DNA of 36,051 nucleotides. Origin: Enterobacter phage E-2. A program made the position numbers and the translations under genes. How positions within the stretch are numbered: position 1 is the stretch's first letter; each line of letters opens with the position of its first letter. Positions 1 through 36,051 of this stretch are shown one piece after another. The notes under the pieces are model-generated. The model had not been told where the DNA came from and searched no databases. It was given only the letters and a program-made list of their open reading frames with translations. The stretch is taken from sequence record KP791805.1; one strand, given 5' to 3'.

Positions 1-638
1 TTATCAGGAGTGGTGTAGAAGGTGCGGTCAGCAGCCGGAACGTAGTTCTTGGTCAGAGATGCACGAGCGATGGTCAACTGAGCAATAATCGCTTTACCCA
101 GCTCAACCGGGTCAGTCAGGTCGCCAGTGGTCGGCTTAACCAGAGTCAGTACGGTAGGCTTACCGAGACCCTCGATGTTCTCATTGGAGGCGTCCGGCAG
201 GTTAACCAGACCAGCCAGTTCAGCCAGTACAGCACCGTCAGCCGCCATCGCCAGAGATTCACCCAACTGTGCGGTGTACTCAGCGCGAACGTCGTAGTGG
301 TTCATCGCGTCCTCAATGTCGTAAATCAGAACGTCCGCAGTCAGCAGGCCATCAATGTGGATTACCTTCTCGGTGTGTTTGATATCCTTACGTTTGTCAT
401 CGAGGTTCTCACCCGGTTTCAGGTAAGCAGCTTTGGTGCGACCAATCACAGGGAACTGTGCGGACTTACCGGAAGCAATAGAGCGCAGCATGTGACGAGG
501 CATTGTCACGGAGGTGCGAGCGAAAGCAGTCAGGACTTCACCACCGAACACTTTCAGGAACAGCGCCAATTTGTCCGCTGCGGACTGACCCTTACCCTGA
601 TTAGTACCAATTTGCTGTCCGCCTTGAATGTTAGCCAT
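1..638 (-). CDS. gp10A: Major capsid protein 10A, N-terminal part (212 codons + 2 nt). The gene continues at the window end (35643..36051) because the assembly is circularly permuted.
   Basis: ATG at 636-638 preceded by AAGGAG. Hand translation MANIQGGQQIGTNQGKGQSAADKLALFLKVFGGEVLTAFARTS... is closely similar to the T7/T3 gp10 N-terminus. It runs off the window start without a stop. Confidence 0.9.
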   Translation of the reverse strand, partial: MANIQGGQQIGTNQGKGQSAADKLALFLKVFGGEVLTAFARTSVTMPRHMLRSIASGKSAQFPVIGRTKAAYLKPGENLDDKRKDIKHTEKVIHIDGLLTADVLIYDIEDAMNHYDVRAEYTAQLGESLAMAADGAVLAELAGLVNLPDASNENIEGLGKPTVLTLVKPTTGDLTDPVELGKAIIAQLTIARASLTKNYVPAADRTFYTTPD

Positions 639-773
639 GTTGAATCTCCTTATGTTAATTTAAAGAAAAGTTTGGTTACTACTTGAATCGAGTTGGTTCT
701 CAATGTTTAACCTACGGGAGTGACCACAAAGTTCTGTGCTCAGGTGATTCAACCATTGTAGTCATCTATGGTC

Positions 774-796
774 TCTCCCTTTAGTGAGGGTTAATT
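774..796 (-). promoter_or_regulatory. T3-type phage RNAP promoter, phi10 position. Perfect consensus 23-mer.
   Basis: tctccctttagtgagggttaatt is the reverse complement of AATTAACCCTCACTAAAGGGAGA. It overlaps the gene 9 stop, as in T7. Confidence 0.85.
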
Positions 797-1727
797 AGAA
801 ACTGGAGTCGATAACCTTCTGTTCTACCATTTGACGGTAGGCAGCATCACTACGGTAACGCGGGTCACTCATAGCTTTAATCATCTCAGCCTGATTCGTA
901 AAGCCCTCTTTCTGACGAGCTACAGGTTTAACCGGAGTAGCACGCTTGGTAACACTACGGTTTGCGGGCTTACCGAATTTCTTCGTGTAACTCTCACCAG
1001 CCAGATTGATAATTGCTTTGACAGTCGCCAAGTCTCTGTTCATCATGGCAGTCTCAAGGGACTCAGCCGCAGCCGGGTTTGTTGCTTCAAGGTGCGTATG
1101 GATTGCGCTAAAGCGCTCCTTACCACCAGCAAAGGCAACTACCTGATTGACGTACTGGTCTACAAGGGCTTCCTGACCGGAGATGTAGGAGTCCACAAAG
1201 GCACGACTATAGCCAGCAGCTTCGAGTTCCGCGTAGGATTTCTCAGAGATACCATCGGCTTCATACTCTTCGTAGATTCGGGTCACAGAGTCTGCGCTCA
1301 GTCCACGCTCAACGGCCTGCTCGACCATCGCCTGAAAGCCTTCTTCGTGCTGGCCCAACTGCTCAGTCACTTGACTTAGTTCCTCCGGGGTATCACCCAG
1401 CGGTTCAAACTCATCGGCTTCACCTTCGGTCTCCACCTCAGCGTTATCGCTACCAGTGTCGAACTCAGCTTCACTACCATCTTCACTGATACGAACCTGA
1501 ATACGGCCCTCATCATCCTCGCCCTCAGCGAACGGGTCTACACCGGATGCATATGGGTCATCGTTATGGGAACTCGGTTCCTCGCTAAGTACGATTGCAT
1601 CATCGCCATCACGGGCAGCAACATCGAGACTCAGCATATTCTGTTCGTGTTCAGTAGGTGTACTTCCGGTCATTACCGCGTTGTTCACACCGAAGGACGC
1701 ATAAACGTCTGCATTAGATTCAGCCAT
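795..1727 (-). CDS. gp9: Capsid assembly (scaffolding) protein gp9
   Basis: 310-aa acidic protein positioned between the portal and capsid genes. Length and composition match T7 gp9 (307 aa). Confidence 0.9.
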   Translation of the reverse strand: MAESNADVYASFGVNNAVMTGSTPTEHEQNMLSLDVAARDGDDAIVLSEEPSSHNDDPYASGVDPFAEGEDDEGRIQVRISEDGSEAEFDTGSDNAEVETEGEADEFEPLGDTPEELSQVTEQLGQHEEGFQAMVEQAVERGLSADSVTRIYEEYEADGISEKSYAELEAAGYSRAFVDSYISGQEALVDQYVNQVVAFAGGKERFSAIHTHLEATNPAAAESLETAMMNRDLATVKAIINLAGESYTKKFGKPANRSVTKRATPVKPVARQKEGFTNQAEMIKAMSDPRYRSDAAYRQMVEQKVIDSSF

Positions 1728-1808
1728 TGTTAAATCTCCTAAGTTGTTAAAGATAAAGGGAAACCAAAGGACTCCAACCTTTAGTCATCGCTCATTTCAA
1801 AGATGAGG

Positions 1809-1831
1809 TCTCCCTTTAGTGAGGGTTATTA
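1809..1831 (-). promoter_or_regulatory. T3-type phage promoter, phi9 position
   Basis: tctccctttagtgagggttatta overlaps the gene 8 stop codon. Confidence 0.8.
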
Positions 1832-3436
1832 GGTGGCGTCTAGGCCAGCCTGTGCTGCTGCACCCTGCATAGCTTCTGGACTTGAGGTCGCTAGAGCACC
1901 CACACCAGCACCACCAGTGGCGGCAGCGTTCTCGATACCTGTTTGGGCCGCATCCTGCATCATCAGTGCTTGCTTCTGCTCGTCCGTCAGTAGGATACCA
2001 GAAGTATCAATACCAATGGCGTTAGCAATGCGCAGCTTAATGACAGCAAGGTTAATGTCCGGGTCTCCCTGCATAGGAGCCAGAGCAGCCCAAGCGGAGA
2101 TACAGCGCTCCAGCTTATCGAGGTCTTGACCACGCCCGATTGCTTCCAGACCTGTACTGATAGTAGGCTCAACGGCTTCTTTCGGTAGCTCAGGAATCTG
2201 CGAGGTTGCTTGGAGTTGCTTCAAGAGCACACGAACCAGAGGCAATTGCAGTTCTTGAGACAGAATCGAATAGACGCCACCAAGCGTATCTTCCAGTTCT
2301 GACGCAACGTATCGAATCTCTTCGGCGGTCACACGTTCACCTGTTCGCTGTACCGCAGAGTTCAACATAAAGGCATACGATAAACGTGCTTCTATCTGGT
2401 CACTCACAGCTTTCGCTACGGTAAAGTCAGCTTGCTTCTCCAGTTGCAGGAAGTCAATATCTTCTCGACGACCCGGAACGAAGTCACCAGTCTGAGCCTT
2501 GGTTAATCGACGCGGTTGTGTAATACCAGCAGGGTTGACCAGACCGATGACCTTCGCACTAATCATGCTCATCTTAACGATAGCCTCTTGGAGATTCTCA
2601 AGAGACCTTAAGTCACCTAAGTATTCTTCACAGTATGAGCGACCGTAAGACTCGCCATCAATGCGAACCATGCGAACCGGAATGTAGGGCATAGCGTCAG
2701 TCGGATAAGTGGCATCAGAGCCATCAATCTCAACGTCCTCTACTTCCTCGTACTTGAGGTAATCGCCGGACTCTTCATCGAGATACACATGGGTATACAC
2801 ATCGACCATTTCGTCCATCTTCTTCTCGCCACCAGCTTTCTCTACCGCAGACCGAACGTCTTCCGGGAGAGCACCAAAGGCTATCTGGTCACGAGTGACA
2901 ATCTGTAACACATTGCCGTATGCGTCTCTTTGGACAACATAAGAAGACAATCGGTACAGCTTCATCGGATTGTAGCTACCTTCGGGTTCCGGTAAGTAAA
3001 GCAGGGCGTTACCAGCCACGATTAACTGCTTGAGGCACTCAAAGAGTGTCACACGGTAACTGTTGGATTCGATATAATTCATGATAATACGCTCAACCAT
3101 AGACAGACCTTCGTCCACCTTAGCGAGTCCAGCAGGGTCTCCAACAAGCTGCTTCGCCTCATATTCACTAATGGTCAGCTTCATCCACGACTGCATCGGG
3201 AATAGTGCCAGCATTAATTTAGAGGCCAGATTGTTAAGACCCCGCGCACCTACAGCCTGCCACGGAGTCGTGTAGTCGGTAGATTCGTTATCGGACTCCT
3301 TCGGGAACAAGGACGGAATGGTGTATTGCGCACAGTTTTCCGCACGAGTCTCATAGGCTCTACGGTCGTTAGTTAGGCGGTCATAGGTAGCTTTAGCACC
3401 GTCTTCTCCTAGGCCTGTACGTTTTGAATCAGCCAT
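1829..3436 (-). CDS. gp8: Head-tail connector (portal) protein gp8
   Basis: 535 aa. The translation MADSKRTGLGEDGAK...NCAQYTIPSLFPK... is almost collinear with T7 gp8 (536 aa). Confidence 0.95.
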   Translation of the reverse strand: MADSKRTGLGEDGAKATYDRLTNDRRAYETRAENCAQYTIPSLFPKESDNESTDYTTPWQAVGARGLNNLASKLMLALFPMQSWMKLTISEYEAKQLVGDPAGLAKVDEGLSMVERIIMNYIESNSYRVTLFECLKQLIVAGNALLYLPEPEGSYNPMKLYRLSSYVVQRDAYGNVLQIVTRDQIAFGALPEDVRSAVEKAGGEKKMDEMVDVYTHVYLDEESGDYLKYEEVEDVEIDGSDATYPTDAMPYIPVRMVRIDGESYGRSYCEEYLGDLRSLENLQEAIVKMSMISAKVIGLVNPAGITQPRRLTKAQTGDFVPGRREDIDFLQLEKQADFTVAKAVSDQIEARLSYAFMLNSAVQRTGERVTAEEIRYVASELEDTLGGVYSILSQELQLPLVRVLLKQLQATSQIPELPKEAVEPTISTGLEAIGRGQDLDKLERCISAWAALAPMQGDPDINLAVIKLRIANAIGIDTSGILLTDEQKQALMMQDAAQTGIENAAATGGAGVGALATSSPEAMQGAAAQAGLDAT

Positions 3437-3446
3437 TCAGTCCTCC

Positions 3447-3767
3447 TCAGATATTGATTCCACCGCCTGAACTGCGAGCTACGCTAAGTGCCTTCTTACC
3501 CCCAGCGCGTGCCTTCTTACGTGCGCTCTCGGTTTGCGCCTCATCCTCGCCCTCAGCCTTATCCTGTTCAGGTACGTCTACAATCTGTGCTGGTGGCGGT
3601 GCAGCTACTACTGGTGCTGGAGCCTCTTGTTGGATAATCTCCTGCTTACCTGCACCCAGCGCGCCTCCAACAACCTTACCAACTTCCTTACCTGCCTTCT
3701 CGACTGGTCTGCTAACTTCCTTCACAACTTTCTTAACAGCCTTATTGATTTTCTTGAAGAATCCCAT
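3447..3767 (-). CDS. gp7.3: Tail/host-range protein gp7.3
   Basis: 106 aa. MGFFKK...DEAQTESARKKARAGGKKALSVARSSGGGINI matches the T7 gp7.3 C-terminus. Confidence 0.85.
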   Translation of the reverse strand: MGFFKKINKAVKKVVKEVSRPVEKAGKEVGKVVGGALGAGKQEIIQQEAPAPVVAAPPPAQIVDVPEQDKAEGEDEAQTESARKKARAGGKKALSVARSSGGGINI

Positions 3768-3794
3768 GATGTTTCTCCCTATGCTATGACTCAG

Positions 3795-4046
3795 TTACCC
3801 AAACGCCTTGGAGCGAATGGAGGATTTACTCTTGTTCTTGGCTGCGCTGTCATCCAGCTTTACCTTTAGACTGCTCTTGCCGCTGCTCGGTGTGGTTGGC
3901 ACCTCAGAGGAAGACACGCTGGTGTCCTCGTCATCATCGCCTCCCCATACCACAGACTTCGGAGGTTCAGTCAAAGGTGCTGGTTCAGCAGCGCGAATCT
4001 GGTTAGTGTCCATCTTAGGGACTTTCACCTTCGGTTTCCAGCACAT
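3795..4046 (-). CDS. gp6.7: Virion protein gp6.7
   Basis: 83 aa. MCWKPKVKVPKMDTNQIRAAEPAPL... matches T7 gp6.7 (MCFSPKIKTPKMDTNQIRAVEPAPL). Confidence 0.8.
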   Translation of the reverse strand: MCWKPKVKVPKMDTNQIRAAEPAPLTEPPKSVVWGGDDDEDTSVSSSEVPTTPSSGKSSLKVKLDDSAAKNKSKSSIRSKAFG

Positions 4047-4050
4047 ATAA

Positions 4051-4296
4051 TTACTCCTGTCTCAGTTGCTCTTTACGCACCTCAATCTCATCAAGTGTAC
4101 GAGAGGCAAGGTACAGACCATGCATCACACCAGCAATGAAAGACTCAGAGTAGCCAGCAGCGCGTAGCGCACGGTACTCCCCGGACTCCATCACATAGGT
4201 CTGATTGAAGCGCACCTGTAGATACTCTTTAGCTGCACGAGGCATACTAGGAATATCATCGGGATGAGTTAAAACATGATTAATTGGTTGTAACAT
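4051..4296 (-). CDS. gp6.5: gp6.5 (conserved T7-group protein of unknown function)
   Basis: 81 aa. MLQPINHVLTHPDDIPSMPRAAKEYLQVRFNQTY... is near-identical to T7 gp6.5. Confidence 0.75.
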   Translation of the reverse strand: MLQPINHVLTHPDDIPSMPRAAKEYLQVRFNQTYVMESGEYRALRAAGYSESFIAGVMHGLYLASRTLDEIEVRKEQLRQE

Positions 4297-4325
4297 AATT
4301 TCACCTCTTAAGGTTAAGTCTTAAA

Positions 4326-4395
4326 GTAATAATCATAAAGGCTCCCTCTTCCCTTTAGTGAGGGTTAATACAGAGAGCCTTGAGTTTATCACTTA
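4326..4395 (-). promoter_or_regulatory. R6.5-like RNase III processing site. Copy of the conserved bipartite element (aatcataaaggc ... ccttgagtttatcac), with the phi6.5 promoter nested between the two halves.
   Basis: Motif atcataaaggctccc at 4333-4346 and ccttgagtttatcac at 4378-4392. The same bipartite motif recurs at 8236, 15596, 18715 and 22566, at positions matching the T7 R sites. Confidence 0.45.
4348..4370 (-). promoter_or_regulatory. T3-type phage promoter, phi6.5 position (variant GGGAAG start)
   Basis: cttccctttagtgagggttaata. Confidence 0.75.
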
Positions 4396-4502
4396 ATCTC
4401 GGAGTCTCGCTTCACGTCTCGGACTATGAGAGCGAACATCCAGAGACCTCGCGCCAGCATACCTACCAGCACAGCGATGGTAATCAACTTCGCGGCGTCC
4501 AT
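4389..4502 (-). CDS. gp6.3: gp6.3-like small hydrophobic protein (37 aa)
   Basis: ATG at 4500-4502. The translation is [37 protein letters not shown]. It has the same position and size as T7 gene 6.3 (37 aa). It overlaps the gene 6 stop by 19 nt. It is absent from the ORF track because it is shorter than 60 aa. Confidence 0.5.
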
Positions 4503-5395
4503 AAGTAAATCTCCTTGTCAATGTAATTGTATTCCTCGAAGCGAAGAATGCGTGCCATCTGGCCTTGCTTAATGATTTCCTGTTCGGTCATCCCAGCTTT
4601 GGCACCAATGGATTTAATGCAGTCCCACAGCGTCTCAGTCGCATCAGGAGCACGCTTCACCCACTTGGTTACTGTCTGCCCCTTGTTCTTACCAGACTTC
4701 AACACGGACTCTACAGGCTCCACAATGAACGGGTCATTCAGGAAACCTTCTGCCGTATCGCCCCAGCCGGGAATCCCGGAGTAGCCATCAGTCATATCAC
4801 CCTTGATGGTCTGGAAGAGATGCCACCAATCAGCGGTCTCTTTGGTCTGCGTCAAGATGTTACCAGTGGTACACCACAGGAAGTCAACGTCAGGTATAGT
4901 CTTGAAGTCCTTGTCACAGGAGACCAACACAGCTTTCTTGAAGCCGAAGACCTCGTGACCAGACCCAATGATACCCATAACGTCATCACCTTCCAGCATG
5001 TCCTCTTTGATGTGAATGAACTCATCGCGCTCCCACAGCTTCGACAGGAAGTCACGGTATCCTACAGGCTTACGGGTCGCCTTACGGTTCTCCTTATAGG
5101 TCTCATCAACCAGTACCTTACGCCAGTTCACATCGTCGGTATACGCCAGAACAACCATAGCGTCACTCCAAGCCTTCTTACGGGTTCGGTACGATTCTAT
5201 TGCAGAATCGAGAATGCTCCGTGCCTTAGCGTGGTCACACTCAAGAGTCCAAATGTCGTCTCCCCAATCCGTCTCAACTTCGGCAGCAGCCATTGACTGA
5301 TATACCAACCAGTCACCATCCATGACCAGCACTCCCTTCTCCATAGGCTTACCTTCACGCATCTCCGCGAAGTCTTTCAATGTGATTGGGCTCAT
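4484..5395 (-). CDS. gp6: 5'-3' exonuclease gp6
   Basis: 303 aa. [17 protein letters not shown]...[10 protein letters not shown]... is collinear with T7 gene 6 exonuclease (300 aa; FEN/PIN family). Confidence 0.95.
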
Positions 5396-5574
5396 TCGTC
5401 ATCCTCCCCGTAAACCATTTCGACTGCATCAGAGTATCCGTCCCAATTATCCACACCACACGCCTTAAGCGCATTCAGGAACTCTAGGTCTTTCTCCAGC
5501 TTATCAATGTACGCGCTAACATCGTTCCACGCATCACGGGTCATCGTTACGGTGTCACTCTTAGGCATAATCAT
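5392..5574 (-). CDS. gp5.9: gp5.9, RecBCD inhibitor homolog. Start taken at the ATG that overlaps the gp5.7 stop (ATGA).
   Basis: The core ...MTRDAWNDVSAYIDKLEKD... aligns with T7 gp5.9 (MSRDLVTIPRDVWNDIQGYIDSLERE). The track ORF (5392..5628) extends upstream into gene 5.7, which is unlikely. ATG 5572-5574 overlaps the 5.7 TGA, and the stop overlaps the gene 6 ATG. Confidence 0.6.
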   Translation of the reverse strand: MIMPKSDTVTMTRDAWNDVSAYIDKLEKDLEFLNALKACGVDNWDGYSDAVEMVYGEDDE

Positions 5575-5780
5575 ACGCAACCTCCCATTCGTTTCAGGAA
5601 GCGCACACCAGAGGCTGTGACCTCCCATGCTCCACCATTGCGACCGCCCACAGTCAAACAGCTAATATGTCCACGAGAAGCGGCCTCAGCTACGAGAGCC
5701 GCATTGTTTCGCACATAGTTCGACTGAAAGGACTTAGGGCAGCCTTTGATAGCTGCCAGAACTTTCAGGTATTCACTCAT
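5571..5780 (-). CDS. gp5.7: gp5.7 (host stationary-phase / sigma-S related inhibitor in T7)
   Basis: 69 aa. MSEYLKVLAAIKGCPKSFQSNYVRNNAALVAEAASRGHISCLT... is near-identical to T7 gp5.7. Confidence 0.85.
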   Translation of the reverse strand: MSEYLKVLAAIKGCPKSFQSNYVRNNAALVAEAASRGHISCLTVGGRNGGAWEVTASGVRFLKRMGGCV

Positions 5781-6079
5781 TTGAACACCTCGCGTACAGT
5801 AGCGGGAGACAGCTTGAAGCAGTCCTTATCGGAATACTCTTTGTGCATGTCTTTGATAGCCTCACGGAAAGACGACCGCACAATGAAGGCCATCACCCCC
5901 TCCATACCATACGTCAGGAACTGGACAATCATCTCTTTCTGTTTACCATTGGGGACGATAGCGCCTGAGCCAACCTGCTTACACAGGTGCAGAATGTCTT
6001 TCTCCAAGGCTGCCTGAACGTCAGACGGCATCTTAGCGGTAACGTCGAAGGACACTTTAAATTTCTTGGTCATTGCCAT
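5777..6079 (-). CDS. gp5.5: gp5.5 (H-NS-binding protein in T7)
   Basis: 100 aa. MAMTKKFKVSFDVTAKMPSD... is near-identical to T7 gp5.5. Confidence 0.85.
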   Translation of the reverse strand: MAMTKKFKVSFDVTAKMPSDVQAALEKDILHLCKQVGSGAIVPNGKQKEMIVQFLTYGMEGVMAFIVRSSFREAIKDMHKEYSDKDCFKLSPATVREVFK

Positions 6080-6095
6080 AATGTTTCTCCTACTG

Positions 6096-8210
6096 TTAGT
6101 GGCAGACGGCCCAATTTGACCCCATCTTACCTTCGGTATCTAAACGACAACGGAAAGCCCAATGCTCTCCGACCCAACGCATAGCTTCCTGCGCGGTGTC
6201 AATAACAATCTGAGCGATGTGCTCTGTACGGCAGGCCACCTGAATCTCATCGTGAACCCAAGCCATGTACGCAAAGTCACCATCCCAGCCATGCTTCAAG
6301 CCTTTCTCAATGAGCATCTCTTCGGTCTTGATAATCCACAGCTTACAAATCAGAGCACCAGCAGACTGCAACAATGTGTTGAGCGCTGCGTGTGGAGACC
6401 TGACGTGAACCTTGCGACCATCCAGACCTTTAATCCAACGGCGCTTCCACTGTACTTTCTGCTCACCACCAATCCAAGCGGAAGACTTAACGAGAGACTG
6501 TTGGATAGCTTCTCGTAGCGCTGCAATCGCCGGGGTGTTCTCTAAGAATTTCTTCTTGAGTTCCTTCCCGCGCTCCTTCCCGGCCCCAACAATCTGACCA
6601 ATCTTCTCATCTCCGGCTCCGTAAAGGAACCCGTAAATGAATGTCTTGGCGTTGTCGCGCGTTGGGAGTTCCGCAGCGTTCTGGTTCTTGGTGTGAATGT
6701 CACCGTTGAGAATCTCATTCGCATACTCTCCGTTGTCGAAGCGAGCCATGAAGTGTGCCAGACAGCGCAACTCTAAGCCACTGGCGTCTATCCCCGCTTG
6801 CACCCACGGCTTGCCAGTAATCCCATCCAAATGATGTTCAGCACCAAAAGCGCTACGACACTGCTCCCCGTAAGGAGAACGAACGCCGGGTACTTGTGCA
6901 AGGTTTGGGAAACTATGAGTAGCACGACCAGTAACTGCACCGTTAGGGTTAACGGCTCCGTGAATCTTACCATCATCTTGAACATAACGTAACCACGCCT
7001 TGTCACCCTCTGCCGCCTGACCGATTCGCTTCTGAATCATCAGGTACTCTTTAATCAAGTCAATGCACGCCTGCTTCTCAGGGTCATCCACTCGTACATG
7101 CTCCAAGACCTCATCGTCCACCACAGGCGCACCCTTCTCGGTGAACTTCTCAGGCACCCATCCGGCCTCCTGTAGTTTCTTCTGAATGTGGTCACGGCTA
7201 CTCGGCTTGAACGTAACGAACTCGACCGGAGTATACGGAGCACCCTCCATGTAATCCCTCGTGTCCAAGTCGCAAGGTTCAAGGCCTTCGCGCTGTGCCT
7301 TATTACGAGGCTTCTTGTACACGCCACCCTGTTTCGGATAGACCACGCGAGGATAACTCGGAAGTGGTTTTCCTGTCCGTGGGTGCTTGAAGAGTTCCTT
7401 ACCACCTTTCGGTTGATACCACGAGCCAAACGTTTCGGTTAACTTTCGCAGAAGTTCGGCGCGTTTCGCTGCCAATTCTACATAAAGTTCCTCAATGGCC
7501 TGTGTGTTGAACGGGAAGCCGTTACGCTCCTGCTTCGCTAATAGCCACGCTGCACGATGTTCAATATCCACAGACTCGCCAGCTTCTCGCCAGAATAAAT
7601 CCGCATCGTACTTCGTGAAGTCCATACCAGCAGGGAAGTAGTGGAGGTCTGTAAGGAATTTCTCTAAGAGCTTGACAGTGACCACAACGTCTTGAACGTT
7701 ATACGCCATCATCGGCTCGTTGAACGAAACCCACTCAGCACCATCAACATACTCTTCGCCCTGCTCTTCTAGCATAGCCTTGAAGTCGTCCTTGTATTCA
7801 CCTTTCATCTCGCCCAAGCGATAACCCCATGCCTCCAGAGCGTGAGACCCGAAGCGACGACCTGGTAGTTTCCCGGAACGAAGAAGCCCCATGTCTGTGT
7901 CTTTAAGGTTCGCATGAAGTAAACGCGAGAGTACCAATGTGTCAATACAATTCTCACGTGGTAACTTGAAGTCACGATTGAGTTGCAGCTTTGCGAGTTT
8001 CTCTAAAGCCGGAACGTCATACTTGTGACCGTTATGGAAAACAATAAGCCCACCTCGCTTCACCTCGGCTTCCAGCGCATCCAGATACGCCACGAAGTCG
8101 CCCGGACGATAACTATGATACTCACCATCACGGTAGTCATAGATAACGCCACAGTGAAACTTGGTGACTTTCTCTAAGAGGTTGTTGGCCTCAATGTCAC
8201 TTACGAGCAT
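6096..8210 (-). CDS. gp5: DNA polymerase gp5 (family A, with 3'-5' exonuclease and thioredoxin-binding loop)
   Basis: 704 aa, the same length as T7 gp5. MLVSDIEANNLLEKVTKFHCGVIYDY... Pol I-type motifs are present (DYSQIELR-like, KTFIYGFLYGAG). Confidence 0.97.
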   Translation of the reverse strand: MLVSDIEANNLLEKVTKFHCGVIYDYRDGEYHSYRPGDFVAYLDALEAEVKRGGLIVFHNGHKYDVPALEKLAKLQLNRDFKLPRENCIDTLVLSRLLHANLKDTDMGLLRSGKLPGRRFGSHALEAWGYRLGEMKGEYKDDFKAMLEEQGEEYVDGAEWVSFNEPMMAYNVQDVVVTVKLLEKFLTDLHYFPAGMDFTKYDADLFWREAGESVDIEHRAAWLLAKQERNGFPFNTQAIEELYVELAAKRAELLRKLTETFGSWYQPKGGKELFKHPRTGKPLPSYPRVVYPKQGGVYKKPRNKAQREGLEPCDLDTRDYMEGAPYTPVEFVTFKPSSRDHIQKKLQEAGWVPEKFTEKGAPVVDDEVLEHVRVDDPEKQACIDLIKEYLMIQKRIGQAAEGDKAWLRYVQDDGKIHGAVNPNGAVTGRATHSFPNLAQVPGVRSPYGEQCRSAFGAEHHLDGITGKPWVQAGIDASGLELRCLAHFMARFDNGEYANEILNGDIHTKNQNAAELPTRDNAKTFIYGFLYGAGDEKIGQIVGAGKERGKELKKKFLENTPAIAALREAIQQSLVKSSAWIGGEQKVQWKRRWIKGLDGRKVHVRSPHAALNTLLQSAGALICKLWIIKTEEMLIEKGLKHGWDGDFAYMAWVHDEIQVACRTEHIAQIVIDTAQEAMRWVGEHWAFRCRLDTEGKMGSNWAVCH

Positions 8211-8214
8211 AATG

Positions 8215-8280
8215 CCCTCCTTTGGTTTCGTGCTAAATGATAATCATAAAGGCCACCCTTGGGCGACCTTGAGTTTATCA
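8215..8280 (-). promoter_or_regulatory. R4.7-like RNase III site (conserved bipartite element)
   Basis: ataatcataaaggccaccc ... ccttgagtttatcac lies in the gene 5 / gene 4.5 intergenic space. Confidence 0.45.
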
Positions 8281-8562
8281 CTTCTCGATAATCTCTTGCA
8301 TACCAGCGCCGAACTCTACCAGACGCTCACGGGTATCACCGACCACCTTGTCAGCAGCCATAGTCAGGGCACCCATAAGGCGACCGACCTGCTTGTCATC
8401 CAATGTCATTCGTTGAGTGTGTGCTTTCGGAGACTTGTGGTCTTTCCAGCGGTAGACCATCGTGACCTTCTCGCCACGTACATTGATGTGTACTCGGCGG
8501 GAGAACTGGTCGGCGGTGTCTGGCAGGCGGATGGTGTTTGCGTGAGTGATTGACTTACTCAT
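8278..8562 (-). CDS. gp4.5-position hypothetical protein
   Basis: 94-aa ORF filling the slot between genes 4.3 and 5. It is called by position only; no recognisable motif. Confidence 0.55.
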   Translation of the reverse strand: MSKSITHANTIRLPDTADQFSRRVHINVRGEKVTMVYRWKDHKSPKAHTQRMTLDDKQVGRLMGALTMAADKVVGDTRERLVEFGAGMQEIIEK

Positions 8563-8574
8563 AGTGTTCGCTCC

Positions 8575-8787
8575 TTACTCAAAGAATTTGCTCATGGACT
8601 GTGCTTTTGCTGCAATCGCTGCCGACTTGTGGATGCCACTAACAGCCGCATCGGATTTCTCACGGGACTGTTTCGCCAACTCAATGGCTCGCTGTGAATC
8701 AGCTTTGGCCTTCTTGTCCAGCTTCTTGGCTTCGATGAAGTACAGTTTGACTACCAGCTTACCTAAAGCGTTAATGAATTTAAACAT
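8575..8787 (-). CDS. gp4.3: gp4.3
   Basis: 70 aa. MFKFINALGKLVVKLYFIEAKKLDKKAK...SKFFE matches T7 gp4.3 (MFKLIKKLGQLLVRMYNVEAKRLNDEAR...SKFFE). Confidence 0.75.
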   Translation of the reverse strand: MFKFINALGKLVVKLYFIEAKKLDKKAKADSQRAIELAKQSREKSDAAVSGIHKSAAIAAKAQSMSKFFE

Positions 8788-8812
8788 GGTGTGTCTCCTA
8801 TGGTTTGAGGTT

Positions 8813-8835
8813 GTTCCCGTTAGTGAGGGTTAATT
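8813..8835 (-). promoter_or_regulatory. T3-type phage promoter, phi4.3 position (class II variant, CTAACGGGAA)
   Basis: gttcccgttagtgagggttaatt. Confidence 0.7.
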
Positions 8836-8885
8836 AGTGGTACATTCCGCCATCACAGTCTGGATGACCGCAGTGGCACTGGTAC

Positions 8886-10601
<1,716 letters not shown>

Positions 10602-10633
10602 TCAATAGTGCGAACAAAGGGACAACATTATGT

Positions 10634-10656
10634 CATCCCTTTAGTGAGTGTTAATT
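10634..10656 (-). promoter_or_regulatory. T3-type phage promoter, phi4 position (variant GAGTG in the recognition region)
   Basis: catccctttagtgagtgttaatt. Confidence 0.65.
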
Positions 10657-10762
10657 ATTCCTCTGTGTGTTCCTCCGCCTTGATTGGGTCTTTGCACTGA
10701 CACTGACGTGACGGTACACGACTCTTCAACGGCTTATCACAGCGAATACAAATCATCCTCAT
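10655..10762 (-). CDS. Small Cys-rich ORF (35 aa, CxxC...CxC) in the gene 3.7/3.8 slot
   Basis: ATG 10760-10762 is preceded by GAGGGTGATAC. The translation is MRMICIRCDKPLKSRVPSRQCQCKDPIKAEEHTEE. The stop overlaps the phi4 promoter. It is shorter than 60 aa, so it is not in the track. Confidence 0.4.
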   Translation of the reverse strand: MRMICIRCDKPLKSRVPSRQCQCKDPIKAEEHTEE

Positions 10763-10766
10763 GGTA

Positions 10767-11222
10767 TCACCCTCGGTCAGATGTAACCAGTTCGTTCTTC
10801 TCCCACCAGCGCTTCAAGTCGAAGGACGGGCAGGCTTTAGGTGCAACGTCATGGTGAGCACGAAGGATTGAGCCCTCATACTTCGCCAGCAGCGTGACCA
10901 GCAGACTACGCAGCGCTTGCATTTGCGCGGGTGTAAAGTTGGCGTCGAACTTGCCTTTATCATCAATACCACCCACTAGGCATACGCCTACGGAGTTGTG
11001 GTTGTAACCTTTCACGTGGGAACCTACAGCCAGTTCATCGCGGCCTGCTTCCACAGTGCCATCACGCTTGATGATGAAGTGATATCCTACGTCTAACCAG
11101 CCCTGCTCTTTGTGCCACTGACGAATCTCACGAACGCCAATGTTCTGGCTTGGCTTGGTTGCTGAGCAATGCACAAAGATTGCCTCCGTGGTTGCTCGTG
11201 GTTTGAATTGAACTTTAGCCAT
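10767..11222 (-). CDS. gp3.5: N-acetylmuramoyl-L-alanine amidase / T7-lysozyme homolog gp3.5 (also an RNAP inhibitor in T7)
   Basis: 151 aa, the same length as T7 lysozyme. MAKVQFKPRATTEAIFVHCSATKPSQNIGVREIRQWHKEQGWLDVGYHFII... Confidence 0.95.
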   Translation of the reverse strand: MAKVQFKPRATTEAIFVHCSATKPSQNIGVREIRQWHKEQGWLDVGYHFIIKRDGTVEAGRDELAVGSHVKGYNHNSVGVCLVGGIDDKGKFDANFTPAQMQALRSLLVTLLAKYEGSILRAHHDVAPKACPSFDLKRWWEKNELVTSDRG

Positions 11223-11676
11223 TTTTCTTTACTCCTTTCTTAGTCTTAAATTTATCGAACGGAACCTCCTTCTTGGGTTCTTTGAGCCACTCCACCGGAA
11301 TTAGCTTGTCAGCAAACAGAATGCCATGCTTCTCACACCACTCGGCGTAGCTTGTTGGGCTACCTTTGTATAGCTTTGAGCGGCTGCTTGAGAAGACCAA
11401 GCGAATGTCCAGTTCGGGGTGTTGCTCACGAATCAAAAGGTGTTTCTTGCGGTCATCGGAATCCCACAGCCCTTTGGTCTCAATGAAGATGCCATTAGGT
11501 AGCAGGAAGTCTGGAGTGTATAAGTGGTCACTCGCAGGGATGACGTAAGGGATACGCCAAAGTTCATAGTCGAACTTAATTCCCTTACTCTCAAGCTGCT
11601 TTGAGACTTTATCTTCTAGGCCGGAGCGGAAAGCCCCGACCTTGCGTACACCTCGCGCAGCGTATGCGCCAGCCAT
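11215..11676 (-). CDS. gp3: Endonuclease I (Holliday junction resolvase) gp3
   Basis: 153 aa. ...YELWRIPYVIPASDHLYTPDFLLPNGIFIETKGLW... matches T7 endo I. Confidence 0.95.
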   Translation of the reverse strand: MAGAYAARGVRKVGAFRSGLEDKVSKQLESKGIKFDYELWRIPYVIPASDHLYTPDFLLPNGIFIETKGLWDSDDRKKHLLIREQHPELDIRLVFSSSRSKLYKGSPTSYAEWCEKHGILFADKLIPVEWLKEPKKEVPFDKFKTKKGVKKNG

Positions 11677-12374
11677 TAGAAGTCCTCGTCGTCATCCGGG
11701 GTTTCTTCGTGCTCGTCTTCCTGCCACTCCTGCTCATCGCGGGACTGACGGGATTCACTCGCAGTGTAACCACCATCTTCGACTTCATCAGCCCACTCAT
11801 CTTCACCGCCACCGCCGAAGGTAGCCAGTTCGACCAGCATCACGGACTCCAGTTGCAGCTTGACGCTTGCGCCCACAGCGGTGTTCCACTTGTAAGGCAC
11901 CAGAGAGTATTTCACTTTCAGCTTGGAGCCGCCACCGATAATCGGCACTTCCTGAATCTTCTTACCTTTGCTATCGACCACGACCAGATTGATGTGTTTG
12001 GTCTCTTTGGTCTTCTTATCTTGGAAAGACGCATAGCATTTGAACTTGAAGGTAGTAGTACCGTCACCGTTATCGAAGAACGGCATGTCGCCCTCGTAAG
12101 GTTTCAGTGGTTTCTTACCACGCTGTACCTGCGGCGGGTTAGCTTCGAACTCTTCCACGGCAGCAGCATAAGCCTCTTCGTGAGTCTTCACGATTTCATC
12201 GACCATCGCCTGACAGCGCGGGTCTTTATTGGAAAGAGTCAGGTCTACCTTATAGACGCCACGGGGGTTGCCGAAGCCACGCTCTTCGTTGCCATAATCA
12301 GGCTTACTCAGGTAAGCATAAGGCTCAGCAGTGCCAAGACCAGAGGTGTAGATTTTCTTCTTGAAACCAGCCAT
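11676..12374 (-). CDS. gp2.5: ssDNA-binding protein gp2.5
   Basis: 232 aa, the same length as T7 gp2.5, with an acidic C-terminal tail ...DDDEDF. Confidence 0.95.
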   Translation of the reverse strand: MAGFKKKIYTSGLGTAEPYAYLSKPDYGNEERGFGNPRGVYKVDLTLSNKDPRCQAMVDEIVKTHEEAYAAAVEEFEANPPQVQRGKKPLKPYEGDMPFFDNGDGTTTFKFKCYASFQDKKTKETKHINLVVVDSKGKKIQEVPIIGGGSKLKVKYSLVPYKWNTAVGASVKLQLESVMLVELATFGGGGEDEWADEVEDGGYTASESRQSRDEQEWQEDEHEETPDDDEDF

Positions 12375-12406
12375 AATGTTTCTCCTTTGTGGTTAATGAT
12401 TGGGTT

Positions 12407-12429
12407 GTTCCCTTTAGTGAGGGTAATTA
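12407..12429 (-). promoter_or_regulatory. T3-type phage promoter, phi2.5 position
   Basis: gttccctttagtgagggtaatta. Confidence 0.7.
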
Positions 12430-12663
12430 GGCTTTCACTTCTGGACGGATGCGGGTCACTACGAACCCAGCGTCCTCATAATGTTCAGCCTGTAGCGTTG
12501 CCTCTTCGAGAGACCGGGCGAATACCGGAACCTCAAAGGACTCGGTGTTGCCTTCTATCGTCAGAAGGTATTTCTGTTCTGAGTACATGCAGCGATTTGC
12601 ACAGGAGTGGTTCTCCATCCCTACGTCCTTCGCGTACTGGCACCCGTTGTTACACTGGCTCAT
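12427..12663 (-). CDS. gp2: Host RNA polymerase inhibitor gp2. It may start at the first ATG (78 aa, coupled to 1.8 by an ATGA overlap) or at the internal ATG at 12616-12618 (63 aa).
   Basis: The C-terminal ...[35 protein letters not shown] aligns with T7 gp2 ([34 protein letters not shown]). The N-terminal 15 aa ([15 protein letters not shown]) has no T7 counterpart. Confidence 0.8.
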
Positions 12664-12797
12664 TTATTGGCCTCCTTAAAGCGCCGCTCCCACAGCGCAT
12701 ACAGTTGTTGGTAGGCGTTGGCTGCGGCCTCGTCACCAGCCTCAATAGCTTGGTTCCACTTAGCGGCACACCAATCGCAACATTCACGAAGCGTCAT
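12660..12797 (-). CDS. gp1.8: gp1.8-position small protein (45 aa, CCDWC motif)
   Basis: Internal ATG 12795-12797 is preceded by AAGGGG, giving [45 protein letters not shown]. The longer track ORF (to 12893) would overlap gene 1.7 by 110 nt. Confidence 0.5.
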
Positions 12798-13263
12798 AGC
12801 ACAGCCCCTTATGTTTGTCAAACAGTTCCTGATAGAAAGCCGCTTTCTTAAGGTCTTTCTCCATTGTTGCCAGTTCGGATTTCTTACCAGCACGCAGACG
12901 GTATTTCAGGATGTTCCCTAAGCAGTACCCACGGAACGCCTCGACGGTCATTGACCGGGCGATAACCTCAATGGCTTCCACATTGTCGAACAGCATGTAG
13001 TGGTTCGGATGGGTCACGTCAGACTTGACTGCTGATTTCGGTGCTTCCACGTTCGGGCCTATTTTAGGTAGCGGGATTAGTACGGATGGATGCACCTCAG
13101 TCTCACGAATACCAAACTGAACCTTCACTCGACCAGTGTGAGAGTAGCCCTGCACTGTTCCGGTCAGACCCTTGAGAACTGGGTTATCGCCCGAATAACG
13201 AACAGCAGAGTTAACCGGGAAGCGAGCCTCTAAGTCTGGTTTGTTCCAATGATGTTGTAGCAT
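12784..13263 (-). CDS. gp1.7: gp1.7 homolog (nucleotide kinase in T7), with a divergent/shorter N-terminal half
   Basis: 159 aa. The C-terminal ...HPNHYMLFDNVEAIEVIARSMTVEAFRGYCLGNILKYRLRAGKKSELATMEKDLKKAAFYQELFDKHK matches the T7 gp1.7 C-terminus. Confidence 0.8.
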   Translation of the reverse strand: MLQHHWNKPDLEARFPVNSAVRYSGDNPVLKGLTGTVQGYSHTGRVKVQFGIRETEVHPSVLIPLPKIGPNVEAPKSAVKSDVTHPNHYMLFDNVEAIEVIARSMTVEAFRGYCLGNILKYRLRAGKKSELATMEKDLKKAAFYQELFDKHKGLCYDAS

Positions 13264-13520
13264 TACAGCACCTCCTTAATCCACTTAACGAACAGACGGA
13301 TGCGAGGCCAGTAAGTGACCACGGCTTCCAGATGTGGGCGCTCTTTGTTCATCGCCTTAATGAACTCTCCACGAGTGATCAGTAGGTGAACACGCGGCGA
13401 CAATGGGACGACCGAGCCAATCAGCGGCAGCTTAGCGTTGCGCTCAGAGGCCACTGCTGTAGAGCGGTCTTCACGGCGAACCGAAAAGATACCATTTGAT
13501 GTGTTGAAGTGTAAACGCAT
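13263..13520 (-). CDS. gp1.6: gp1.6
   Basis: 85-aa ORF in the gene 1.6 slot, of the same size as T7 gp1.6 (88 aa). Confidence 0.75.
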   Translation of the reverse strand: MRLHFNTSNGIFSVRREDRSTAVASERNAKLPLIGSVVPLSPRVHLLITRGEFIKAMNKERPHLEAVVTYWPRIRLFVKWIKEVL

Positions 13521-13532
13521 GATGTTGTCTCC

Positions 13533-13610
13533 TTAACAATCAGGCCAAATGTTGTCGTCGGCAACCATTAATCCCAGCGTTGCGACGATAGCGAATAGGA
13601 TAAGCCACAT
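13533..13610 (-). CDS. Possible gp1.5-like micro-ORF (25 aa, hydrophobic)
   Basis: ATG 13608-13610 is preceded by CAGGAGA. The translation is MWLILFAIVATLGLMVADDNIWPDC. It lies directly downstream of a phage promoter. Speculative. Confidence 0.3.
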   Translation of the reverse strand: MWLILFAIVATLGLMVADDNIWPDC

Positions 13611-13618
13611 GGTGTGTG

Positions 13619-13641
13619 TCTCCTGTTAGTGAGGGTTAATA
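13619..13641 (-). promoter_or_regulatory. T3-type phage promoter (phi1.5/1.6 position), class II variant
   Basis: tctcctgttagtgagggttaata. Confidence 0.7.
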
Positions 13642-13650
13642 CCGCTGAAC

Positions 13651-13679
13651 GAAGAAAGGCCCACCCGTGAAGGTGAGCC
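13651..13679 (-). terminator. Early terminator TE for host RNAP (rho-independent), downstream of the ligase gene
   Basis: On the coding strand: GGCTCACCTTCACGGGTGGGCC followed by TTTCTTCG. This is the GC hairpin plus T-tract that I recall as the T7 TE sequence. Confidence 0.7.
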
Positions 13680-13689
13680 ATTGAGTTGG

Positions 13690-14706
13690 TTACATTTTCT
13701 CTTGAGGGTTGTCCTCAGTGCCTCGGAACTTCTCGAAGCTAGGGTGACGCAGGGAGCCGTCCGGGGTCTCTTCCATATAGTTGACCTGACAGGCCCACCC
13801 GTTGTAGAAGTCTTCACCGTGGGCTTTAACGTTGGCTGTGAACTCGTCCATCAGTGCGCGAGAGATGTTGTTGGCGTCTACTAAACGACCAGTCTCAAGA
13901 AGCACACTAAAGCCTATCACTTTACCCTCGTTGGCTAACCCTTTGGTTCCCCAATTGACACCCTGAATGATACCATCAGCTTCACACTCAGGCTTTAGCT
14001 TCCACCAGCCAGACTTCTTGCCTCGCTTGTAGATGCCTTGCGGGTCTTTCACAATGAGACCCTCGTGACCTTCGGCACGCTTCTCTTCGTACAGTTCAGT
14101 CAGTGAATCCATATCGTAGACCTCGTAGGTCTCAGCGATAAGCCACTCGATTTCCGGGAAGTATTCAACCAGAAGGGAGCGCATGGCTTCCACATGATAT
14201 GGCATCAGGAGGTTCTGCACATCATAGTCCTCGCCAGACTCAGCAATGTGAATCGGCATGACCGCATACAGGCGCACACTCAGGCGCTTAGGGTCTAACT
14301 CAAAGGCTACTTTGGAACCTTTCAGCGGCTCAACACCACCACGGTCAAACATGAAGTTGTTCTTCTTGAGCCACTTGGTACGCAGCAGGCCAGACCCCGT
14401 GTTGAAGTCTACGCCTTTGACCATCAGTTCACCATCCAGCATGAAGCCATCAGGGAAAATGCAGCGGTCATCATTCATCAGTTGTTGCCAGCGCTTATCG
14501 AAACCGTTCAGATGTTCCAGCGCCGGGATGAACTTGGAGACGCGAGACAACCATGCGGCCTCAGCCACGTTGTCAACCACAATGTTTCCACGAACACCGT
14601 CATATTTACAATCCGCTATCAGGTAGCCGGAAGTCTCCAGCGCTTTACGCACGGCAGACTCAACAAAGGATACAGCTTTATATGGCGCGGTCTTGAAAAT
14701 GTTCAT
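13690..14706 (-). CDS. gp1.3: ATP-dependent DNA ligase gp1.3
   Basis: 338 aa. MNIFKTAPYKAVSFVESAVRKALETSGYLIADCKYDGVRGNIVVDN contains the ligase KxDG adenylation motif (CKYDG). Confidence 0.97.
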   Translation of the reverse strand: MNIFKTAPYKAVSFVESAVRKALETSGYLIADCKYDGVRGNIVVDNVAEAAWLSRVSKFIPALEHLNGFDKRWQQLMNDDRCIFPDGFMLDGELMVKGVDFNTGSGLLRTKWLKKNNFMFDRGGVEPLKGSKVAFELDPKRLSVRLYAVMPIHIAESGEDYDVQNLLMPYHVEAMRSLLVEYFPEIEWLIAETYEVYDMDSLTELYEEKRAEGHEGLIVKDPQGIYKRGKKSGWWKLKPECEADGIIQGVNWGTKGLANEGKVIGFSVLLETGRLVDANNISRALMDEFTANVKAHGEDFYNGWACQVNYMEETPDGSLRHPSFEKFRGTEDNPQEKM

Positions 14707-15119
14707 ACGAATCTCCTGTTAATATTTCGCTTAATCTTATGGATGGTTGTTGGGTGGACGCCCCACTCAGCCGCTATCACAGTGGAAGAGCGAGGGTCTT
14801 TGCGGATGCCCTCAATGGCATCGTTCGGAATCTTAATGGCGTGGTGTCTACCCTTTATCGCCATGTCTTTCAGGTTATCGGCCTGCGTTCCCTTGGTCAA
14901 ATGCTCAGGGTTCACACACCACCTGTTGTCGCACGAGTGAAGGACTGTATCTTTATTGTCCAGTTCACCGATAAACAGCTTGTAAGCTGCTCGATGTGCG
15001 TATTGTGTTTTACCTTCGAGGCGAAACTGTCCGTAACCGTTAGGCTGGATTCGACCAGTCCAACGTAGACAGTCACCGCAAGGTTCAGTCTTTGCGTTGA
15101 ACCGTTCGATGTTTCTCAT
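14703..15119 (-). CDS. Free-standing HNH endonuclease (homing-endonuclease-like; HNH_3-type motif plus a C-terminal DNA-binding tail)
   Basis: 138 aa with ...YAHRAAYKLFIGELDNKDTVLHSCDNRWCVNPEHLTKGTQADNL.... The spacing is His-Asn-His-like. There is an ATGA overlap with the ligase start. It has no place in the canonical T7 gene 1.2-1.3 interval. Confidence 0.8.
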   Translation of the reverse strand: MRNIERFNAKTEPCGDCLRWTGRIQPNGYGQFRLEGKTQYAHRAAYKLFIGELDNKDTVLHSCDNRWCVNPEHLTKGTQADNLKDMAIKGRHHAIKIPNDAIEGIRKDPRSSTVIAAEWGVHPTTIHKIKRNINRRFV

Positions 15120-15125
15120 TTCGTT

Positions 15126-15148
15126 TCTCCTGTTAGTGAGGGTTATTA
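15126..15148 (-). promoter_or_regulatory. T3-type phage promoter (phi1.3 position), class II variant
   Basis: tctcctgttagtgagggttatta. Confidence 0.7.
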
Positions 15149-15421
15149 CTTCCAGTGTTTCAAATCGCTGTGAACCTTACGGAGCCATGCAGTCTGCGCG
15201 TTGATTTGCACATCGCTGTCGCTGTGCTCGAAGGTTCTGGATGCAACCAAATGCCCTGAGCGTGTGAACACACGTAGAGCCTCACCGGATGACCTGCACA
15301 TCTTCGCTGGGTTTTCATAGCTGAATGACTCCACCTTCACGGTCACGTCATGGTCTTCCTGTAGACGCGCTACCGCATCTTTGTAATCGTGCAGGTTGCC
15401 GCTATAGATACGTCCCATCAT
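15146..15421 (-). CDS. gp1.2: gp1.2 (dGTPase inhibitor homolog)
   Basis: ...MGRIYSGNLHDY...HSDLKHWK versus T7 gp1.2 MGRLYSGNL...DQLKDWK. Start chosen at ATG 15419-15421, which overlaps the gene 1.1 stop (TAATG). The track ORF starts at an upstream GTG. Confidence 0.8.
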   Translation of the reverse strand: MMGRIYSGNLHDYKDAVARLQEDHDVTVKVESFSYENPAKMCRSSGEALRVFTRSGHLVASRTFEHSDSDVQINAQTAWLRKVHSDLKHWK

Positions 15422-15561
15422 TAGTTCCACTCCCGTTTCTGTGAGTTACCGCGCTGTTGCTTGTGGCGTTTCTTCATGCGGTCACGGCGCTCTTGCCACT
15501 GTTCGCCATGCTCGTTGACCACTGAATCGCGCTTGGTAAATTTCTCAAAGTTGGTACGCAT
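15421..15561 (-). CDS. gp1.1: gp1.1 (46 aa, basic)
   Basis: ATG 15559-15561 is preceded by GAGGT. MRTNFEKFTKRDSVVNEHGEQWQERRDRMKKRHKQQRGNSQKREWN resembles T7 gp1.1. Shorter than 60 aa, so not in the track. Confidence 0.65.
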   Translation of the reverse strand: MRTNFEKFTKRDSVVNEHGEQWQERRDRMKKRHKQQRGNSQKREWN

Positions 15562-15584
15562 AGTATCTTACCTCATGTTGATGT

Positions 15585-15636
15585 GTATTGAAAGTTAATC
15601 ACAAAGGCCACCGTTGTTGATGACCTTAAGTTTAAC
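15585..15636 (-). promoter_or_regulatory. R1.1-like RNase III site (conserved bipartite element)
   Basis: taatcacaaaggccaccg ... gaccttaagtttaactc. Confidence 0.45.
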
Positions 15637-15659
15637 TCTCCCGTTAGTGAGGGTTAACT
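15637..15659 (-). promoter_or_regulatory. T3-type phage promoter, phi1.1 position (class II variant)
   Basis: tctcccgttagtgagggttaact. It overlaps the gene 1.05 stop. Confidence 0.7.
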
Positions 15660-15926
15660 GTATGTCCGTTCGATACGACCACACGTTGAACCTTTAGGGT
15701 AGTAGAAGGATTTCGTTTCGTTGTCCTCAGTGGTCTGGAAGATGACCATCCCGGAGGACGTTGAGTAACATTCCAACTTCGTGACCACCTTGCCGCACGG
15801 CCCTAAGCCTAACTTAAATTCAGTCTTGCGGAGGTCATCACTACCGGGCATCCAAGCGTAGAACTTAACGGAAGTCAAGCGGTTTAACTTAAAGATGTTC
15901 TTAAGGAAAGTCTTAATGTTAATCAT
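15654..15926 (-). CDS. gp1.05: gp1.05-position protein (gene present in T3-like but not in T7)
   Basis: 90-aa ORF between gene 1 and gene 1.1, preceded by its own phage promoter. Called by position only. Confidence 0.6.
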   Translation of the reverse strand: MINIKTFLKNIFKLNRLTSVKFYAWMPGSDDLRKTEFKLGLGPCGKVVTKLECYSTSSGMVIFQTTEDNETKSFYYPKGSTCGRIERTYS

Positions 15927-15978
15927 AAATTTAATCTCTTAGTACCTAAAGTGTCTTAAAGTGGGAGACCTTAAGTAG

Positions 15979-16001
15979 TCTCCCGTTAGTGAGGGTTAAT
16001 G
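15979..16001 (-). promoter_or_regulatory. T3-type phage promoter, phi1.05 position, preceded by a GC hairpin
   Basis: tctcccgttagtgagggttaatg. The hairpin gggagaccttaagtagtctccc lies at 15963-15984. Confidence 0.7.
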
Positions 16002-16012
16002 CTAAGTGCTTG

Positions 16013-18667
16013 TTATGCAAAGGCAAAGTCAGACTTGAGAATGTCTTGCAGGTTCAGGTTCCCTTTCTTCGGAAGCGGAGGCATCTTGTCCAGTTGGGTC
16101 TCGTGCAATTGGTCTGCAAACTGGTCATAGAAGTCTGCCAGCACATCGTTGTTCTCGTAGGTGAGAACCATCGTTTCACGCACAGCCTTAAAGAGCTTAC
16201 CAGCGTCTGCCGGAATAGTCCCAAAGCTGTCATGGATGAGCGCAAAGGACTCAATGCCATACTTCTCGTGAGCATAAACTACTGTCATGCGGAGGTGGCT
16301 ACCGTCCTGTGAGTGGACAAAGTTAGGAGCGATGCCAGACTCCTGCTTGTGTGCGTCAATGCCTGAATCCTTGAGGGTATTAATCGTCGGTTGCAGACGG
16401 AATTGCCCTAAGAAAATCATATCGAGACGCTTCTGGAGTGGCTTGCGGTATTCCTGCCAGACCGGGAAGCCGTCCGGCGTAGTCCAGTGAACCGCGCAAC
16501 GGTGGCGCAGAATCTCCTTGGTCTTCTTGTCCTTGACCTCAGCAGCCAGCAGCTTAGCGGCAGACTTGAGCCAGTTCATCGCCTCAACCGCTGCGACTAC
16601 GGTCACACTCACCGCGTCCCAAATCAGCTTAGCCATATAGCCAGCCGCTTGGTTAGGTTGGGTGAACATCAAGCCCTTACCGCTGTCAATCGCAGGCTGA
16701 ATGGTGTCATCCAGTACCTGTTGACGAAAGCCAAACTCCTTAGAACCGTAAGCCAGCGTCATGACCGAACGTTTAGTTACGCTACGGGTTACACCATATG
16801 CCAGCCACTGTTGCGCCAGCGTTGAGGTTCCCAGCTTGAGCTTCTCTGAGATTTCCCCTGTGTCCTTGTCGGTCACGGTAATCATCTCGTTAGGTGTGCC
16901 GTTGATTGCATCCTGTTTGAGAATCTCGTTTACTTTCTGTGCAACGATGCCGTAAATGTCCTGCACGGTTTCGCTTGGCAGAAGGTTAACCGCACGACCG
17001 CCTACCTCATCGCGTAGCATCGCGGAGAAGTGCTGGATACCAGAGCAAGACCCATCGAACGCCAGCGGCAGAGAGCAATTGTAGCTCAGACCGTGGTGCG
17101 CAACTCCTGCATACTCGAAGCAGAACGCGAGGAAACAGAAAGGTGAATCCTGCTCGGCCCACCAAGTGTTATTGATTGGGTCTTTAGCGCAAGCCAGAAT
17201 GTCGTCTACGTGCTTCTCAATGAACGCGATGCGCTCAGGGAAAGGAACCTTATCGACACCCGCACAGTTCGCACCGTGGATTTTCAGCCAGTAGAACCCT
17301 TCCTCACCGATTGGCTTGCCTTTAGCGAGGGTTAGGAGACCCTTGGTCATGTCGTTGCCTTGCGGGTTGAACATCGGCACAGCGTACACACGACCGCGCC
17401 AGTCCATGTTGTAAGGGAACCAGATTGCTTTCTTGTTTGCGAACTTGTTGGCCTGCTCCAGCATGAACTCTAAGCTGATACGGCGAGACACTCGTGCCTT
17501 GTCCAAGCGGTAGATACCAGCGGCGGCTTTCTTCCACTCCTTGAGTGCTGCCTCGTTGGTGTCAATGTCGTCCGGCTTAGGCGGTAACTCTTGGCGCTCC
17601 AGAGATGGAATGTCTGCGACCGGGCAATTCTTCCAGTTCACAATCTCATTGACAACCGCAAGAACTTTCTTGTTGATTTTCCATGCGGTGTTCTGTGCGA
17701 TGTTGACCGCCTTGTAAACTTCTGGCATGTAAACATCCTCATAGCGCATCAGTCCCTTCTTAGAGTGAGTGCGAACGAGTGCCAAAGGTCTGCGACCGTT
17801 AGCCCAATAGCCGCCACCTGTGATTGATACCCAAGGTTTCGGCGGTACGACACACGGTTGGAACATCGGAGAGATGCCAGCCAGTGCTCCCGCACGCTTC
17901 GCTAACACATCGACGTACTCTTGGGCCAGTTGCAGTGCCTCATGGTCAGAGCCTGCGTTACCTGCGTTGTGGCGCTGTAATTCCACCAGACCCGTGGATT
18001 CAATCAGCATTTCAATCAGGCGAATCCCTACGTGCATCGTGGTTTCCTTGTCCCAGCTAGACCACGCCTCACCTCCCAGCAGCCCGCGACCAATCATGTC
18101 TGCCTCAACCACCTGCATAAAGGCTTTCTTGTAGACTTGCCCGTGGCGCTTGTTGAGTTGTTCCTCAACGTGCTTCTTGAAGTGCTTCGCTTCGAGGTCA
18201 CGGATACGCCCGAAACGTGCCTCATCCTCAATGGCCTTCCCCAGCATACCAGCAGCGGCCTGAATGGTTGTCATGTTCGTGCTGGTCAGTGATGCAAGGA
18301 TAACTTTCAGGGTGATAAACGCGGAGGCCTCCGGCTTGAGTAACTGGAGCGGTGCGTATGCGCTAGGCTTGCGGCCTTTCTTCGATGCGTACTCTTCGAG
18401 CCACTCAACGATGCGTGCGGTTAACTTAGGGAGAAGCGTAGCGAGTAATGGCTTAGCGGCTGCGTTGTCTGCAATCTCACCAGCTTTCGCTTGACGCTCA
18501 AGCATCTTGAGGAAGCGGCGCTCACCTAGCTCATAGGACTCATGCTCTAAGGCCAGTTGTTCACGGGCCAGTGCGCTACCGTAGTGGTCTGCCAGCGTGT
18601 TGAACGGGATAGCAGCCAGTTCGATTTCGGAGAAGTCATTCTTTTCGATGTTTTCGATGATGTTCAT
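16013..18667 (-). CDS. gp1: DNA-directed RNA polymerase gp1 (single-subunit, T3 specificity)
   Basis: 884 aa from ATG 18665-18667 (GAGG SD), giving MNIIENIEKNDFSEIELAAIPFNTLADHYG.... As far as I can recall it is essentially T3 RNAP. The track ORF starts 9 codons upstream, inside the 15-bp repeat, and is not preferred. Confidence 0.97.
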   Translation of the reverse strand: MNIIENIEKNDFSEIELAAIPFNTLADHYGSALAREQLALEHESYELGERRFLKMLERQAKAGEIADNAAAKPLLATLLPKLTARIVEWLEEYASKKGRKPSAYAPLQLLKPEASAFITLKVILASLTSTNMTTIQAAAGMLGKAIEDEARFGRIRDLEAKHFKKHVEEQLNKRHGQVYKKAFMQVVEADMIGRGLLGGEAWSSWDKETTMHVGIRLIEMLIESTGLVELQRHNAGNAGSDHEALQLAQEYVDVLAKRAGALAGISPMFQPCVVPPKPWVSITGGGYWANGRRPLALVRTHSKKGLMRYEDVYMPEVYKAVNIAQNTAWKINKKVLAVVNEIVNWKNCPVADIPSLERQELPPKPDDIDTNEAALKEWKKAAAGIYRLDKARVSRRISLEFMLEQANKFANKKAIWFPYNMDWRGRVYAVPMFNPQGNDMTKGLLTLAKGKPIGEEGFYWLKIHGANCAGVDKVPFPERIAFIEKHVDDILACAKDPINNTWWAEQDSPFCFLAFCFEYAGVAHHGLSYNCSLPLAFDGSCSGIQHFSAMLRDEVGGRAVNLLPSETVQDIYGIVAQKVNEILKQDAINGTPNEMITVTDKDTGEISEKLKLGTSTLAQQWLAYGVTRSVTKRSVMTLAYGSKEFGFRQQVLDDTIQPAIDSGKGLMFTQPNQAAGYMAKLIWDAVSVTVVAAVEAMNWLKSAAKLLAAEVKDKKTKEILRHRCAVHWTTPDGFPVWQEYRKPLQKRLDMIFLGQFRLQPTINTLKDSGIDAHKQESGIAPNFVHSQDGSHLRMTVVYAHEKYGIESFALIHDSFGTIPADAGKLFKAVRETMVLTYENNDVLADFYDQFADQLHETQLDKMPPLPKKGNLNLQDILKSDFAFA

Positions 18668-18673
18668 TGTTTG

Positions 18674-18703
18674 CCTCATTGTGTGTAGCCTCATTGTGTG
18701 TAG
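18674..18703. repeat. Perfect 2x15-bp tandem direct repeat (cctcattgtgtgtag) immediately upstream of and overlapping the gene 1 ribosome-binding site
   Basis: Positions 18674-18688 are identical to 18689-18703. Confidence 0.9.
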
Positions 18704-18800
18704 TGTTAGTGGATATCATAAAGGGCACCTTGCGATACCCTTGAGTTATCCGCTATTCGTGCACTCAAGAGCTATTATCCAGATTGTTAAAGAACTTTAG
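18700..18800 (-). promoter_or_regulatory. R0.3-like RNase III site (the stem-loop that precedes gene 0.3 in T7), here directly upstream of gene 1
   Basis: The coding strand reads CTTTAACAATCTGGATAATAGCTCTTGAGTGCACGAATAGCGGATAACTCAAGGGTATCGCAAGGTGCCCTTTATGATATCCACTAAC. This is almost identical to the T7 R0.3 region as I recall it. Confidence 0.55.
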
Positions 18801-18951
18801 GCTACAGTTTCGTCGAGCCGAGGCTATTTCAGTGTTAGCCGTCACTTGCGTTATAAGTGCGACAAGCTCTTTATTATCGTGGTCGCTTGTGCTTTCGCCA
18901 TCTATCCACTATGTCGCGTTTTTACACCTACGACACTCGGTGTCTTTCATG

Positions 18952-18987
18952 TGGTACATCGTACCGTGCTTACTTCATGTTGTCAAC
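18952..18987 (-). promoter_or_regulatory. E. coli sigma70 early promoter A3
   Basis: On the coding strand: TTGACA, 17 bp (ACATGAAGTAAGCACGG), then TACGAT. Confidence 0.6.
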
Positions 18988-19061
18988 CATTTTGTTTCGC
19001 TTTATGTGCCGTGGTGCGCTTAAGTCACCTAGAAGACACCGAAGCGGTGGTTAACGTTATG

Positions 19062-19097
19062 TTGTGCATCTTACTGCGTTTACTTCATGTTGTCAAT
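19062..19097 (-). promoter_or_regulatory. E. coli sigma70 early promoter A2
   Basis: On the coding strand: TTGACA, 17 bp (ACATGAAGTAAACGCAG), then TAAGAT. Confidence 0.6.
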
Positions 19098-19189
19098 GCC
19101 TGTTTTTCGTATGACTTATCAGGCTGTCTACTTATCCGGTTGACTCCGGTATCTCAGGGAGTGGCTTTAAGGCCGTTGTCCCGTTGACG

Positions 19190-19226
19190 AGATGAATAAT
19201 AGCCTTAAGGGTTACTTAAAGTCAAC
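19190..19226 (-). promoter_or_regulatory. E. coli sigma70 early promoter A1
   Basis: On the coding strand: TTGACT, 17-18 bp, then (C)TATTAT. The flanking sequence GGATAAGTAGACAGCCTGATAAGTC is shared with T7 A1. Confidence 0.6.
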
Positions 19227-19278
19227 CATTAATTTAAATCTTTTATTAAATCCCTTATTCCCTCTTTAAGTATCCCTT

Positions 19279-19301
19279 ATTCCCTTTAGTGAGGGTGATT
19301 G
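19279..19301 (-). promoter_or_regulatory. T3-type phage promoter, phiOL position (replication/packaging-associated; variant downstream half)
   Basis: attccctttagtgagggtgattg. Confidence 0.65.
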
Positions 19302-19359
19302 AATTGACTACAGATAACTACAAGGCACCGCTACAGGTTAACAATGGGTCTTATCGGTC

Positions 19360-19860
19360 TGGTTGTCTTTAAGATAGCGGCACTCTTTAGGTGATGGCTT
19401 TAGGTGATGGCTTTAGGTCTGGTCTTTAGGGTTTACTTTATGAGGCTAACAGATAGGGACACATAGAGATGTACTATCGAACTGGTACACTAGGACACTC
19501 TTTAAGTCTCCAATAGTCACCCATCACTTTAGGTATTGACTTTAGGCAACACTTTAGGCTATCCTATAGGCCACTTGAGGAAATACCCAAGGTTAACCGA
19601 AGGTTAAACCAGAGGGGTAGGGCTGGCTTTAGGTGGCTTTAGGAGGGCTATGGGGGGTACTTTGGGTTCTTGAACTGTGAGATACCCATTCAGATTTTTG
19701 TGGTAAATTCTTAAAGGGTCTCTTTAGGCAACCACTTTAGGTAGGGCCACACCATAGGTGAGACCATAGGCGCATCCCGAAGGGATAGCTAGGAGACACT
19801 TAAAGACCCTGTAAGACCATTACGAACTACAGGGCATCTTTAGGTATAACCTTTAGGGTT
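19360..19860. repeat. Array of at least 14 dispersed CCTAAAG / CCTTAAAG heptamers (ctttagg / ctttaag on the + strand), including four 12-bp tandem units (ctttaggtgatgg x2, then ctttaggtctgg, tctttagggttt). This is the concatemer-junction/packaging region.
   Basis: ctttagg occurs at about 19387, 19399, 19411, 19423, 19527, 19540, 19552, 19636, 19645, 19719, 19731, 19836 and 19848. This is the same heptamer that decorates both genome ends of T7. Confidence 0.7.
19452..19682 (-). repeat. Predicted direct terminal repeat (a single collapsed copy in this circular assembly). The genome left end is predicted at 19682 (5'-TCTCACAGTTCAAGAACC...).
   Basis: The coding strand from 19682 reads TCTCACAGTTCAAGAACCCAAAGTACCCCCCATAGCCC..., which parallels the T7 left end TCTCACAGTGTACGGACCTAAAGTTCCCCCATAGGGGG. 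The span to ...TCTATGTGTCCCT (19455) is 228 bp, versus about 231 bp for the T3 terminal repeat. Boundaries are by analogy only. Confidence 0.45.
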
Positions 19861-19939
19861 GACTCTACAGGGATGAGTTGGTGTAGTGAAACTATACCTA
19901 CGAATCCCTCAGAGCCGCTTGTCGGTCATCAACAATAAT

Positions 19940-20089
19940 TTAATCCCCACAAGAGAGTATAGAGCAAAAGGCCACTTCCAGTTGACCGAGGTGGTCAGTA
20001 AGACCTGCGTACCCAAGGGTAGCAGTAAGTACCAGAAGAAATCGCCAAGTGACTCTATGACGCAGCAGGGCAATCAGCAAGTGTAACAT
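19940..20089 (-). CDS. gp19.5: gp19.5 (49 aa)
   Basis: ATG 20087-20089 is preceded by GAAAGGAGGTGG. MLHLLIALLRHRVTWRFLLVLTATLGYAGLTDHLGQLEVAFCSILSCGD versus T7 gp19.5 MFRLLLNLLRHRVTYRFLVVLCAALGYASLTGDL... Confidence 0.85.
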   Translation of the reverse strand: MLHLLIALLRHRVTWRFLLVLTATLGYAGLTDHLGQLEVAFCSILSCGD

Positions 20090-20230
20090 TGAGCCACCTC
20101 CTTTCAGTTGCTCTAAGGTAGGTGATTATACAATGATAATTATCACCAATCACAGAGGTAGACTTAAAGTGCATAAAGGGTCATTGCATAACCTGAATGA
20201 CTAACCTATATAGTAGCTTTAAGTCCCCTC

Positions 20231-20253
20231 TCTCCCTTTAGTGAGGGTTAATT
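20231..20253 (-). promoter_or_regulatory. T3-type phage promoter, phiOR position (consensus)
   Basis: tctccctttagtgagggttaatt lies between gene 19 and gene 19.5. Confidence 0.8.
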
Positions 20254-20333
20254 CAAACTCATTGATTCTTAAGGAATTTCTTAAAGTGACCATCCGTGGT
20301 CTAATTGAATCCTTATGCGCTCAACATGCATAA

Positions 20334-22097
20334 CTACCAGTCAATGAACCTGTTGCTATTCACATCGTCATCCTCCCAATAGAGTTCCATACCGTCAACC
20401 ATAGAGGTAACTACATGACCAGCCGAATGGATTGGGTGCTCCATGTGTTCCTCTAAGAACGCCTCAAGCACCTCAGCCTCCACCTTCACGGCGTCCAGTT
20501 CCATCGTAGAGCGTAAAAACTCCACACCCAATGCTAACGCATCAAGTCGGTCGTCATGTGCCACAGCGCCCTTCTCACGGGCCATGCGGGTCAACTGGTA
20601 GAACAGTGAATAGCGAACATCATGCTTGCCATCAGCGTCACGGGCAGTCTGGTAGTCCTCACGAATCACCTCGTCACGAATCACAAGGCGGTGCGTAGAG
20701 AGTACAGGCTCCAGCGTATCACAAATGCGTAGTTCCTTCATACCGCGAGCACGAATCTCTTCAAGTTGCGCTGCATGGTGTTTCAGGAGCACAGGGCTGA
20801 ATACCTTACCAAACATACCATCCCCGAAGTTACTCTCGAAGACCACTGTCTGAACCTTCCACTGCTTCGCTTTCTTAGCGAGGGACTCAAGGGTCTTATC
20901 GGAATAACCATCGCGGAACCCGCCAGCTTCCATCAGATAGATGTAGCCATTCAGGGTGAACAACACTGCATAACCTGTCTCATCCTTACCGCGACCACTT
21001 GGGTCAATCACGAGGATGCGTTGTTGGTACTGTCCAGTGTTCTGGCTGCACGAATGATAGCTATGAATATCATCACCCTTAAGGCCCACGTTAGGAAGCT
21101 CTTCATTGCGATTCTGACGGTTCGGAAGCCACTGGTAATGCATTGGGGCTTTCTCGAAGTCCAGACCGCACACGATAGCGTCACGGAGGCGTAAGGGGTA
21201 CTTCTCGGCATCACTCAGGTTCGGGTTGAGCATGAACTGCAAAGTGAAGCCAGCCTTACCGTATTCCAACTCACGCTCACGCAGGTCTTCCATATCGAAG
21301 CGAACGGGGTCAGTCGGTTGACCTTGGAGCATCTCGAACCCATCGTTGAACTCTTCGCGGAGCATCGGGGCCAGACGGTCGCCATAGTACAAGTCTTCCT
21401 CACGGCTACGCGGATAGAGCGCAGGCCAGATGATTGTGGTGTACCCACGGTTATCTTCGAGTTCCTTGTACAAGGTCATTTCGGTTTGAGGCGTACCAAG
21501 GTAGATAACGCGAGAAGTCGGCAGCGGTTTCAGAAGCGCAGCAAATTCCTGCACCAGAGTCCACAGCTTCTCACGGGCACCTTGAGTTGCGGAGTTAGAC
21601 GGAATCTCAACGTCATCCGCTATGATGATATCAGCACGGCTACCAGTCAACTGACCAGTGATACCCACCGACTTCACAGACGGAGAGTGGTCAGGCTTGG
21701 CAGGGCCAACATCGAAACTAATCACAGAGTCACGCTGACCGGGGCGAGGCTTTAGCTCAGCCAAGAATGGTAGCAGGTCAATGATGTTCTTGATGAAGAT
21801 GGAGTTAGCGTCCGCACGTTCTTTGGATGCAGAGACAATCAGTATCTTCAACTGAGGGTCACGCCATAACGTCCACACAACGAACGCACAGGTGATGAAG
21901 GACTTACCGATACCACGGAAAGCCTGTAGGATAAACTTCTTGTTGTCTCCGTTAGCTAGACACCGGGCCATATCAATCTGACACTTAGTCGGTGGCGGGA
22001 GAGCCAAAGCCTTCCACAATACGAACAGGAAGGCCACGAAGTCACCCTTAAGTTGCGCGATGATTAGCGCATTACGGTTTGCTTGGGTGTCGCTCAT
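20334..22097 (-). CDS. gp19: Terminase large subunit (DNA maturase B) gp19
   Basis: 587 aa, collinear with T7 gp19 (586 aa). ATPase Walker A and a nuclease C-terminal domain are present. Confidence 0.97.
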
Positions 22098-22524
22098 TCT
22101 GCATCTCCTTAATAGTACGCTGGAGCGCCCTTACGTGAGCATCAGCAGCTTGGGTTATTCCGATAATACGCTTAGCATCTGACTCGTGTAGTTCGGCTCG
22201 ACCATTAAACTCGCATCTACCGTTATCTTCTGGTAGTCCTGTAAGGGTTTTGATGCGGACTGACAGCCGCTTATTATTACTACGCAGGTCATTAAGCATC
22301 CTATCAGTGCTGCCTTCAATGGCTGCAATCTCTTCTTGGTACTCACGGGATACCCGACTGACCTCTGCCTGAGTTGCTGCGGTTGCTTTTGTTTTCGCAA
22401 TGTATTCATTTTGGATTACCTCCTTCCAGTTTGCTCTCTCATGGGTTGACCCTAAGTGCCAGCCACCCATAAAGAGTGTCCCGGCGAGTACCCAAGGGAG
22501 TGCGCTGCGTAAAAGTTTTAGCAT
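22072..22524 (-). CDS. gp18.5: i-spanin (Rz-like) gp18.5
   Basis: [26 protein letters not shown]... versus T7 gp18.5 MLEFLRKLIPWVLAGMLFGLGWHLGS.... N-terminal TM segment present. Start taken at ATG 22522-22524; the track starts at an upstream TTG. Confidence 0.85.
22155..22409 (-). CDS. gp18.7: o-spanin (Rz1-like lipoprotein) gp18.7, fully embedded in the +1 frame of gp18.5
   Basis: 84 aa with lipobox ...VIISGCQS.... It ends ...[18 protein letters not shown] versus T7 gp18.7 ...SSLMVEPNLTTEMLNVFSQ. Confidence 0.85.
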   Translation of the reverse strand: MNTLRKQKQPQQLRQRSVGYPVSTKKRLQPLKAALIGCLMTCVVIISGCQSASKPLQDYQKITVDASLMVEPNYTSQMLSVLSE

Positions 22525-22544
22525 AACACCTCCCATCAATTTTC

Positions 22545-22613
22545 AGATTTCACGTAGATGCACCAAATAACATCCATAAAGGCTCTCCGAGTGGAGAACC
22601 TTGAGTATGTCAC
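22545..22613 (-). promoter_or_regulatory. R18.5-like RNase III site (conserved bipartite element)
   Basis: catccataaaggctctcc ... ccttgagtatgtcac. Confidence 0.45.
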
Positions 22614-22880
22614 TTACTGTAGCGTGATAGTTTCATCGTCAGTCAGACCATTAGGGCCGACCACTTTGTTGTAGTCTTCCAGACCAGCCGCGAGACCTCC
22701 AAGGATATTCTCGTCCGGTGTCAGCTTACTGATTTGGAACTTATGGCGGTCTAACAGTTTGCCGATTGCGTTGTAAAGCTGCGGCGTTCGGCGTTCCTCG
22801 CTCTGGAGGTCAGCAAGCATACGCTGTGCCATCTCAGTGTCTAGCATCTCCAGCAGCTTGATTAAAGTCTTGTCGCTCAT
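22614..22880 (-). CDS. gp18: Terminase small subunit (DNA maturase A) gp18
   Basis: 88 aa. MSDKTLIKLLEMLDTEMAQRMLADLQ... matches T7 gp18. Confidence 0.9.
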   Translation of the reverse strand: MSDKTLIKLLEMLDTEMAQRMLADLQSEERRTPQLYNAIGKLLDRHKFQISKLTPDENILGGLAAGLEDYNKVVGPNGLTDDETITLQ

Positions 22881-22883
22881 AGG

Positions 22884-23087
22884 TTACTCCTTATTTGCAC
22901 GTTTCCAGTCAATCATCTTATCGACTACCTTGGCACCAATCTGAACCACTGTGTAGGCGATAGCTGCAACGTAGAACCATTCGTTTAACGATAGTCCCCA
23001 AAAGAGTCGGGCCGCCCCATCAGCGACCCCTGTGCCAACAATAGGCGCAGCCTTAACGACCTCATTGTTGAAGTCGAAGGATAACAT
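22884..23087 (-). CDS. gp17.5: Class II holin gp17.5
   Basis: 67 aa, the same length as T7 gp17.5, with a single TM segment and MLSFDFNNEVVKAAPIVGTG.... Confidence 0.9.
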   Translation of the reverse strand: MLSFDFNNEVVKAAPIVGTGVADGAARLFWGLSLNEWFYVAAIAYTVVQIGAKVVDKMIDWKRANKE

Positions 23088-23098
23088 TTAACACCTCC

Positions 23099-25042
23099 TT
23101 AGTCTGTCATAAGTTTAGATTCAAGCTCCTGAACGCGAGCGTCTAGGTTCTTAACAAGTAACATCAGTCCACCAATAATCTGGTTCGGGTCAGGGGACTG
23201 AATTCCATCTGACATTACGTCCACAGCCTCTGGCCACAAGCGTATTAAATCCTGTGTAATGAAGCCAGCCCGTGAACGCTTACCTTCAATGGTGTTTGTC
23301 CTACCCCTGTTATCTGTATAGGATGCGTCCTTATATTTGTAGGACACAGGGATGTACGACCGAATGATGTTCAACATGTCGTCAGCAGAGCGAACAACCT
23401 TAATGTCTTCTTTCAGCCTTCTGTCCGACTTGAACCAGCGGAACCCAACGGCTGTACCATCAACCCTACCTTCAAGATAATCCCCGCCCCTTGCGGTGAA
23501 TAACTGAACACCTCCGGGTGGCTTGGCGAACAATGAGTTGTTATTTAGTCCGCTCCATAAGTTACCCCACTGCGCCCAGATGCCACCAGTTAGATTACCG
23601 TTACCTTCAAACATCGTACTTCCCATTCCTGCGTAGAGGTTCTGACCAACGATATTGTTGTTCTCCTCAATTCGGGCACCTGAACGAACCTGTAGGTGGC
23701 TTGCGTAGATAACACCGCCTCCGGTAATATCAACTCTACCAGTCTCTACTGAGTTCTCAGCATTGACTGTGCGGAACACGAATCCGCCCGAACCAGCACC
23801 ACGGTTGGTGATAAAGTTTGACTCACCGCTACCACCCTCGTTCCATCCAATATGTAGACCCTGCCGTTGTCCCACATGTTGTGGATTGGTGTCAATGTGG
23901 AGTCGGGACAGCTTATTATAAACGTTGGGTGATAGTGTTTGATTAATGCCTCCATGAGCATATGTGACGCCAGCTACGGCGATGTTTCGCTGAGAGTACA
24001 TATCCCGCTTTGCGGTAATATCCCTTTCAACAATCAAGTCCTCTCCAACAAGCGCACCTTTCTGGATACTCGCCGCACCTGTGGAGACTAAACCACCGCC
24101 TGTGATATTGCCGGGACTATTAATGTTTCCATTCATGGTTACATGGATGCCATCAACACTATCAATCGCAGCCGCGAAGTCGTTCATATTGCCCAACTTA
24201 CTTGCTTCCTCAATGGCTCGTTCCTCAGAAGCCTTGGCTTTGGCCTCAGAGGACTTAGCGTTGGCCTCAGAGTTCTTCGCGTTACTTTCGGAATCCTTCG
24301 CATTGGCCTCAGAAGTTTTTGCCCTGTCGGCCGCATCTTTAGCCTCATTCCGGTATGACATGGAGTGAAGCGCGTAGGTTCGTGATGATTCTAGATTTGG
24401 CTCCACAGCGGTTTCCTTAACGGCCCACTGTTTTGATAATTCGGCGGAGCCAGCAGAAGAGCTTGCAGAGCTTGCAGATGCGTTCGCAGAGTTGTTCGCA
24501 TCGTTTGCACGAGCGGTCGCACGGTCAGCTTCCTGTTTCGCTCGATTCGCAGAGTTCAACGCAGAGTCGTTCCACCGTTGGATTTGACCTAGATTGATTG
24601 CGTCACCTACATCTTGTGCATCCGCAACGTTCACAATACGACGACCACGAGCATCCAAGTTCCCATCATTGTTAACGCCAATTGTATCAGCGGTAAGGTC
24701 ACGGGCTTCCTCAGCAACGTGAAGTGTCTGAACCTGAGATATGTTCAAATCATATGCCCGCAGGATTGAGCCGTCGGTAAAGTCAACCAGACGATCTGTA
24801 GCGGAGGTGAATCGACGGATTTCAATCAAAGTATAACCGTCCGCTGGCCCCAATGCTCTCGTTGTGGAGATTGTGGTCTTAGTCGCAAAACGATAGTCTT
24901 GATTCAAGATGAGTTCCTTTCGGTCAACACCGATAAGGGTCACTCTGACGAACTTACGCGCCAGATACTCGAACGGAATATTAAAGTCCGTAGTGGAGCC
25001 ATCCAGCGGGTAAGTCATCACGGTCTTAATATTTGTAGCCAT
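23099..25042 (-). CDS. gp17: Tail fiber gp17 (647 aa). It has a T7-like N-terminal tail-attachment domain, a heptad-repeat stalk, a divergent distal region, and a C-terminal S74-type intramolecular chaperone (auto-cleaving) domain.
   Basis: Start is ATG 25040-25042 with AAGGAGGT 7 nt upstream (MATNIKTVMTYPLDGSTTDFNIPFEYLARKF..., like T7 MANVIKTV...). The track ORF starts 8 codons upstream without an SD. The C-terminal ...FRWFKS|DRRLKEDIKVV...QIIGGLMLLVKNLDARVQELESKLMTD carries the S-D-x-R-L-K-x-x-I signature. Confidence 0.9.
   Translation of the reverse strand: MATNIKTVMTYPLDGSTTDFNIPFEYLARKFVRVTLIGVDRKELILNQDYRFATKTTISTTRALGPADGYTLIEIRRFTSATDRLVDFTDGSILRAYDLNISQVQTLHVAEEARDLTADTIGVNNDGNLDARGRRIVNVADAQDVGDAINLGQIQRWNDSALNSANRAKQEADRATARANDANNSANASASSASSSAGSAELSKQWAVKETAVEPNLESSRTYALHSMSYRNEAKDAADRAKTSEANAKDSESNAKNSEANAKSSEAKAKASEERAIEEASKLGNMNDFAAAIDSVDGIHVTMNGNINSPGNITGGGLVSTGAASIQKGALVGEDLIVERDITAKRDMYSQRNIAVAGVTYAHGGINQTLSPNVYNKLSRLHIDTNPQHVGQRQGLHIGWNEGGSGESNFITNRGAGSGGFVFRTVNAENSVETGRVDITGGGVIYASHLQVRSGARIEENNNIVGQNLYAGMGSTMFEGNGNLTGGIWAQWGNLWSGLNNNSLFAKPPGGVQLFTARGGDYLEGRVDGTAVGFRWFKSDRRLKEDIKVVRSADDMLNIIRSYIPVSYKYKDASYTDNRGRTNTIEGKRSRAGFITQDLIRLWPEAVDVMSDGIQSPDPNQIIGGLMLLVKNLDARVQELESKLMTD
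24222..24326. repeat. About five tandem 21-bp repeats inside gene 17, encoding the heptad repeats SEANAKD/SESNAKN/SEANAKS/SEAKAKA
   Basis: gcctcagaagccttggctttg / gcctcagaggacttagcgttg / gcctcagagttcttcgcgtta / ctttcggaatccttcgcattg / gcctcagaagtttttgccctg. Confidence 0.75.
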
Positions 25043-25093
25043 GTGACCTCCTTTGTAAATTAGCATTAAGAGAAGAGGCCAGAATGTGACCTC

Positions 25094-25116
25094 TCTCCCT
25101 TTAGTGAGGGTTTATT
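25094..25116 (-). promoter_or_regulatory. T3-type phage promoter, phi17 position
   Basis: tctccctttagtgagggtttatt overlaps the gene 16 stop. Confidence 0.8.
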
Positions 25117-28100
25117 GTTTCTTCGGCGTCTCCTTTATACGGATACCGTTGGCCTCGTAGATTTTCATAATGAGTTGCTGCGATAGCGGGTCATTAGGAA
25201 TCAACTCACGAGAGGTGTTGAAGAGTCCTGTACGGAACTCCAGAGCGGTAGCCTTGTTTGGAGAAGACAGCAGGGAAGCGGCGTTAATAGCTGTTGCACC
25301 CACAGAACCCACAAAACCTAAACCCGGAACCTGCTCACCAACCGCACCTGCGATAGATGAAGCCACCTGTCTACCTGTCAGTGCCTTGTTAGGGTCTCGC
25401 TTCTCGGACTCTTTAGGGAGTACCGTAGAGCGGGTGTACTTATAGGTATCGCTACCAACCATCCCAGCGAACATATCGTAGATACTCAATGGTGAGCCTA
25501 AGTGTGAACTACGAGAGATTGACGCATGAGCAATCATCTTAGGGTCAAGGGCGTTCTTAAGGTACTCCTTACGTTTGTGCTCCTGTAGGCTTGCGGCCTT
25601 AAGGTGCGCCTGCGCAACGTAGTAACCACCAGCTAGACCCAAAGAGATGATATGAGTCAACGCTTGGTCTAACGCACGGTTGTTCTTCGTTGCCTCGTAG
25701 AAGCTACGGACGAACCGGGAGTTAAGGGACTTGATGACGAAGTTCTTAAACTGCATCACCATCTTCACCCCTGCACCGAACGCTTTGGAGTCCTGTGAGG
25801 AAACCTTGTGAGGGCGCAGTATAGTCTCATCCGCCACCTTGTCGGCCAGTCTCCACAAGTCCATTGAACGTGGGTCGTTAGCGAAAGCCTGTTTGTCACG
25901 AATGGTGAACTTACCGTCTTCTCCACGAGTCGCATAGTCTCTGAACAACTGCTTGATTCCATTCCACTGCTCAGGGCTGATAGAGGCAGACTTAAGGTAG
26001 TTTGCCTTACCGAACTTAGAGGCTTTCCCAGCAAGGGCCGCTCCAGCCACATCCCCAAGCACACCCTGACGGGCAGCATCAAGAATGTAGTTTGATGTTC
26101 CGTTTAGGAGCATTGTCCAAGGAGAGCGTGCAGCCAACTCTTGAGTACCGAAACGAATCGTACCGACCACATTGGCAACCGCAGCGCTGGTGTCCGTAGA
26201 CTCCCTAAGTCGGCGCACGTGGTCTTCACGTCCCGGACGGATTAGTTGGTCTAGTTCCTTACCGAACACCATCCCGTGTATCTCCTTAATCTCAGAGGCA
26301 CGAAGCGGTTTACCACGGTTGACCCAATCGTTAATCATAGGGATGCCATGAGTTATCGCAGAGACGTTACCTTTCGCCAGCATACCAGCGATTTCAGTAA
26401 CGTTCTGTGCGCCCATATAGGCGTTCTTAGCAAAGAACGTGAGGTCATTGACGGAGCGCAGGGCTGTACCCCAAGCGCCTTCCGGGTTCCTACGAGCACG
26501 ACCAGTTAGAATCTTCACGGTGTCCTTGAGGGCTTCCACTTCACCTTTCAATGTGCCGTTGCCCTCTGACTGCTTATCCAGCGCCATGATTTCATCTTTC
26601 AGGTCTTTGGTAGTCTTACCGGAACCACCCATGATTGCAACATCACCATCTACTCGTCGGTCGTATGCAGGCAGAATTTCAGCCATGTCATAGGTACGCA
26701 GGTCATTCACAGAGAACGTGTTACCATCAGGGAGAGTCACCGCCATGTCACTGTCGAACATGTTACGGGCTTCCAAGAAGTTGTTGTTCTCGATACCCAC
26801 CAGACCCTCAATGTTATCCTCAATGACAGAGGAGGCAGAGAACTGGTCGGTGTGTGAAATACCATACGCCTTATCCATCGCGTGCTTCTGCACCATCTCA
26901 GGCGTAACTTCCTGCACGGATTTGAGACCGTTAAGTTCCATCAGGTACTCATCGACCCTCGCCTTGACTTCTGGACGAGCACGATAAGACGTCAACCATG
27001 ACTCCGCGATTGCTCGCTGCAAGCCATCATTACCGTAACGTTTAACCATCTCAATCTTGATAGCGCGGTCGTACACGTTTGGCACGTAGGTTCCCTTGTG
27101 GCGTGAGCCGGGGAAGATACTGACCGCCTTGGTGTTGCCGAAGATTGACGGGTTCTCCATGATTTCACGTTTGAGGTCAAAGTGCTGCTTGAGGATGTTC
27201 ATCACGTTCCGCTCACCCTTTGTCAGGTTTGCTTGAAGCTCAGGTCGCTCAATCGCCAAGGCTGCACGCTTGTAGATTTCCTGTCGGATTTCCTTACGGC
27301 TCATTGTGGCCCCACCTGTGGAGAACTCAGGGTCTTTCATTGCAGTACGCACAGCATCATAAAGCTGATTGTAGGTGCGCTGATTGTTCGCGTGGAGCCG
27401 CTCCTTAATGTCAGAAGCAGTCGCACCGAACTTACCATTAGAGCCTGATTCCATCCCTGTTGGAGAACGCACAAGGTCACTCGCAATGGAGCGAACAGTC
27501 GGGTTCTCAGAGCGGAGAGTCTTCAAGCCAATCTCAGTGAAACCACCCAAAGAGATACCACGCGCGGCACGCTCAGGGTTGACCGCCTCGAACTCGCTAA
27601 GAGTCTGAGGGTTCAGTGGGTTGGTGTCGCTCAGGATTTGACCTTGAGGCAACACAACGGCACCCGGCTCGGTCTCTAGAGGTGAATACTCAACGCCAGC
27701 GTGCTCACGGTCGAACACACGGTTCTCGCTAGGCATACGGGTCAGGTCTTCGCCACCAGCGTTCAGAGCGGTCTCACGGGCTTCCAAGCGGTGTGCCATA
27801 GGAGCGAAGTCATTAACAACCTCAGTACCACGGGAACGGCGAATACCAGCGGCGATAGCGTCACTGATTGCACTCATCCCGGCACCGAACATCAGACCGC
27901 CTAAAGCAGCATCAGCGTAGTGTGCTTCACCACCAGCTATTGATGTACGGATACCCTCAGATGCAATCGCTAATCCAGCGCTTTGAGTACCAACGACGAA
28001 CGCCTTGTTAACCACCTTGAGACCCTTCCCGGCTACGCCCACTAGCGGAACGTAACTCAGCGGGTCTACACCAGCGCCGACGATACCAGCAGTAAGTTTG

Positions 28101-29074
28101 GCCCCAACACCAGCATCGGCAGACCGCGCATCCATCTCATAGTTGTCATTCGCCATCTTAATGAGGGCGTCCAGATTCTCAGGAGAGCCTCCAGTGACTA
28201 CGTTGATATACGCTGGGTTCTTCACTTCCTTACGGATTCGCTCTAGCTCTTCTGGCGTCCAAGTGTGACTATTCCAACGTGTAGGCGTGATGGTGTCCTT
28301 GAACAAATCAAAACCATCGTCGCTACGGGCTGCACGGAAAGCAACTCCAAGTACAGAGTTGTGAAGCTCCGCACTTGTTGCATCACCAATTCCGAAGAAG
28401 GTCGAACGTGCGTTAAACTCGTCCAGCGTTGTTCCAGTCTTTTCCCAAAAGTCCTTAGCATAAGGCACGTTAGGTGCTTTCTGCTCCTTACCCTCCACTT
28501 TGAATCCAGTTGACTCCGGCAGGTCAGTACCTACCGTCTGCTTCTTCCCGATTCCAGCAAATGCATCCCCAGATGGAATGCCCTTAGCCTTTGGGGTGAT
28601 ACCGCCGAACGCCTCCAAGTCCCCCTTGCGAGGACTGTTAGCTACGTCCATCAGGTTGCGCATATAGTTACGACCTTCCTCAGAGATTGAGGCCCAATCA
28701 CCTTTGTCGTAGGCCTGCATCTGAGGGGCACCATTTCTGCCCTCGCCTTGGTTGTACGCTAGGGCTGCCTTAAGCTCATCCCCATCGTATTTACGAATGA
28801 GGTCACTCAGGTGACGAGCGGCTGCATCCACAGCCAACTCCGGGTTGTAACGGTCATCATCGTCTGCATCAGTGACCTTGAGTCCCAGCGCAGTGGCTGT
28901 ACCCTTGGTGAACTGCATGAGACCCTTCGGGCCAGTTGGAGATTTGGCCTTTGGATTGAAGCTGGATTCGTTGAATGCCAATTTACGAAGCAGGTCATAG
29001 GAGACCCCATGTTTGTCTGCCGCTTTTTGAAATAACCCGTCGAACTCGCTAGGTTTGTTCTTATCGTAGCTCAT
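25112..29074 (-). CDS. gp16: Internal virion protein D gp16 (ejectosome) with an N-terminal lytic transglycosylase domain
   Basis: 1320 aa versus T7 gp16 1318 aa. The N-terminus MSYDKNKPSEFDGLFQKAADKHGVSYDLLRKLAFNESSFNPKAKSPTGPKGLMQFTKGTA carries the SLT-family E-S...GLMQ motif. Confidence 0.97.
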   Translation of the reverse strand: MSYDKNKPSEFDGLFQKAADKHGVSYDLLRKLAFNESSFNPKAKSPTGPKGLMQFTKGTATALGLKVTDADDDDRYNPELAVDAAARHLSDLIRKYDGDELKAALAYNQGEGRNGAPQMQAYDKGDWASISEEGRNYMRNLMDVANSPRKGDLEAFGGITPKAKGIPSGDAFAGIGKKQTVGTDLPESTGFKVEGKEQKAPNVPYAKDFWEKTGTTLDEFNARSTFFGIGDATSAELHNSVLGVAFRAARSDDGFDLFKDTITPTRWNSHTWTPEELERIRKEVKNPAYINVVTGGSPENLDALIKMANDNYEMDARSADAGVGAKLTAGIVGAGVDPLSYVPLVGVAGKGLKVVNKAFVVGTQSAGLAIASEGIRTSIAGGEAHYADAALGGLMFGAGMSAISDAIAAGIRRSRGTEVVNDFAPMAHRLEARETALNAGGEDLTRMPSENRVFDREHAGVEYSPLETEPGAVVLPQGQILSDTNPLNPQTLSEFEAVNPERAARGISLGGFTEIGLKTLRSENPTVRSIASDLVRSPTGMESGSNGKFGATASDIKERLHANNQRTYNQLYDAVRTAMKDPEFSTGGATMSRKEIRQEIYKRAALAIERPELQANLTKGERNVMNILKQHFDLKREIMENPSIFGNTKAVSIFPGSRHKGTYVPNVYDRAIKIEMVKRYGNDGLQRAIAESWLTSYRARPEVKARVDEYLMELNGLKSVQEVTPEMVQKHAMDKAYGISHTDQFSASSVIEDNIEGLVGIENNNFLEARNMFDSDMAVTLPDGNTFSVNDLRTYDMAEILPAYDRRVDGDVAIMGGSGKTTKDLKDEIMALDKQSEGNGTLKGEVEALKDTVKILTGRARRNPEGAWGTALRSVNDLTFFAKNAYMGAQNVTEIAGMLAKGNVSAITHGIPMINDWVNRGKPLRASEIKEIHGMVFGKELDQLIRPGREDHVRRLRESTDTSAAVANVVGTIRFGTQELAARSPWTMLLNGTSNYILDAARQGVLGDVAGAALAGKASKFGKANYLKSASISPEQWNGIKQLFRDYATRGEDGKFTIRDKQAFANDPRSMDLWRLADKVADETILRPHKVSSQDSKAFGAGVKMVMQFKNFVIKSLNSRFVRSFYEATKNNRALDQALTHIISLGLAGGYYVAQAHLKAASLQEHKRKEYLKNALDPKMIAHASISRSSHLGSPLSIYDMFAGMVGSDTYKYTRSTVLPKESEKRDPNKALTGRQVASSIAGAVGEQVPGLGFVGSVGATAINAASLLSSPNKATALEFRTGLFNTSRELIPNDPLSQQLIMKIYEANGIRIKETPKKQ

Positions 29075-29092
29075 GGAGCCTCCTTATCACTG

Positions 29093-31336
29093 TTAGTCTT
29101 CTTTACGTCCATAGATGTACTTCGGAGTCTTCTTCCGTTTCTCTTGGACACGTTTACGCGCTTCTTCACGCGCCTGTGGTACACGGCTGATTGGGGCACG
29201 CTTGTTGGCCTCTTTGAGGGCTTTCTCTCGTGCTGCCTCGGCCTGCTCCTGTGCGGTGCGCTGGTATTCGCGTTTGAGTAACTCTTGGTCGAACCGAGTG
29301 CGAACCTGCCCGGTTGTGTCCATCAGGTAGATTGCATCCCCCTGCTGGTACACCGTCAGTTGCTTGTTGGTAATCCAAGGGTTAGCCTCTGTGATTCTCT
29401 TAATGGCTTCGTCCAGAATGTTCTTCCCCTGTTCCCACGACTTAGGGTCATCCGAAACAGTCAGGATGTTCTTCGGCAGGACACCATAGGTATCACCCTC
29501 AACATCACTACTGGAGAACGTAGTCGTTGAATCAGAGAGGAACTTTGCGACCTGTTCAGTCGCCATGTCAGGGTTCCCTGTCCGGTACTTCACGGAATCA
29601 TAAATCTTCCGGGCATACCCTTGGACACTCGAAGGCATGTACTTGATTTGAGGATTCGTTGAATCGTTCATCATAGCAGCCCACGCTCGGTCATCCTCAA
29701 ACTGCATCTCCTTGGTCTTCTGTGCGCGGGCCTTATCAGCGTCGATAAGAACCTGCGTGTCGATGCCTTGGTTATCCAACATGTCCATCGTCAGGAACAA
29801 CTCGGCCTTGTCAGGATACAGAGAGGCAATCAGGTCAGGGTCAGTGTTGCGGATGCGACGAAGGTTGTCCATCGCTGGTGTGCTCTCAGGCATCTTACCG
29901 TTAATCACCGCAGCCTGCCATTCGTTTCCAGCATCAGTAATCATCTCACCAAACGCTGCACGGAAAGCACCCTCCTTGGAGTCTGCCCGTAGGTAGTCCA
30001 ATTTCAGTTTGTCTTTCTGTTCTGGCGTTAAGTCCATCGCTTCGATTTCCGCTAACTTCTGGTTCGCGTAGTTGACCATATCGCTATGTGTAAACTCACC
30101 AGTGTTCTCGTTGGTCGGCATGTCCTTATAGTTGGTCGAGACGTATTCACCGTTGAGGCGCTTCTGGAACTGCTTGTCGATGACCAAAGATTTATTCAGG
30201 GTCTTCTGTTGCTTGTCCATCAGCTTGGCTGTCTCAGCCTGTTCCTGCTTGAAGCGTGTGCGCATCTGTTCCTGTGCGGAAATCAACCACTCGCGCTCAG
30301 GAGTCATCTCTTCACCAGGCTGAATCTTATCAAGTTCGGCCTTGATACCTTGAAGAGTCTCCCAACCCTTACCAGTGTCCGCTTGGTTAAGCGCTGAGTT
30401 AATATCCAGTCGGAACTTCTCGGTTAACTTCGCGTTGTTCTGGAATTGAGTGTGCTGTGCCTTAATCATCATGGCCTGCCACTGTTCATCACCCATCAGT
30501 TCACGATAGGTAGTCGTAGCGCCATTTAGAGTCACCTTGCGGTTCTCAATGTTCTGCAAGAAGGCGGCACCACCCGGACGCTGTAGCACGTCATTCAGGG
30601 ACGAAGAGATAACCTGTTGAGCCTGATTGTCGGTCATCCCTGTCACCAAGGAGTTGTCGATGTAGTTCTGGAAGAACTCACCGGACTCAGGACGAGACAG
30701 TAGGTCAGGGTCAGACAGGACACCATTGAGTTCAACCTTCGAGTTCAGGATTGCGCCCTTCTGCGCTTGGTCACTCAGGAAGGTATCATGTGCGCCATAC
30801 AGAGCAATGTTACGCTCGGTGATATTCGCGTTGAAACCCTTCTGGTATTCCTCGTCCATCTCATTGATGCCGAACTGCTCAGCGAACGACTTCGAGTGCT
30901 CCTGTAGGCGTGAGTGACGATACTGCTCCATCTCTTCACGAGTACGGAAGCGACCCTCTTTGATGGCCTGTTGAACCTCATCGTCAACGAGGAACGCAGC
31001 GTTACGCCCTGTCTTGAACTTCAAGGCCTGCATTGCGTATGGGTCATCCTGATACAGCAGTGTACCATTCTGGATAGCCTGTCGGCGCTGCTCAGGGGTC
31101 AGCTTACGGATAATCTCGTTGGAGCGCTCATCGGCTCGTTGCTTATCACGTTCATCTTTCGCCATGTACATATCGGCACCAGCCTTAGCGAATCGACCAA
31201 TGGAGTCCAGAAGACTCGCTCTTGGTTGTTCAGCCTGAATGGTTGCTGCCCGGTAGTCCATACCTTTGACGCCCCGGAGTCGTTCCATACCGGGAGTCGC
31301 CATGTTGCCTAAAACACTATTTAGTTTACTAGCCAT
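29093..31336 (-). CDS. gp15: Internal virion protein C gp15
   Basis: 747 aa, identical in length to T7 gp15. It sits in the conserved position between gp14 and gp16. Confidence 0.95.
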   Translation of the reverse strand: MASKLNSVLGNMATPGMERLRGVKGMDYRAATIQAEQPRASLLDSIGRFAKAGADMYMAKDERDKQRADERSNEIIRKLTPEQRRQAIQNGTLLYQDDPYAMQALKFKTGRNAAFLVDDEVQQAIKEGRFRTREEMEQYRHSRLQEHSKSFAEQFGINEMDEEYQKGFNANITERNIALYGAHDTFLSDQAQKGAILNSKVELNGVLSDPDLLSRPESGEFFQNYIDNSLVTGMTDNQAQQVISSSLNDVLQRPGGAAFLQNIENRKVTLNGATTTYRELMGDEQWQAMMIKAQHTQFQNNAKLTEKFRLDINSALNQADTGKGWETLQGIKAELDKIQPGEEMTPEREWLISAQEQMRTRFKQEQAETAKLMDKQQKTLNKSLVIDKQFQKRLNGEYVSTNYKDMPTNENTGEFTHSDMVNYANQKLAEIEAMDLTPEQKDKLKLDYLRADSKEGAFRAAFGEMITDAGNEWQAAVINGKMPESTPAMDNLRRIRNTDPDLIASLYPDKAELFLTMDMLDNQGIDTQVLIDADKARAQKTKEMQFEDDRAWAAMMNDSTNPQIKYMPSSVQGYARKIYDSVKYRTGNPDMATEQVAKFLSDSTTTFSSSDVEGDTYGVLPKNILTVSDDPKSWEQGKNILDEAIKRITEANPWITNKQLTVYQQGDAIYLMDTTGQVRTRFDQELLKREYQRTAQEQAEAAREKALKEANKRAPISRVPQAREEARKRVQEKRKKTPKYIYGRKED

Positions 31337-31338
31337 TA

Positions 31339-31932
31339 TTACCTCCCGGTCTTGGTTCCTTTGGCGGCACTGATAGGTGCTGCTTGGTTTCCACCTTTCT
31401 TGTCAAATCCACCAGCCGCATATTGACTTGCAGCTTCCTGACCCATAATGGACAGAGGGTCTAGTACACGCATCAGACCGGACTTACCTTTGGCCTCGCT
31501 CTTGTACATTGCATCGACTTGACTTGCTGTGGACTGAGTGCGTCCCAACTGTTGCGCAAAGATACTCGCGTAGTCTCGGCGGTAATTCTCGGTGACACTA
31601 TTTGCCTCCCGAATGTAGTTGCCCTCTTCGATACGCTTGATGCGCTTCATGGACTCACCTTCTAGCATACCCTCGCCGATAGCTGCACGGATGGTTCCCA
31701 TAGCCTGTACCTTCTGCATGTTACGTGTAGTCAACTCAGAGGATGCAGCTTCAAGGGCGTCCCGTTGTTCCAGCGAGGCGTTGGCATTTTGGATATTCAT
31801 CTCTTTGACCATCTCCATTGCCTGTCTGCGTCCAGCTTCGGTCTGTGCCACTCGCGCCTTGTCAGCACTGTTCTGGCTACTTAGAGCTTGGGCACCCATC
31901 ATGGCAATAGGAATCGCTGCCATCCAGCACAT
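31339..31932 (-). CDS. gp14: Internal virion protein B gp14
   Basis: 197 aa. MCWMAAIPIAMMGAQALSSQN...AAKGTKTGR versus T7 gp14 MCWAAAIPIAISGAQAISGQN...AKGTKTGR. Confidence 0.9.
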   Translation of the reverse strand: MCWMAAIPIAMMGAQALSSQNSADKARVAQTEAGRRQAMEMVKEMNIQNANASLEQRDALEAASSELTTRNMQKVQAMGTIRAAIGEGMLEGESMKRIKRIEEGNYIREANSVTENYRRDYASIFAQQLGRTQSTASQVDAMYKSEAKGKSGLMRVLDPLSIMGQEAASQYAAGGFDKKGGNQAAPISAAKGTKTGR

Positions 31933-31934
31933 AG

Positions 31935-32345
31935 TTACCTCCTACTGATAGTGAATAATTGGAATTGACCATCAGCGGTAAACTCATTATGGAATACCGC
32001 GCCTATGGTCTTTAGGAAACGAATGTGTGACTTATTGCCTACCCAAACGAAATTCCAAATGGACTCGTACTGGCTCAGCATCATATCACGATATTCAATG
32101 ATAAGTCTACGAAACTCTAAGCGCTCCTTCAAGGTAAACAGTGGGACGTACTTAGAGGTAAGGAACCACACTCGGTCTCCCTGATTGCCACCAATTGACA
32201 ACACAGCGTTATCGCTAAGCATTGCCACAGTGTTCTCATCAGGAATTACTTTAGGTTCGACACCCAATGCCTCAGCTTCCAGAATGTCCTCTATGGACGG
32301 CTGAAAGTTGTCAGCGTGGTCTTGTAAACACTTTGTAATATACAT
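31935..32345 (-). CDS. gp13: Internal virion protein A gp13
   Basis: 136 aa versus T7 gp13 138 aa. Called by position downstream of phi13. Confidence 0.85.
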   Translation of the reverse strand: MYITKCLQDHADNFQPSIEDILEAEALGVEPKVIPDENTVAMLSDNAVLSIGGNQGDRVWFLTSKYVPLFTLKERLEFRRLIIEYRDMMLSQYESIWNFVWVGNKSHIRFLKTIGAVFHNEFTADGQFQLFTISRR

Positions 32346-32375
32346 AATGCTTTAACCCCCTCGTATCTATTAGTG

Positions 32376-32398
32376 TCTCCCTTTAGTGAGGGTTAATT
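32376..32398 (-). promoter_or_regulatory. T3-type phage promoter, phi13 position (consensus)
   Basis: tctccctttagtgagggttaatt. Confidence 0.85.
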
Positions 32399-32418
32399 CA
32401 CCACAGGGAGACTTTAAG

Positions 32419-34824
32419 TTAAATGCCCGAAGAACGACGAAGGTAGTTACCCTCCCAGCCGCACCCAATGATGTTCAGTGGGGTTGATGCGTCTGACTCG
32501 ATAGTTACTATGTTCGTCTGAGCGTTTCCAACAACCGGGAAGCGGTACTGCCCTGTGCCAATGTTCGACCTGCCAACACGCAGATTGTCAGAACCCAAGC
32601 GAGCACCAGCCATTGTGTAGATGAACTCACGGGACAGGTTGTTCACGCGGATGGTGAACGCTCCAGAGTCCTCATAGTTTACCCACGCACGCCGAAGCTG
32701 TAAGCGACCAATATCCTCGGTAGCCGTCGAGCCGTCCTCAGCAGTCTTCTTAATGAGGAACTTCGAGAACGTATACGTGAATGGGATGTTGAACCCAATG
32801 TAAACCACTTGGCCCTCTTGGTTCCCATCAAGTCGTAACACCGGGTCACTGCTCCAGCCGTTGATTGGCTGGTCTACCTCTATAATCTTTCCATCAGGGA
32901 AGACCACAGACACCCTACCCTTAGTAAAGTTCATCCCATAAATCGTTGCGAGGCTTATGGACGTCTGGTAGGTATCATCATTATACGTCCCGGCAGGGAT
33001 GGTGTATTTCCTCTTAGCGTCGATGTATAATCTGTAAGGCTCTCCCGGAATGTCTATGGAGTTCTTCGTGAAGTGTAAGCGGCCCATCCACACAGCATGT
33101 TCATTGCCCATCAATACAGTCATTGTTGAGTTTATCACCTGTGCTGCAAACACTGTAACGTTGTCCCCAAAGTCCCAATGAGACCACGACTGCTGCCTGA
33201 TTTCCTCATCAATATAGAGGAACTTGTAGATATACACTCGGTTCGGTGCTCCGCTCGTAAGGATAGCCGCGAAGTTCTCAGCGGTTGTACCCGATATACT
33301 GAATACGCCATTCGGTATGTAGTTCGGAACGTGAGCCGTCATGTCCTCTGCGTTCTTCACAGAGCTTACATCCTGTACCGCATAGTATCGGTTAATGGAT
33401 GTGAAGGAAGCGCGAGGTGACGCAAAGTATACATTACGTCCCACACCATGTGGTCGCGCCCTGTCTTGTACATCAAACTGAGTCGTAAGGTTCAACTCTA
33501 CGGAGCGACTCGAAAGGATACCAGAGGCTGTCAGAACGAACTGCGCTTGGTCAGACCATAGGAGCAACTCTTCGGAGAACGGAACGGCATACTTCAAGGT
33601 GGACACCCGGTTATGGCTAACCGCAACGTCGATTGGGTCATCGTCGGAGTAGTTGGATACGGATGCCGGGAAGAAGTTGAAGTATTTCGAGGTGCGGGAC
33701 AAGATGATGTTCTCCCCACTAAGGAAACCTAAACGGTTACGGAAGAAGAAAATATCATTGATTGTCTGTCCGGTAAACGATGGGTATGGGTTAGTTGTGT
33801 CATCACCAACAGTACGAGCACCCCACTCAAGTACCTTAAAGTCAAAGTTCCCGTCAGAAGCACGTACCAGCGCCCAAGGCATAGTGTGGTAATGTAGGTG
33901 AGTCCTTGTGTTCCAGCCGATTGTTTCTACCCATACCTTACGGTTGAGGTCGAACCTAACGTAATACTGGTCGGCAGTCTTTGAGGTGTCACCTACAATC
34001 TTCACAATGTACCCATCTGGCGCGTTAATAGGCAGCTTCTGGAACGACTGAGTGTAATGGGTTACAGGGTTGATTAGCTGGTCTGCGTAACCATCCTTAG
34101 TCTGTAGTCCCCAAACGTTATCGTTATTTGGCGCAAGGATATGGATGAATCCGGGGCCAACGTTGAAGCGCCACTTATTCGGGTCTTGCTTGTTGTTTGG
34201 ATTCCCAAGGTTGTTCCTCAACTGCGCCGCCAGCTTCTCAGCGATAGCCTGACCGTCCACCTCGTTAACGTGTGCTGGTTGTGAACCATCTGGTAGTTGC
34301 ACAGCAGCACGCTCAGCCCCGTTGAACTCGATTGAGAGTCTGCGCCCATACTGTCCACCACGAACGTTGATTAATGCATCGCCTTGGTCTTTAAAACCCG
34401 GAAGGTTGACCGATTGGTCATTACTCTGTACAACCACCTTACGGTTGGTCACAAAGGTGTAGTCAGCCACCGTTACCATCCGAAGGTCTTCCCGTGGGTT
34501 AGCTGTGCGCACATAAGAGCGGTCTCCACGTACTTGGTACTCCTTACCGTCGAGGTCGAATACCTTAATGTCTTCACCAGTGAACACCACTAAATACTGC
34601 TCGAACTCATCACGGTTGATGAGGTGAACGTAAGGTTGCGCACCCACATACCCAGCAGGGCCAAGGGTCTTAAGGTGAATCATCGGTGGGCGCTTCTGGA
34701 GACCCTCGGACTCAGAAGACCAACCGTTAATCTGTACGCTACCTTGTTCAGCGAACCGGAGAATATCTGGCTGTTGACTGATACCACCCTTGAGGTTTTT
34801 GATTGATTGGCTAATGAGAGCCAT
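32419..34824 (-). CDS. gp12: Tail tubular protein B gp12
   Basis: 801 aa versus T7 gp12 794 aa. It follows gp11. Confidence 0.97.
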   Translation of the reverse strand: MALISQSIKNLKGGISQQPDILRFAEQGSVQINGWSSESEGLQKRPPMIHLKTLGPAGYVGAQPYVHLINRDEFEQYLVVFTGEDIKVFDLDGKEYQVRGDRSYVRTANPREDLRMVTVADYTFVTNRKVVVQSNDQSVNLPGFKDQGDALINVRGGQYGRRLSIEFNGAERAAVQLPDGSQPAHVNEVDGQAIAEKLAAQLRNNLGNPNNKQDPNKWRFNVGPGFIHILAPNNDNVWGLQTKDGYADQLINPVTHYTQSFQKLPINAPDGYIVKIVGDTSKTADQYYVRFDLNRKVWVETIGWNTRTHLHYHTMPWALVRASDGNFDFKVLEWGARTVGDDTTNPYPSFTGQTINDIFFFRNRLGFLSGENIILSRTSKYFNFFPASVSNYSDDDPIDVAVSHNRVSTLKYAVPFSEELLLWSDQAQFVLTASGILSSRSVELNLTTQFDVQDRARPHGVGRNVYFASPRASFTSINRYYAVQDVSSVKNAEDMTAHVPNYIPNGVFSISGTTAENFAAILTSGAPNRVYIYKFLYIDEEIRQQSWSHWDFGDNVTVFAAQVINSTMTVLMGNEHAVWMGRLHFTKNSIDIPGEPYRLYIDAKRKYTIPAGTYNDDTYQTSISLATIYGMNFTKGRVSVVFPDGKIIEVDQPINGWSSDPVLRLDGNQEGQVVYIGFNIPFTYTFSKFLIKKTAEDGSTATEDIGRLQLRRAWVNYEDSGAFTIRVNNLSREFIYTMAGARLGSDNLRVGRSNIGTGQYRFPVVGNAQTNIVTIESDASTPLNIIGCGWEGNYLRRSSGI

Positions 34825-34839
34825 AGAGCCTCCTTGTTA

Positions 34840-35430
34840 TTAGCGGTTAAGTAGACCAGAGGTGAATGCGTCACCATCCAGCATATTGTAGTTGCCGTAG
34901 TCTAGCTCGTACTCGAAGCACGCACGCCATGCTTCCTGTTCCTCTTCCTGCAACACTCCGTCTACCTCCGGCGCACCGAAGAAGCGGTTGTTGAACTGGC
35001 GTGAGGCCTTGGTGACGATGTAGTTACGGAAGCACTCAGGCATCTCATCGAACTCTCTCAGACGAATCAGGTTGACCTGAACACCAGAAGGAAATCTGTC
35101 AGTCTTCGCAGAGCGGTCATAGATATAGCCACCACGGTTGATATATTGGGTCTGGCCGCTGGTTGCCATTACTGACAGATAGTCAGAGCTAAATGGAATC
35201 ATACCAGAGAACGCATCCGGTAGAAGAGTCACACCTTCCTCAATATTGAATGTCCATCCTCGTGATTGAATCTGTCGGTTAATCTTATTGAGTACACGTC
35301 GAGCATTCGCAACGTCAGCATTCGCATCACCCTCAAGGGTCGATACTGGTGGCTCACCGATGGAAGCCAGAATGTCGTTGACGGCTGATAGCTCTTCTGC
35401 GGTCTCAATGTTCATCTCATAAGAGCGCAT
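34840..35430 (-). CDS. gp11: Tail tubular protein A gp11
   Basis: 196 aa, identical in length to T7 gp11. [29 protein letters not shown]... Confidence 0.95.
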
Positions 35431-35437
35431 GATGTTA

Positions 35438-35460
35438 CCTCCTGTTAGTGAGGGTTAAAG
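35438..35460 (-). promoter_or_regulatory. T3-type phage promoter, phi11 position (class II variant). It overlaps the gene 11 SD.
   Basis: cctcctgttagtgagggttaaag. Confidence 0.65.
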
Positions 35461-35502
35461 CAAAAAACCCCTCAGATACCCTACGAGGGCACCCAAGGGG
35501 TT
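35461..35502 (-). terminator. Tphi, the major phage-RNAP terminator after gene 10
   Basis: The coding strand reads AACCCCTTGGGTGCCCTCGTAGGGTATCTGAGGGGTTTTTTG, a GC hairpin plus U6. It resembles T7 Tphi (AACCCCTTGGGGCCTCTAAACGGGTCTTGAGGGGTTTTTTG). Confidence 0.75.
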
Positions 35503-35508
35503 CGCATA

Positions 35509-35667
35509 TTATTGAGACTTAAGTGCCTTGTTACGAGCACGAGTAATGGCGGCCTTCTGTTGAGGCGTGAGAGCTACTTCGTCGGCTACCTCTTGGGTCG
35601 GCTCCACTTCACTCTCCGCGTTCATACTCAAAGGCGCTACCCTTAAGCCTTCGAAGTCTTTGGCAGC
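35509..35667 (-). CDS. gp10B: 10B-specific C-terminal extension, reached by a -1 ribosomal frameshift near the end of 10A (minor capsid protein 10B)
   Basis: The -1 frame is open for 49 codons past the 10A stop: ...KDFEGLRVAPLSMNAESEVEPTQEVADEVALTPQQKAAITRARNKALKSQ*. It ends 4 nt before Tphi. A candidate slip site is CCA AAG (tRNA-Lys, AAG to AAA) at about 35662-35667. Confidence 0.55.
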   Translation of the reverse strand, partial: AAKDFEGLRVAPLSMNAESEVEPTQEVADEVALTPQQKAAITRARNKALKSQ

Positions 35668-36051
35668 ACGATAGCGCCAGCAGCTTCTGGACGCAGACCA
35701 CCGTGACCCATCGCATATTTAGCGATAATCTGGTCAGCCTGATAGTTAGCACGACGAGCGCGCTCCAGAGCCAAGTCTTTCAGTTTGACCGTACCAACCG
35801 CAGAGCGGTGCTGGAACAGGCCAACAACGTTATCCAGAGCAACCTTAACGGTAGCGCTAGAAGTCGCCGGGAAAGCGTGCTTCTGGTCAGCCGGGGCATC
35901 CTCACGGGTATCACCAGCGCCACCAGCGGTCAGGTGCGGAACCTCAACCACTTCGAAGCCCATCACGTTGCGGATAGTACCGCGCTCAGGGTCGAGCAGT
36001 GCCTGATAGTTTGCAGCGTTCGGCATCAGGGCAGCCAGAATCGCAGAGTAG
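35643..36051 (-). CDS. gp10A: Major capsid protein 10A, C-terminal part (runs off the window end and continues in frame at 638..1)
   Basis: ...YSAILAALMPNAANYQALLDPERGTIRNVMGFEVVEVPHLTAGGAG...RRANYQADQIIAKYAMGHGGLRPEAAGAIVLPKTSKA versus T7 ...SYSAILAALMPNAANYAALIDPEKGSIRNVMGFEVVEVPHLTAGGAG...RRANFQADQIIAKYAMGHGGLRPEAAGAVVF. Confidence 0.95.
   Translation of the reverse strand, partial: YSAILAALMPNAANYQALLDPERGTIRNVMGFEVVEVPHLTAGGAGDTREDAPADQKHAFPATSSATVKVALDNVVGLFQHRSAVGTVKLKDLALERARRANYQADQIIAKYAMGHGGLRPEAAGAIVLPKTSKA

Follow-up and report, generated by a model that had tools for sequence, protein, structure and literature searches.

Genome layout and the leader of gene 1

In the T3-like genome of Enterobacter phage E-2 (KP791805.1), three host promoters, A1 to A3, and an R0.3-like RNase III hairpin lead straight into gene 1, and the block of genes 0.3 to 0.7 that separates them in relatives is gone, as alignment to T3, ECA2, and phiYe-F10 reveals. 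The window, by which we mean the whole 36,051-bp stretch of DNA that was analyzed, is a complete, mosaic genome of the genus Teetrevirus (T3-like Studiervirinae), circularly permuted and circularized, with its genes on the minus strand; every long open reading frame (ORF) lies on that strand. When re-linearized at window position 19682, which corresponds to T3 position 1 on the reverse complement, the 36,051 bp are collinear with Teetrevirus phages. Positions 1 to 18000 align with Escherichia phage ECA2 as one collinear piece at 97.8% identity, and positions 19700 to 36051 match Yersinia phage phiYe-F10 at 96.9% identity. Membership of Teetrevirus is indicated by genome-wide collinearity, high nucleotide identity, a T3-type RNA polymerase, and a T3-type phiOL promoter. 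Outside the early region, the genome is 94 to 98% identical to wild phages, apart from a divergent stretch of ~154 bp and a few short gaps. The tail-fiber module is phiYe-F10-like. A scan of the whole window against Rfam gave no family match.

Position 19682, which aligns with T3 position 1, marks the physical left end of the genome, and a single copy of the terminal repeat occupies 19447 to 19682 on the minus strand. The same interval (19682 to 19447) also matches the right repeat of phiYe-F10 (38976 to 39210) at 98.3% identity. The repeat, ~236 bp long, has been collapsed to one copy, and the break point of the window falls within the capsid gene region. Because the repeat is counted once in the circularized assembly, virion DNA would be ~36.29 kb long.

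All features of the leader are on the minus strand and are given here in the direction of transcription. A T3-type phage RNA polymerase promoter, phiOL, lies at approximately 19280 to 19302, a position corresponding to that of phiOL in the T3 annotation (366 to 388), and reads ...AATCACCCTCACTAAAGGGAAT on the reverse complement. Three host promoters follow: A1 at 19196 to 19225 (TTGACT, 18-nt spacer, TATTAT), A2 at 19068 to 19096 (TTGACA, 17-nt spacer, TAAGAT), and A3 at 18958 to 18986 (TTGACA, 17-nt spacer, TACGAT). Each matches 10 of the 12 consensus positions in a sigma-70-like promoter scan and coincides with the position of its T3 counterpart and, for A1, with that of phiYeO3-12 as well. 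Downstream lies the R0.3-like RNase III hairpin (~18707 to 18756; predicted fold, z = -2.66), which is homologous to T3 R0.3 (822 to 875) and identical in sequence to the leaders of relatives of the Ocr type. Promoters and hairpin are thus all present, as the initial annotation had stated.

From the hairpin to gene 1 the sequence runs CCACTAACA CTACACACAATGAGG CTACACACAATGAGG CAAACA ATGAAC. Gene 1, identified by ORF calling, encodes the single-subunit RNA polymerase (16013 to 18667; 884 amino acids from the native ATG), with its native start, ATGAACATCATCGAAAAC, at 18667 and its stop at 16013. The ORF is full length, and its DNA is 96.6 to 97.8% identical to Teetrevirus gene 1 sequences. An exact look-up of the polymerase, in versions of 884 and 893 amino acids, found no entry in an index of proteins and the contigs that encode them. 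The native ATG lies 37 nt after ...CCACTAAC, not 20 nt after the hairpin as first annotated.

The leader has little room for coding sequence. Its longest coding-strand ATG ORF has 27 codons; it begins within the hairpin, at 18719, and extends into gene 1 in a different frame. The remaining coding-strand ATG ORFs do not exceed 16 codons, the ceiling first claimed for the whole leader, and GTG or TTG ORFs of 20 to 30 codons are also present. A PHROGs scan of the small leader ORFs on both strands returned no family match. Between the terminal repeat and gene 1 there is consequently no ORF with a family match, and what remains is what T7-group deletion mutants keep as essential: host promoters, a ribosome-binding site, and an intact gene 1.

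The missing early block and the lost anti-restriction gene

Both flanks are collinear with T3, ECA2, and phiYe-F10, and they are separated by one gap that comprises exactly genes 0.3 to 0.7 and the R1 site. This is the outcome that the initial annotation had said an alignment of both flanks to T3 and relatives would give if the class I genes upstream of gene 1 had been deleted and gene 1 joined to the A1-A3/R0.3 leader, as it proposed. The left flank (19682 onward) aligns through 18679 and the gene 1 flank from 18683 in comparisons with ECA2, phiYe-F10, and T3. The gap corresponds to T3 905 to 2959, ECA2 17482 to 19875, and phiYe-F10 993 to 4003, and it is the sole large block missing from the genome. 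In T3, the equivalent interval holds gene 0.3, R0.5, genes 0.6, 0.65, and 0.7, promoter C, and R1.

We measured the missing length between the two ATGAGG motifs of each relative. It is 2,078 bp in T3, which is of the SAM hydrolase type, and in relatives of the Ocr type it is 2,412 bp (ECA2), 2,706 bp (phiCFP-1), 2,799 bp (metagenome contig ERZ1023972 NODE-892), 3,029 bp (phiYe-F10), or 3,107 bp (phiKp_31); the ~1.9 kb first suggested is too low against all of them. The short length of the genome is almost wholly accounted for by the deletion, which would have made it ~7% shorter.

The block has not moved elsewhere. When all 17 of the 0.3 to 0.7 proteins of T3, ECA2, and phiYe-F10, together with T7 Ocr, were compared with the window by tblastn, no match was better than E = 0.08. 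This bears out the initial statement that the window carries no 0.3 or 0.7 homologue and that the kinase and an anti-restriction protein, Ocr or SAM hydrolase, are missing.

Which of the two anti-restriction genes was lost can be narrowed down from the leader. A SAM hydrolase gene stands behind a leader reading ...CACTTAAC(AC)GAACTAACATGAGGTAACACCAAATG in T3, phiYeO3-12, 1Sgal1PP, and ESh8, and an ocr-like gene (MAMSNMTY...) stands behind ...CCACTAACACTACACACAATGAGGTAACACAAATG in ECA2, phiYe-F10, phiKp_31, and phiCFP-1. The leader of the window is of the Ocr type, identical up to AATGAGG to those of the latter four phages. Because of this match, the lost gene was probably ocr rather than the one for SAM hydrolase, between which the initial annotation had not chosen.

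Direct repeats and a tandem duplication at the junction

In relatives of the Ocr type, the 10-bp sequence CACAATGAGG occurs at the ribosome-binding regions of both gene 0.3 and gene 1. ECA2, phiYe-F10, and phiCFP-1 have ACTACACACAATGAGGTAACACAAATG as the 0.3 leader and TTATTCACAATGAGGTAAGCAATG as the gene 1 leader; phiKp_31 has the same two leaders as ECA2, its gene 1 leader being taken from separate comparisons. The repeat common to both sites extends to 13 bp, CACAATGAGGTAA, in ECA2, phiYe-F10, phiKp_31, and phiCFP-1, that is, CACAATGAGG(TAA). Each of the nine relatives examined has GATTTATTCACAATGAGGTAAGCAATGAAC ahead of gene 1, with the spacer TAAGCA. An arrangement contrary to a deletion between repeats would be CTACACACAATGAGGCAAACA standing natively before gene 1 with no repeat at 0.3.

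The window carries a variant of this spacer, CAAACA (18668 to 18673, minus strand), between the second of its two Shine-Dalgarno sequences and the native ATG of gene 1. The variant removes the TAA stop that normally ends an ATG-AGG-TAA mini-ORF. Two metagenome contigs of Teetrevirus, ERZ1023972 NODE-892 and QZLN01000710.1, read ...TTATTCACAATGAGGCAAACAATGAAC downstream of an intact kinase gene and R1. We had considered CAAACA as part of a deletion scar or as an adaptation that followed the deletion; both are ruled out by these two contigs, which have CAAACA together with 0.7 and R1, and the spacer is a natural polymorphism. ERZ1023972 NODE-892 combines an Ocr-type leader, an ocr-like gene, the kinase gene, R1, and the CAAACA spacer, and it has the 10-bp CACAATGAGG at both sites, 2.8 kb apart. 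It can thus stand as a proxy for the parental arrangement. Short direct repeats are therefore found at both end points of the deletion in proxy parents (relatives 94 to 98% identical), from which we infer their presence in the parent itself.

The parent would have been a Teetrevirus with an Ocr-type gene 0.3, several small genes, the 0.7 protein kinase gene, the minor promoter C, and R1, and it would have carried CACAATGAGG at the ribosome-binding regions of both 0.3 and gene 1. Replication slippage or short-homology recombination between the two copies would have removed 2.4 to 3.1 kb and placed gene 1 directly behind A1-A3 and the R0.3 processing site. Such an event gives exactly the flanks of the window, and the crossover lies somewhere inside the CACAATGAGG repeat. 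We also weighed a different crossover, in which CACAAATG at the start codon of ocr would have recombined with CACAATG of the gene 1 leader, and set it aside; additional indels and substitutions would be required, which makes it a less parsimonious account than an exact duplication of 15 bp.

That duplication is the second peculiarity of the junction. Tandem Repeats Finder reports an exact 15-bp tandem repeat of 2.1 copies at 18673 to 18703, and the chance expectation of an exact 15-bp tandem copy in 36 kb is ~3e-5. Copy 1 of CTACACACAATGAGG (18689 to 18703, minus strand) is native 0.3-leader sequence and holds CACAATGAGG (18698 to 18689), a first Shine-Dalgarno sequence, GAGG (18692 to 18689), and an in-frame ATG at 18694. 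Copy 2 (18674 to 18688, minus strand) holds CACAATGAGG (18683 to 18674), an in-frame ATG at 18679, and a second GAGG (18677 to 18674). In relatives, the 15-bp unit is present as a single copy, and the duplication junction was absent from pattern scans of IMG/VR and GTDB genomes.

The initial annotation had recognized this exact repeat and taken it for the scar of illegitimate recombination, with one copy of AATGAGG from the 0.3 region and one from the gene 1 region. The repeat is real; its reading as a scar is not borne out, for the deletion is explained by the 10-bp CACAATGAGG. Nor can copy 2 be the retained ribosome-binding site of gene 1, since it opens with CTACA, which is 0.3-leader sequence, at the place where gene 1 leaders have TTATT. 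By the same five bases, copy 2 is identified as a true tandem duplication. A simple crossover between repeats predicts one CTACACACAATGAGG and the window has two, so a second step or a complex event is needed, and the duplication appears to be a separate change and not the scar of the deletion. The in-frame tandem copy of the 15-bp CTACACACAATGAGG would have arisen either together with the deletion, in one complex slippage event, or afterwards, and the two changes presumably followed one another in that order if they were not simultaneous.

As a result, two Shine-Dalgarno sequences now stand before gene 1, and three ATGs, the native one included, lie in its frame. The frame is ATG(18694) AGG CTA CAC ACA ATG(18679) AGG CAA ACA ATG(18667); it is open upstream of gene 1 because the CAA variant replaces the TAA stop and because 15 bp keeps the frame. 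Starts at 18679 and 18694 would add 4 and 9 amino acids, respectively, to the gene 1 product. The distance from GAGG to ATG is 9 nt for the ATG at 18679 and, with the second GAGG, 6 nt for the native ATG. In an RNA-fold test, the unpaired probabilities of the Shine-Dalgarno sequences and ATGs were essentially equal with one copy or two.

The duplication might alter the translation of gene 1 or extend its product by 4 residues. Retuning of gene 1 is conceivable because the gene now stands on the 0.3 leader without R1. It could be proposed that the duplication is compensatory, with dual starts (an MRQT form) that retune the dose or timing of gene 1, and that, in parallel, loss of ocr was selected by Ocr-sensing defenses of the PARIS type. 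We regard this combined proposal as unlikely, and the in-frame tandem copy of a ribosome-binding site before gene 1 is the sole detail of the locus left unexplained.

Origin of the deletion and its expected consequences

Deletions of the early region have been known in the T7 group since the 1970s. The T7 deletion mutants H1, D111, LG, and C74 of Studier, as well as evolved lines, likewise lose nonessential class I genes that lie downstream of the A promoters and ahead of gene 1. Their end points, as in the window, lie in short direct repeats: the H1 deletion, which arises spontaneously in rich medium, has 12-bp direct repeats at its ends (PMC7261183), and other T7 deletions occurred at homologies of 7 to 9 bp (PMC8923235). 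The initial annotation had likened the junction to this kind of mutant, and the presence of CACAATGAGG at both ribosome-binding sites of relatives agrees with that comparison. A proxy parent that has both copies of CACAATGAGG and the CAAACA spacer points to a short-direct-repeat event of the classical T7 type. We therefore consider it likely that the window is a T3-like phage derived from an Ocr-type parent by a short-direct-repeat loss of 2.4 to 3.1 kb, with a later or simultaneous 15-bp duplication.

Unlike the T7 mutants, the window has a T3-like mosaic backbone and an extra in-frame 15-bp duplication at the junction. It also differs from an evolved T7 line in which 0.3 and gene 1 were fused by a 2.1-kb deletion, a change said to be typical when T7 adapts (PMC6042481). 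In the window, 0.3 and R1 are wholly gone, and there is no fusion protein because the crossover falls in the two ribosome-binding sites.

The phage could instead represent an established natural lineage without class I genes, for example, one adapted to hosts that lack type I restriction-modification (R-M) and BREX or that have Ocr-triggered defenses. Wild phages with similar arrangements give this idea some substance. Pseudomonas putida phage gh-1, with a genome of 37.4 kb, likewise has no predicted genes between the left repeat and gene 1 (PMC3080317); it belongs to a distant genus, however, and for the window, descent of the gene-free state from an Ocr-bearing Teetrevirus leader can be demonstrated. 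The Yersinia pestis diagnostic phages phiA1122, R, and Y (Teseptimavirus) have genomes labeled as wild of 37.3 to 37.6 kb, with an early region shortened like that of the window. Phage R has an annotated 0.3-0.7 fusion, and so lacks 0.4 to 0.6 and an intact 0.7, with R1 and gene 1 directly behind the fusion; in Y and phiA1122, the spacing from 0.3 to gene 1 is just as compact. All three keep a functional Ocr moiety and R1, whereas the window has neither. Also in keeping with a lineage are the phiYe-F10-like tail-fiber module and earlier work on phiYeO3-12. In work of 2005, Kiljunen et al. reportedly found the early region of that phage dispensable, with 0.3-0.7 deletions plating normally on Yersinia enterocolitica O:3. 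Insertions in 0.3-0.7 are said to have delayed gene 1 expression in the same study, such that the distance from promoter to gene 1 affects timing. Like the window, phiYeO3-12 is T3-like and has a related tail-fiber module; its deletion and transposon mutants were reportedly made in the laboratory, from a parent with a SAM hydrolase-type 0.3.

Database searches and the sequence of the window itself argue against such a lineage. No INPHARED record covered at least 80% of a 251-nt junction query by megablast or blastn, no leader-to-gene 1 fusion turned up when IMG/VR, JGI metagenome contigs, and GTDB genomes were scanned with gapped degenerate patterns, and a pattern scan for the exact junction found none. 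In INPHARED and these scans, the arrangement is thus not common to independently sampled relatives, and the initial annotation's concern that a relative might carry it as its wild-type state finds no record to match in the collections searched. The flanks have diverged no more than other parts of the genome, and the full Ocr-type A1-A3/R0.3 leader is unchanged. Type I sites (4 for EcoKI, 5 for EcoBI, and 7 for EcoAI) are as frequent in the window as in Ocr-bearing relatives, and no compensatory depletion relative to them was seen. A long-standing lineage is therefore quite improbable. Uniqueness of the junction in the searches, the unchanged leader, and the undepleted type I sites together make a mutant of recent, derived origin more likely than an old and adapted lineage. 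The mutant may have arisen in nature or during propagation.

Deliberate construction, by recombineering, rebooted fragments, or CRISPR counterselection, would account for the removal of exactly the nonessential block with promoters, R0.3, ribosome-binding site, and an intact gene 1 kept; overlapping primers could yield an exact tandem copy of a ribosome-binding site as a by-product, and engineered T7 0.3 deletions exist (PMC7261183). However, a naturally occurring direct repeat of 10 bp holds both end points, as a spontaneous event would lead one to expect, and foreign sequence, restriction sites, and markers are absent from the junction. The remainder of the 36 kb, with its 94 to 98% identity to wild phages, has an otherwise undescribed mosaic backbone that is no laboratory workhorse. 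Engineering is, on these grounds, highly improbable, and a spontaneous event is more likely, given end points in a natural repeat and a junction free of foreign sequence or engineered sites.

An assembly artifact, with the 0.3-0.7 block collapsed or skipped or the duplication a consensus error, is scarcely credible: the circularized window, with its collapsed terminal repeat and its break inside the capsid gene region, is an assembler product, but a 10-bp repeat is far below assembler k-mers and cannot collapse 2.4 to 3 kb, the missing block is unique sequence that would give its own contig, the junction keeps the reading frame and the ribosome-binding site, and viable deletion mutants of the T7 group span a size range that includes this genome.

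Loss of the early block should have consequences for infection. Ocr protects against type I R-M and BREX, and the 0.7 kinase acts in host shutoff and antidefense. A phage without either should grow well on defense-poor hosts and suffer restriction on those with type I R-M or BREX. For comparison, T7 without 0.3 is restricted ~10^3-fold by EcoKI and is fully sensitive to BREX (PMC7261183), and a 2026 report presents the 0.7 kinase as a broad antidefense factor (PMC13645617). When this phage is used or classified, a narrow efficiency of plating is to be expected on type I restriction and BREX hosts, and the phage is predicted to be insensitive to Ocr-triggered defenses.

Expression of gene 1 should change as well. 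Genome entry in the T7 group is coupled to transcription from A1-A3, and because gene 1 is now nearer to these promoters, it would enter the cell and be expressed earlier. With R1 deleted, the R0.3-like hairpin is the sole remaining processing site upstream of gene 1, and cleavage there would define where gene 1 mRNA has its 5' end. As an event, the deletion is a further instance of a long-known T7-group mutation and opens no new question; it provides a clean, base-resolved example from the T3 group of a deletion between two ribosome-binding-site repeats.

Mosaic composition of the genome and its tail fiber

On nucleotide comparison, the genome is a mosaic of two differently related halves. 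The early and replication half, compared over window 1-18000, is nearest to Escherichia phage ECA2 (97.8%), and the structural half including the tail fiber, compared over window 19700-36051, is nearest to the Yersinia enterocolitica phages phiYe-F10, AP5, and phiYeO3-12 (95.6 to 96.9%). The tail fiber gene lies on the minus strand (window 23099-25066), and the ECA2 alignment is interrupted over the region that encodes its C terminus (window ∼24551-23088). The affinity of the tail fiber region to phiYe-F10, AP5, and phiYeO3-12 and the break in the ECA2 alignment suggest phiYeO3-12-like receptor specificity.

A segment of ∼415 bp on the minus strand (window 14709-15125), flanked by gene 1.2 and the ligase gene and overlapping an ORF of 138 amino acids (window 14703-15119, minus strand), is shared with ECA2, where its counterpart is a hypothetical protein at 23443-23859, and is missing from phiYe-F10. 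Downstream of the capsid gene region, ∼154 bp (window 35504-35657) gave no megablast alignment to ECA2 or phiYe-F10; this stretch probably represents divergent sequence separating genes 10 and 11.

Early region and leader of gene 1

A shortened early region is also found in a reference genome: in Yersinia phage R (JX000007.1), an annotated 0.3-0.7 fusion gene (532-1025) is followed directly by the RNase III site R1 and gene 1, the RNA polymerase gene. As deposited, this Yersinia pestis diagnostic phage has an H1-like deletion in its early region. Phages Y and phiA1122 have a 0.3-to-gene 1 spacing equal to that of phage R.

The spacer that separates the gene 1 ATG from the Shine-Dalgarno sequence reads CAAACA instead of TAAGCA in two metagenome contigs, ERZ1023972 NODE-892 (644-664) and QZLN01000710.1 (1301-1321), and this substitution is a natural polymorphism. 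The variant eliminates the TAA that usually ends an ATG-AGG-TAA mini-ORF, so that, in wild phages as well, an upstream ATG shares the reading frame of the RNA polymerase.

The plus strand contains ORFs of 65 to 113 codons with TTG or GTG starts (window 18784-19187) that lie antisense to the region of promoters A1-A3. Comparable ORFs in some relatives (e.g., ESh8) are called hypothetical proteins by automatic gene callers. Those in the window are probably spurious because none matched a PHROG family.

Genome ends and restriction sites

The window is a circularized whole-genome assembly in reverse orientation, and its break point (1-36051) falls within the capsid gene region. The direct terminal repeat of ∼236 bp (window 19447-19682) is present in a single copy. 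Short tandem repeat arrays in and adjoining it (window 19385-19430, 19585-19643, and 19234-19259), composed of CTTTAGGTGATGG repeated 3.5 times and of units of 10 to 12 bp, resemble repeat arrays known close to the ends of the T3 and T7 genomes.

The whole 36-kb window contains no PstI/YenI sites (CTGCAG), three GATC sites, and two CCWGG sites, and ECA2 and phiYe-F10 are likewise depleted in all three. Unlike these scarce motifs, GGTAAG, which we take to be the E. coli HS BREX site, occurs 44 times across the window.

Follow-up and report, generated by a model that had tools for sequence, protein, structure and literature searches.

Gene 17 of Enterobacter phage E-2, a phiYeO3-12-like Teetrevirus, very probably encodes a self-cleaving trimeric tail fiber whose C-terminal chaperone is released after folding. 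We studied the gene within a window comprising the whole 36,051-nucleotide stretch of record KP791805.1. The chimeric layout that an earlier note had read from this DNA (a T7-type anchor, a rod with repeats, and an S74 chaperone at the C-terminus) is upheld by matches to the Pfam families PF03906 and PF13884 and by the repeat sequence itself. A T7 anchor, a rod, a distal tip, and a self-cleaving S74 chaperone are textbook components of Autographiviridae fibers and spikes. E-2 gp17 is an already known, ordinary tail fiber, as the exact protein and the self-cleavage of a relative are both on record. Its significance beyond a correct annotation is thus slight; both the autoproteolysis and the receptor of an ortholog have been published. 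The gene, its expression signals, and its parts are as follows.

23099..25042, minus strand: gene 17, tail fiber protein, 647 aa plus stop (ORF list and translation)
25094..25116, minus strand: phi17, a late promoter of the T3 type that lies partly within the 3' end of gene 16 (match to AATTAACCCTCACTAAAGGGAGA, 1 mismatch)
25046..25053, minus strand: Shine-Dalgarno sequence AAGGAGGT, its last base 3 nt upstream of the ATG (read from the intergenic sequence)
24578..25042, minus strand: residues 1-155, T7-type N-terminal domain, predicted to dock the fiber on the tail (PF03906, E=4.1e-58)
24104..24577, minus strand: residues 156-313, Ala/Ser/Asn-rich rod (proximal half-fiber) plus junction, homologous to the T7/T3 gp17 rod (alignments)
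24230..24313, minus strand: residues 244-271, four tandem 7-aa repeats, SEANAKD SESNAKN SEANAKS SEAKAKA (protein sequence)
23429..24103, minus strand: residues 314-538, Gly/Asn-rich distal half of the fiber, with no relation to the T7/T3 tip and presumably binding the receptor
23714..23863, minus strand: residues 394-443, motif QGLHIGWNE..G.GE..F..N.G.G.GGF.FR.VN..N..E.GRV, common to many other fibers
23102..23428, minus strand: residues 539-647, auto-processing intramolecular chaperone domain of the Peptidase_S74 type, ~12.4 kDa (PF13884)
23426..23428, minus strand: Ser539 codon (TCG), catalytic nucleophile at the cleavage site (PF13884 profile position 1)
23411..23413, minus strand: Lys544 codon, general base of the Ser-Lys dyad (alignment, Ser-x4-Lys spacing)

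The gene is flanked by those for gp16 (25112-29074) and the holin (22884-23087), and thus occupies the slot between genes 16 and 17.5 that is expected for the T7-type gp17 family. An in-frame ATG 24 nt upstream stretches the program-called ORF to 25066. The true start is MATNIK, however, since the Shine-Dalgarno sequence precedes it and the annotated start of phiYeO3-12 gene 17 matches. The whole window contains eleven T3-type promoter sites against a chance expectation of 0, and every one of them is on the minus strand; in phiYeO3-12, a phi17 promoter is annotated at the position equivalent to the one listed above. From the promoter match, we infer that gene 17 would be transcribed from this site. 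By calculation, the intact protein weighs 70.0 kDa, of which residues 1-539 make up 57.6 kDa and residues 540-647 make up 12.3 kDa. All of the short motifs by which the earlier note had characterized the protein were located where it had placed them, both in the N-terminal part (RAYDLN, 95-100; HVAEEARD, 108-115; GRRIVN, 133-138) and near the C-terminus (FRWFKS, 534-539; DRRLKEDIKVV, 540-550; LLVKNLDARVQELESKLMTD, 628-647).

How far does the resemblance to the fibers of T7 and T3 extend? The anchor matches the N-terminal structures of T7 gp17 (7boz, 8e4g, 8dsp) with E-values of 1e-73 to 1e-86; by analogy with those structures, residues 1-155 would seat in the tail at the gp11/gp12 interface. 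Identity to T7/T3 gp17 is 79% over residues 1-150, 24-25% over 151-270, 47% over 271-313, and about 20% or lower, i.e., at background, over 314-647. The idea that all likeness ends after residue 150 is therefore wrong: in both BLASTP and phmmer, the alignment continues through the rod to residue 313, which corresponds to T7 residue 296. Past this residue, neither program returned a significant alignment to the T7/T3-type distal half and C-terminal tip domain. The E-2-type fiber thus shares with T7/T3 gp17 its anchor, a homologous rod and junction, its gene position, and its late promoter, but its distal half has been replaced relative to the pyramid and tip domains of those proteins. To our knowledge, T7 and T3 gp17 are without an S74 chaperone and are unprocessed. 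The receptor of T7 and T3 is the rough LPS core.

Residues ~156-313 would form the Ala/Ser/Asn-rich proximal rod. The 7-aa repeats reported in it are real. Four copies can be read at residues 244-271, with a degenerate SEERAIE after them, and Tandem Repeats Finder detects a 21-nt period (2.9 copies, 82% matches) at 24223-24283. A YadA_stalk assignment for residues 135-174 was rejected, as its score of 20.8 bits fell below the cutoff of 28.4.

NCBI lists the exact protein as tail fiber for Enterobacter phages E-2 and E-4 (YP_009226215.1), classified as Teetrevirus E2. Its match to PHROG 9502 is full-length (residues 1-646 of 647 vs. profile positions 1-647, 1283.8 bits), and BLASTP aligns it with phiYeO3-12 gp17 (CAB63638.1) without gaps at 590/641 identical residues (92%). 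At the DNA level, the full gene is 90.5-91% identical to those of phiYeO3-12 and phiYe-F10. The gp17 proteins of these two phages resemble that of E-2 in length (645-647 aa), in four-part architecture, and in genomic slot, and the cleavage motif SDRRLKEDIKVV is identical in phiYeO3-12. There are differences as well: E-2 gp17 ends in SKLMTD and that of phiYeO3-12 in KDKT, the named hosts are Enterobacter and Yersinia, respectively, and the rod (~165-315) is another allele in E-2. In its DNA, this rod patch shows 94.2% identity to Serratia phage 2050H2, against only 67% to phiYeO3-12.

In a sliding-window comparison with ECA2, the closest whole-genome relative, identity collapses from ~24700 to the gene 17 stop and is 99% immediately downstream; ECA2 carries a different fiber of 562 aa. 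The earlier note had left the choice between a natural swap and a deliberate host-range graft, i.e., a foreign distal module spliced onto a T3 scaffold. A designed swap would indeed give the same drop and recovery around gene 17 against a relative that has a different fiber. We nevertheless regard a graft as extremely improbable. An engineered insert is expected to be ~100% identical to its donor, yet no segment is identical to any known one, the best being the phiYeO3-12 and phiYe-F10 genes and the 2050H2 rod with the values given above. The junction sequences are without cloning scars, and the very same protein has been deposited for two isolates. Nor is the scaffold that of T3, whose identity to the window over genes 16-17 amounts to only 45-77%; judging by these alignments, the gene 16-17 region of T3 is the T7-like outlier of the clade. 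The genome backbone is phiYeO3-12/ECA2-like, the phiYeO3-12-type fiber is standard in the clade, and many natural Teetreviruses carry members of this fiber family, among them phages of Yersinia, Enterobacter, Klebsiella, Serratia, and Shigella. The description of the distal module as foreign to an otherwise T3-like genome is thus incorrect. The natural alternative stands: from its pattern of identities, gene 17 is evidently a natural three-way mosaic of a clade-common anchor, a 2050H2-like rod, and a distal part with chaperone like those of phiYeO3-12 and phiYe-F10. Of the recombination joints, one falls inside the anchor or directly behind it and another around the rod (~165-315); both are natural splice points for fiber engineering.

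The S74 domain proposed for the C-terminus, for which a Pfam search had been suggested as the check, was found well above the gathering cutoff (PF13884, E=2.2e-12, 47.5 bits vs. a cutoff of 22), with residues 539-607 aligned to profile positions 1-57 of 58. Since a word-indexed homolog search yielded only 5 proteins, we employed an exhaustive search of 1.84 billion representative proteins, from which 64 S74 segments were taken. Ser539, Asp540, and Lys544 are invariant in all 64 aligned segments. The Ser-x4-Lys spacing recurs in the dyads of endoNF (S911/K916), T5 (S1264/K1269), and MyRF (S587/K592) (PMC8326128, PMC4690869).

Structural comparisons point in the same direction. A profile of the S74 domain (A1) matches the solved ICA structures 8jov, 6f45, 7dc3, 3gud, 8hqz, and 6eu4, with E-values of 1.7e-14 for MyRF (7dc3), 2e-10 for GA-1 (3gud), and 4e-8 for the T5 L-shaped fiber (8hqz). 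When the C-terminal 128 aa were compared with the PDB as a single sequence in phmmer, only marginal matches were obtained (E=0.06-0.9), designed helical proteins among them. AF2 modeled residues 520-647, as a monomer, with a pLDDT of 88 and a pTM of 0.70, and placed a C-terminal helix at model residues 100-127 (protein residues 619-646). The top six Foldseek matches to this model in the PDB are all ICA chaperones, including 3gud, 3gw6, and 7dc3, the last with a probability of 1.00 and a TM-score of 0.55-0.61. The predicted C-terminus thus matches the ICA fold, in which small beta-hairpins are combined with a long C-terminal helix that would be suited to a trimeric coiled coil. The chaperones of K1F endosialidase (3GW6), T5 pb1 (4UW8/8HQZ), GA-1 gp12 (3GUD), and MyRF (7DC3) are like that of E-2 in the Ser-x4-Lys dyad, the SD.RLK..I motif, the C-terminal position, and the long terminal helix. 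However, pairwise identity to the ICA domains of known structure is low (11-24% in the Foldseek alignments), and the cargo here is a short Gly/Asn-rich fiber tip, as opposed to a sialidase (K1F) or the T5 tip.

Cleavage has been documented for the phiYeO3-12 ortholog, whose S74 domain, according to PMC7582827, has a UniProt annotation. Its gp17 runs on SDS-PAGE as species of ~58 kDa and ~11 kDa (PMC7582827), and mass spectrometry gave 57.423 and 12.242 kDa (PMC8739404). A gp17 of about 58 rather than 70 kDa had been predicted for E-2 virions, and this outcome was already in print for the 92%-identical protein. The same ortholog binds to Y. enterocolitica O:3 cells bearing O-antigen and fails to bind the rough mutant YeO3-R1 (PMC8739404), which bears out, for the ortholog, the expectation of a polysaccharide target differing from that of T3. 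By analogy with this protein, we infer that E-2 gp17 cleaves itself and binds its receptor in a comparable manner.

Could the S74 domain of E-2 nonetheless be a degenerate relic that has lost cleavage, leaving a 70-kDa gp17 in the virion? In endoNF and T5, an Arg from the neighboring chain, located 14 residues before the Ser (R897 and R1250, respectively), serves as a folding sensor and oxyanion helper. No conserved counterpart is evident in E-2 gp17: the position 14 residues before Ser539 is Gly525, Arg526 is variable among close relatives, and Arg518 and Arg535 are kept only within the close family. In addition, the P1 residue is Lys538 in E-2 and Gln538 in phiYeO3-12. Against a relic, MyRF cleaves without a stalk Arg (PMC8326128), so the sensor is not universal; residue 538 is D, S, T, N, Q, or K within the family and, being freely variable, is unlikely to matter for cleavage. 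Moreover, the residues invariant among the 64 homologs are intact, and residues 539-647 are 93% identical to those of phiYeO3-12, whose gp17 does cleave (PMC7582827, PMC8739404). We therefore consider a cleavage-dead relic very unlikely and favor an active, self-releasing chaperone.

The scissile bond itself is probably one residue away from that originally proposed, which had placed the cut after Ser539. The chaperones of T5 pb1 and the K1F tailspike take the catalytic Ser with them on release (PMC4690869), and the released GA-1 chaperone chain in 3gud begins with SDERHK. The published mass of the phiYeO3-12 C-terminal fragment fits neither cut exactly: it lies 17 Da below the calculated mass of residues 539-645 (12,258.8 Da, Ser539 start) and 70 Da above that of 540-645 (12,171.8 Da, Asp540 start). 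The comparison was confined to this fragment, since the 57.423-kDa N-terminal fragment, with its vector-derived residues, is uninformative about the cut. Taken together, the T5/K1F analogy, the 3gud start, and the fragment mass favor Lys538|Ser539 as the probable scissile bond, with the Ser departing with the chaperone. For annotation, the mature virion fiber should then comprise residues 1-538 (~57.5 kDa), and the released chaperone 12.4 kDa.

The pathway that we propose would begin with the assembly of three chains into one fiber, anchored by the N-terminal domain. The S74/ICA chaperone would trimerize through its long C-terminal helix, and would nucleate and register the folding of residues 314-538 into the distal receptor-binding half. 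Once a correctly folded trimer had formed, the Ser539-Lys544 dyad would cut the chain, most likely at the bond named above; the chaperone would be freed, and the mature fiber would stay behind. Its release would presumably expose the distal tip for binding to the surface polysaccharide. Swaps of the receptor-binding module must bring the chaperone too.

The distal region (314-538) is about 20% identical to T7/T3 and 93% identical to phiYeO3-12. It had no match in Pfam, and a phmmer search of the PDB with residues 300-539 returned nothing credible; an RHS2 match in that search (E=0.015) was judged to be due to chance. AF2 modeling of residues 291-647 from a 6-sequence alignment gave a mean pLDDT of 32 and a pTM of 0.16, making the model unusable; a "triple beta-helix" for this region is accordingly an assumption carried over from K1F and T5. 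These findings bear on whether gp17, instead of serving adhesion alone, might be a tailspike depolymerase whose central domain is an enzyme, as in the K1F endosialidase. K1F gp17 does share its layout with E-2 gp17, beginning with a T7 anchor and ending in an S74 chaperone (PMC7582827), and the receptor class of the phiYeO3-12 ortholog is an O-polysaccharide. An enzyme is nonetheless highly unlikely here. Pfam contained no sialidase, lyase, pectate-lyase, or SGNH domain match even at E<=1, the NCBIfam search was without a match, and no solved enzyme matched residues 300-539 in the PDB sequence search. At 225 aa, the region is too short for a typical beta-helix depolymerase, and the binding studies on gp17 report no enzymatic activity on the O-antigen (PMC8739404). 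The adhesive, self-cleaving fiber remains the preferred reading.

Within the distal region, the motif at residues 394-443 is found in 109 of the 155 retrieved relatives, in 1-3 copies each, and has ten invariant columns (alignment A3). Pfam searches with 27 motif segments returned no consistent family, and a profile of the motif detected no homolog in the PDB by sequence; its sole matches there, to OXA beta-lactamases (E~0.2 over 25 residues), were judged to be chance. We tentatively suggest, at rather less than even confidence, that this motif may be a widespread, structurally undescribed fiber module. Separately, and just as tentatively, the 16 substitutions that distinguish residues 314-538 of E-2 from those of phiYeO3-12 might mark a patch of Yersinia-to-Enterobacter specificity. 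As this phage is named for Enterobacter, its receptor may not be the O:3 O-antigen. If the suggestion is true, these substitutions, nine of which cluster at residues 363-385, would switch the target of a single scaffold from an O-antigen of Yersinia to a receptor of Enterobacter.

The tail fiber gene of Enterobacter phage E-2 (gene 17) sits within a gene 16-19 arrangement that follows the canonical T7/T3 late-gene order. The features of this locus are:

25112-29074, gp16, the upstream neighbor of gene 17
25094-25116, minus strand, T3-type promoter with one mismatch to AATTAACCCTCACTAAAGGGAGA, overlapping the end of gene 16
25053-25046, ribosome-binding site of gene 17, sequence AAGGAGGT
25042 to 23099, minus strand, gene 17 open reading frame, 647 aa (from the ORF list and translation)
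22884-23087, holin 17.5, the downstream neighbor of gene 17
20334-22097, terminase gp19, downstream of gene 17
gp18 and spanins 18.5/18.7, downstream of gene 17 besides holin 17.5 and gp19

The mechanical reading frame opens at 25066, 24 nt upstream of the MATNIK start; the latter is the true one, given the AAGGAGGT ribosome-binding site and the match to the annotated start of gene 17 in Yersinia phage phiYeO3-12. T3-type promoters with at most three mismatches, the gene 17 site included, occur 11 times in the window, spanning 774-32398 and all on the minus strand (chance expectation, 0); three of them (774-796, 20231-20253 and 32376-32398) are perfect. All of the motif positions in the earlier note, including Ser539 (codon 23428-23426), Asp540 and Lys544, were verified in the translation, and the calculated masses of 70.0, 57.6 and 12.3 kDa agree with those it gave.

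The proposal that gp17 ends in an S74 intramolecular chaperone (ICA) domain was borne out by Pfam, by a profile search of the PDB and by Foldseek. Pfam placed Peptidase_S74 at residues 539-607 (E=2.2e-12; 47.5 bits vs. a gathering cutoff of 22). With residues 300-647 as the query, 201 relatives at E<=0.001 were retrieved from 1.84 billion representative proteins in an exhaustive HMMER search. Across 64 aligned S74 segments, Ser539, Asp540 and Lys544 are invariant, while the residue preceding the catalytic Ser varies freely. When a profile built from 27 of the segments (A1) was searched against the PDB, it gave the following matches:

8jov, ICA structure, E=6.5e-22
6f45, ICA structure, E=4.7e-16
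7dc3, MyRF ICA domain, E=1.7e-14
3gud, GA-1 gp12, E=2.1e-10, chain beginning SDERHK
8hqz, T5 L-shaped fiber, E=3.8e-8
6eu4, ICA structure, E=4.5e-4

Residues 520-647 gave a confident AF2 model when calculated on A1 (pLDDT 88, pTM 0.70), with a terminal helix of 28 residues. When it was compared with the PDB in Foldseek, the best six matches were all ICA chaperones, led by 7dc3 (probability 1.00, TM 0.55-0.61) and followed by 3gud and 3gw6. From the profile matches, the invariant catalytic dyad and the fold, we conclude that the C-terminus of gp17 belongs to the S74/ICA family. No obvious equivalent of the Arg that serves as folding sensor in endoNF and T5 is seen in gp17. Eight of the retrieved relatives carry both a T7 anchor and an S74 domain, as does K1F gp17 (PMC7582827, introduction); this layout is widespread.

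The protein is, moreover, already known: its sequence is deposited, and a close ortholog is an experimentally characterized self-cleaving fiber. The exact 647-aa sequence is on record as the tail fiber of Enterobacter phages E-2 and E-4 (YP_009226215.1, AKA61571.1, AKA61659.1), their source being classified as Teetrevirus E2. In a phage collection that evidently did not include the E-2/E-4 records, the best DNA match to gene 17 was only 91%, and the fiber gene of Enterobacter phage E-3 was only 83.6% identical. Over its full length, gene 17 shares 90.5-91% DNA identity with its counterparts in Yersinia phages phiYeO3-12 and phiYe-F10; the protein shares 92% ungapped identity with phiYeO3-12 gp17, of which residues 539-645 are annotated in UniProt as an S74 domain (Pyra et al. 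2020, PMC7582827). The processing experiments proposed in the earlier note have been published for this ortholog, with the predicted outcome. Purified phiYeO3-12 gp17 yielded fragments of ~58 and ~11 kDa vs. an expected 69.4 kDa (Pyra et al. 2020, PMC7582827), and mass spectrometry gave 57.423 and 12.242 kDa; the protein attaches to cells of Y. enterocolitica O:3 and not to YeO3-R1, a mutant that lacks the O-antigen (Filik et al. 2022, PMC8739404). The earlier note was right at its core; it erred on the boundary of homology and the foreign or grafted origin of the distal module, and probably on the scissile bond.

Regarding the scissile bond, cleavage had been placed after Ser539; we consider Lys538|Ser539 the likely site, based on the T5 precedent, the closer C-terminal fragment mass and the Ser starts of the known domains. 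Mature T5 pb1 ends at residue 1263, and the catalytic Ser1264 departs with the chaperone (Garcia-Doval et al. 2015, PMC4690869, section 3.7). A Ser modelled as the final mature residue is described for phi29 alone, where the density was weaker (PMC4690869). For phiYeO3-12 gp17, the calculated masses are 12,258.8 Da (539-645) and 12,171.8 Da (540-645); the measured 12,242 Da lies 17 Da from the former and 70 Da from the latter, neither being exact. Ser539 is the first residue in the Pfam profile as well as in the UniProt domain, and the 3gud chain starts at the Ser. A Lys538|Ser539 cut predicts gp17 fragments of 57,542 and 12,430 Da.

The similarity of gp17 to T7/T3 fibers had been said to end at residue 150. 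Pfam assigns residues 1-155 to Phage_T7_tail (E=4e-58), and residues 1-646 fall in phrog_9502, "tail fiber protein" (PHROGs). Alignments with T7 and T3 gp17 (BLASTP, phmmer), however, extend to residue 313 (T7 residue 296): identity is 79% over 1-150, 24-25% over 151-270 and 47% over 271-313 (...EASKLGNMNDFAAAIDSVDG...), falling to background beyond. The anchor and proximal rod are thus homologous to those of T7/T3, and replacement is confined to the distal half-fiber (314-538) and to the chaperone (539-647). The rod contains the 7-aa repeat SEANAKD SESNAKN SEANAKS SEAKAKA (residues 244-271; DNA period 21 nt, 2.9 copies). A sub-threshold Pfam match to YadA_stalk, a trimeric autotransporter adhesin family, sits at the anchor-rod junction (residues 135-174, window 24521-24640; 20.8 bits vs. 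a cutoff of 28.4) and recurs in one retrieved relative (P0008); it may be no more than a generic trimeric neck or coiled-coil transition.

Pfam and PDB searches returned no homolog, solved or otherwise, for residues 314-538, and a monomer AF2 model covering this region was unusable (pLDDT 32). It includes a strongly conserved Gly-rich motif, QG..IGWNE..G.GE..F.N..G.G.GGF.FR.VN (residues 394-443, window 23714-23863), found in 109 of 155 retrieved relatives, some of which have 2-3 copies, and frequently located upstream of an S74 domain; the motif has no Pfam family and no PDB match detectable by sequence. Between the distal region and that of the phiYeO3-12 ortholog there are 16 differences, of which nine fall within residues 363-385; the ortholog is O:3-specific, whereas the phage carrying gp17 is named for Enterobacter.

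Many Teetreviruses (e.g., ECA2, phiSG-JL2, phiYe-F10 and ESh10) share 96-97.5% identity with the window outside gene 17. In a sliding-window comparison, gene 17 itself is 93-99% identical to phiYeO3-12 and phiYe-F10 except in a rod patch of ~450 nt (24550-24100), where identity drops to 67%; this patch is 94.2% identical to gene 17 of Serratia phage 2050H2. Against ECA2, whose fiber is different (562 vs. 647 aa), identity starts to fall near 24700, disappears as far as the stop codon and is back at 99% from 23050. By this pattern, gene 17 is a natural three-way mosaic whose parts all come from a single family of Teetrevirus fibers that carry S74. Its joints fall within the conserved anchor or after it, around the rod, and where the conserved gene 17.5 begins to take over. 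The presence of the same S74 fiber family in the clade, the lack of scars or of a donor-identical segment among the known sequences compared, and the deposition as a natural isolate argue against the earlier suggestion of a foreign, possibly engineered module.

The description "otherwise T3-like genome" was misleading as well: the gene 16-17 region of T3 is 86-99% identical to T7 and only 45-77% to the window. Within the clade, it is thus T3 that carries the atypical fiber. In part of gene 19 (21250-21850), T3 matches the window at 91-100% identity, but across genes 16-18 (22600-27100) it shows 45-77% identity to the window and 86-99% to T7, a contrast that illustrates T3's own mosaic make-up.

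When the two ends of the window (1-800 and 35400-36051) are joined on the minus strand, they form an uninterrupted T3-type major capsid gene of 348 aa (MANIQGG...). It follows that the window is an entire genome in circularly permuted form, opened within gene 10. At 36,051 bp, it is small compared with the usual 38-39.6 kb of Teetreviruses. The gap between genes 19 and 1 (18695-20333) is only 1.6 kb, has a GC content that falls to 0.44-0.45 and contains no minus-strand ORF of at least 60 aa, so that genes 0.3 (SAM hydrolase) and 0.7 (kinase) of phiYeO3-12 and T3 would not fit. Its collinearity with ECA2 (95.9% identity) makes this short interval look like a clade feature. ECA2 has an annotated endonuclease VII gene (8122-8501) directly after gene 18.5 that the window lacks (~22072), and some of the ~2.9 kb by which the two genomes differ in size is probably due to insertions of this kind.
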